Source: Candidatus Syntropharchaeum caldarium
Lineage (GTDB): Archaea; Halobacteriota; Syntropharchaeia; Syntropharchaeales; Syntropharchaeaceae
Reading direction: 5' to 3'
NCBI GenBank assembly: GCA_001766815.1
Contig: LYOS01000004.1
Span: 103,610-135,609 of the forward strand
DNA: 32,000 nucleotides
Shown here: positions 1-32,000 of the stretch, one piece after another
How positions within the stretch are numbered: position 1 is the first letter of the stretch
Layout of the letters: every line of letters starts with the position of its first letter
Translations under genes and position numbers: made by a program
The notes under the pieces: model-generated
The model's database searches: none
Told to the model about the DNA's origin: nothing
Seen by the model: only the letters and a program-made list of their open reading frames with translations

Positions 1-561
1 TATGCCTTTCTTCTGGAATAACGAGGTATCAAGATAATTGCGCCCCGCAGCTCCAGAGAGATATGTATCCCCCCCTAATGCCTCAACCATCTCTACCAGC
101 CGCTCAGTGGATCTGGATGTAAAGCCTAACTCGCTGGAAAGTCCTATTTCTGTCTTTATATCAAATGCTTTTTTCAGAAAGTTTATCAGTTCCATGTTCA
201 GCTCAACCAGTTTATCATATCTTTTCTCATAAATCTTCTTCAGTTCGTCTGCATACTCGCTGTAATAAGCCGCACCCTTGTAATTGTCCTCGATATCTTT
301 GAAATGTGCATCCGCCCATCCCAATCCTTTCCATGTGCTCACTTCGTTTTTTATCCTTATCTCGTTTATCGGTAGATGTTTCTTCTCAACCGGTACTGTG
401 AGCCATTTCCAGCCATTATGTATTCTGATTCTATTGCGATGCTGGAAATCACTTTTGTTGAACTGTGCGTCATCGTAGATCACGAATAGATCTGATTTTT
501 TCATCTTGTCAAAGAATCCCAGATATGGGAGGTAATTGGGCTGGTGGATTGCGATGATCAT
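1..561 (-). CDS. WbqC-like family protein (N-terminal 187 codons; 3' end lies beyond the left window edge)
   Basis: Reverse-strand frame open from ATG at 561 to position 1. It is absent from the ORF track because no stop falls inside the window. Translation MIIAIHQPNYLPYLGFFDKMKKSDLFVIYDDAQFNKSDFQHRNRIRIHNGWKWLTVPV...LSGAAGRNYLD matches the WbqC-like N-terminal pattern (HQPNYLPxxGFF, DDxQF, RNRI, WLTVP) as I remember it. Confidence 0.75.
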   Translation of the reverse strand, partial: MIIAIHQPNYLPYLGFFDKMKKSDLFVIYDDAQFNKSDFQHRNRIRIHNGWKWLTVPVEKKHLPINEIRIKNEVSTWKGLGWADAHFKDIEDNYKGAAYYSEYADELKKIYEKRYDKLVELNMELINFLKKAFDIKTEIGLSSELGFTSRSTERLVEMVEALGGDTYLSGAAGRNYLDTSLFQKKGI

Positions 562-902
562 TTACATATTACCCATTTTGTAGCTCTTGTGAGGATGTTC
601 CGCAATTGCTTTTGGCACTAAAAAATTCGATTCTTTTTGGTTTTGAAGCCCTATTTGCATTTCTTTTCTTCCATTTTTGAATTGTTGGACAGCCTCTTGT
701 ATTTGTGAAAACTCTGTGTATAATCATCTATAAATTCCGTCATAAACTCTGTAACATCTATTTTTTTCATTAAGCAATTTCTCTTTTTTACTCTTCTAGA
801 CGTGTTTTTTTTTTGGATAAAAATACGAGTGCTTTATTTATGCCCTTACCTGACTCATCATAAATAAAAATTAGACCATACCTTTCTTCCAGAACAATAA
901 AA

Positions 903-1538
903 TTACCCATTTAACTCACCCTTTAACTCATTAATACAATGGATATCGCTACCCCTGACTAATCTAACATTATATCTTCTCGCTACACTTATCCAATTTT
1001 CTGAAGGAACACTATATTTTCCATTTATCTCGAGCAAAACCTCTTGTTTCCACATCGACTTAAAAATTTTAATTAACTCCTTTTCAGACAATTCTAAACC
1101 GTGTTTAGTTAAAAATGCCCCTGGGTGTGCCCAAGCATTAACATATCTATTTCTCAAAACACTATTTAGACTTTCTATATACATATCAATATCTTCAGGA
1201 AAAGAATGAAAGGCGAATATCGAATAATCAACTTCTTTTAAAATCCACTCTTCAACATCGAACCCCCCGTTCGGTAAAACTTTTGCTTCACATCCAGATA
1301 ATATTATTAGATTGAACTCTTCTCTTGCTTTTTCAATATCGTCTAAAAATTGATTGAAATCGTAATACACGTGATTCGTATTTTTTCTAACGTGCTCTGT
1401 AAAGGCAACTAAAGGGATTTTCAATTCTATAGCTTTTTTACAATATTCGGATACACTATTTTTGCCATCTGTATAGTTTGTGTGGATATGCCATTCTCCT
1501 TTCAATAGATAGTTGGTATACTTCTTCCAGATTTTCAT
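903..1538 (-). CDS. PHP-domain metal-dependent phosphoesterase (histidinol-phosphatase-like)
   Basis: 211-aa ORF. PHP ligand pattern is visible: WHIHTNYTDG (HxH), FTEH, SGCE, FAFH, AHPG, RGSDIH. Its ATG overlaps the stop of the upstream ATP-grasp gene (ATGA, 1535-1538). Confidence 0.8.
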   Translation of the reverse strand: MKIWKKYTNYLLKGEWHIHTNYTDGKNSVSEYCKKAIELKIPLVAFTEHVRKNTNHVYYDFNQFLDDIEKAREEFNLIILSGCEAKVLPNGGFDVEEWILKEVDYSIFAFHSFPEDIDMYIESLNSVLRNRYVNAWAHPGAFLTKHGLELSEKELIKIFKSMWKQEVLLEINGKYSVPSENWISVARRYNVRLVRGSDIHCINELKGELNG

Positions 1539-2590
1539 AATCTCCCCAAAATCGTTGCTTCATTCACTCTGATACCCCCCCAATACCTCATTATTCTTGT
1601 TCCCCACACAATATCAAACTCAGGAACTTCTTCCCCTAATGCATATTTAACCGCTCCATAAATGATGTTTGCTCCTGCAAATGTCGCCAAAACCATAGTC
1701 CCCTGGATTCTTGGATTCGATTCTAAAAGTTTTGGTACATTATTTTCGTCTAATTTAAATTGGAAACCGTAAGCATATCTTAAGTCTAGTGCTTCACTTA
1801 ATCTTTCAGAATATTCAATTATCTCTTCATTTTTCTCGACAGTTCCGTTAAAAGTTATCCCATACTTTATTAAATCTCTTTTTCTTGGAATTACTGTAAG
1901 AGACTCGGTGTTTAACACATCGACAGTATATTCCTTATTGGGTAAATATTCCATAACTAATAAGCGAGGGAATGAAGGTCCCAAAATCTCTTTTAAATTA
2001 TCCATTTTTAGGTATACTCCTGTTGGTTTCTTAGAGTAGAATATATCTTTTAAATTCATTGATTCATCGATAATTCTTAGCCCTCTCATGCCATTTGATA
2101 CAGGGGGTTTAACAACAACTCGTTTTTTAGGCCACCCCAATTCATTAGCATATTCAAGTAAATCATTAAAATTATCTGCTAAATAAAACTTAGGCGTTGG
2201 AACATCTATTTTATTTGCCGTTTTCATAAGTTTGTATTTGTTGTTTGCTATTTCTATACTATTTCTATCCGATATAGTAATTTCAGTTCCGATATTTCCA
2301 AAATCTTTTTTGTGTTCTGCTAATGCAGGTAGTTCCGCTGTATTTTGCGGTAAAAGTACATCAACGCTTTCTTTTTCACAGATATTTAACAATTGTGAGA
2401 GATACTCATTATTAGAGGGTTTTGGAATCTGGTAAAATTTGTCACATAAATATTTCCCGATAGCATCTTCTTTCATATCCGTTCCTACTGTCTTTATTTT
2501 TCTATTATCAAAGTTTTTTTCGAGTGAATATAAGGTTCCTTTTATTCCGGGAGCTCCTACCCCTGTTATTAGAACAGTTATACCATCCAT
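1535..2590 (-). CDS. ATP-grasp domain ligase (carboxylate-amine ligase type)
   Basis: 351-aa ORF. It has an N-terminal Rossmann-like pre-ATP-grasp segment (VLITGVGAPGIKG), VVVKPPVSNGMRG, and the C-terminal ESNPRIQGT (E-x-N-P-R) motif typical of ATP-grasp enzymes. It overlaps the upstream PIG-L gene by 13 nt. Confidence 0.8.
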   Translation of the reverse strand: MDGITVLITGVGAPGIKGTLYSLEKNFDNRKIKTVGTDMKEDAIGKYLCDKFYQIPKPSNNEYLSQLLNICEKESVDVLLPQNTAELPALAEHKKDFGNIGTEITISDRNSIEIANNKYKLMKTANKIDVPTPKFYLADNFNDLLEYANELGWPKKRVVVKPPVSNGMRGLRIIDESMNLKDIFYSKKPTGVYLKMDNLKEILGPSFPRLLVMEYLPNKEYTVDVLNTESLTVIPRKRDLIKYGITFNGTVEKNEEIIEYSERLSEALDLRYAYGFQFKLDENNVPKLLESNPRIQGTMVLATFAGANIIYGAVKYALGEEVPEFDIVWGTRIMRYWGGIRVNEATILGRL

Positions 2591-3207
2591 CGTATCACCT
2601 CAAAAGCCTCAGCACATTCTGAATTGCACTGAATTCCTCTTGTTTTCGCTAATCCTTGAATAAACTCTTCTGAGAAGTATGCTTTTTCTTTTGCCAATTG
2701 TGATTTATAATTTTTTAACATCTCACATTTTTTAATTATATGTTCTTTTTTTAATTTCACAAATAATTGTGTGTTAAAAGTTACATGGTTCCAAGGCAAT
2801 TCATAACAAATTATGCTTGACATCGTTTTAAATGCTCTTATCATTTCATTTGCAACTACTTGATGGTCTTGATGGAAATCATTTAGAGATGGACCGAAAA
2901 CCACCTTAGGTTTAAATTCTTCTCGTATACGTATCAAGTTCTCTAAAATTTCTTGTCTATGATCATCCAAATATCTTACTTTGAAGTTATATATCCTGTA
3001 ATTTTTTTCTTTCAAACCAAGACTTTCTACAACTCTCAAGAATTCTTTCTTTAAAGTATCCTTTGGTAAATTTTTTGGTAAGGACTCCTCAGCAGCAGAG
3101 AACACAATCCATAATATTTTATGCCTTTCTTCGATAAATTTAATTATGCTGCCCCCACAGCCTAACTCTGCATCATCTGTATGGGGGGAAAGGATCAATA
3201 TTTTCAT
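2578..3207 (-). CDS. PIG-L / LmbE family N-acetylglucosaminyl deacetylase
   Basis: 209-aa ORF. N-terminus MKILILSPHTDDAELGCGG (PHxDD zinc-site motif) and later FHQDHQ (HxxH) are the PIG-L family signature. ATGA overlap with DUF354 gene at 3204-3207. Confidence 0.85.
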   Translation of the reverse strand: MKILILSPHTDDAELGCGGSIIKFIEERHKILWIVFSAAEESLPKNLPKDTLKKEFLRVVESLGLKEKNYRIYNFKVRYLDDHRQEILENLIRIREEFKPKVVFGPSLNDFHQDHQVVANEMIRAFKTMSSIICYELPWNHVTFNTQLFVKLKKEHIIKKCEMLKNYKSQLAKEKAYFSEEFIQGLAKTRGIQCNSECAEAFEVIRWMV

Positions 3208-4289
3208 AAAGACCGCCTCAATCTGAATCTATCTTGATAATTTGGATTCTTTTTCATTATTTTTAAACTTTCTGGATAAATTTCCATAAATTTAATCATA
3301 AATGCTGTTACATCAATTTTATCTTTAAGTAACTTCTCTCTTTTTCTTTTTCCTTCCTTTTTTATATTATTTTTTTGGAGGATCTCTACAACTTTACCAA
3401 TTGCTCCATTCTCAGCATCGGAAATCCACATTAAGTCGTATTTGTTTAAGTCATAAAATATTCCACAATATTTAGCCGTTGTGGATATATGGATTGCGTG
3501 TGTTCCCAATACTGCACTCTCGGTCGCCATTGTTCCACCCTCTCCAATATACAAACTCGCATAATACAACAAATCATGTAGCTTCTCTGGCGAGATTTTG
3601 ATCTTGTACTTCTCCAGTTTCGTATTCAACACCCCTTCTGAAGTAATAAGCACCCGCCCGTATTTATCCAGTTTCCGCACCAATTCCATCTTGTTTTTGA
3701 TGCCGTGTTGGCATATATCATGCGTTGCCCCCCACGAAACAAAACGCAGGATAATGAAGTTATCATCCCTTCTCAACCCCAGATCATCCAAAACAGATGG
3801 ATCGGGTTTAAAATAATTTGGATGTAAATATGCGAGTTCGTAATAACCATTAAAACGAACATGTTTCTTTCCAAAATCTCTCATGTAACAATCAGGGGTT
3901 ACCACAGCATCAGTGAACGGCAAACAAATTTTCTGGGCTACTGTAGCATGTTCTGTATCCTCAAATATAATAAAAGGTTTATTTAAAACAGCACTAACAT
4001 GCGCTAAATGTGGCAACGCACGACCAACAAAAATATCTGGCTTAAATTCTTTGGCAATCCTGTAAGTACGATATTCCCATCCCAGGAGTGCGATTCCTTT
4101 CCTGTAAAGTCCTTGCTGGTTCACCCCGATCAAGGTATAGGGCATGTTAAATCGTTCAAGCAAGTATTCTGTAATCTCTTTCTCCACCGCAACTATTTTA
4201 ACCTCATGTCCTTCATTCATTAAGTTATCAACTGTATTCTTGAAGAGAAGGACGTGTTTTGGGTGGTTAACACCGACTAATATTTTCAT
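3204..4289 (-). CDS. DUF354 family protein (GT-B-fold, putative glycosyltransferase or 2-epimerase-like)
   Basis: 361-aa ORF. MKILVGVNHPKHVLLFKNTVDNLMNEGHEV at the N-terminus and GEGGTMATESAVLGTHAI near the C-terminus resemble DUF354 / MurG-epimerase-like GT-B proteins. Assignment is from memory of the family. Confidence 0.65.
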   Translation of the reverse strand: MKILVGVNHPKHVLLFKNTVDNLMNEGHEVKIVAVEKEITEYLLERFNMPYTLIGVNQQGLYRKGIALLGWEYRTYRIAKEFKPDIFVGRALPHLAHVSAVLNKPFIIFEDTEHATVAQKICLPFTDAVVTPDCYMRDFGKKHVRFNGYYELAYLHPNYFKPDPSVLDDLGLRRDDNFIILRFVSWGATHDICQHGIKNKMELVRKLDKYGRVLITSEGVLNTKLEKYKIKISPEKLHDLLYYASLYIGEGGTMATESAVLGTHAIHISTTAKYCGIFYDLNKYDLMWISDAENGAIGKVVEILQKNNIKKEGKRKREKLLKDKIDVTAFMIKFMEIYPESLKIMKKNPNYQDRFRLRRSL

Positions 4290-4305
4290 TTTTGTTTTAC
4301 CTCAC

Positions 4306-5466
4306 TTAAAGAAGTTTTTCGATACATGCCAGTTGATAGTTTGCGATCTCTTCCCAATCGTATTTTGATAACACTTCTTTTGCATCTTCTACTACTTTCC
4401 TGTGTTCTTCTTCATTTTCAAGAATATCAAGGACCTTCTCAGCCATATTTTCAGAGTTGCCTGTTTCAGCGGTAATGATGTATTCATTAAATATCTCCTG
4501 ATAAATCGGTAGGTCGTATCCTACTACTGGTAATCCACATGCCAGCGCCTCAAGAATTACTACTGGCTGTGCCTCCTGATAACTCGGATAGACGAATACT
4601 CTCGATTCTTTCATCAATCTGTATTTTTCTTCACCTTCTTTCCAGCCTTCAATTTTTATATTCTCGCTTAGCCCCTTTTCTTTTATCTTTTTCTCCAATT
4701 CGCCTCTTTCCGGACCGTCTCCTATTATACAAAGTTTCATAGAGGGTTCTCTCTCCACAACAAAACCCCAAATATCTACAAGGTCATAGATACCTTTATT
4801 CCAAACTAACCGTCCAAGAAATACGCCTTCATATTTTTTGATTTTAACATCAACGTTCTCAATTTCGTTACAGGGGATGCCATTATTTACCACAACTACC
4901 TTTTCCAATGGAAAACCTGTTTCAATAAAATAATCCCTTGTAGCTTCGTTCACCACAAAAATCAGGTCAAAAGATCTGGCTAAGAAGACGCATAGCTTCC
5001 AATTCATTATAGAAATTGTTCTGCGTAAAAAATTCATCTTTTTAAGAACTTCGAACCTCGCCGATGGTGGTACAACATGAAAATATACCACTCTTTTTGC
5101 CTTTCCCTTCATAAACATACAGGGTATCATGTTCTGTGGTAGATAATTTGGAGCGGTGACGACATCATACTTCTCTTTAAGTTTTCGGAGTTCCATGATG
5201 CTTTTTATCGTTCTGAAAAGATAATTTAAATACCTGTTCTTACTCTCATCAAAAGGTGCTGTGTATAAAATCACTTCTTTATTGAGATTTGGATCCTTTT
5301 GAATATGCGATTCTGCCACTTTATACCCGGCCTTTGAGATGAAAAAATGCACTTTATTCGAGGTTGACCAGTAATTCGCAACTTCAACGATATGCCGACT
5401 ACCGCCCCCAATGACACCTACGAGTGAATTAAAAATTACTAAAATCTTCAGTTTCTTCTCTGACAT
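4306..5466 (-). CDS. Glycosyltransferase family 4 (GT-B, retaining)
   Basis: 386-aa ORF. C-terminal half has the GT4 pattern: FLGRLVWNKGIYDLV, IIGDGPERGELE, VFVYPSYQEAQPVVILEALACGLPVVGYD (E-x7-E). Confidence 0.85.
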   Translation of the reverse strand: MSEKKLKILVIFNSLVGVIGGGSRHIVEVANYWSTSNKVHFFISKAGYKVAESHIQKDPNLNKEVILYTAPFDESKNRYLNYLFRTIKSIMELRKLKEKYDVVTAPNYLPQNMIPCMFMKGKAKRVVYFHVVPPSARFEVLKKMNFLRRTISIMNWKLCVFLARSFDLIFVVNEATRDYFIETGFPLEKVVVVNNGIPCNEIENVDVKIKKYEGVFLGRLVWNKGIYDLVDIWGFVVEREPSMKLCIIGDGPERGELEKKIKEKGLSENIKIEGWKEGEEKYRLMKESRVFVYPSYQEAQPVVILEALACGLPVVGYDLPIYQEIFNEYIITAETGNSENMAEKVLDILENEEEHRKVVEDAKEVLSKYDWEEIANYQLACIEKLL

Positions 5467-5476
5467 ATATTTATCA

Positions 5477-6640
5477 CTAAGCTCCCTGATTTCTTCTCAA
5501 TAGTTCCTTCATATTTGTATAAGCAAAGAACATCATTGGTAATGGATCTTTACAGGATATGATATCGTCAGACATTATTCCATCAAAATTTAAAAAATCC
5601 TTAAGGATTTGTACACGATTATTTGAATGCCTGAGATGGCTAAAGAGTGCTCGTAGATCGTTCATCAAAAACCTTGTTCTGACCCCTAATTTATAGTTAA
5701 GAACGGGTGTTATATCTCCTTCTGTAGCCATCTTATATAGAAGATATGGAAAATCAACCCCTGCTGTGATCGCTTGATTTATCGAACCCCAGAATCTCGG
5801 GTTTACCTCTATCAAAACTGGTTTATTAGTCCGTTTATCCAGCTTGAACTCGACCATCGCGACACCATGCCAGTCTATGTATTCCAACAATTTGATTGCG
5901 ATTTCCTCCATCTCCGGATGCCTCACGCTTTCTCTGAATGTGCTTGGACCCCCTGTGATAGGATATTCCCTCAAACGCTTGTGGGTGAACAAAGCTCTAA
6001 GATCGCCCTGATTGAACAAGACTGATACGCCATATCCATCACCCGGAATAAATTCTTGAATAAGAGGATAACATGAAGGATCGAGATTATAGTCCAGGAT
6101 AGACTGTTTATAGTTGTAGATGAATTCATCCTTTGAATTTACATACTGGATACCCATGCTGCTTGTAGCATCTTTTAACTTGAGTACAGCAGGATATTCA
6201 ATCATCTCTGCAATATTTCTAATTTCTCTAACATCTTTGACAGTACAGGTTTTAGGTGTGGGTAAGCCAAGTTCTGTTGCGATCTTCACCAGCTGATCTT
6301 TGTTATGCAGTTGTAGCATTTTAGGGTGGTCTGCAAATGGTATTTTTGTGTATAACTCAAGTTTGTTCTTGTGCATAGCTATTAGAAGTGTTTCAGTGCT
6401 ATTTATTGGCATCAGAACTTCGATTTTTCTCTTTTTAACTTCTTTTTCTATTACGTTCTTAAATTCAAGAGGTGATTTTGTGGGAGAAGGACATACAAAG
6501 TGACTTTTGGAGTATTTTGAGAAAAAAGCAGCAGAAAATTGTTCGCAGTCAGTGGTTGTAACTTCGATATCTCTTCTACCCAGACTTCTGGTAATAACCA
6601 GAGCCTTTGCACCACTTGCACTTGTAACTAGTACACTCAT
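5477..6640 (-). CDS. ATP-grasp domain ligase (second, divergent copy)
   Basis: 387-aa ORF. VLVTSASGAKALVITRSLG pre-ATP-grasp, YPAVLKLKDATSSMG, GVAMVEFK, and LIEVNPRFWGS (E-x-N-P-R). ATGA overlap with upstream PHP gene at 6637-6640. Confidence 0.8.
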   Translation of the reverse strand: MSVLVTSASGAKALVITRSLGRRDIEVTTTDCEQFSAAFFSKYSKSHFVCPSPTKSPLEFKNVIEKEVKKRKIEVLMPINSTETLLIAMHKNKLELYTKIPFADHPKMLQLHNKDQLVKIATELGLPTPKTCTVKDVREIRNIAEMIEYPAVLKLKDATSSMGIQYVNSKDEFIYNYKQSILDYNLDPSCYPLIQEFIPGDGYGVSVLFNQGDLRALFTHKRLREYPITGGPSTFRESVRHPEMEEIAIKLLEYIDWHGVAMVEFKLDKRTNKPVLIEVNPRFWGSINQAITAGVDFPYLLYKMATEGDITPVLNYKLGVRTRFLMNDLRALFSHLRHSNNRVQILKDFLNFDGIMSDDIISCKDPLPMMFFAYTNMKELLRRNQGA

Positions 6641-7353
6641 TTTGACCTTTTATTTAGAACTTTATTAATGCACGACTTCACGAAACCCACTGTGCCATCT
6701 CTTTTAATCTTTCCTATGCCCACGCTCATCATTCTGAGATGATGGGGCGCCTCACTCCCTGCTATACTAACTTCACCCTTCAGCAAACACGCTTTAATGC
6801 TATCAAAGACTAAATCATTTTCCTCAATGATTGTTTGTGCTTGCCCGATCTCAAAGTAAGTATGCGCATCACTTCCAGCGATTATTGGTACCTCAAATTT
6901 TTTTGCTGATACCTGCGCTTTTTGATTAAGTTTTTTAGCAGTCCTTGCATTCAATCCCTCTACCAAATCAACCTTTTTTAACAGATCTTCCGGGTTACAC
7001 AGTCTATTTCGATAAGGGTGTGGCAGAACAGTTATTCCATCCTGATCTTTTATTTCTTCAATCACCTCAGCAAATTCACCTGATTTAATTTCTTCACTCA
7101 GGAACAAACCAATCACTTCACCCTTATCAGTTTTTATTTCAGCCCCTACAATCACCATAAAATCCCCATCAGGTACGGCCGATTTTGTTTTTATCGCTCC
7201 TTTGATGGTATTATGGTCAGTAACTGCTATGCCAGAAAGCCCTTTCTTTTTTGCTATTTTAATGATTCTTTCTGGTTTTAAGATCGAGTCCTGTGAGTAT
7301 ATACTATGTATATGGAGGTCAAAGATGCTTGGAGAATCAGTTATATCAATCAT
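6637..7353 (-). CDS. PHP-domain metal-dependent phosphoesterase (second, divergent copy)
   Basis: 238-aa ORF. FDLHIHSIYSQD (HxH), IAVTDHNT, VGAEIKT, LPHPY, AGSDAHT are PHP metal-ligand motifs. It overlaps the upstream deacetylase gene by 8 nt. Confidence 0.8.
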   Translation of the reverse strand: MIDITDSPSIFDLHIHSIYSQDSILKPERIIKIAKKKGLSGIAVTDHNTIKGAIKTKSAVPDGDFMVIVGAEIKTDKGEVIGLFLSEEIKSGEFAEVIEEIKDQDGITVLPHPYRNRLCNPEDLLKKVDLVEGLNARTAKKLNQKAQVSAKKFEVPIIAGSDAHTYFEIGQAQTIIEENDLVFDSIKACLLKGEVSIAGSEAPHHLRMMSVGIGKIKRDGTVGFVKSCINKVLNKRSK

Positions 7354-8116
7354 GAAAACTCGTTCTATACTTTACGATTCCTGCTTTACCGACGTTTTTC
7401 ACATTCTGCCATATCAGATCCTTCACCCAGCTACCAAAATTATCACTCCATCGCTCTGGGTGCGTTGAAATACATATCTGTTCTGATACCTCATTTTTTA
7501 ACAGATCGATAACATCATCTGTGGATTTAACCTGATAAATAGACTCTACACCCACAACATCTTTCACACTATACTTTGAGCTGTTCCAGGTTCTGCCAGT
7601 GTCTGTTAAATAAAGAACCTTTTCATAGTCAATTGAAAGATAAGGCTCTCCTATAATGTCAAAATCTTTGAAATTATACTTTTTCCATAAATCACGATTA
7701 TCCCATGAAGATAACGGATTTCCATGCATACATATCGTTTTAAGATCACACAGTTTTCTGAACTCTTTTAACTCGTCCTCAAAGATCTTTATCGCTTTTT
7801 TAAAATCGCCTTTCGCTCTGTCCAATACTTCATAATGGTAACCAATCTCATGTCCAGAATCATTTATAGCCCGGATAATATCTGGCTTGAAGACATCGGA
7901 TACTGTTCTGAAGTAGTAAGTAGATGATATCCCGTGATCTTTTTCGATCTCTGCCACCTTCATTGCCTGTTCAGGTTTCCTATCCACATCATGACGTAAA
8001 ATCACGCACTTCTGCTGTTGATCTTCCAGAAAGGTGCGGACACTCATTGGTATGTAATCAGAATCTACAATCGCTTTACATAACTTGTTATATTTTTCGA
8101 GCGTGAAGTCCAGCAT
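7346..8116 (-). CDS. Polysaccharide deacetylase-like (CE4-type, DVD subgroup) protein
   Basis: 256-aa ORF. ILRHDVDRKPE followed by HGISSTYYFR and SGHEIGYHYE resembles the R-x-DVD plus G-x-H-x-x-H layout of ArnD-like/CE4 deacetylases. Recognised by motif only. Confidence 0.65.
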   Translation of the reverse strand: MLDFTLEKYNKLCKAIVDSDYIPMSVRTFLEDQQQKCVILRHDVDRKPEQAMKVAEIEKDHGISSTYYFRTVSDVFKPDIIRAINDSGHEIGYHYEVLDRAKGDFKKAIKIFEDELKEFRKLCDLKTICMHGNPLSSWDNRDLWKKYNFKDFDIIGEPYLSIDYEKVLYLTDTGRTWNSSKYSVKDVVGVESIYQVKSTDDVIDLLKNEVSEQICISTHPERWSDNFGSWVKDLIWQNVKNVGKAGIVKYRTSFHD

Positions 8117-8121
8117 AAAAA

Positions 8122-8469
8122 CTATTCACTTCGTCCAAGGTAGAATATGTAGTCTGGGTCCTTCAGCCATGCCCTTAACGATGGTGCCCACTCAAAGACA
8201 CGATTCTTTTCACAGATGTCTGACATTTTTTCCGCTCGCTTCAATCCGTGCCTGAAAATCCGTGTTCCTACAGTCTCTACCAACCTATCCATAAGCACAG
8301 AAAGCTTGTTCACAACCAGATCGTTCACTATCTCACCTTGAGCACGGGCATACCACATCGAAGCTCTGTATAACGCCTTCTCCAGTCGATTGAGTTTACG
8401 CCAGTTACCGTTTCTAAACCCACGTCTGAATTTTTGGAAGATCTCCTGGTGTGTGAACTTTTTACACAT
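8122..8469 (-). CDS. Hypothetical basic, predicted alpha-helical protein (115 aa), first gene of the minus-strand operon
   Basis: Intact ATG ORF 5 nt upstream of the deacetylase gene. No family recognised. TATA-like box about 25 nt upstream of its ATG. Confidence 0.5.
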   Translation of the reverse strand: MCKKFTHQEIFQKFRRGFRNGNWRKLNRLEKALYRASMWYARAQGEIVNDLVVNKLSVLMDRLVETVGTRIFRHGLKRAEKMSDICEKNRVFEWAPSLRAWLKDPDYIFYLGRSE

Positions 8470-8488
8470 ATCACATATTTTATTTCAA

Positions 8489-8500
8489 ATATATATAAAC
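8489..8500 (-). promoter_or_regulatory. Candidate archaeal TATA box (GTTTATATATAT on minus strand) for the 8469->1 operon
   Basis: A/T box centred about 25 nt upstream of the ATG at 8469 and preceded by an A-run (BRE-like). The spacing implies a leaderless or near-leaderless transcript. Sequence pattern only. Confidence 0.35.
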
Positions 8501-8616
8501 TTTTTTCAAGTCGTCAATAAACTTTACACTGGTTATAGAAATATCTGACATATCACTAAACTTTGCAATACAGCGTGGCGGTAGCTTTATGAAAAGGAAA
8601 GATTATATAGACAGTA

Positions 8617-9411
8617 ATGGATATAATTCAATCAATTCTTCTGGGTTTGATTCAGGGCATCGCAGAATGGCTTCCGATAAGTAGCGAGGGCCAGTCCATG
8701 CTCTTCATGATGGAAATTTTAAGGCTCTCTCCTGTGGAAGCATTTTCGATTGCAATCTTTCTCCATCTTGGAACTACACTTGCCGTTATCCTGAAGTTCA
8801 GAGCTGAATTTCTTGAGATCCTGAGGTGGCGGATAACATCTAATCCCATTCTTCTTAAAATAATCATCATCTCAACGCTTGCAACTGGAATAACTGGTGT
8901 TCCACTTTTCTTTCTCATAAAAGGTTTCAGTCATGGGGATATCTTCACACTTTTAATAGGCGGTATGCTCATACTCACAGGAATTCTTCTAAGAACTCAA
9001 GACTCAAAGGATGAGGGGTATAAACGAATCGAAGATATGAAAATCCGTGATATGCTGTTTTTAGGTCTTGCTCAGGGGTTTTCTATCCTCCCTGGTGTAT
9101 CAAGGTCTGGAACAACAATAACTTTCTTGCTCCTTGATCGAATGAGACAGGAAGATACACTGAAAGTATCTTTCCTGATCAGCGTCCCTGCCGTGCTGGG
9201 GGCTGTTACATTGAACCTTGTTACATCATCTGGAGAGGTGATTCCATTTTCCGTTACCAACGCGCTTGTCATGATCACTGTCGCTTTTCTCGCAGGATAT
9301 GCCACGATAGACCTTCTCATGAGATCTGCCAGGCATCTGAACTTCTCAAAGTTCTGTATCATCCTTGGCTTTCTGACCATCGTTGTTACGGTCTTCCCGT
9401 GGATTGTCTAA
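8617..9411 (+). CDS. uppP: Undecaprenyl/dolichyl-diphosphate phosphatase (UppP/BacA family)
   Basis: 264-aa polytopic membrane ORF. GLIQGIAEWLPISSEGQ (E-x-LP-x-SS-x-G motif) and LPGVSRSGTTIT (PG-x-SRSG) are the two UppP signature motifs. Confidence 0.9.
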   Translation: MDIIQSILLGLIQGIAEWLPISSEGQSMLFMMEILRLSPVEAFSIAIFLHLGTTLAVILKFRAEFLEILRWRITSNPILLKIIIISTLATGITGVPLFFLIKGFSHGDIFTLLIGGMLILTGILLRTQDSKDEGYKRIEDMKIRDMLFLGLAQGFSILPGVSRSGTTITFLLLDRMRQEDTLKVSFLISVPAVLGAVTLNLVTSSGEVIPFSVTNALVMITVAFLAGYATIDLLMRSARHLNFSKFCIILGFLTIVVTVFPWIV

Positions 9412-9448
9412 AACACTCAAATAAAGAAAGAGGATTTTATTCTCCTTC

Positions 9449-9958
9449 TCACCTGTGACGCCTGTCAAAGAAGATGAAGAGTCCAATTACCGCTGCAAGT
9501 GGTAGTGCGATCGTTGAGAATTCTGGGATTTCTTCTGTATTCTCTAAGTTTTGTTCCGTATCATCAGTCTGTGTTGATGCTGGTGTTGACGTTGGGGATT
9601 GAGTAAAAGTGGGAGTGGGCGTCGGTGTTGGGGTTGCAGTTGCCGTTGAATCGAAACTACCACCGCCTCCACCACCACCTGCGCCACCGTTTAGCCGTAA
9701 AAGAGGTAGATCTGCGCTCGTTGGTTCTCCATCCTCAGTCCCTCCTTCACCATTTGCCTCGCTATTTTCACCTGCAGGTGTAGGAGTAGGTGTTGGGGTA
9801 CTATCATCTACTGTTATCCCAATTCCCCCAATGCCTCCTGTTGTATCCTCGACGGATGGGGCAGGATTTAAACCCCATGATAAAACAAATACCACAAAAA
9901 ACAGGATGATAATTACAAGAAGGATTGCTATATGCTTTGGTTTTATATTCTCTTTCAT
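9449..9958 (-). CDS. PEF-CTERM archaeosortase-target protein, Thr/Pro- and Gly-rich, no globular domain
   Basis: 169 aa. It has an N-terminal signal/anchor helix (HIAILLVIIILFFVVFVLSW), TPTPTPTP runs, GGAGGGGGGGS, and a C-terminal tripartite signal: PEF (9518-9526), hydrophobic helix STIALPLAAVIGLFIFF, then DRRHR. SD-like GGAGGT lies 7 nt upstream of the ATG. Confidence 0.75.
   Translation of the reverse strand: MKENIKPKHIAILLVIIILFFVVFVLSWGLNPAPSVEDTTGGIGGIGITVDDSTPTPTPTPAGENSEANGEGGTEDGEPTSADLPLLRLNGGAGGGGGGGSFDSTATATPTPTPTPTFTQSPTSTPASTQTDDTEQNLENTEEIPEFSTIALPLAAVIGLFIFFDRRHR
9575..9649 (-). repeat. Imperfect ACN-CCN (Thr-Pro) tandem codon repeat inside the PEF-CTERM gene
   Basis: Encodes STATATPTPTPTPTFTQSPTSTPAS. 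A shorter run lies at 9776-9802 and a Gly10 tract at 9659-9688. Confidence 0.8.
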
Positions 9959-9997
9959 TGGTTTTACCTCCTATCATATATTAGTGGGTTATGGCGC

Positions 9998-10007
9998 AAT
10001 ATAAAAG
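9998..10007 (-). promoter_or_regulatory. Candidate TATA box (CTTTTATATT on minus strand) for the PEF-CTERM gene
   Basis: Located about 45 nt upstream of ATG 9958, followed by the SD-like GGAGGT at 9966-9971 (minus sense). Pattern only. Confidence 0.35.
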
Positions 10008-10420
10008 TCATGTGGGAATGGAAATCGCTTATTTTTTGCAAGAAAACTGTATTCGTCTCCTTTCCCAGATTTTAAGGGCACAGGAAGAATATCATGCAGA
10101 TTATGTTAAAGTTTATTTCGTTTAATCGAAAGAAAATTTGAAGACTTCTTAAATATGATTATTGAGGGGTGTTTGAAGATGAGCTTTCATAAATCCCATC
10201 TTCAACCGATTGGCCCACGGTTAAATCGAGATCTATTAAAATTGCAGACCATTTTGATGAGTGGATTTGTTCAAAGGCATGATGAGAGAGTTGATGAGTA
10301 TCTATGGCTCTCGTGCTTGCTGAGATTCAGGATAGTTGCATCATTTCTGCATAAAAACAGCTTAAACAAAAGAACTTTGCTTTGGGAAGCTATGGATGAA
10401 TCCATTGAATAGAAGGATGT

Positions 10421-11074
10421 TTATTCATTCATCGATGTGTATCGTTGAAGCACCCTTAAATAAATCTCCTCATGCAACCCATCAAATTCTCTTGTGGCAT
10501 CTATTACGGGTATATTTAAAGATTCTGCGATCTGTAAGTAAGCTTTTCTGTGAATTTTCAGATAATCGATTGCATTATCAGATTCTTTAATATTCACCGA
10601 ATCTTTTGTATCGTCCTTGCGAAGATCCGAGACTTCTTCTGGAACATCCAGCATAAAAGTAAGATCAGGCTCTGGGATAAGCTTGAGAAGAATTTTTGAC
10701 GCCTTTTCATTGTATAACCCATCATACATGAGGTCTGCTATCATGTCATAAACGTATCGATCACAGACGACGTTCTTACCTATGAGAAGAGGAATCTTGA
10801 CCTTAAAGAGATAAATGCAGAGGAAATCGAAGATTACAATATAATTCCAGATTTTTCGTAATATCCTGCTTTTATGGTAGTCTTTTCTCCTGTACCTTCC
10901 TGTTACAAGATAGATAAAAGCCATTAGTGGCAGAGTGATTTTTGGATCCCAGTTACACCAGACATACTGAGAGGGAATGCCCATGCTCTTGAATCGCTCA
11001 ACGATCTTTGTTGCGTGCGTGGTCTTGCCGGTACCGTCTATTCCGGTGAAGCAGATTGTAATGCTTTTTTCAAT
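10421..11074 (-). pseudogene. Thymidylate-kinase-like P-loop protein with hydrophobic insert; start codon lost at the IS junction
   Basis: The frame reads IEKSITICFTGIDGTGKTTHATKIVERFKSMGIPSQYVW... (GxDGxGKTT P-loop, later DRYVYD). It is open from 11074 but preceded in frame by TGA AAT GAG TTC, which is IS sequence, with no ATG/GTG/TTG. The first in-frame ATG (10984, the ORF-track start) lies after the P-loop. Confidence 0.6.
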
Positions 11075-11090
11075 GAACTCATTTCAAAAC
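11075..11090. repeat. IS terminal inverted repeat (left in window coordinates)
   Basis: GAACTCATTTCAAAAC compared with the reverse complement of 11761-11776 (GAACCCATTTCAAAAC): 15 of 16 positions identical. Confidence 0.65.
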
Positions 11091-11709
11091 CCTCAGCACC
11101 ATCCTGATACATGCCAAATTGACAATTCCCATAAAACACACCGCCAGCCGCTCGAACCTCACCAGTATCCTCTTGAATGACTCGATCCAGGCGTTAAATC
11201 ACTCCACTGCACTCCTGTTTTTCATATAACCATCCTTATCCAGCCTTGTTGGTCTTCCCGCTTGGGAAACTTCCTGTTTCTTTTATTAACAGGAATATTT
11301 GACTTTATACCCCTCTTTCTTAGATAATCCCCTATCTCATCCGAATCATAGGCAGGATCTGCATTCACCTCATAAGGGGGATTGCATCCCCTCTACCCCT
11401 GCGTCCTACCTGCGGTAGGACTAGTCTGACTGAAAGTCGGACATTGGGTGCATGAGGCGGATGCGCTTTATCCTGGAGAATTATATCCCACACACCCTCT
11501 TCCTCCCATCTCTTCAGCCTTCTCCATGTGGTGACATAAGATCCATATTCTCCTGGCATATCCATCCATCTGCATCCTGTTGTGAGGACGTAGAGGATGG
11601 CGTTGAGCGTTTTTTTATCGTCTGCCCTCGGTCTTCCTGTCGGGGCAGGTGGTGGAAGTAGTGGTTCGATGAGTTCCCATTCTTTCTCAGTCAATTCCTC
11701 AAATTTCAT
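11079..11709 (-). pseudogene. IS5-family transposase remnants (N-terminal helix-turn-helix part plus broken C-terminal DDE part)
   Basis: N-terminus MKFEELTEKEWELIEPLLPPPAPTGRPRADDKKTLNAILYVLTTGCRWMDMPGEYGSYVTTWRRLKRWEEEGVW. Downstream reads ADPAYDSDEIGDYLRKRGIKSNIPVNKRNRK, then a frameshift to GRPTRLDKDGYMKNRSAVE-TGA-FNAWIESFKRILVRFERLAVCF. The conserved V-E-R codon is a TGA. The central catalytic region (about 80-90 aa) is missing. Confidence 0.7.
11377..11442. repeat. Cluster of three adjacent short hairpins at the IS deletion junction
   Basis: GGGGAT-TGC-ATCCCC (11377-11391). GTCCTACC-TGC-GGTAGGAC (11403-11421, perfect 8-bp stem). GTCTGAC-TGAAA-GTCGGAC (11424-11442, 7-bp stem with one T:G pair on the plus strand). 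Confidence 0.7.
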
Positions 11710-11736
11710 ACCATCCCCTCAGATGATGTTAGTTTG

Positions 11737-12136
11737 TTATTGAGGGGACCTTATATAAATGTTTTGAAATGGGTTCTCTATTAAAATACCTATGATACCT
11801 GTGATATTTAATCTGTAGTTTCTGGCTATTCTTCTCGCCTCGTAATCATCCAATAGAATTATATCCGCTAATTCTTCTAAAGCAAGGGTTATCGTCTCTG
11901 CTTCTCCTTCATCTAAAACCATTGTAAGAGCCTTATTAAGGTTTTTATCCTTTATCCTTATCACTTTTATCCATTCCGCCTTTTCGATATTTTTCGCATC
12001 TTCTCTACCCTTTCCTCCCAGTCACACATTCTTTGTATACAGCCTCTGGCACGATTATTTCTCCAGAAAAGTGTTTTAATAGTTCCAAACGACCTATTTT
12101 GGCTAAGTGTATCAGCGGTGATGAATCACTTACCAC
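11737..12136 (-). pseudogene. DUF3368 (PIN-like) toxin gene, frameshifted and 3'-truncated by the IS
   Basis: A GTG at 12136 overlaps the UPF0175 stop by 11 nt. Frame 1 reads MVSDSSPLIHLAKIGRLELLKHFSGEIIVPEAVYKECVTGRKG then TAG (12005-12007). The sequence continues one frame over as GKGREDAKNIEKAEWIKVIRIKDKNLNKALTMVLDEGEAETITLALEELADIILLDDYEARRIARNYRLNITGIIGILIE. It then runs into the IS inverted repeat (NPFQNIYIRSPQ*). The 400-nt span is not a multiple of 3. Confidence 0.65.
11761..11776. repeat. IS terminal inverted repeat (right in window coordinates)
   Basis: See the partner repeat at 11075-11090. Confidence 0.65.
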
Positions 12137-12389
12137 TTTTGGCAAAAGTTAAATCCTCCTCTAATTCTTTTTCTGTATAGTGTCTCGTAATTTTTCTCTC
12201 CCCTAATACCTCTATAAATTCCCATTTGCCCATCTCAGCCAGCTTTCTTGCTTTACCCATTGAAATAATACCCCTTTGGTATAAAGCAATGGCTAATTCG
12301 AGCTTTAATACCTTCTCTGTATCCTCTTCAGGTATTTTTAGCGTTGTTAATACATCCTCAGGTATGCTCAGCGATTTCATGCCCATCAC
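12126..12389 (-). CDS. UPF0175 family antitoxin-like protein
   Basis: 87 aa. SIPEDVLTTLKIPEEDTEKVLKLELAIALYQRGIISMGKARKLAEMGKWEFIEVLGERKI matches the UPF0175 pattern (LAIxLYxxGxISxGKAxxLAxxxxxEF). It lies immediately upstream of, and overlapping, the DUF3368 gene. Confidence 0.75.
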   Translation of the reverse strand: MMGMKSLSIPEDVLTTLKIPEEDTEKVLKLELAIALYQRGIISMGKARKLAEMGKWEFIEVLGERKITRHYTEKELEEDLTFAKSGK

Positions 12390-12391
12390 CT

Positions 12392-13177
12392 TTATTTAGT
12401 CACAAACTCTCCCAACCGATATATTCTCCTCCCAACCCCATATATCAACTCGTGTTGCACCCTGTAATCCAGTACCCCCCTTTTGCATGCTTCGATGCAG
12501 ACCATACAGCCGATACATTCTTTCTCATCTATAATATTAACTTTGCCATCCTCTATACCGATATTTCCTATCGGGCAGCTCAGAGCACAGCTCTCACATC
12601 CTGTGCAGCGCTCTTCAAACTTCGGATATGGGATCTTCCTGAAGAACTCTTCCATCAGATAAGAGAGCAGATATGATCTGAATGATGGAATTCTTGGCGG
12701 CATCTCAAAGCGCCTCTTTACATTCTCTATCGATTCACCAGAAACTTCATAGTTTTCCATCTCACCAAATCCAAACCCACTTGCAAGCATGATATGCCTG
12801 ATCCTCTGAGGTTTATAGCCCATGATCCGAACCGATGCAGCATCAACCGCGACAGGATCAGTGCCAGCAATGATCAGATCCATCTTAACAGGATTTCCAT
12901 TTGCAGGACCAAGTCTGCCTTCAAGGGCGTAGATGCCATCGATAACTGATACCATGCGCTTATTCTCTGTAAGATAAGAAAATACATCGAGAATTGTCTT
13001 TTCTATCCCCATTATATGTCCTGCCATCCTCTCCCTCTTTAGAATACATCCTAAAAGATTCTTTATCCCAAGTGAAACGCCTGTCTCACTGTGTGTCTTC
13101 ATCTTGGCAACGTTTATGATAAGATCACAGTCCATAACCGTCTTTGGCAGGTGAAAACGCTTCAGAGCCAGCTTCAA
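12392..13177 (-). CDS. DUF362 domain protein with C-terminal 2x[4Fe-4S] ferredoxin domain; apparently 5'-truncated
   Basis: 261 aa from a TTG start. NVAKMKTHSETGVSLGIKNLLG (DUF362 K-x-K-T-H motif) sits only 25 residues from the start, whereas I recall it about 100+ residues in. C-terminal CTGCESCALSCP and CIGCMVCIEACK. An in-frame stop lies 2 codons upstream of the TTG. Confidence 0.6.
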   Translation of the reverse strand: MKLALKRFHLPKTVMDCDLIINVAKMKTHSETGVSLGIKNLLGCILKRERMAGHIMGIEKTILDVFSYLTENKRMVSVIDGIYALEGRLGPANGNPVKMDLIIAGTDPVAVDAASVRIMGYKPQRIRHIMLASGFGFGEMENYEVSGESIENVKRRFEMPPRIPSFRSYLLSYLMEEFFRKIPYPKFEERCTGCESCALSCPIGNIGIEDGKVNIIDEKECIGCMVCIEACKRGVLDYRVQHELIYGVGRRIYRLGEFVTK

Positions 13178-13194
13178 GGGTGATCAGAGATTAA

Positions 13195-13204
13195 CTTTAT
13201 ATAG
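13195..13204 (+). promoter_or_regulatory. Candidate TATA box (CTTTATATAG) for the 13233-24063 operon
   Basis: Centred about 33 nt upstream of ATG 13233, in the 55-bp gap between divergent genes. Pattern only. Confidence 0.35.
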
Positions 13205-13232
13205 TTCACGGAAAAGAGAGGATGTGATATAA

Positions 13233-14099
13233 ATGAGTTCTGACGGGATAAGTATAATAGGTTCTGGTTGGGTTGGTGTAGCGATTGGAAAGGGTTTTTC
13301 TAGGCTTGGATTTAATGTAATATTCTATGATGTGGTTGAGAAGGATCTGCCGAACTTCACCACAGATATTGAGTATGCGGTTGAGAACTCGGAGATCTCT
13401 TTTATCGCCGTCCCGACACCCTCAACCCCGGAGGGGATCGATCTGAGCTATATAAAAAACGCTGTTGAAAATATCGGGAAGATGCTTAAAAACAAAGATA
13501 AGTTCCACCTTGTGGTCGTGAAGAGCACGGTTGTTCCTACAACGACGGAGAAAGTGGTGATACCTATCCTTGAAGAGCGGTCCGGGCAGAGAGTGGGAGT
13601 GGGTTTTGGGGTTTGTATGAATCCTGAGTTTCTAACAGAGATTGCGTCAACGTGGAGTGAGGAAGAAAGTGCTAAGAGGGATTTTTTCAGTGAGGATCGG
13701 ATCGTCATTGGTGAATACGATAGGAGGTCAGGAGATATCCTGGAGGAGATCTATAAACCGCTGAATAAACCGATTTTTAGAACAGATCTGAAGACCGCGG
13801 AGATAATAAAGTATGCCTCCAACTGTATGCTTGCAACGAAGATCTCCTACTGGAATGAGATCTTCATGATCTGCAAAGAACTTGGCATCGACTCACAGAT
13901 CGTTGCAGAGATCGTTGCCCTTGATCCCCGGATTGGGAAGTACGGAACGGTTCATGGCAAAGCGTTCGGTGGCAAATGCCTTCCCAAGGACCTGAAGGCT
14001 TTCATCTCTTTTGCTGATAAGTATCATAAGGTGAAGCTTCTTAAAGCGGTGGATGAGATAAACGAGGAGATAGGAGATAGGTTTGGGGTGAGGGAGTGA
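13233..14099 (+). CDS. UDP-glucose/GDP-mannose dehydrogenase family protein, short form lacking the C-terminal UDP-binding domain
   Basis: 288 aa. IIGSGWVGVAIG (NAD Rossmann), AVPTPS, NPEFL, TAEIIKYASNCMLATKISYWNE, catalytic-Cys motif FGGKCLPKD. The ORF ends right after the central domain (AVDEINEE...). Its stop overlaps the GTG start of galU (GTGA). Confidence 0.8.
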   Translation: MSSDGISIIGSGWVGVAIGKGFSRLGFNVIFYDVVEKDLPNFTTDIEYAVENSEISFIAVPTPSTPEGIDLSYIKNAVENIGKMLKNKDKFHLVVVKSTVVPTTTEKVVIPILEERSGQRVGVGFGVCMNPEFLTEIASTWSEEESAKRDFFSEDRIVIGEYDRRSGDILEEIYKPLNKPIFRTDLKTAEIIKYASNCMLATKISYWNEIFMICKELGIDSQIVAEIVALDPRIGKYGTVHGKAFGGKCLPKDLKAFISFADKYHKVKLLKAVDEINEEIGDRFGVRE

Positions 14100-14971
14100 T
14101 AAGGAAAGCGGTGATACCCGCAGCAGGGCTTGGGACTAGGTTTTTACCATTTGCGAAGAACGCTCCGAAGGAGATGCTGCCGCTTGTCGATAAGCCTGCG
14201 ATCCAGTATGTGGTTGAAGAGGCGGTTGGGTCAGGGATTGATGATATCGTGATTGTCACAGGGAGGGGTAAGCGTGCGATCGAGGATCACTTCGATAAGG
14301 CTTTTGAGCTCGAATGGACGCTCCGAGAGAAGAATAATATTAAGGCGCTTGAAGAGATCGAGCGAATCTCACAGCTCGCAGATATATACTACATCCGTCA
14401 GAAGGAGCCGCTTGGACTTGGGCATGCGATACTCTGTGCAAGAAAGCACATCGGAGATGAGCCTTTTGCGGTGCTTCTTGGGGACGATATTGTATTCTCA
14501 AAGATCCCTTGTACAAAACAGCTCATCGAGCAGTATGAAAAGGTTCATAGCTCCATAATCGCAGTGGAACATGTCCCGCCAGAGCGAATCGAGAGCTACG
14601 GTGTTGTGAAGTTCAGAGAGACCCCGTATGATCACCTCCACCCGATAGAGGATCTCGTTGAGAAACCAATGAGGGAGAGAGCACCATCTGATCTTGGAAT
14701 TCTTGGAAGATACATCCTCACACCAGGAATATTTGAGTGCATCGAGAGAACACCCCCAGGCATCAAGAACGAGATTCAACTCACCGATGCACTGAAAATT
14801 CTCAGAGAGATGGAGGACCTTTATGCGTATGAGTTCCATGGGAGACGGTACGATCTCGGGAACAAACTTGACTGGCTCAAGACGAACTTCGATGTTGCAC
14901 TGATGCGGGAGGAGTTCAGGGACGAACTCATCGTATATATTAAGGATCGGATGAAGGAGCTTGGAGTATGA
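14096..14971 (+). CDS. galU: UTP--glucose-1-phosphate uridylyltransferase
   Basis: 291 aa. [48 protein letters not shown] are classic GalU motifs. Confidence 0.9.
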
Positions 14972-15897
14972 TGGTGATCGTTGCAGGGGGCGCAGGGTTC
15001 ATCGGATCCCACCTCTGTGAGTATCTCTTGGAGAGGGGATATGAGGTTATCTGTCTCGATAATTTTATAACAGGGAGAGAGAAGAATATCAGAGGTTTGC
15101 TCGATGATGAAAACTTCAAGTTCATCGAGATGGATATCACAGAACCTCTGCCCGAGATCGATGCTGACTGGATATTCAACCTCGCATCCCCTGCATCTCC
15201 CCCGGATTACATGGCTCATCCGATCACAACGATGCGAACAGGATCCTTTGGCACATACAATTTACTTGAGCTTGCAAGAAAGAGAGACGCAAGCATCCTC
15301 TTTGCATCAACATCAGAGGTCTATGGCGACCCACAGGTGCATCCGCAGAGAGAGGATTACTGGGGGAATGTGAATCCTGTTGGACCAAGAAGTGTCTATG
15401 ACGAGGCAAAGAGATTCTCAGAAGCTCTCACAATGGCATACAAGAGATACTATGGTCTTGATACACGGATAGCAAGAATATTCAACACTTATGGTCCGAG
15501 GATGCGAGAGAACGATGGAAGAGCAATCCCGAACTTCATCGCGCAGGCACTCAGAGGAGAACCACTGACAGTCTATGGAGATGGCTCCCAGACCCGCAGC
15601 TTCTGCCACATCTCTGACATGATCAGGGGACTGTACCTCCTTATGGAATCCAGATACAGTGAACCGGTGAACATCGGAAACCCGAACGAACTGAGCATCC
15701 TCGAGCTTGCAAAGCTAATAATAGACCTCACGGGTTCAGACTCTCGGATCGAGTTTGAGCCTCTGCCAGTCGATGACCCGAAGGTGAGGATGCCAGAGAT
15801 CACAAGGATAAAGGAAGCAGTTGGCTGGGAGCCGAGTGTTGGACTGAGAGATGGATTAAAAGATACGATTGAGTACTTCAGGAGGGTTATAGGATGA
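14968..15897 (+). CDS. uxs: UDP-glucuronate decarboxylase (UDP-xylose synthase)
   Basis: 309 aa. Near-colinear match by eye to UXS: [107 protein letters not shown]. Confidence 0.9.
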
Positions 15898-17006
15898 AGA
15901 TACTTGTAACAGGTGGTGCAGGATTTATCGGATCGCACCTCGTGGATGCACTGGTCGAAGAGGGGCATGAAGTCGTTGTACTCGACTCTCTTGACCCGCA
16001 GGTACACCAGGATGAGCCAGATTACATGAATAGCAGGGCAACCTACCACTTTGGGAGAGTCGGAGACCTGACGATTCTCGAAAGAGTGCTCGAGGGCGTT
16101 GAGGTAATATTCCACGAGGCTGCTGCAGTCGGCGTTGGACAGAGCATGTACGAGATTGCGCGCTACGTGGAGGCAAACACCTTCGAGACCGCGAGGATGC
16201 TTGACCAGATCGTGAACCATGAGAACCAGGTTAAAAGAATCGTGGTCGCATCATCGATGAGCATCTATGGAGAAGGCGCTTATGAGTGTGAGGACTGCGG
16301 CGTCGTCTATCCCGAGTTGAGATCAGATGAACAGATGAAGAGACGGATCTGGGAGATGCAGTGCCCAGAGTGTGGTAAGACCACAAAACCGCTTCCAACA
16401 GACGAAGAGAAGCCACTCAAGCCGAGATCGATCTATGCAATCACAAAAAGAGATCAAGAGGAGATGTGCCTCTCAGTTGGGCAAGCATACGGGATTCCAA
16501 CCACTGCACTTCGCTACTTCAATGTCTATGGACCAAGACAATCCCTGAGCAATCCCTACACAGGCGTCTGTGCAATATTCTCATCCCGAATAAAAAACAA
16601 CAATCCTCCCCTAATCTTTGAAGATGGACTCCAGACAAGGGATTTCATAAGTGTGCACGATATCATCAAGGCAAACATACTTGCGATGAAAAAGAGAAGT
16701 GGAGACTATGAGACCTTCAACGTGGGAACCGGGAATGCAATCTCGATCCTTGAAGTGGCAGAGAAACTCACAGAGCTTTATAGCAGTGACGTCAAGCCTG
16801 AAATTGTAAATAAGTTCAGAGCAGGAGATATAAGGCACTGTTTCGCCGACACAAGAAAGATAGAACAGAAACTCGGGTTCAAACCAGAGCATTCGTTTGA
16901 AGAAGGAATGAGAGAACTTGTTGCATGGGGAGAAAAGGTAGAAGCAGAGGACGAGTTTGAACAGGCTTATGAAGAACTCAAGGTGAAGGGGCTGGTTGAA
17001 GAATGA
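15894..17006 (+). CDS. Extended-SDR NAD-dependent sugar epimerase/dehydratase with an inserted CxxC...CxxC (zinc-ribbon-like) segment
   Basis: 370 aa. [24 protein letters not shown] (YxxxK), [10 protein letters not shown]. Between the Ser and Tyr catalytic positions lies [34 protein letters not shown] (Cys132, 135, 157, 160). Confidence 0.8.
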
Positions 17007-17051
17007 AGATATGCTAGAAATGAAAATTCCTAGTGCAAGAAGATAGATAGC

Positions 17052-17759
17052 ATGTATAAAGATAAAAAAGTCTCAGTTGTAATGCCAGCATATAACGAGG
17101 AAGAAAATATACACACAGCTGTGAAAGAGTTTGGATCTATACAGGAAGTTGATGAAGTGATAGTTATCAATAATAATTCAACCGATGCGACTGGGGAGCT
17201 AGCGGCAAAAGTCGGTGCTATTGTTGTTAATGAGCCAAGACAGGGTTATGGGTATGCCTGTCAGCGAGCACTTGGAGAGGCGAGTGGTGACCTGATAATA
17301 TTGGTTGAACCTGATGGAACTTTTAGTGCACACGATGTCGAGAAATTCTTGGCATATAGTAATGACTTTGATTTTGTGATAGGAACAAGAACATCTAAGG
17401 AGATGATATATGAAGGCGCAAATATGGGTAAATTTTTAAAATGGGGTAATTGGGCACTTGCCAAACTGATTGAGGTTCTTTTCAATGGTCCTTCATTGAC
17501 AGATGTTGGCTGCACCTATCGGTTAATAAAAAAAAGCGCTTTAGGAAAGATAAAAGATAAATTTTCGGTGGGAGGGTCGCATTTTTCACCAGAAATGATG
17601 ATATTAGCCATCAAATCAGGTATCTCCATGATTGAAATCCCAGTAAGCTACAGAACAAGAAAAGGGTCGTCTAAAATTACGGGGAAAAAGTTGCCAGCGT
17701 TCAAATTAGGCTTGGTGATGATAAAAACAATCCTGAGATATAAAATTGCGGGACGATGA
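17052..17759 (+). CDS. GT2 polyprenyl-phosphate sugar synthase-like glycosyltransferase (DPM1/ArnC/GtrB type, soluble form)
   Basis: 235 aa. VSVVMPAYNEEENI, VIVINNNSTDAT, DLIILVEPDGTF (DxD-like), then GTR...YRL. No C-terminal TM helices. Confidence 0.8.
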   Translation: MYKDKKVSVVMPAYNEEENIHTAVKEFGSIQEVDEVIVINNNSTDATGELAAKVGAIVVNEPRQGYGYACQRALGEASGDLIILVEPDGTFSAHDVEKFLAYSNDFDFVIGTRTSKEMIYEGANMGKFLKWGNWALAKLIEVLFNGPSLTDVGCTYRLIKKSALGKIKDKFSVGGSHFSPEMMILAIKSGISMIEIPVSYRTRKGSSKITGKKLPAFKLGLVMIKTILRYKIAGR

Positions 17760-17773
17760 GGAAGGTGGGTTGA

Positions 17774-18142
17774 ATGCAAGCAATGTTAGCAATTCTGGTT
17801 TGTGTGGTCATCAATTCTATCGCTCAAATCTTTTTGAAGGTTGGTATCAGTGATCTGGGCAAAAAATTCTCTTTAAGCTCAACCCTTCTCACATCGCTTA
17901 TCACGAATACGTATGTCGTTTTTGGTGCTGTCCTCTATGGAATAAGTTTTATTCTGTGGTTGTATGTACTATCAAAGGTTAAGGTGAGCTATGCATATCC
18001 TTTCATAAGTTTGAGCTATGCACTGGTGGCAGTTCTGGGCTTCTTTTTGCTCGATGAGAAGATATCATTCGATGCATGGATGGGTATTTGCTTGGTGGTT
18101 GTAGGTGTGGTATTGATCGGCATGAACATTGGTGGTACGTGA
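17774..18142 (+). CDS. Small 4-TM EamA/SMR-like membrane protein (ArnE/ArnF-type putative polyprenyl-P-sugar flippase)
   Basis: 122 aa with four hydrophobic helices. VSYAYPFISLSYALVAVLGFFLLDEKIS...GICLVVVGVVLIG resembles ArnE/ArnF and half-size DMT proteins. It is sandwiched between the GT2 and GT-C genes. GGTGGGT SD-like element upstream. Confidence 0.65.
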   Translation: MQAMLAILVCVVINSIAQIFLKVGISDLGKKFSLSSTLLTSLITNTYVVFGAVLYGISFILWLYVLSKVKVSYAYPFISLSYALVAVLGFFLLDEKISFDAWMGICLVVVGVVLIGMNIGGT

Positions 18143-18146
18143 TGCA

Positions 18147-19796
18147 ATGAGATTTGATTTTCTAAAGAACAAAAACTTCTTGATTATTTTATTTATTATT
18201 TTTTATTTTGTGTTGGTTATTCCACAGATCACGGGGCTATTTGTAAGTGATGAGGTTGATTTCATCAATGCAGCACGTGGAGTTGTGACCAGTGGCATAC
18301 CAATCTACGAAGGAGCAGGTAACGTCATGAAAATAGGACTGTGGCATCCCACGCTTTACGTGAATATATTGGCGACGTCTTTTAAGCTCTTTGGCGTTCA
18401 TGAATGGAGTGCAAGAATAATTTCGGTTATTTTTACTTTGCTTACCCTTTTGGTGGTTTATCTAATCATGAAGTACCTTGCTTTTTTGGATTTCTCAAAA
18501 GTGTTAGCAATTTCGATTTTCTTGTTCAATCCCCTAGTCGTTCAAGGCTCACTTCTCGTAGATATAGACAATAGTGTCCTGATGTTTTTCATCGCACTCT
18601 TCGTTTATGCATACCTAAAACTGGATAGAGAGAAGCCAAAAAATTTGCTGTTGCTCGGTATTTTGTTTGCAATAGCTCTCTGGGCGAAAATCCCAACTCC
18701 GCCTGTGCTTATTTTAAGTATCCTTATTTTTCACACATTAAACCGGGAGTATAAAAAAGGATTGCAGGAAACCATCGTGATTGGACTTGTCGGAGGCACA
18801 GTATTCCTCACTACATGGATTTTATATTGCGACTTTTTTGATTTGCCATTTTTGCAGCCCTTTATACATAATATTGGGTATATAGGTGTTGGCACAAATA
18901 AAATGCATTTCTTACTGACACATCTGTGGGGATTTAAGAATATATTATTTTGGGCGACTCCATTCTTTATTCTTCCGATATTAATTATTTCTATAAATAG
19001 GGCGAAAATTTATCTTAAAAATAGAAAATTAGAAGCAATAGATTTTCTTGTTATTGTGGGTCTATTAATTTTCCTTGAGTATCTCATCGTCGGCTCTTAT
19101 CAGACGGCGGACTTTCCAAGGTATTTTTCGCCAATGATGCCCATGTTCTCCGTGGTTTTTGCTGGCTATTTTGGGATGGTTAAAGAGTTAACAAGAAAGG
19201 ACTTGCATGTAGTCTCTTTCGTCTCATTGATTATAATTGCCTATTTAATTTTAGTGTTAAAAGACCCTTTATTGATTGACAGAGTTATTTTTAACACAGG
19301 TGCTATATACAAAATAGTGGAAGAAACGGCTGTGGTGACTGTGCTGTATCTCCTTCCATTTATCATTTCGTATACGATTTTTAGAGCATTAAAAGTAAAA
19401 ACTGCTTTTATGCTTTCGATTATAGTGCCTCTACTTATGTGCGGCGTTTATATAGATGCTATACAGGTTAAAGCGGATTATGCCACCGCCTATTTCTACG
19501 GAGAAAGCGGTATGAAAGATACGATTGATTATTTAAGTCCTCGTATTGATGATAATGATGCTGTGATAGCAAAGAAAGATGTAGCATATTATTTGGCAGT
19601 AAAAGAGCTCTACGAACTGCCAAAGAGTGCGGAAGAACTTGAAAAACTGATCGAGAACAGAGACATCGAATACATTATACTAAAGAAAGAAGGTTATTTT
19701 ACATCATTGAGATATAAGGATGTGACTGAGCTGATAGACACAAAATATGAACTTGATAAGGAGTTTGGAGACTATAAAGTGTACAAGATAGGATAG
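18147..19796 (+). CDS. GT-C fold polytopic glycosyltransferase (ArnT / PMT, GT39/GT83-like)
   Basis: About 549 aa from ATG 18147 (the ORF-track TTG at 18129 is an alternative). More than 10 predicted TM helices. First loop has VSDEVDFINAARG (DE motif), then WHPTLY and HEWSARIISVIFTLLTLLVVYLIMK, typical of the ArnT/PMT family. Soluble C-terminal domain of about 90 aa. Confidence 0.75.
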   Translation: MRFDFLKNKNFLIILFIIFYFVLVIPQITGLFVSDEVDFINAARGVVTSGIPIYEGAGNVMKIGLWHPTLYVNILATSFKLFGVHEWSARIISVIFTLLTLLVVYLIMKYLAFLDFSKVLAISIFLFNPLVVQGSLLVDIDNSVLMFFIALFVYAYLKLDREKPKNLLLLGILFAIALWAKIPTPPVLILSILIFHTLNREYKKGLQETIVIGLVGGTVFLTTWILYCDFFDLPFLQPFIHNIGYIGVGTNKMHFLLTHLWGFKNILFWATPFFILPILIISINRAKIYLKNRKLEAIDFLVIVGLLIFLEYLIVGSYQTADFPRYFSPMMPMFSVVFAGYFGMVKELTRKDLHVVSFVSLIIIAYLILVLKDPLLIDRVIFNTGAIYKIVEETAVVTVLYLLPFIISYTIFRALKVKTAFMLSIIVPLLMCGVYIDAIQVKADYATAYFYGESGMKDTIDYLSPRIDDNDAVIAKKDVAYYLAVKELYELPKSAEELEKLIENRDIEYIILKKEGYFTSLRYKDVTELIDTKYELDKEFGDYKVYKIG

Positions 19797-19815
19797 TATT
19801 GGAGGTTGTCGAAGA

Positions 19816-20847
19816 ATGAAGATCCTTGTAACAGGCGGTGCTGGCTTTGTTGGTTCGCATCTCTGCGAGCACTTTGCAGGAGAGGGCTTCGAAGTGATTG
19901 CACTTGACAATCTCAAGCGCGGCGAAGTTCTCGGGAAGAAGATCAACTCAAGGTACAATGTAGACTTTTTAAAAAGCCTTGAGGGTGTTGAATTTGTGGA
20001 AGGAGATATAACCAGGTTTTCAACCCTGAAGGAAGCATCGAAGAATGCTGATGTGATCATCCATACAGCGGCGCAGGTGGCTGTGACAGCATCACTTGAA
20101 GACCCGCGAAGGGACTTCGAGATAAATGCCCTTGGCACGTTCAACGTACTTGAGGCTGCAAGGCTAAACGATTGTGCAGTTCTCTACTGCTCAACAAACA
20201 AGGTCTACGGGGATAATGTGAACCATATTCCGATAAGGGAGCTTGATGCGAGGTACGAGTTCGCAGATGATACGTTCAAAGACGGGATACCTGAGACGTT
20301 CCAGATAGACCATTGCGAGCACACCCCCTACGGGTCCTCGAAGCTTGCAGGCGATATCTACGTGCAGGACTATGCCCATCTCTACGGTCTAAAGACAGGC
20401 GTATTCAGGATGAGCTGCATCTATGGCACCCGCCAGTTCGGGGTTGAGGATCAGGGCTGGGTCGCATGGTTCACGATCGCAGCACTCACCGGAAAGCCGA
20501 TCACGATCTATGGTGATGGAAAACAGGTCAGAGACGTACTCTATGTAACAGACCTTGTGGCTGCATTTGATGCATTCTTGAAGAGCGGACTTGCAGGAGA
20601 GGTCTTCAATATCGGCGGGGGTCCTGAAAATACCCTCTCTCTCCTTGAGTTGATAGAGATCCTTGAAAGGCTCGCTGGTAAAGAGATAACACCCAGGTAC
20701 GATGACTGGAGACCCTCAGATCAGAAGGTGTACGTCTCTCACATAGGCAAGGCGAGAAAGCTTCTTGGATGGCGTCCGAGAGTATCGCCAGAAGAGGGTG
20801 TTGAAGAGGTCGTTTCGTGGGTGATGAAAAACAGAGATATTCTTTAA
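19816..20847 (+). CDS. Extended-SDR NDP-sugar epimerase, CDP-paratose 2-epimerase (tyvelose epimerase)-like
   Basis: 343 aa. GGAGFVGSHL, STNKVYGD, TPYGSSKLAGDIYVQDYAHLYGLKTGVFRMSCIYGTRQFGVEDQGWVAWF, GDGKQVRDVLYVTDL. This block pattern matches Salmonella RfbE-type epimerase as I recall it. GGAGGT SD 9 nt upstream. Confidence 0.75.
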   Translation: MKILVTGGAGFVGSHLCEHFAGEGFEVIALDNLKRGEVLGKKINSRYNVDFLKSLEGVEFVEGDITRFSTLKEASKNADVIIHTAAQVAVTASLEDPRRDFEINALGTFNVLEAARLNDCAVLYCSTNKVYGDNVNHIPIRELDARYEFADDTFKDGIPETFQIDHCEHTPYGSSKLAGDIYVQDYAHLYGLKTGVFRMSCIYGTRQFGVEDQGWVAWFTIAALTGKPITIYGDGKQVRDVLYVTDLVAAFDAFLKSGLAGEVFNIGGGPENTLSLLELIEILERLAGKEITPRYDDWRPSDQKVYVSHIGKARKLLGWRPRVSPEEGVEEVVSWVMKNRDIL

Positions 20848-20852
20848 TTCGG

Positions 20853-22583
20853 ATGAAAATATCGCTGGTAATCCCACTTCAGAACGAGGAAGAGAACCTC
20901 CCAGAGCTCATAAACAGACTTGTACCTACACTGAGATCCAGTGTAAAGACTGAAGACTACGAGCTTCTTCTGGTTAATGATAACAGCACTGATGGAACTG
21001 CAACTCTGATCGATAGATACGCAGCTGAAGATCCAAAGATCCGTGCGGTGCACAGACGTATTGCGCCAGGCTTCGGGAACGCTATAAAAGAGGGCTTCAG
21101 AGATGCAACCGGAGATATTATAATCCCCTTCATGGGCGATCTCTCGGATGATCCAGAGGATATCGTAAAGCTTGTGCAAAAGATTGAGGAGGGGTATGAT
21201 CTGGTGTATGGTTCAAGATTCATCAAGGATGGTTCTGCATCCGACTACTCTCTATTGAAGCTCATCGCGAACCGGGCATTCAACAATCTGGTGCGTCTGC
21301 TCTACGGTATGCAGGAGAGGGACGTTACAAATGCGTTCAAGGCTTACAGAAAAGAGGTGCTCGAAAGAATCGGAGAACTTGAGGCAGAAGGCTTCGATTT
21401 AACCGTGGAAATTCCATTAAAGGCTCATATTCGCGGTTTTAAGGCTGGAGAGGTTCCAGTGCACTGGCATGGCAGGACGAGGGGTGAAGCCAAGTTAAAA
21501 TTATCGCAGAATGGATCCTTGTATGGCAAGCGTCTCCTCAAGCTCTTTATATGGGGTAACACCATCGCCCTGAAAGACCTCTTCCAGCAGACGATCAAGG
21601 GATCTCCCATCCATATAATTATAGCTCTTTTTATCGGTCTACTGATACTTGCAGGCATCCTCTTTTTAAGTGGATTGTCCGGGGTGTATTTGAGCATAAA
21701 GAACGCAAATCTGTACTTCTTTCTCGCCTCTTGCCTCGCAGTCTTCATGGCATTTCCACTGCGAACATGGCGCTGGAGCATACTGCTCCGAACCTCTGGT
21801 CACACGCTGCCGAGAAATATAATCTTCAATGCACTGCTCTTCGGGTGGTTTATGAACTATCTGCTCCCTGCAAGAGTGGGAGATATCACACGGGGCGTGG
21901 CACTCAAAACCACCGCCAACGTGCCACTCGGAGTTGCCCTGATGACAATCATAATCGAACGAATCCTCGATATGATCATGCTTGGCTTGCTCCTCACCCC
22001 TGCTCTGCTTTTCCTTGCACCGAAGAGGTTTCTATCTATTGGAGGCGGGGTTAGCGTGATAATCTTCCTGCTGATCTTCTCTCTCTTCCTCGTCTATAGA
22101 TTCGATTATCTGATAACAAAAAAGCTCAAAAATAGATTTGCAGGCGTACACGACTCCATCAGAGAACTGAAAGAAGGTTTGTATGCAATCACTAAAAACC
22201 CGGCTGCAATGGGACTGTGCCTTATTCTATCACTCCCGATATGGATCTTTGAGATCACAAGCATCTACCTCGCTGCAAAGGCGGTACACGTCAACATCCC
22301 ATTCTTCTCCGCAATTGCAGCAGGAGTTACAACATTCATCCTGCAGGCACTCCCACTCACCCCTGCGGGAATTGGAATACACGAAGGATCAATAGCAGGC
22401 GTGCTCGCACTATTCGAGATTCCCCTCAAGGCTGGAACCTCGTTAGCACTCCTTGACCACCTTGCAAGAGCAGTGATAGTCTACCTCTTCGGGGCAATAG
22501 CTACAGTACACATCGGATTCCAATCAAGAAGATACTTTAATAGGTTTAATCGGCAAAGGAGTGAAGACGATGGAGCGCCGTGA
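20853..22583 (+). CDS. Fusion protein: GT2 polyprenyl-phosphate sugar synthase domain + UPF0104 / MprF-TM (flippase-like) membrane domain
   Basis: About 576 aa from ATG 20853 (the ORF-track GTG at 20817 overlaps the preceding gene). N-terminal ISLVIPLQNEEENL, LLLVNDNSTDGT, MGDLSDDPED, YGSRF are DPM1-like. The C-terminal ~300 aa form about 8 TM helices with FPLRTWRWSILLR and LPARVGDITRG, typical of the LPG-synthase-TM/UPF0104 family. Confidence 0.8.
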   Translation: MKISLVIPLQNEEENLPELINRLVPTLRSSVKTEDYELLLVNDNSTDGTATLIDRYAAEDPKIRAVHRRIAPGFGNAIKEGFRDATGDIIIPFMGDLSDDPEDIVKLVQKIEEGYDLVYGSRFIKDGSASDYSLLKLIANRAFNNLVRLLYGMQERDVTNAFKAYRKEVLERIGELEAEGFDLTVEIPLKAHIRGFKAGEVPVHWHGRTRGEAKLKLSQNGSLYGKRLLKLFIWGNTIALKDLFQQTIKGSPIHIIIALFIGLLILAGILFLSGLSGVYLSIKNANLYFFLASCLAVFMAFPLRTWRWSILLRTSGHTLPRNIIFNALLFGWFMNYLLPARVGDITRGVALKTTANVPLGVALMTIIIERILDMIMLGLLLTPALLFLAPKRFLSIGGGVSVIIFLLIFSLFLVYRFDYLITKKLKNRFAGVHDSIRELKEGLYAITKNPAAMGLCLILSLPIWIFEITSIYLAAKAVHVNIPFFSAIAAGVTTFILQALPLTPAGIGIHEGSIAGVLALFEIPLKAGTSLALLDHLARAVIVYLFGAIATVHIGFQSRRYFNRFNRQRSEDDGAP

Positions 22584-24063
22584 TACAGCGATACTCTTCG
22601 GGGCAGGTATCCTTTTCGTCATAGTAAGACTCTACATCGCAACCCTCTCATCCTATCCATTCTTTCAGGGATGGAACGAGGGGCACTACTCACTCATAGC
22701 GATGGGATACTTTGACCACTCACTCCTTCTCCCTGAACGAGGAGGCAGTATAAACTGGGCGGTTCCACCTTTTTACTCATGGCTCGTCTTTGCATCTTTC
22801 AAACTATTTGGTATCTCAGAGATGAGCGCAAGGCTGACCTCTATTCTTGGAACGATTCTCGCCATCCCCTTCATCTATCTACTGGCAAAAGAGCTTTATG
22901 AGAGGAATGTGGCAATTCTCTCGTCACTGATATTTTTGTTCATCCCATGGGTGGTGCATCTTTCAGGAAGGGTTCAGACAGATATGGTGATGACCGCGCT
23001 CATGACTGCTTCGATTGCGTGCTTTGTTTATGCTTTTAATCATAAAAGAAGTTTCCTTCCTTTTGGTATATTATTTGGATTGGCCCTCTTCACGAAACAG
23101 CCTTCGATTTTGATACTGGCAATCGTTGCAGTCTGGCTGATTCTTGCAGTTAAAAGAGATGAGAGAGTATTAATCATGAAAAAATCTATTTTTCCAATTT
23201 TAATAGGCTTAATTCCAGTTTTAGCTTATGTACTGTATCATTTACTGAACGGTAATGCCAACGGCGTTTTACAACTTGTCTATGGTGAGGGGGTGCACAG
23301 GACGGTGCCATTCTCAAACCTGAAGAATACTTTAGCTGGCATTCTCGCTGGAATTTCTCCCTTAGTCTTGATATTTTCTCTCTACGAAATTTACAAATCG
23401 AAGAATCTCAAGAATATCTTAGTCTTGTGGCTATTAGTTTATGGAATTTTTGTTCTCGCAAGAACGCCACCAAGCCACGAGTACTACATACTTCCACTGG
23501 CGGTACCATCTGCGATTTTAGCATCAAAAGGCATCTTCAGCTTTAGAGATGCACTTGCATCAGAAGAAAAGTCTCGGAAAAGGTTAGGGATCTTAGTAGC
23601 GATAATGGTCATACTCTCTACCATTCCAGTCTCGTACATTTTCTTATCCTATACTGGTGATCTGGGTTATACATGCACCAAAGATGTTATCTCTTATTTG
23701 AGCACTGAGAAAGAAGAGGAGATTGTTCTCCTTAACCCGGGCAGGTATAGCCCACAACTCAGGTGGTATTCAGAGTTGAGTGGTTCAAATATAGCGGTGG
23801 CTGGGCACCTCCCAAACGACCTTTCTTCCGTATCATTAGCAGATCTAAGGAATCTCTCAGGTGGCATAGATGCTTCAAAAATATATCTGGTGATAGATGG
23901 GCGAGGAGGACTCGAGGAGGAGTTAGAGGACGCTGGATATGAACGTGTTTATGCTTGTTATTACCTGACAAAGCTCCCAAGCATATTCTCCAATATTTAC
24001 ACCGGTGAGGAGAGCAAGCGTAAATACTTTGAGCAGCATTTATCAATCTATGAATTGAAGTGA
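22561..24063 (+). CDS. GT-C fold polytopic glycosyltransferase (ArnT / PMT, GT39/GT83-like), second copy
   Basis: 500 aa from GTG 22561 (ATG at 22570 is an alternative). It overlaps the preceding gene. GWNEGHYSLIAMGYF in the first loop, ISEMSARLTSILGTILAIPFIYLLAKELY, FTKQPS. Multiple TM helices plus a soluble C-terminal domain. Confidence 0.75.
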   Translation: MKTMERRDTAILFGAGILFVIVRLYIATLSSYPFFQGWNEGHYSLIAMGYFDHSLLLPERGGSINWAVPPFYSWLVFASFKLFGISEMSARLTSILGTILAIPFIYLLAKELYERNVAILSSLIFLFIPWVVHLSGRVQTDMVMTALMTASIACFVYAFNHKRSFLPFGILFGLALFTKQPSILILAIVAVWLILAVKRDERVLIMKKSIFPILIGLIPVLAYVLYHLLNGNANGVLQLVYGEGVHRTVPFSNLKNTLAGILAGISPLVLIFSLYEIYKSKNLKNILVLWLLVYGIFVLARTPPSHEYYILPLAVPSAILASKGIFSFRDALASEEKSRKRLGILVAIMVILSTIPVSYIFLSYTGDLGYTCTKDVISYLSTEKEEEIVLLNPGRYSPQLRWYSELSGSNIAVAGHLPNDLSSVSLADLRNLSGGIDASKIYLVIDGRGGLEEELEDAGYERVYACYYLTKLPSIFSNIYTGEESKRKYFEQHLSIYELK

Positions 24064-24163
24064 AAAGATAGAGCAGATTGATGAAAAGAGCGCCATAGAT
24101 CTCTGTATGGTTACACCGGAAATAGAAGAATGAGCGGAAGGTTTTGAAAAGTAAAACAATTGA

Positions 24164-24172
24164 TTTTATATA
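24164..24172 (+). promoter_or_regulatory. Candidate TATA box (TTTTATATA) for the flippase gene
   Basis: Centred about 27 nt upstream of GTG 24196, consistent with a leaderless transcript. Pattern only. Confidence 0.35.
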
Positions 24173-24195
24173 AGCAAAAAAGAAAGTGATAATTT

Positions 24196-25728
24196 GTGGT
24201 GCACTTAGCAAGAAAAGTCTTGAAGAACTCGATTTACAATAGTTCGAGTGTATTCATAAGTAAGTTCGGCGGATTAATCTTCACCATCATCTTGGCAAGA
24301 CTGCTCCTTCCAGAGCTCTTCGGTGTCTACCACCTTGCCTTGGCAGTCGGTTTGATGCTCTTGACTTTCACCGACCTTGGAATAAACGGAACTTTAATTA
24401 GATATGTTTCTCATGCGGTTGGAAAGAATGACGAGGATCTGGCATCAAGTTATTTCAGGTATCTATTCAAACTGAAATTTATACTCGTTTTTTTATCCTC
24501 TTTATCACTTATATTATTAGCAAATCCTCTGGCTTTACATCTTTTTCACAAACCTGACCTATCTCTACCTCTGCAGATTGTCGGGATATTTCTGTTCTTT
24601 CAATCTTTCTTGGATTTCGTGGAAGCTGGATTTATCTCCATGCAGAGATTTGCATACTCAACGATCAGACATATTGTTTACGAGGGTTTAAGGCTCATTT
24701 TGGTCCCTGCACTCATTCTTCTTGGTTTTTCGGTTTTTGGTGCGTTGGCAGGGCTTAGTATATCAACTGCTGCTACACTTCTCGTGTTGACTTATTTTTT
24801 ACTGAAGAATTATCCTTTTCTATTGAAAGGAAAGACTGTGAAGATAGAGAGAAGAAGAATACTGAAATTTTTGAGTTATATGACGATAGGGTCTATCTCC
24901 GGTGTGTTCTTTGCCTATGTAGATAGCATCATGCTTGGAATTTTCATGCCCGTAGAATATGTTGGCTTTTACAGAGCAGGTTATAACATCGTATTTGCGT
25001 TTGCGGGATTGGTCTCTATTGCAGGAGTGTTGTTTCCAGTCTTCACGCAGTTGGAAGGAGATGAATTGGAGAACGCATTCAAGAAGGTATTTAAGTATTC
25101 TTCGATACTATCTTTTCCATCTGCGTTTGGATTACTCTTCATAGCAGAGCCGGTTATAAGGGTCGTGTATGGAATTGATTATTTGCCTGCCGTTTTACCA
25201 ACTTACATACTATCACTTTTGATAATAATAGCACCTTTAGATTTCTTCGGCACTTTATTTAATGCAAAGGAGAAGCCAGAGTACCCGGCAAAACTTATCA
25301 TAATCTCGTCCACATTAAATACAATTCTTAATTATTTTTTAATCTTGCAGTTTGGCATGGCTGGGGCTGCAGTTGCAACTGTAATCTCGAGGTATTTCAA
25401 TATCACCTCTCTTGGATTTTTGTCTAGAAAAGTTTTAAACGTATTTCCAAGCCTGGATACGATATACAAGCCGTTGTTTTCTTCTTCAGTGATGGTTTTA
25501 TTCTTTTATTTAGTGCCAAGACCTAATACGATACTAATCGGGTTGGGAGAAATTTTAATGGCTACAATTATTTATATTTCCGTAATGTTCTCGATGAGAG
25601 GGATTGAAAAAGAGGATATAAAATATTTGGGTGTAATTGTTGGACAGGAGGAGCGATTGATAAAAGCGTATAATTTTGCTAAGAGTGAATTGGGAAGAGG
25701 GAATAAGAGAAATAAGGAAAAGAAGTAA
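24196..25728 (+). CDS. MOP-superfamily oligosaccharide/polysaccharide flippase (Wzx / AglR-like)
   Basis: 510 aa with about 12-14 TM helices. N-terminal KNSIYNSSSVFISKFGGLIFTIILARLLLPELFGVYHLA and central RRRILKFLSYMTIGSISG follow the polysaccharide-biosynthesis-protein (Wzx) layout. Confidence 0.8.
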   Translation: MVHLARKVLKNSIYNSSSVFISKFGGLIFTIILARLLLPELFGVYHLALAVGLMLLTFTDLGINGTLIRYVSHAVGKNDEDLASSYFRYLFKLKFILVFLSSLSLILLANPLALHLFHKPDLSLPLQIVGIFLFFQSFLDFVEAGFISMQRFAYSTIRHIVYEGLRLILVPALILLGFSVFGALAGLSISTAATLLVLTYFLLKNYPFLLKGKTVKIERRRILKFLSYMTIGSISGVFFAYVDSIMLGIFMPVEYVGFYRAGYNIVFAFAGLVSIAGVLFPVFTQLEGDELENAFKKVFKYSSILSFPSAFGLLFIAEPVIRVVYGIDYLPAVLPTYILSLLIIIAPLDFFGTLFNAKEKPEYPAKLIIISSTLNTILNYFLILQFGMAGAAVATVISRYFNITSLGFLSRKVLNVFPSLDTIYKPLFSSSVMVLFFYLVPRPNTILIGLGEILMATIIYISVMFSMRGIEKEDIKYLGVIVGQEERLIKAYNFAKSELGRGNKRNKEKK

Positions 25729-25738
25729 CATTTAAGAG

Positions 25739-25754
25739 ATTTTTCGCTAAAAAT
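25739..25754. terminator. Candidate bidirectional terminator (A/T hairpin with T-runs) between convergent genes
   Basis: ATTTTT-CGCT-AAAAAT palindrome in the 45-bp gap between the flippase (+) and GT4 (-) stops. It gives a T5 run on both strands. Weak, pattern only. Confidence 0.25.
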
Positions 25755-25773
25755 TTGCCATATATCCTAAATT

Positions 25774-26886
25774 TCAGCCGTACCCGTTATACGCCTCTTC
25801 ATAAACTTTTATCGTTTCTTTTGCCGTTTTCTCCCAACTAAACATCTTCGCTCTTTTCAAACCGCTTTTAATCAAGTCCTGTCTCAAACCTTCATTTGTT
25901 AAAACTTCATACATTGCCTTTACCCATCCATCGATATTGTATGGGTCAACCATAATACCAGCATCTCCTACAACTTCCAGCATCGTTCCTATATTTCCTG
26001 TTATGACAGGACAACCACAAGCCATCGCCTCAAGTGGTGGAAGACCGAAACCCTCACACCTGCCAGACGGAAAAACGAATAAATCCGCGAGGTTATAAAG
26101 TTTTACCAATTCATCATCAGAAACATACCCAAGCAGCAAAACGTCTTTTTGCAGACCCATTTTTTTTATTAAATCCTCTCTGTCTTTTCTGGTAGATCTA
26201 TCCATACCACCAAAAACCAATAACTTATGTTTTATCCCTCTCTTTTTGAGTTTATAAAATGCATTGATTAAATTTGGATGAATGCTATTATCATGCAAAA
26301 TAAAAGGATAATTGATATAATCTATTTTTGTATCATTTAAAATTTTAAATCTCTCATCAGGTGCCAAATATATCACCCTAATTTTATCTTCTGGAACCTT
26401 TAGATATTCTATTGCATCACGTTTGGTATTCTCAGAGACCGCAATTATCCTATCTATTTTATTTACAATCATTTTTAGGGTTAGTCTCCAGATTCTATGA
26501 TATATTTTCGTTGCTGCTGGACTTAATAGACATAAATCATGGATTGTTAAAACTTTTTTGTGTTTATTATTAAAAAATAAAATACCTATGTTATTAGATG
26601 GATTTGGCGCAGTGACGTGAACTAAATCAATACCTTCCCTTTTTAAGTGTAAGGGCAATTTAGTCATGTTTGTATGAGCCTTGCGTGGAGGGATGGGCAA
26701 CAGCGGAAGTATTACTTCATTTGTTTTAAGATACAGTGGGTCTGGATTGTTCATATAATGGATCGCATAAATGTCAATATCATAATCATTATTTATCTTC
26801 AAAAGACCTTTGACAAGGCTTCTCGTATAGTTGCCTATACCCGTTCTTCGCTTATCCATGTACTCGGTTGTGATTCCTACTTTCAT
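25774..26886 (-). CDS. Glycosyltransferase family 4
   Basis: About 370 aa from ATG 26886 ([21 protein letters not shown]). The ORF-track start at 26979 would run across the divergent gmd promoter and start. C-terminal [30 protein letters not shown] (E-x7-E). Confidence 0.8.
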
Positions 26887-26953
26887 AAATACATCAAACA
26901 AAATATTTATATGCAAGGTATTTATAGGTATAGTGTTATTGAGGGTAGTAGAT

Positions 26954-27355
26954 ATGAAAAAAACATTGGTCACCGGCATAACAGGACAGGACGGCTCTTA
27001 CTTGGCTGAGCTATTACTGAGCAAAGGATACGAAGTCCACGGTATTATCAGAAGGTCGTCCACCTTTAATACAAGTAGAATAGACCATATCTATGTTGAT
27101 CCGCACGATCCGAACGCAAGATTATTCCTGCATTACGGCGACCTTTCGGATTCTGAGCAGATTTCAAATATAATTTACAACATAGAACCTGACGAAGTAT
27201 ATCATCTGGGCGCGCAGAGTCATGTGCGGGTAAGTTTTGATAGTCCCGAATATACCGGGAATGTCACTGCACTGGGCACAACCAGAATATTAGAGGCAAT
27301 AAGAAGAAGTAAAAATAGCATAAAATTCTATCAGGCATCGAGCAGCAATTTATGA
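26954..27355 (+). pseudogene. gmd: GDP-mannose 4,6-dehydratase, N-terminal ~133 codons only (truncated)
   Basis: [47 protein letters not shown]...[36 protein letters not shown]...KFYQASSS, then NL-stop where Gmd continues ELYG. Full-length Gmd is about 340-370 aa. The stop is formed by the ATGA of the next gene. Confidence 0.8.
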
Positions 27356-27897
27356 ATACAATTAATAAAATAGAGATCGGATGTGGCAAAACCAAACATC
27401 ATGGGTATATTGGAATAGATAGAATTAAAGTAGAAGGCGTAGACATTATTGCTGATATGAATAATCTTCCTTTTAAATCCGAATCGATTGACGAAGTATT
27501 GGCAGTTCAGGTTTTAGAGCATTCGCCCGACCTATTGAAAACAATGTCCGAAATTTATAGAGTATTAAAGGTTGGAGGTAAACTGATAGGTGAAGTATGT
27601 CACGGGCGAAGTGTAGCGTTTTATTCTGATTTTACTCACCATCAACCATTTAATATTCATACAATGACTTATTTCACTGAAAAAAAAGAGTTTAGCTATT
27701 ACTCATCAGTAAGATTTAACATTATACGTAATAGATTTATAATAACATCTCCATTTAAATTTATTTTACTTGATGCATGTGCAAAGTTCTTAGAGTGGTT
27801 TTGTAATAAGCTGGGGGGATATGCAGAATATTGTTTAGGGATGATACCTTTTGATATAGATATCTCATTTGAAATGCAAAAGGTGAGTAATAAATGA
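27352..27897 (+). CDS. Class I SAM-dependent methyltransferase
   Basis: 181 aa. [17 protein letters not shown] (motif I), [33 protein letters not shown] resemble Methyltransf_11-like motifs. Confidence 0.8.
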
Positions 27898-28943
27898 ATA
27901 TAGTTTTTGTTGCTAAGCGCATGTACCCCCCACATATTGGGGGGATCGAACTCTATGTATTTGAGCTAGCAGAAGCACTTAGACAAGAGGGCTTTGCTTG
28001 TTCAGTAATTTCCGAAGCTGAAAAATCTGCGATGGATAGAAAAATTATTAATGCCGATGTAGTTCATTTTTGTGGGTTAGATGGACAGTTTTCAGTATAT
28101 TACTTAAAAATATCCAAGAAATATAATAAAGCTACGGTTATAACCCCATTCTATCACCCGATTGGGCTAACTGTTCGTTCCAGTTCTGCAAGAGTAAAAC
28201 CCCTATTGTATTTAAGGCTTTGGTTAAATAAAAAGAAAATATCTACATATCTTATAAAAAATTGTGACAAAATAATAGCTGCATCCTCTTTTGACCAGAA
28301 ACAACTTTACAAAGATTTTAATGTAAAAAGTGTGGTCATACCTTATGGTATAAATTTATCCAAAATACATATAAAAAAAGTAGTTGATAAAACTAAATTA
28401 GATAAAAATATAAACTTATCATTTGTTGGTGAAATTAGCAGCAAAGGAAATGGCTTATCATGTATTGTAAAAGCATTAAATATACTAAAATCTAGGGGGT
28501 GTTATTGCAAGTTGGTTGCAGCTGGGAGAGATGTTGGTGAAACTAACAAAATAATGAAACTTGCAGAAAAACTAAATGTTGGAGATCAAATACAGATTCT
28601 TGGTATGGTTCCAAATGAGAGAGCTTTAGAAATAATGGCTAATTCAGATATTTTCATAATGCCAAGTTATTATGAAACTTTTAGTAAAGTTGTTATTGAA
28701 GCTATGGCAGTTGGTGTTCCTGTAATAGCTTCGGATGTTGGAGCACATAAGGAACTCATAAGAAATCCAAAGCTCAGAGTTGCTTATGGAGATGCAGGCG
28801 GGCTGGCTGATGCAATTGACAATCTGGTTTCAGATAATGAACTATACAACGAGACCATAGTATATGAAAAGGAGTTTGTAAAGCAATTCGACTGGAGGGG
28901 TGTATCTAAAAGGATTATAGAACTATATAAGAGGCTATGTTGA
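27894..28943 (+). CDS. Glycosyltransferase family 4
   Basis: 349 aa. HIGGIELYVFELAEAL at the N-terminus; FVGEISSKGNG, IFIMPSYYETFSKVVIEAMAVGVPVIASDVG (E-x7-E). ATGA overlap with the methyltransferase gene. Confidence 0.8.
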   Translation: MNIVFVAKRMYPPHIGGIELYVFELAEALRQEGFACSVISEAEKSAMDRKIINADVVHFCGLDGQFSVYYLKISKKYNKATVITPFYHPIGLTVRSSSARVKPLLYLRLWLNKKKISTYLIKNCDKIIAASSFDQKQLYKDFNVKSVVIPYGINLSKIHIKKVVDKTKLDKNINLSFVGEISSKGNGLSCIVKALNILKSRGCYCKLVAAGRDVGETNKIMKLAEKLNVGDQIQILGMVPNERALEIMANSDIFIMPSYYETFSKVVIEAMAVGVPVIASDVGAHKELIRNPKLRVAYGDAGGLADAIDNLVSDNELYNETIVYEKEFVKQFDWRGVSKRIIELYKRLC

Positions 28944-29060
28944 GTCGCATGTGTGAAAAAATCAGCTTAAATAAGGATGAAAATCAGGATTTGAAAATAC
29001 TTCAAACGAAATCAGAAATTGAAAAAGATTTATGAGGAAGCTGTAAGAAAGTAGTTAAAC

Positions 29061-30176
29061 ATGCCATCCGATATAAAAATACTTTTAAAAGGTGCAAAAT
29101 CCGGTACACACTCAGTATATCAGGAGCTCATAGATTATCCGCCTGAAAATTGCACATTTTTGCATAGCCCAACAAAAAAATTATCAATAGACCGCCTTTT
29201 GGGTGCTGGCACGTATTACTGTAAATTACTCAACATAGGAATCGCATCAAGAAATGCAGATTTAACCCATTCTCATCAACAACTGATACTCAATAGAATA
29301 CCGTGGGTTGTTGATTTTGAGCATGCAGGTGCATTTGTCCATTTTCATCATCAAAGCGTGAGGCGGTGCTGGAATAGGAGGATAATTGAGAAGCTACTTT
29401 CTTCTAAGAACTGCAAGCGAATTCTACCCTGGAGTTTTGCAGCGAAGAAAAGTCTTGAAAATGTGATTGACTTTTCTAAATTAGAGGATAAAACAGAAGT
29501 TGTGTACCCAGCTATCCACAATGAGACATTTAAAAAATCAAAGAACGATAAATTTAAGATTTTATTTGTTGGTATTAGATTTATAGTGAAGGGTGGTAAA
29601 GAAGTATTGGATACTTTCAAAATTTTAGATAAAAAATACGATAATTTAGAGTTGATTTTAATTTCTGATGTGCCAGAATATATAAAAAATCAATATAAAG
29701 ATTACGATAATATAAAAATAATTGACTCTTATATCTCTAGGTACGATCTTTTTAAGAATTATTATCCAAATGCTGATATATTTGTCTTTCCAACTCGTAT
29801 AGATACATTTGGAATGGTATTACTAGAAGCTATGAATTTCGAACTTCCAATAGTTAGCACGAATGTGTTCGCAATACCTGAAATTATAGAAGATGGAAAA
29901 AATGGCTTTTTGATTCCTACGAAAGTTTCTCAATACAATAAGGAATTCTTAATTTTAAAAAATGGCGTTAATGATATAAGAAATATATTAGAGAAGAATA
30001 GTGAAGAAATGGTTGTACAAAAATTGGTTGAGAAAATATCTATTCTTATAGAAGATGCAAAATTAAGAGAAAGAATGGGTAAATACGGAAAAAAAGAAAT
30101 TCAAGAAGGCAAGTTTTCAATTAATAATAGAAATAAAAAATTACGAGATATATATGAAATATCTAAAAGAAGGTGA
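29061..30176 (+). CDS. Glycosyltransferase family 4-like (GT-B)
   Basis: 371 aa. ILFVGIRFIVKGGKEVL, IFVFPTRIDTFGMVLLEAMNFELPIVSTNVFAIPEIIEDGKNGFLI (E-x7-E region). The N-terminal half is not recognisable by eye. Confidence 0.75.
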   Translation: MPSDIKILLKGAKSGTHSVYQELIDYPPENCTFLHSPTKKLSIDRLLGAGTYYCKLLNIGIASRNADLTHSHQQLILNRIPWVVDFEHAGAFVHFHHQSVRRCWNRRIIEKLLSSKNCKRILPWSFAAKKSLENVIDFSKLEDKTEVVYPAIHNETFKKSKNDKFKILFVGIRFIVKGGKEVLDTFKILDKKYDNLELILISDVPEYIKNQYKDYDNIKIIDSYISRYDLFKNYYPNADIFVFPTRIDTFGMVLLEAMNFELPIVSTNVFAIPEIIEDGKNGFLIPTKVSQYNKEFLILKNGVNDIRNILEKNSEEMVVQKLVEKISILIEDAKLRERMGKYGKKEIQEGKFSINNRNKKLRDIYEISKRR

Positions 30177-30182
30177 TAGCTA

Positions 30183-31244
30183 ATGAAAGTATGTTACTTC
30201 GGAAATTATGAGCAAACGTATACACGTAACCGGATTATAATAAAAGGTCTCAAGAAAAATGGCGTAGATGTGGTCGAATGTAATGATAGGTCACAAATTT
30301 TCTTTAGATATTTGAAACTTATTAAGAAGCATTTATCAATTGCAGATTATGATGTAATGATTGTGGGAGAGTCTGGACAGCCCATAATGCCGCTGGGAAA
30401 GATATTATCAAAAATGAGAAAAAAACATTTGATCTTTGACCCTTTTATATCTTTATACGATACATCAGTATTTGATAAAAAATCAGTAAAAGAGGGCTCT
30501 ATTAAAGCTTCTATACTATATTATTTAGATAGGTATTCTTGTTATCTCGCAGATATAGTTCTCACGGATACAGATCAACATGCAAAATATTTTAATGAAG
30601 AATTTGGCGTGCCTATCACTAAAATGAGGACAGTATATATAGGGGCAGACTCGGATATATTTTACCCACGAGATTCTGAAAAAGAAGATGACACTTTCAA
30701 AGTCGTCTTTCACGGATCTTTTCTCCCACTCCATGGAATCTCATACATTATTAAGGCAGCAAAGCTTTTAGAAAATGAACATAGTATTCAATTTGAAATA
30801 ATCGGAAAAGGACAGACATACGATGTTGATTTAGCTTTATCTAAAAAATTGGATGTTAAAAATATTATATTTAAGAATTGGATGCCCTTCAAAGTATTAC
30901 CAAAACATATAGCCAAAGCAGATGTTTATTTAGGCATTTTTGGAGATACAAATAAGGCTAAAAGAGTGATACCAAACAAAGCATACGAAGTAATCGCAAT
31001 GAAAAAACCACTAATCACTGGAGATTCACCAGCAATTAGAGAGGCGTTTACAAACCGAGAAAATGTGTTATTATGTGAAATGGCAAACCCAGAATCATTA
31101 GCCAACGCAATACTTGAATTGAAAGATAATGAGAAATTAAGAGAAAATATAGCCAAAAACGGTTATAAATTATATAAAGAACGATTTAGCCCAGAGAAAA
31201 TTGGAAAAGAAATGATAAAGATTATTGAATATGTTATTTGCTAA
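30183..31244 (+). CDS. GT-B fold glycosyltransferase (GT4-related)
   Basis: 353 aa. MKVCYFGNYEQTYTRNRIIIKGLKKNGVDV at the N-terminus. VVFHGSFLPLHGISYIIKAAKLL and RVIPNKAYEVIAMKKPLITGDSPAIRE in the C-terminal half. AGGTGAT SD upstream. Confidence 0.7.
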   Translation: MKVCYFGNYEQTYTRNRIIIKGLKKNGVDVVECNDRSQIFFRYLKLIKKHLSIADYDVMIVGESGQPIMPLGKILSKMRKKHLIFDPFISLYDTSVFDKKSVKEGSIKASILYYLDRYSCYLADIVLTDTDQHAKYFNEEFGVPITKMRTVYIGADSDIFYPRDSEKEDDTFKVVFHGSFLPLHGISYIIKAAKLLENEHSIQFEIIGKGQTYDVDLALSKKLDVKNIIFKNWMPFKVLPKHIAKADVYLGIFGDTNKAKRVIPNKAYEVIAMKKPLITGDSPAIREAFTNRENVLLCEMANPESLANAILELKDNEKLRENIAKNGYKLYKERFSPEKIGKEMIKIIEYVIC

Positions 31245-31309
31245 GCTATATAGTGTTTTGATTTCGGTTAATCCATAAATGGTCGTTTGCTCAGTGTGTG
31301 GAAATAGAT

Positions 31310-32000
31310 TTAATTTGCATTGCCACTCCCCACTTTTTTATAAATTTGGATATTCTTTACCTCGATTGGGTTGAAAAAGTTTACACAGTCAATTAAAACT
31401 ATTTTTTCGGTTAAATAGGTAAGAATTTTTTCTTTATTATAATAGCTGTGAGCGGTTCCGATTATCACACAATCACTATCATGGACACTTTCAATTGGTT
31501 CGGATTTCAAAACTTTATCCTTGATGGCAACTGTGTTAACATATTGATCGTTATATCTCACAACAGCACCAAGTTCAATAAGTGACTTGGCAACTTCAAC
31601 CATCGGCGAATTTCGTGTATCATCCACATCCTTCTTATACGCCATCCCCAATATGAATATTTTAGAGCCCTTAACGCTCTTCCCCACATCGTTAAGACCT
31701 CTAATGACCAGATTGATAACATGATTCGGCATGCTCTGGTTGATTTCACCCGCTAATTCAATGAATTTCGTGGTTAACCCCACTTCTTTTGCCTTCCACG
31801 ATAGATAAAATGGGTCTATGGGAATGCAATGCCCGCCAACACCAGCACCGGGATAAAAAGGCATAAATCCGAAGGGTTTAGTGGATGCCGCCTCGATCAC
31901 CTCCCAGGTATCAATCCCCATTCTCCCGAATATAAGCCCAAGTTCGTTCACCAGTGCTATATTGACAGCGCGAAAAACATTTTCCACTATCTTCGTCGCC
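31310..32000 (-). CDS. Nucleotide-sugar 6-dehydrogenase, UDP-N-acetylhexosamine (GlcNAc/ManNAc) dehydrogenase type; 5' end beyond the right window edge
   Basis: The frame is open to position 32000 (ATKIVENVFRAVNIALVNEL precedes the track start, which is an internal GTG). Central-domain motif GAGVGGHCIPIDPFYLSWKA is present. The C-terminal UDP-binding domain is present too (IFILGMAYKKDVDDTRNSP), unlike in the gene at 13233. Confidence 0.8.
   Translation of the reverse strand, partial: ATKIVENVFRAVNIALVNELGLIFGRMGIDTWEVIEAASTKPFGFMPFYPGAGVGGHCIPIDPFYLSWKAKEVGLTTKFIELAGEINQSMPNHVINLVIRGLNDVGKSVKGSKIFILGMAYKKDVDDTRNSPMVEVAKSLIELGAVVRYNDQYVNTVAIKDKVLKSEPIESVHDSDCVIIGTAHSYYNKEKILTYLTEKIVLIDCVNFFNPIEVKNIQIYKKVGSGNAN

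Follow-up and report, generated by a model that had tools for sequence, protein, structure and literature searches.

A putative mosaic of two conserved glycan-tailoring cassettes in an operon of Candidatus Syntropharchaeum caldarium

The minus-strand operon at the beginning of the 32,000-nucleotide stretch of DNA analysed here (the window), from Candidatus Syntropharchaeum caldarium, may combine, as a mosaic, two glycan-tailoring cassettes that are conserved independently of each other and would each deacetylate and then re-acylate an amino sugar, a reading to which we give about even credence. Four enzyme classes are common to both cassettes: a DUF354 protein of the GT-B type, a cytoplasmic de-N-acetylase for sugars, a carboxylate-amine ligase of the ATP-grasp type and a phosphoesterase of the PHP type. 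Judged by gene content, conservation runs in tetrads and not in triads. The preliminary description, in which two triads bracketed a core of DUF354 and GT4, has to be revised in this respect: DUF354 belongs to each cassette and GT4 to cassette B alone, and cassette B also includes the WbqC gene and a second PIG-L gene beyond window position 1. Each cassette is uncharacterised, and no characterised homologue exists.

Cassette A has the order DUF354–PIG-L–ATP-grasp 1–PHP1 and is found, with gene order and overlaps unchanged, in M. mazei, Methanofollis, Methanoculleus and one Pirellulales bacterium. Cassette B, with the order CE4-like–PHP2–ATP-grasp 2–GT4–DUF354–WbqC–PIG-L, was found in Methanolobus, Methanoperedens, Archaeoglobus and two metagenomic contigs. 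Since the gene sets recur in distant archaea and bacteria with order and overlaps kept, the arrangement is far beyond chance, and the linkage in other genomes on which the preliminary description had staked its reading is conserved. The deacetylase is a PIG-L protein in A and a member of a new CE4-type family in B. The two ATP-grasp proteins are 28% identical (E 1e-19), PHP1 and PHP2 gave no significant BLASTP match to each other, and each cassette has a family and a context of its own that are conserved independently, which agrees with the earlier view of parallel, non-orthologous modules that are alike in motifs only and did not arise by tandem duplication. Taken as a whole, the earlier interpretation is partly supported: the parallel modules and the ligase class stand, the triad anatomy does not.

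The coordinates and domain content of the minus-strand gene series were confirmed (ORF list, Pfam), as were the tight coupling and the overlaps. However, nine ORFs with eight junctions were counted between 8469 and 903 instead of eight genes, because an unassigned ORF of 115 amino acids (8122–8469, minus strand) is the first gene. From 8469 to 903 the junctions measure 5, −8, −4, 10, 16, −4, −13 and −4 nt; a further 341 nt separate the last of these genes from WbqC. Three junctions are ATGA overlaps on the minus strand, and the two other overlaps read ATGGATGGTATAA and ATGATTGA on that strand. From the gene overlaps we infer co-transcription of the operon genes. Catalytic motifs are intact throughout, and no transmembrane segments were found in any operon protein. 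The divergent intergenic region (8470–8616, minus strand), read directly, likely holds the operon promoter: a purine-rich stretch precedes TTTATATATATTT, which lies some 25 nt ahead of the first start codon (ATG), and by eye these form a putative archaeal BRE/TATA-like element. The 115-aa ORF, which opens the series and ends 5 nt before the CE4-like gene, has no assigned family and a raised GC content of 0.45. Its sole homologue among the fetched loci is found in Ca. Syntrophoarchaeum butanivorans (L013), and it is probably lineage-specific.

The window is shown to be cassette B, into whose DUF354 gene the 3′ portion of cassette A, comprising the C-half of DUF354, PIG-L, ATP-grasp 1 and PHP1, was spliced. 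A single hybrid DUF354 resulted, with a 3′ pseudogene as scar. The splice is deduced from the hybrid gene, the remnant and the lower GC content of the A segment (0.32–0.34 versus 0.37–0.38). The hybrid DUF354 (3204–4289, minus strand; Pfam DUF354 3e-23) is B-like in its N-half and A-like in its C-half (bootstrap 1.000 versus 0.000), and the chimerism is also seen in sliding identity, nearest neighbours and half-gene trees. The spacer at 562–902 is not empty and carries the frameshifted remnant of the displaced DUF354 3′ end (amino acids ~279–350; ~699–910, minus strand). In tblastn, this remnant gave two colinear HSPs (37 and 40 bits, 55–57% identity; shuffle maximum 26.9 bits), while neither the intact DUF354 of the window nor A-type genes matched it; its peptide KKIDVTEFMTEFIDDY fits the family consensus DKIDVTxFMVxFIENYPES. 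No such remnant follows PHP1 in five other loci. The same hybrid DUF354 is present in a relative (L093), where both sets flank it.

The CE4-type de-N-acetylase of cassette B (7346–8116, minus strand) belongs to a distinct family (family alignment A4). The earlier CE4 assignment holds at the level of motifs and not in Pfam, where Polysacc_deac_1 remained below threshold (18.6 versus a cut-off of 23.1 bits): the 14-member family alignment keeps RHDVD, HEIGYH, R70, H131 and H219-P220, which are the catalytic and metal motifs. Against the VimE-like group, hhalign gave 87.5% probability over 40 columns only, and a VimE orthologue was rejected by family comparison. Members of the CE4-like family also occur fused to AglJ/PpgS-like GT2 enzymes. 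The de-N-acetylase of cassette A is of the PIG-L/LmbE type (2578–3207, minus strand; Pfam PIG-L 8e-18) and carries PHTDD and HQDH motifs. ATP-grasp 1 of cassette A (1535–2590, minus strand), a predicted carboxylate-amine ligase with a PylC-like N domain, matches Pfam ATPgrasp_Ter (7e-34) and PylC-like_N (2e-17). The best Foldseek match of its AF2 model (pLDDT 93) is the uncharacterised 2pn1, followed by PurK, biotin carboxylases, PylC and RizA, and the amino-acid ligases PylC and RizA are its kin by fold and domain. ATP-grasp 2 of cassette B (5477–6640, minus strand; Pfam ATP-grasp_3 8e-13, ATPgrasp_Ter 4e-12), assigned to the same ligase class, has the EVNPR Mg/ATP motif. PHP1 of cassette A (903–1538, minus strand; Pfam PHP 1e-12) is PolX-PHP/HisJ-like and adjoins ATP-grasp 1 in every locus. 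PHP2 of cassette B (6637–7353, minus strand) combines PHP and PHP_C domains (Pfam 3e-12 and 3e-11), is CehA/McbA-like and related to the 3e0f type, has intact HxH and DxH motifs and adjoins ATP-grasp 2 in nine of the ten loci with visible flanks. Both PHP types most resemble nucleotide-acting phosphoesterases.

For the AF2 model of DUF354 (pLDDT 91.5), Foldseek matched UDP-GlcNAc 2-epimerases and GT1/MurG enzymes with TM 0.6–0.67; this GT-B fold fits 2-epimerases as well as transferases. The GT4 glycosyltransferase of cassette B (4306–5466, minus strand; Pfam 1e-32) also lies between ATP-grasp 2 and DUF354 in four loci (L007, L010, L017, L091). In L092, a GT4 occupies the usual place of DUF354 ahead of PIG-L and ATP-grasp 1, and this exchange suggests that DUF354 is a transferase. 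The WbqC-like gene of cassette B (1–561, minus strand; Pfam WbqC 4e-58) is truncated at the edge of the window; the contig itself (L001) carries WbqC (223 aa) and, next to it, the second PIG-L (204 aa). This pair is also present in nine loci (L007, L010, L013, L014, L020, L022, L034, L039, L091).

We propose that an N-acetylated amino sugar, with HexNAc or a 2,3-diacetamido uronic acid as its likeliest identity, would be placed or handled by the GT-B enzyme DUF354 or by an AglJ/PpgS-like GT2 while it is bound to a nucleotide or to polyprenyl phosphate at the cytoplasmic face. The deacetylase would expose the amine, and the ATP-grasp ligase would convert a carboxylic acid to an acyl-phosphate and form an amide bond with the freed amine. 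PHP would remove a phosphate, most plausibly from the incoming acid (e.g. O-phosphoserine or 3-phosphoglycerate) or from the acceptor; this role is a guess, because N-acylation by ATP-grasp requires no phosphatase. Two such sets and a third WbqC/PIG-L pair would allow distinct acyl groups to be placed at separate N-acetyl positions, or on separate residues, within a single surface glycan. Genomic context backs the earlier idea of a non-acetyl N-acyl or amide substituent, through the pairs of deacetylases and acyl-installing enzymes, the Wbp genes and the fusion in L093. That locus has the tightly coupled order WbpE/B/D/A–GT2–CE4-like–PHP2–ATP-grasp 2–DUF354–PIG-L–ATP-grasp 1–PHP1, in which the Wbp set is a complete pathway to UDP-2,3-diacetamido-2,3-dideoxy-glucuronate, and a PLP decarboxylase and an aminotransferase lie downstream. 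Near DUF354 in 80 loci, the deacetylases are CE4-like (33), VimE-like (28) or PIG-L (17), the acyl-installing enzymes FemAB/VimA-like (41), PaaK-like (15), ATP-grasp (14) or WbqC (8), and the Wbp-type neighbours include UDP-sugar dehydrogenase, DegT, hexapeptide acetyltransferase, AsnB and WbuX. This neighbourhood pattern follows the same logic as the Wbp/Vim linking-sugar pathway of Porphyromonas. No WbpB, WbpE or WbpD gene was found within the 32-kb window, so the sugar may differ from that of L093.

A Campylobacter-type scheme is an unlikely alternative: ATP-grasp would activate the C-6 carboxylate of a uronic acid and couple it to a phosphorylated amine (ethanolamine-P, serinol-P or phospho-amino-alcohols), PHP would dephosphorylate the product, and the deacetylases would act independently. 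Threonine is amide-linked to uronic acids in Methanococcus N-glycans, and many cassettes adjoin UDP-sugar dehydrogenases. The pairing of ATP-grasp and phosphatase is exactly that of Cj1438C and Cj1435 (PMC11800379). The decarboxylase and aminotransferase of L093 represent the enzyme classes by which the phospho-amines are made in C. jejuni, but the aminotransferase scores above cut-off as an ordinary IlvE. Moreover, this scheme does not explain why both non-orthologous ATP-grasp/PHP pairs are each translationally coupled to a de-N-acetylase and DUF354. The ligases encoded here are ATPgrasp_Ter/PylC-like instead of TupA-like, and the phosphatases belong to PHP instead of HAD.

Less probable still is a small-molecule or lipid head-group pathway resembling mycothiol, bacillithiol or GPI synthesis, in which DUF354 would transfer GlcNAc to a phosphorylated acceptor (inositol-P, glycerol-P), PHP would remove the phosphate, PIG-L the acetyl group, and ATP-grasp would add an amino acid, yielding an aminoacyl-GlcN-X metabolite or a modified glucosaminyl-archaetidylinositol. 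Cassette A behaves like a self-contained four-gene unit whose classes map one-to-one to MshA, phosphatase, MshB and MshC (PMC7278568). The top NCBIfam matches are BshB1, BshB2 and MshB for the PIG-L proteins and BshA for GT4, yet all are far under the equivalog cut-offs; the cassettes always lie inside surface-glycan islands (GT2, GT4, Wzx flippases, sugar-nucleotide enzymes), share one operon with the Wbp pathway in L093 and include no Cys-ligase-type enzyme. That the ATP-grasp proteins serve ordinary primary metabolism, or that the clustering is fortuitous, is effectively refuted. Homologues are annotated as 'carbamoyl-phosphate synthase large subunit' or 'D-alanine--D-alanine ligase', but CarB, PurK, Ddl, RimK and LysX, the families tested, all scored far below cut-off (NCBIfam 20–135 bits versus 143–1027), and gene order and start/stop overlaps are kept across archaeal orders and bacteria.

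Mycothiol and bacillithiol synthesis (MshA-phosphatase-MshB-MshC; BshA-BshB-BshC) involves the same four reaction classes as cassette A: a GT-B enzyme transfers GlcNAc, a phosphate is removed, a PIG-L protein takes off the N-acetyl group, and an amino acid is ligated at the expense of ATP. In contrast to these pathways, DUF354 takes the place of GT4 in the cassette and an ATP-grasp protein that of the Cys-tRNA-synthetase-like or BshC ligase; the phosphatase is of the PHP type, and the setting is a surface-glycan island, not redox-thiol metabolism. ArnC makes Und-P-Ara4FN, which the CE4-type ArnD deformylates. CE4-like family members are likewise fused to or located beside GT2s, whose best matches are the polyprenyl-phosphate sugar synthases AglJ, PpgS and ArnC, all below cut-off; a relation to the deformylase or to ArnT is absent, and re-acylation by ATP-grasp is not part of ArnC/ArnD or PpgS systems. 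To our knowledge, C. jejuni HS:2 has the sole characterised glycan-tailoring pair of ATP-grasp ligase and phosphatase. This precedent, named in the preliminary description, is real: the capsule is amidated by the C-terminal ATP-grasp amidoligase of Cj1438 together with the phosphatase Cj1435 (PMC11800379). The building block enters the ligation in phosphorylated form and loses its phosphate afterwards, as may happen here. However, a TupA-like ATP-grasp joined to a GT2 serves as the ligase in C. jejuni, the phosphatase is HAD-type, the sugar's own carboxylate is activated and no deacetylase is involved, whereas the window combines ATPgrasp_Ter/PylC-like ligases and PHP phosphoesterases with obligate deacetylase partners. 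The linking-sugar pathway of Porphyromonas gingivalis and Tannerella forsythia (WbpA/B/E/D, VimE, VimA, VimF, WbpS), in which N-2 is deacetylated and Ser or Gly then added (PMC7468200), has no counterpart of the PHP phosphoesterases or DUF354. The window differs from it in having ATP-grasp ligases in place of a FemAB/VimA-type transferase, a CE4-like protein outside the VimE family, PIG-L in the other set and no Wbp genes. The scheme proposed for the window would share with it the synthesis of an N-acetylated amino-uronic acid, removal of one N-acetyl group by a cytoplasmic CE4 deacetylase, addition of an amino acid to the freed amine and GT4 transfer; VimE-like, FemAB/VimA-like, GT4, Wbp and AsnB genes are general companions of DUF354, and L093 unites both window-type sets with WbpA/B/E/D.

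The operon on the minus strand comprises nine ORFs between positions 8469 and 903 and a partial WbqC-like gene at 561-1. Along it the junctions measure 5, -8, -4, 10, 16, -4, -13 and -4 nt, followed by 341 nt up to WbqC. Three of the overlaps read ATGA and the other two ATGGATGGTATAA and ATGATTGA; a TATA-like TTTATATATATTT, picked by eye, precedes the first ATG (8469) by about 25 nt. Pfam backs the assignments as PHP (PHP1, 903-1538), ATPgrasp_Ter plus PylC-like_N (ATP-grasp 1, 1535-2590), PIG-L (2578-3207), DUF354 (3204-4289), GT4 (4306-5466), ATP-grasp_3/ATPgrasp_Ter (ATP-grasp 2, 5477-6640), PHP plus PHP_C (PHP2, 6637-7353) and WbqC. The catalytic motifs of the PHP, PIG-L and ATP-grasp proteins are all intact, and none of the ten operon proteins has a transmembrane segment. 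ORF, junction and Pfam checks confirmed the gene coordinates, overlaps and domain calls of the preliminary description, with the CE4-like protein (7346-8116) under the Pfam threshold and its motifs kept. A short contig identical to the window has WbqC followed, beyond window position 1, by a second PIG-L gene. Counting this WbqC/PIG-L pair, three predicted deacetylases and three candidate acyl-installing enzymes are encoded, which would fit a glycan with several differently N-acylated positions.

The conserved units were traced in other genomes. The ATP-grasp 1 family is 60-79% identical across Methanosarcina, Methanofollis, Methanoculleus, Methanothrix, Methanoregula, Methanolobus and Methanomicrobium. 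In Methanosarcina mazei and Methanofollis formosanus it sits within a four-gene cassette, DUF354-PIG-L-ATP-grasp-PHP (cassette A), with start/stop overlaps matching those of the window and with neither GT4 nor a second set beside it. The M. mazei copy (locus L003) is located at about 3,229,000-3,232,400 of CP187260.1. Cassette A also occurs in Methanoculleus and a Pirellulales bacterium and, in rearranged form, in a Thermoanaerobacteraceae MAG and a Saccharibacteria MAG. ATP-grasp 2 forms a family of its own. Methanolobus sp. ZRKC5 and two metagenomic contigs have it in the order CE4-like-PHP/PHP_C-ATP-grasp-GT4-DUF354-WbqC-PIG-L (cassette B), and variants were found in Methanoperedens, Archaeoglobus, another Methanolobus and a Chloroflexota MAG. 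This order, together with WbqC and the second PIG-L past the window edge, identifies the window as a cassette B with PIG-L-ATP-grasp 1-PHP1 between DUF354 and WbqC. Three further loci (L010, L091, L092) combine both cassettes in other arrangements. Of the earlier proposal of two triads around a DUF354 and GT4 core, the parallel modules and the installation of an acyl or amide group remain plausible, but the anatomy is wrong: each unit is a tetrad with DUF354 as one of its members, and the window itself is a mosaic produced by recombination. In M. mazei (L003, 13441-14611) and Methanolobus (L007, 4141-5673), group II intron reverse-transcriptase/maturase genes or fragments are inserted into the glycan islands beside the cassettes; such insertions are consistent with glycan islands being recombination hot spots.

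The joint between the two cassettes lies within DUF354 itself. Residues 1-150 of the window protein are 53% identical to B-type and 38% to A-type sequences, whereas residues 200-345 are 55% identical to A and 45% to B. All five nearest neighbours of the N-terminal half come from B contexts and both of those of the C-terminal half from A contexts. In neighbour-joining trees of the half-genes, the N-half falls among B types and the C-half inside the A clade. Column bootstrapping favoured B over A in a fraction of 1.000 of the N-half replicates and 0.000 of the C-half replicates, and no archaeal reference gene showed such a flip. The 341-nt spacer between PHP1 and WbqC contains, at about 699-910, two colinear, frameshifted tblastn matches to DUF354 residues ~279-309 and ~321-350 (37 and 40 bits, 55-57% identity; shuffle maximum 26.9 bits). 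The remnant peptide KKIDVTEFMTEFIDDY compares with the family consensus DKIDVTxFMVxFIENYPES; it matches neither the window's own DUF354 nor A-type genes, and a DUF354 remnant after PHP1 is absent in five other loci. GC content is lower in the A-derived genes (0.32-0.34 vs 0.37-0.38), with a signal along DUF354 too noisy to place the crossover point. On the simplest reading of these sequences, a segment consisting of the C-terminal part of DUF354, PIG-L, ATP-grasp 1 and PHP1 would have replaced most of the resident cassette-B DUF354, giving one hybrid gene and orphaning the old 3' end. Hybrid and pseudogene scar together illustrate cleanly how an operon can be assembled through recombination inside a gene that both cassettes share.

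A relative locus, L093, whose DUF354 is 71% identical to that of the window, has the order WbpE (DegT)-WbpB (GFO/IDH)-WbpD (hexapeptide)-WbpA (UDP-sugar dehydrogenase)-GT2-CE4-like-PHP2-ATP-grasp 2-DUF354-PIG-L-ATP-grasp 1-PHP1, nearly all genes of this run overlapping or being at most 5 nt apart. Its DUF354 is sister to that of the window and has the same discordance between N- and C-terminal halves; the hybrid therefore predates the split of the two lineages and was retained. Between window and L093 the A-side genes are 74-79% identical and the B-side genes only 48-57%, a gap that points to further exchange. Just behind PHP1, L093 has a 109-aa ORF (11095-11424) with weak similarity to ATP-grasp 2 (30% over 89 aa, E 1e-6), perhaps a further relic of recombination. 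Further along (13618-16851) are a PDH-E1-alpha fragment, an FslC/LysA-like PLP decarboxylase that also matches the exosortase-A-associated decarboxylase model, an IlvE-type aminotransferase and an HpcH/HpaI-like protein; these enzymes may make the ligated acid or amine.

The two cassettes carry non-orthologous versions of the same enzyme classes. ATP-grasp 1 and ATP-grasp 2 are 28% identical to each other, and PHP1 and PHP2 have no detectable similarity. Both ligases belong to the ATP-grasp superfamily (Pfam above cut-offs; motifs ESNPR and EVNPR; TM 0.6-0.85 between an AF2 model and known ATP-grasp structures) and are stand-alone proteins of the ATPgrasp_Ter/ATP-grasp_3/PylC-like_N kind. The AF2 model of ATP-grasp 1 (pLDDT 93) is closest to the uncharacterised structure 2pn1, followed by PurK, biotin carboxylases, PylC and the L-amino-acid ligase RizA; Foldseek returned generic ATP-grasp relatives only. 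A role in primary metabolism (CarB, PurK/PurT, Ddl, RimK/LysX, biotin carboxylase) was rejected on curated NCBIfam equivalog cut-offs, with scores of 15-135 bits against thresholds of 143-1027. Both PHP proteins exceed the Pfam cut-off of 26.4 bits (49.1 and 47.6 bits) and, judged by an N-terminal HxH and a DxH near the C-terminus as marks of the trinuclear metal site, carry HIH/DIH and HIH/DAH. The nearest PDB relative of PHP1 is the PolX PHP domain, that of PHP2 the 3e0f phosphoesterase group. PIG-L scores 65.6 bits (cut-off 28.2) and has the zinc motifs PHTDD and HQDH; its identification as BshB or MshB was rejected (51 and 96 bits vs an equivalog cut-off of 182.5). The CE4-like protein reaches 18.6 bits, under the Pfam cut-off of 23.1, and an alignment of 14 family members shows RHDVD, HEIGYH, R70, H131 and H219-P220 to be invariant. 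An hhalign comparison of this family with a VimE-like CE4 group gave 87.5% probability over 40 columns only; VimE itself was rejected, because none of the 14 members matches NF053580 at E<=0.01.

DUF354 (PF04007) membership is firm (82.8 bits vs a cut-off of 22). Its AF2 model (pLDDT 91.5) has a GT-B two-Rossmann fold, with Foldseek matches to GT-B proteins at probability 1.0. Invariant residues of DUF354 are H9, D85, D111/E113, H156, R182, H190/D191 and E257. The top structural match is the UDP-GlcNAc 2-epimerase 1f6d (TM 0.65-0.67, 13-14% identity), and the model matches 2-epimerases and GT1/MurG transferases about equally. By sequence, Pfam, NCBIfam and PDB gave no UDP-GlcNAc 2-epimerase (Epimerase_2) match, and neither single-sequence nor profile searches found PDB relatives. 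The literature describes the family only as a [quoted passage not shown] (PMC4520260). A GT4 takes the usual place of DUF354 ahead of PIG-L-ATP-grasp 1 in L092, and a true Epimerase_2 adjoins DUF354 in L009. Because of these two arrangements and the common logic of transfer followed by deacetylation, DUF354 is more likely a sugar-placing transferase than an epimerase.

A scan of species-representative genomes yielded 570 confirmed DUF354 relatives, of which 80 loci were analysed by clustering the neighbours within 6 kb and naming the clusters by Pfam and NCBIfam. These loci come from Methanosarcinales, Methanomicrobiales, Methanocellales, Archaeoglobus, Altiarchaeales, Syntrophoarchaeum butanivorans and several bacterial phyla. 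The CE4-like family of the window is present in 33 of the 80, often overlapping DUF354, and PIG-L in 17. A second CE4 family overlaps the DUF354 stop codon in 28; its best NCBIfam match is [quoted passage not shown] (4e-30, under the cut-off). Acyl-activating or acyl-installing partners are FemAB/Acetyltransf_6 proteins (pepcterm_femAB-like, VimA-like; 41 loci), PaaK/F390-synthetase-like adenylating enzymes (15), ATP-grasp (14) and WbqC (8). Other neighbours are GT4 (45), UDP-sugar dehydrogenase and hexapeptide acetyltransferase (27 each), DegT (11), Asn synthase and WbuX amidotransferase (9 each), as well as GT2 and flippases. In the sister species S. butanivorans (L013, 9953-14915) the run DUF354-PIG-L-WbqC-VimE-like-FemAB-like forms two adjacent pairs of a deacetylase and a putative acyl installer, with neither ATP-grasp nor PHP in it; this order suggests that WbqC-like proteins could be N-acyl-installing partners of PIG-L. 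Fusions of GT2 and CE4 of 507-570 aa occur at L009 7943-9466 and L026 6270-7979 and also in L029, L077 and L085. Their CE4 part is of the window's type or of the pepcterm_polyde type, and their GT2 part best matches the polyprenyl-phosphate sugar synthases AglJ, PpgS and ArnC, all under cut-off. Such fusions suggest deacetylation of a polyprenyl-phosphate-linked HexNAc.

The remainder of the window is a large surface-glycan island with UppP, a PEF-CTERM-type Thr/Pro-rich protein, sugar-nucleotide enzymes, GT2/PMT_2 systems, a Wzx flippase and several GT4 genes; Rfam found no RNA families in the window. Divergent from the operon, and sharing with it a promoter region of 147 nt, is a BacA/UppP polyprenyl-diphosphate phosphatase gene (8617-9411, plus strand; Pfam 2.4e-49). 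The protein encoded at 9449-9958, on the operon's strand and roughly 1 kb upstream of it, has 169 aa, a hydrophobic N-terminal segment and linkers rich in TPTPTP; its C-terminal tail, ...EEIPEFSTIALPLAAVIGLFIFFDRRHR, looks like a PEF-CTERM archaeosortase sorting signal. The zone 10421-14099 is apparently decayed or rearranged. It contains a thymidylate-kinase-like ORF (10421-10984) whose profile match is confined to the C-terminal part, an IS-type transposase fragment (11365-11709), a DUF362/ferredoxin ORF (12392-13177) that covers no more than positions 87-199 of a 200-position profile and a UDP-sugar dehydrogenase ORF without its C-terminal UDP-binding domain (13233-14099). The thymidylate-kinase-like gene was considered as a member of the system because a TMK-like gene sits inside the Methanoperedens cassette, and was rejected since phmmer found no match between the two. 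On the plus strand, 17052-24063 encodes an AglJ/dolichyl-phosphate-hexose-transferase-like GT2, a 122-aa ORF, two PMT_2 (GT-C) proteins and a GT2-LPG_synthase_TM fusion, a layout that resembles three-component (GtrB/GtrA/GT-C-like) lipid-linked sugar transfer systems. A UDP-sugar dehydrogenase ORF at 31310-31987 (minus strand) has the central and C-terminal domains only; either its N-terminal part is missing, or the gene is broken up close to the edge of the window.

From gene content and order we give about even chances to a general mechanism in which each tetrad would de-N-acetylate an amino sugar and then amide-link another acid to it. The substrate would probably be a HexNAc or a 2,3-diacetamido uronic acid, linked to a nucleotide or polyprenyl phosphate at the cytoplasmic side. 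The deacetylase would bare an amine on this N-acetylated sugar, to which the ATP-grasp enzyme would couple a carboxylic acid as an amide via an acyl-phosphate. The coupling of deacetylase and ligase in two non-orthologous versions argues that the former makes the nucleophile of the latter. The PHP enzyme would take off a phosphate, and its presence beside each ligase argues for a phosphorylated partner. This partner might be the acid, with O-phosphoserine and phosphoglycerate as candidates, or an acceptor that carries phosphate, as happens when mycothiol is made; no other part of the model is as weak.

Two other readings have precedents in known pathways. [quoted passage not shown] The ATP-grasp and phosphatase precedent named in the preliminary description is real. 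An amidation at C-6 of this type seems unlikely for the window: the enzyme families differ, and neither ATP-grasp matches ATPgrasp_TupA in Pfam at E<=0.01. A small-molecule or lipid head-group pathway is less probable still. The four reaction classes of cassette A recur in the making of mycothiol (PMC7278568); all window matches to Bsh and Msh models lie far under cut-off, and the window contains no BshC or MshC. Searches turned up no paper on this gene set, nor any solved structure, curated family name or characterised homologue that covers it; combined literature searches gave nothing relevant, and no functional paper on WbqC was found.

If correct, DUF354, deacetylase, ATP-grasp and PHP constitute a widespread, uncharacterised route diversifying amino-sugar N-acyl groups in surface glycans of methanogens, methane- and alkane-oxidising archaea and several bacterial phyla. 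It would provide the first functional context for DUF354 and for WbqC-like proteins and would predict that organisms with no glycan analysis to date contain sugars with unusual N-acyl groups, perhaps of the hydroxy-acyl or aminoacyl kind. Since cassette A is present in the genetically tractable M. mazei, the hypothesis is directly testable.

In some loci, archaeosortase systems are close by. Just before cassette B, L007 (1260-2087) and L010 (6927-7751) each carry an archaeosortase gene (Exosortase_EpsH) accompanied by an M48 peptidase, and in Methanoperedens a PEF-CTERM_ARCH protein gene (L008, 7735-8340) stands directly ahead of the CE4-like gene; the window, with its own PEF-CTERM protein gene about 1 kb upstream of the operon, contains no archaeosortase gene. 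It is conceivable, at long odds, that the cassettes build an amine-bearing "linking sugar" to which archaeosortase amide-links the C-termini of PEF-CTERM proteins, an archaeal, ATP-grasp-based analogue of the Wbp/Vim product of Porphyromonas. If true, this would identify the long-unknown acceptor of the archaeosortase/exosortase-type sorting system. Because the association is found in only 4 of about 12 ATP-grasp loci, we keep it as speculation.

The Wbp/Vim pathway is also a known system with which the window invites comparison. There, WbpA/B/E/D produce di-N-acetyl-glucuronic acid, the CE4 enzyme VimE strips the N-2 acetyl group, FemAB-like VimA attaches Ser or Gly, and the pathway's GT4 is VimF. 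T9SS cargo proteins are amide-linked through their C-termini to the resulting sugar, and vimA/vimE homologues in exosortase loci were noted by the authors (PMC7468200). The window would work alike, by deacetylation and then acylation, yet is not a member of this pathway. It has no VimA, its CE4-like protein stands outside the VimE family, and the 32 kb contain no DegT, GFO-IDH, hexapeptide acetyltransferase or FemAB-like gene; L093 does have WbpA/B/E/D but, like the window, lacks VimA. If our model is correct, the deacetylate-then-aminoacylate logic of Wbp/Vim extends to ATP-dependent ligases. The system is best described as a proposed case of a known type of sugar tailoring, deacetylation and reacylation, built from a combination of enzymes that is unprecedented.

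Follow-up and report, generated by a model that had tools for sequence, protein, structure and literature searches.

A probable AglD-like surface-decoration operon in Candidatus Syntropharchaeum caldarium carrying an inserted second glycosyltransferase gene set

In Haloferax volcanii, AglD, AglS, and AglR provide the final mannose of the S-layer N-glycan; the sugar is loaded onto Dol-P inside the cell, crosses the membrane, and is transferred outside by a membrane mannosyltransferase (PMC3871713). Makarova et al. (2015) predicted that the C-terminal UPF0104 domain of AglD is an MprF-like flippase and described it near genes for PMT/STT3-like GT-C proteins (PMC5898192). A preprint on PplT reports that, in Euryarchaeota, PplT is frequently preceded by an N-terminal GT-A domain, and COG0392 currently carries the name "predicted membrane flippase AglD2/YbhN." A 2026 paper further proposed that the P. 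furiosus DPMS could itself act as the flippase for its product (PMC12992685).

Our analysis of a 32,000-nt stretch of archaeal DNA (the window) suggests that it holds an AglD-like operon whose products would add single sugars to the cell surface via Dol-P, and that a second gene set has been inserted into it; we put the probability of this reading at about 0.7. All parts of the operon, including a glycosyltransferase-membrane protein fusion, belong to known families.

Gene content of the window

Coordinates are positions within the window, and all listed genes lie on the + strand.

13233..14099, +, UGD', short UDP-glucose/GDP-mannose dehydrogenase-like protein, 288 aa (Pfam PF03721 1.3e-32, PF00984 3.3e-28)
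14096..14971, +, GalU, UTP-glucose-1-phosphate uridylyltransferase (NCBIfam TIGR01099, 370.8 bits versus a cutoff of 326.8)
14968..15897, +, UXS, UDP-glucuronate decarboxylase (UDP-xylose synthase; full-length match to human UXS1 structures, 4gll 7.4e-114)
15894..17006, +, SDR2, GalE-like nucleotide-sugar 4-epimerase (PDB 4zrm 1.5e-47)
16998..17010, +, left 13-bp direct repeat GAAGAATGAAGAT, spanning the SDR2 stop codon (exact repeat search)
17008..19807, +, inserted cassette, "module 1," 2,800 bp (missing in L169, L170, and L167/L168; sharp GC steps)
17052..17759, +, GT2_1, DPMS/ArnC/AglJ-like polyprenyl-phosphate glycosyltransferase (Pfam PF00535 2.3e-21)
17774..18142, +, ArnE/ArnF-like (EamA/SMR-type) 4-TM candidate flippase, 122 aa, single gene (EamA 8e-11)
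18147..19796, +, GTC1, PMT_2-type GT-C glycosyltransferase (PMT_2 9e-14, PMT 3.2e-9)
19811..19823, +, right copy of the 13-bp direct repeat, spanning the SDR3 start codon (exact repeat search)
19816..20847, +, SDR3, CDP-tyvelose 2-epimerase-like nucleotide-sugar epimerase (PDB 9rl0 7.9e-84, 1orr 1.6e-71)
20853..22583, +, AglD-family fusion, N-terminal GT2 plus C-terminal UPF0104/MprF-TM (PplT) domain (Pfam, TIGR00374)
22561..24063, +, GTC2, PMT_2/ArnT-like GT-C glycosyltransferase (PMT_2 9.8e-20)
24196..25728, +, Wzx/MOP-family flippase of the AglR-like class (Polysacc_synt 1.2e-38)

The six ORFs from GT2_1 to GTC2 were found exactly where a first-pass annotation of this DNA had placed them, tightly packed and with an overlap, as it had described: the intergenic gaps from GT2_1 through the fusion gene are 14, 4, 19, and 5 bp, the fusion gene and GTC2 overlap at 22561-22583 by 14 to 23 bp depending on the start codon, and the gap upstream from 17052 is 45 bp. 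Ambiguity is confined to start codons (TTG 18129 or ATG 18147; GTG 20817 or ATG 20853; GTG 22561 or ATG 22570). The identical arrangement recurs in another assembly (Logan SRR3669912 contig, L001), which may come from the same culture or sample as the window. Pfam and PDB matches bear out the family assigned to each of the six genes, including the tyvelose-epimerase-like SDR, and genes for making, (flipping), and transferring a sugar outside are present in both module 1 and "module 2," which comprised SDR3, the fusion gene, and GTC2.

UGD' is the first gene of the conserved operon. By Pfam, it keeps the N-terminal and central domains, with the Rossmann motif GSGWVG, and is without the C-terminal UDP-binding domain; this short form recurs in L015 (71% identity) and in L167 and L170, where it is 287 aa long. 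SDR2, the gene immediately preceding the insert, has a four-cysteine insertion (CEDCG...CPECG), and its orthologs adjoin both GT2 types in other genomes. Four GT4 genes lie 3' of the Wzx gene (25774-31244), and truncated DUF362 and GMD-like genes, together with breakpoints at 13189 and 26943, mark the region as one with rearrangement scars.

Within module 1, GT2_1 has no predicted TM helix and matches NCBIfam models for AglJ (1.3e-29) and Dol-P hexose transferase (1.8e-26), both under the cutoff, as well as PDB 5mlz (6.9e-9). The 4-TM protein has four hydrophobic segments over its 122 aa and matches ArnF (3.5e-16) and ArnE (5.9e-12), again under the equivalog cutoffs. GTC1 scores 52.4 bits against PMT_2 (cutoff, 26.1), has 11 hydrophobic segments, carries a DE motif in its first external loop (FVSDEVDF), and belongs to a small family (15 homologs found). 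The possibility that the GT-C proteins are oligosaccharyltransferases was also examined: both are PMT_2 proteins, and profile searches gave no STT3 match for either GTC1 or GTC2.

Insertion of the cassette and conservation of its parts

The tandem layout is a strain-level insertion of a 2.8-kb low-GC cassette, not a conserved design. In the closest relatives, the order is UGD'-GalU-UXS-SDR2-SDR3-AglD-like-GT-C-Wzx, and module 1 is absent. L169 and L170 (97.5 to 98.5% and 96.3 to 96.4% nucleotide identity, respectively) align to the window over 13189-17007 and 19808-26943; in both, homology ends at 17007 and restarts at 19808, with 17008-19807 missing, and the cassette is absent from L167/L168 as well. 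The insert is flanked on both sides by the perfect 13-bp direct repeats, and its GC content is 0.375 versus 0.471 for the flanking operon, with sharp steps near 17000 and 19800. Compared with L084, the cassette is 70 to 93% identical in nucleotides and the adjacent SDR2 58 to 74%. The two systems that had been proposed to sit in one operon are both present as gene sets, but their tandem is strain specific and absent from close relatives. Nor does each have its own sugar-nucleotide tailoring enzyme, as had been supposed: the cassette brings no such gene, and SDR3, which at most fusion loci is the gene immediately 5' of the fusion, directly follows SDR2 in relatives of 96 to 98% DNA identity that are without module 1, where stop and start overlap. 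SDR3 is thus part of the conserved UGD'-GalU-UXS-SDR2-SDR3 pathway and not private to module 2.

Each module is kept on its own in other genomes. The module 1 trio is intact in L083-L088, L090, L091, and L107, and the 4-TM gene is kept between GT2 and GT-C in L083-L093, L105, and L107. One metagenome contig (L089) has both modules in another order, fusion-GTC2-Wzx-GT2_1-MT-4TM-GTC1. Module 1 might still be a recent passenger without a separate role, either redundant with module 2 (same sugar, same acceptor) or decaying, as it is missing from such close relatives, is without nucleotide-sugar genes of its own, and lies among the other rearrangement scars described above. We consider this improbable: the three ORFs are intact, with their motifs kept and 80 to 86% protein identity to intact orthologs; the insertion spared the SDR2 stop codon and rebuilt the SDR3 start; and the lineage of L089 keeps both modules in one locus. 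Moreover, identity between GTC1 and GTC2 is no more than about 21%, and their loop-1 motifs differ, a divergence that suggests different acceptors or linkages.

What is new here is that the neighbor of the GT2_1 orthologs varies: some adjoin an ArnE/F-like 4-TM gene, others a stand-alone UPF0104 gene, and still others neither. In L097, L098, and L100, where the GT2_1 orthologs share 65 to 71% identity, a stand-alone PF03706 gene lies directly upstream and replaces the 4-TM gene, and a Methanomethylicia locus (L028) holds SDR2, SDR3, an AglD-N-type GT2 without UPF0104, and a 4-TM gene. This exchange of neighbors beside an orthologous GT2 supports, short of proof, the idea that the two membrane proteins share one job. 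At about eight loci, GT2_1 orthologs lack both a 4-TM and a UPF0104 gene as immediate neighbors, so a dedicated adjacent flippase is not obligatory.

The AglD-like fusion and its neighbors

The assignment of the fusion's C-terminal domain to UPF0104/MprF-TM is confirmed by both sequence and predicted fold. PF03706 (LPG_synthase_TM/UPF0104) matches residues 272-559 of the 588-aa GTG-start ORF (20817-22583) at 3.5e-49, equivalent to about residues 260-547 when numbered from ATG 20853, and the fusion scores 110 bits against NCBIfam TIGR00374 (cutoff, 43.2). Its GT2 domain (Pfam GT2 6.9e-29; PDB 5mlz 3.6e-28) aligns with P. furiosus DPMS and ArnC through the catalytic domain, with the RGE(S/A)KLK segment in common; in the fusion family, the canonical DXD motif begins with Gly instead of Asp. 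The structure model has pLDDT values of 80 to 93 for the TM domain, while GT2 residues 114-228 are poorly predicted; Foldseek matched the N-terminal part to DPMS/ArnC/GtrB and the C-terminal part to the MprF structures 9goe, 7duw, and 9j8s (336 to 368 columns, E 2.5e-3 to 5.9e-3). Among the best 120 of 462 homologs, all 120 have the full-length GT2-UPF0104 architecture, and one bears the name AglD (P0028, 55% identity, full coverage). Judged by its sequence, the fusion is a member of the known AglD family. The first-pass annotation, which had listed AglD as a separate example, did not recognize this membership; the "make-and-flip" fusion it described is not a new solution, as the flippase role of this family had already been predicted (PMC5898192; PplT preprint).

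GTC2 matches the ArnT structure 5ezm (5.7e-5) and has a conserved WNEGxY motif in loop 1, with N-E in place of D-E. Its orthologs adjoin the fusion gene in L003, L004, L006, L011, L015, L018, L089, L167, L169, and L170, and homologs of both share contigs in at least 11 cases. A PMT_2 GT-C gene adjoins the fusion gene in all four close relatives and in 10 of 23 species loci from GTDB; the other 13 have no recognizable GT-C adjoining. Five of these 13 have neighboring multi-TM proteins without a Pfam family match, and the three tested by hhalign (L008, L009, and L014) showed no GT-C likeness.

Those 13 loci would fit a scheme in which the fusion glycosylates a phospholipid or glycolipid, not Dol-P, and flips the product outward, as for MprF or GpgS/GpgF, with GT-C not being the consumer. 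Phospholipids are the established substrates of the UPF0104 domain family (Lys-PG and Ala-PG for MprF), and GpgF is predicted to act on GlcN-PG. We nevertheless regard this scheme as very improbable: the fusion GT2 is nearest to polyprenyl-phosphate loaders (DPMS 3.6e-28, ArnC, and GtrB) rather than to GpgS and other GT4 enzymes that glycosylate lipids, and PMT_2 GT-C genes adjoin or share a contig with the fusion gene in many lineages. PMT_2-class GT-C enzymes use polyprenyl-phosphate sugars. In addition, Haloferax AglD is described as transferring mannose to dolichol phosphate (PMC3871713).

The UPF0104 domain could also be a membrane anchor or a Dol-P-presenting domain, comparable to the TM domain of type-III DPMS, with the Wzx/MOP (AglR-like) protein moving the Dol-P-sugar. 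In Haloferax, Dol-P-mannose made by AglD crosses the membrane "in a process involving AglR" (PMC3871713), and Wzx (24196-25728) follows fusion-GTC2 in L089 (68% identity), L167, and L170 as it does in the window. P. furiosus DPMS carries a TM domain of its own that is proposed to flip the enzyme's product (PMC12992685), so a TM domain on such an enzyme could be useful without being MprF-like. This alternative appears unlikely to us. Within MprF, lipid translocation has been shown only for the part to which the UPF0104 domain is homologous by sequence and predicted fold; most fusion loci of other Halobacteriota have no adjoining Wzx; Wzx could equally serve the oligosaccharide of the four GT4 genes; and, beside orthologous GT2 genes, some loci have the ArnE/F-like gene and others a stand-alone UPF0104 gene. 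The fusion may not be the self-contained enzyme first proposed, however, since use of the Haloferax AglD product still involves the Wzx-like AglR (PMC3871713).

Proposed pathway and comparison with known systems

Under the reading of an AglD-like operon with an inserted second set, the ancestral operon would have had the order kept in the closest relatives, UGD' through Wzx. In the cytoplasm, the module 2 sugar would be made from UDP-glucose via UDP-glucuronate to UDP-xylose, which the two epimerase-like SDRs would then modify. The AglD-like GT2 domain would load the sugar of the UDP-sugar onto Dol-P at the inner membrane face, the fused UPF0104 domain would be the likely carrier to the outer face, possibly helped by the adjacent Wzx, and GTC2 would hand the sugar to an outside acceptor, our leading guess being an S-layer glycoprotein glycan. 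The cassette would then have entered precisely where the SDR2 stop meets the SDR3 start, between the 13-bp repeats, bringing a second, ArnC/ArnEF/ArnT-like set composed of a TM-less GT2, a single 4-TM EamA/SMR-like candidate flippase, and a second GT-C. Since the cassette follows UXS-SDR2 in donor-type genomes, the probable substrate of GT2_1 is the product of SDR2, and that of the AglD-like enzyme the product of SDR3. Several observations count against this main reading: the missing UDP-binding domain of UGD', the Asp-to-Gly change in the DXD motif of the fusion, N-E for D-E in GTC2, the 13 of 23 fusion loci without a recognizable adjoining GT-C, the roughly eight GT2_1-ortholog loci with no adjoining candidate flippase, the poorly modeled GT2 residues 114-228, the involvement of AglR in Haloferax, and the Wzx gene directly downstream in the window and in relatives.

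Among known systems, GpgS/GpgD/GpgF of Pseudomonas aeruginosa likewise combines a glycosyltransferase and a UPF0104 protein, the latter being the predicted flippase for the lipid that is made; unlike in the window, that glycosyltransferase is a GT4 enzyme acting on phosphatidylglycerol, the system includes a deacetylase, and there is no GT-C consumer. With MprF/PplT (UPF0104, PF03706, COG0392), the fusion shares its C-terminal 300 residues and predicted fold, but it has a GT2 partner instead of the aminoacyl-PG synthase (DUF2156) domain, and its substrate would be a Dol-P-sugar rather than a phospholipid. The type-III DPMS of P. furiosus (5mlz) and GtrB are the nearest solved relatives of both GT2 domains in the window; the self-flipping proposal for DPMS (PMC12992685) is the same make-and-flip idea as for the fusion, although its four-helix TM domain is unrelated to UPF0104 and GT2_1 has no such helices at all.

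Part for part and in gene order, module 1 parallels the three-component enterobacterial ArnC/ArnE-ArnF/ArnT system for lipid A L-Ara4N modification. ArnF and ArnE match the 4-TM protein, ArnC the GT2, and ArnT GTC2, and UDP-glucuronate decarboxylation lies upstream in both (UXS and ArnA). In contrast, all NCBIfam scores fall under the equivalog cutoffs, one 4-TM gene stands in place of the ArnE/ArnF pair, the scanned window ORFs include no ArnB-like aminotransferase, ArnA formyltransferase domain, or ArnD deformylase, and the host is an archaeon, without lipid A.

The first-pass annotation cited AglD/AglR/AglS as a three-component system and missed that module 2 together with Wzx (24196-25728) has the same gene content. 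AglD, like the fusion, combines GT2 with a C-terminal UPF0104 domain (PMC5898192), and the scheme is alike, down to the participation of a Wzx-like protein; in the window, the fusion, GT-C, and Wzx genes are consecutive, whereas Haloferax aglD lies apart from the agl cluster (PMC3871713). No GTC2 homolog is named AglS, and we liken the two by role, not orthology. The UXS and epimerase genes upstream suggest that the sugar handled here would be other than the mannose of Haloferax.

Gene content of the operon

ORF calling placed eleven closely spaced genes on the forward strand between 13233 and 25728. Six of them had been read in the first-pass annotation as two tandem glycosyltransferase sets that solve the flipping step in two different ways; Pfam, NCBIfam and PDB searches found all six, with the domain calls right, so that the observation is confirmed while the interpretation, as set out below, is only partly supported. 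We call GT2_1, the 4-TM gene and GTC1 module 1 (or the cassette), and the fusion and GTC2 module 2.

Genes of the operon (coordinates, strand, description)
13233-14099, +, short UDP-glucose-dehydrogenase (UGD)-like gene without the UDP-binding domain
14096-14971, +, GalU; NCBIfam score above cut-off
14968-15897, +, UDP-xylose synthase (UXS); match to human UXS1, 7.4e-114
15894-17006, +, SDR2, GalE-like epimerase with a four-cysteine insertion
17052-17759, +, GT2_1, 235 aa; PF00535, 2.3e-21; zero predicted TM helices
17774-18142, +, 4-TM protein, 122 aa; four hydrophobic segments; EamA 8e-11, ArnF 3.5e-16, ArnE 5.9e-12
18147-19796, +, GTC1, PMT_2-type GT-C, 9e-14; 11 hydrophobic segments
19816-20847, +, SDR3; SDR whose top solved relatives are CDP-tyvelose 2-epimerases (9rl0, 7.9e-84)
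20853-22583, +, fusion; GT2 (6.9e-29) plus LPG_synthase_TM/UPF0104 (PF03706, 3.5e-49)
22561-24063, +, GTC2, PMT_2 GT-C, 9.8e-20; 9 hydrophobic segments; weak match to the ArnT structure 5ezm, 5.7e-5
24196-25728, +, Wzx (MOP-family) flippase gene, 3' of GTC2; four GT4 genes also lie downstream

At only 288 aa, the UGD-like protein has no UDP-binding domain at its C-terminus. We considered whether it might be a fragment and rejected this, since the short form is conserved in L015 (71% identity) and in the close relatives L167 and L170 (287 aa); a 181-aa methyltransferase was likewise rejected as a fragment, its SAM motif lying near the N-terminus and the gene being simply different from that of L170. 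Neither gene is clearly a fragment. A full-length UGD gene occupies the right margin of the window on the reverse strand (from 31310 on) and encodes 432 aa in a second assembly, L001. The SDR2 insertion, at about residues 131-163, holds two CxxC pairs (CEDCG ... CPECG) in a zinc-ribbon-like arrangement and splits the Pfam Epimerase match in two; SDR2 orthologues at 56-70% identity adjoin both GT2 types in many lineages.

Insertion of the three-gene cassette

The two modules stand in tandem through an insertion specific to this strain. GC content drops sharply near 17000, from about 0.48 to 0.39, and near 19800 it rises again, from 0.35 to 0.50; these steps delimit an insert of 2,800 bp with a GC of 0.375, against 0.471 in the flanking operon. 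In relatives picked via the closest fusion homologues, namely L169 (GCA_029932115.1), L170 (ENA ERZ1742239) and L167/L168, the gene order is UGD-like, GalU, UXS, SDR2, SDR3, fusion, in some cases a methyltransferase gene, GT-C and Wzx; the L169 contig is short, starting at GalU, and its final gene reaches the contig end and has no Pfam call. In all of these relatives module 1 is absent and the SDR2 stop overlaps the SDR3 start. L169 and L170 are 96-98% identical in DNA to the window over 13189-17007 and 19808-26943, and only 17008-19807 is missing. A 13-bp direct repeat without mismatches, GAAGAATGAAGAT, flanks the insert: its left copy (16998-17010) spans the stop codon of SDR2, and its right copy (19811-19823) the start codon of SDR3. 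The locus is thereby a clean, dated case of a three-gene glycosylation cassette entering an operon where a stop and a start codon meet, and relatives nearly identical to it are free of the insert.

The cassette and the adjacent SDR2 have different histories, because their identity to the metagenome contig L084 is unequal (70-93% of DNA positions for the cassette, 58-74% for SDR2). Composition, together with L084-L086, where module 1 is followed directly by Wzx, had made module 2 a candidate for the insert; this was rejected, since module 1 is missing from L169 and L170, where SDR2 and SDR3 are contiguous. No tRNA genes were found in the window, and no transposase or integrase domains in the scanned ORFs flanking the insert.

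These comparisons overturn one part of the first-pass reading, that each module has its own sugar-nucleotide tailoring enzyme: because the relatives lack module 1 and keep SDR2 and SDR3 together, SDR3 is part of the ancestral pathway, and no such enzyme came with module 1. In the donor-type contigs L084-L087 the cassette stands after UXS-SDR2 and before Wzx. As the position of GT2_1 orthologues in donor genomes is after SDR2, GT2_1 would, on the simplest reading, use the SDR2 product and the fusion the SDR3 product.

Outside the insert, the 96% DNA identity between the window and L170 is confined to 13189-26943. At the left border lies a DUF362/ferredoxin gene missing its N-terminal part (12392-13177, reverse strand) and at the right an N-terminal fragment of a GDP-mannose-dehydratase-like gene (26954-27355, forward strand; profile positions 1-131 of 332); the whole suggests a hot spot of recombination in the glycan locus. 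A second block of low GC (0.32-0.38) occupies 903-8116 on the reverse strand, with two PHP-domain genes, two ATP-grasp genes, a PIG-L-type deacetylase, a DUF354 gene, a GT4 gene and one gene without a family; it looks like another surface-polymer pathway and is followed by a BacA/UppP polyprenyl-diphosphate phosphatase gene (8617-9411, forward strand).

The AglD-type fusion and its alternating partners

The fusion protein, identical to GenBank OFV67486.1, carries an N-terminal GT2 domain that matches, besides PF00535, the dolichyl-phosphate-mannose synthase (DPMS) of P. furiosus (5mlz, 3.6e-28), ArnC and GtrB; the GT2 domains of both modules are nearest to these polyprenyl-phosphate loaders. 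At the residue level the fusion segment RGEAKLK aligns with RGESKLK of DPMS, a shared RGE(S/A)KLK motif. In residues 94-100 (MGDLSDD) a Gly stands at the first Asp of the DPMS/ArnC "DAD" in 17 of 17 aligned AglD-like members. On the same polypeptide follows the UPF0104 (arCOG00899) part, with seven hydrophobic segments; PF03706 covers residues 272-559 of the 588-aa GTG-start ORF (about 260-547 counted from the ATG at 20853) at 168 bits against a cut-off of 33.4, and TIGR00374 scores 110 bits against 43.2. The AlphaFold2 model has a mean pLDDT of 72, with 80-93 in the TM domain and a poor stretch at GT2 residues 114-228; in Foldseek searches its N-terminal part matched DPMS, ArnC and GtrB, and its C-terminal part matched the MprF structures 9goe, 7duw and 9j8s (E values of 2.5e-3 to 5.9e-3 over 336-368 columns).

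Homologues of the fusion numbered 462 proteins at E <= 1e-10. Among the matches listed, 120 of 120 have the full-length two-domain architecture, and the hosts include Methanoperedens, Methanophagales, Methanocellales, Methanolobus and Archaeoglobus. One of them, P0028, named "Glycosyltransferase AglD [uncultured archaeon]", is 55% identical over 100% of the length; colinearity with AglD was judged on this annotated protein, the Haloferax AglD itself lying outside the alignment. On sequence and domain order, we class the fusion as a member of the AglD family (GT2 plus C-terminal UPF0104).

In 2015 the C-terminal domain of AglD was put forward as a candidate flippase. It shows homology to the flippase domain of MprF, its family shares a conserved neighborhood with the PMT/STT3-like enzyme arCOG00563, and flippase activity was predicted for the entire domain family (Makarova et al. 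2015, PMC5898192). According to a preprint on PplT, an architecture in which a GT-A domain precedes PplT is common among euryarchaea, and COG0392 now bears the name "predicted membrane flippase AglD2/YbhN". The idea of a GT2-UPF0104 protein that makes and flips its product, put forward in the first-pass annotation, was therefore already in print as a prediction; its domain identification is borne out by Pfam and the predicted fold. Pfam found no aminoacyl-phosphatidylglycerol synthase domain (DUF2156) in the fusion, whose partner domain is instead the N-terminal GT2, so the protein is not an MprF and has only the TM domain in common with it. An MprF- or GpgSF-like role, in which the fusion would make a glycolipid and flip it, we regard as very improbable for a protein whose GT2 domain is nearest to polyprenyl-phosphate loaders.

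The main new support for two ways of flipping comes from the gene beside the stand-alone GT2. Among GT2_1 orthologues at 61% identity or more, 13 loci besides the window have the 4-TM gene. In three others (L097, L098 and L100; 65-71% identity) a stand-alone PF03706 gene directly 5' replaces it, with E values of 2.1e-56, 1.1e-50 and 3.8e-33, respectively, and the order in L097 is UPF0104, GT2, methyltransferase, PMT_2; about eight loci have neither gene. The Methanomethylicia locus L028 combines SDR2, SDR3 and an AglD-N-type GT2 without UPF0104 with a 4-TM gene. This alternation, circumstantial as it is, is the pattern to be expected if the 4-TM protein and UPF0104 fill one role. A possible further variant of flippase arrangement was seen at L082:6762-8853, where a GT2 gene is followed by a DUF2304 gene (111 aa) and a stand-alone UPF0104 gene (327 aa), 4 kb from a GT2_1, methyltransferase and GTC1 set without the 4-TM gene.

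We tentatively propose, with a probability of roughly one in three, that UPF0104 domains, whether fused or stand-alone, and single ArnE/F-like 4-TM proteins are interchangeable dedicated flippases for dolichyl phosphate (Dol-P)-linked monosaccharides and that the AglD-type fusion is a self-sufficient synthase-flippase. Haloferax volcanii suggests another division of labor: AglD loads mannose onto Dol-P, the product crosses the membrane "in a process involving AglR", a Wzx-like protein, and AglS transfers it outside (PMC3871713). By analogy, the Wzx encoded 3' of GTC2 would do the flipping and UPF0104 would serve as an anchor, an alternative that we consider unlikely, if worth keeping in mind, given the replacement of the 4-TM gene by UPF0104 genes.

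The modules prove to be conserved in other genomes, each separately, and both together in L089, in another order (fusion, GTC2, Wzx, GT2_1, methyltransferase, 4-TM, GTC1). A census took in 23 species loci from GTDB in which the fusion is full-length and the flanks can be used; a PMT_2 GT-C adjoins the fusion gene in 10, multi-TM proteins lacking a Pfam family occur in 5 (L008, L009, L014, L020 and L022), and 8 have neither. The multi-TM ORFs 3' of the fusion were not counted as GT-C enzymes, those of L008, L009 and L014 having no GT-C profile similarity by hhalign. GTC2 and fusion homologues lie on one contig in no fewer than 11 cases. Immediately 5' of the fusion, one or two SDR3-like genes are present almost everywhere, and UGD-GalU-UXS usually lies further upstream. 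The genome-scan patterns came from the GT2 domain, and about 54 of the 80 loci are GT2-only relatives, nearly all bacterial, which serve as a comparison set only. Bacterial GT2 proteins at L029-L081 (from Planctomycetota, Verrucomicrobiota, Cyanobacteria, Acidobacteriota and Omnitrophota) share 36-47% identity with the N-terminal part of the fusion, have no UPF0104 and in most loci adjoin one or two tyvelose-epimerase-like SDR genes; SDR-SDR-GT2 units that lack UPF0104 occur widely among bacteria.

For module 1, the GTC1 family is small (15 homologues found); the trio is intact in L083-L088, L090, L091 and L107, and the GT2 and 4-TM pair also occurs in L092, L093 and L105, as far as the contigs allow. 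That module 1 is a redundant passenger, which its absence from the close relatives might suggest, seems improbable. Tandem modules as such are not unusual, because some metagenome contigs carry several GT2 and GT-C pairs: in L138, L139, L141, L153 and L166, a stretch of about 10 kb alternates two or three small GT2 genes with methyltransferases and three or four multi-TM genes of the GT-C-like type, and SDR3-like and UGD genes come after it. Multi-module loci of this sort are common.

Proposed pathway and relation to known systems

Both GT-C proteins score above the PMT_2 cut-off of 26.1 bits (GTC1, 52.4; GTC2, 71.8), and neither matched STT3 in Pfam, so that one refuting condition named in the first-pass annotation, their classification as oligosaccharyltransferases (STT3/AglB), does not apply. 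A sequence search of solved structures in the PDB gave zero matches for GTC1. The two are about 21% identical, and both groups have FK.FG..SAR and a later conserved Asp; their loop-1 motifs, read here as sequence patterns rather than as mapped structural positions, differ, the GTC1 group having a conserved D-E (FV[SA]DE) and the GTC2 family, in an alignment of its orthologues, an invariant WNEGxY, that is, N-E. PMT/ArnT-type enzymes usually have Asp-Glu in the first loop.

In the proposed pathway, UDP-Glc would be converted via UDP-GlcA to UDP-Xyl and then to epimerized products, GT2_1 and the GT2 domain of the fusion would each put sugars on Dol-P, and the two GT-C enzymes would pass these to outside acceptors; the membrane crossing in between would fall to the 4-TM protein, acting as a homodimer, and to the UPF0104 domain. 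There is a hint that the carried sugar is derived from UDP-xylose and possibly a pentose, in an archaeal lineage of the butane-oxidizing type. In L170 an S-layer protein gene (864-3011; PF07752, 715 aa) stands immediately 5' of the operon, a weak hint as to the acceptor; tblastn found no counterpart of it in the window. To our knowledge, the membrane crossing of Dol-P-mannose or Dol-P-glucose is settled in no domain of life. If the proposed reading is true, a strain with both solutions in one operon and one nucleotide-sugar pathway, together with relatives lacking the cassette, would provide a natural test bed for Dol-P-sugar flipping.

The locus is an AglD-type operon joined by an Arn-like cassette, both of kinds already known; what is added is a well-documented cassette insertion and some new comparative backing for a flippase prediction made earlier. 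The 4-TM protein has the size and topology of ArnE/ArnF (about 110-130 aa, four TM helices) and stays below their NCBIfam equivalog cut-offs (ArnF, 59.7 bits against 99; ArnE, 45.8 against 92). Its gene adjoins an ArnC-like GT2, an ArnT-like GT-C or both in the window, L083-L093, L105 and L107. Whereas ArnE and ArnF are two paralogous subunit genes, the cassette and the orthologous loci checked with Pfam (L083-L086) have a single gene each. Among 30 window ORFs, a set leaving out a few ORFs of about 115 aa, Pfam found none of the ArnB aminotransferase (DegT), ArnA formyltransferase or ArnD-type deacetylase domains of the Arn pathway; the PIG-L deacetylase at 2578-3207 is unrelated. The run of fusion, GT-C and Wzx has the same gene content as Haloferax AglD/AglR/AglS, and none of the GTC2 homologues found is named AglS, so that orthology to AglS draws no support from names. 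At a larger scale, the surface-glycan loci of these uncultured archaea are mosaics that vary by strain, as O-antigen loci likewise are.
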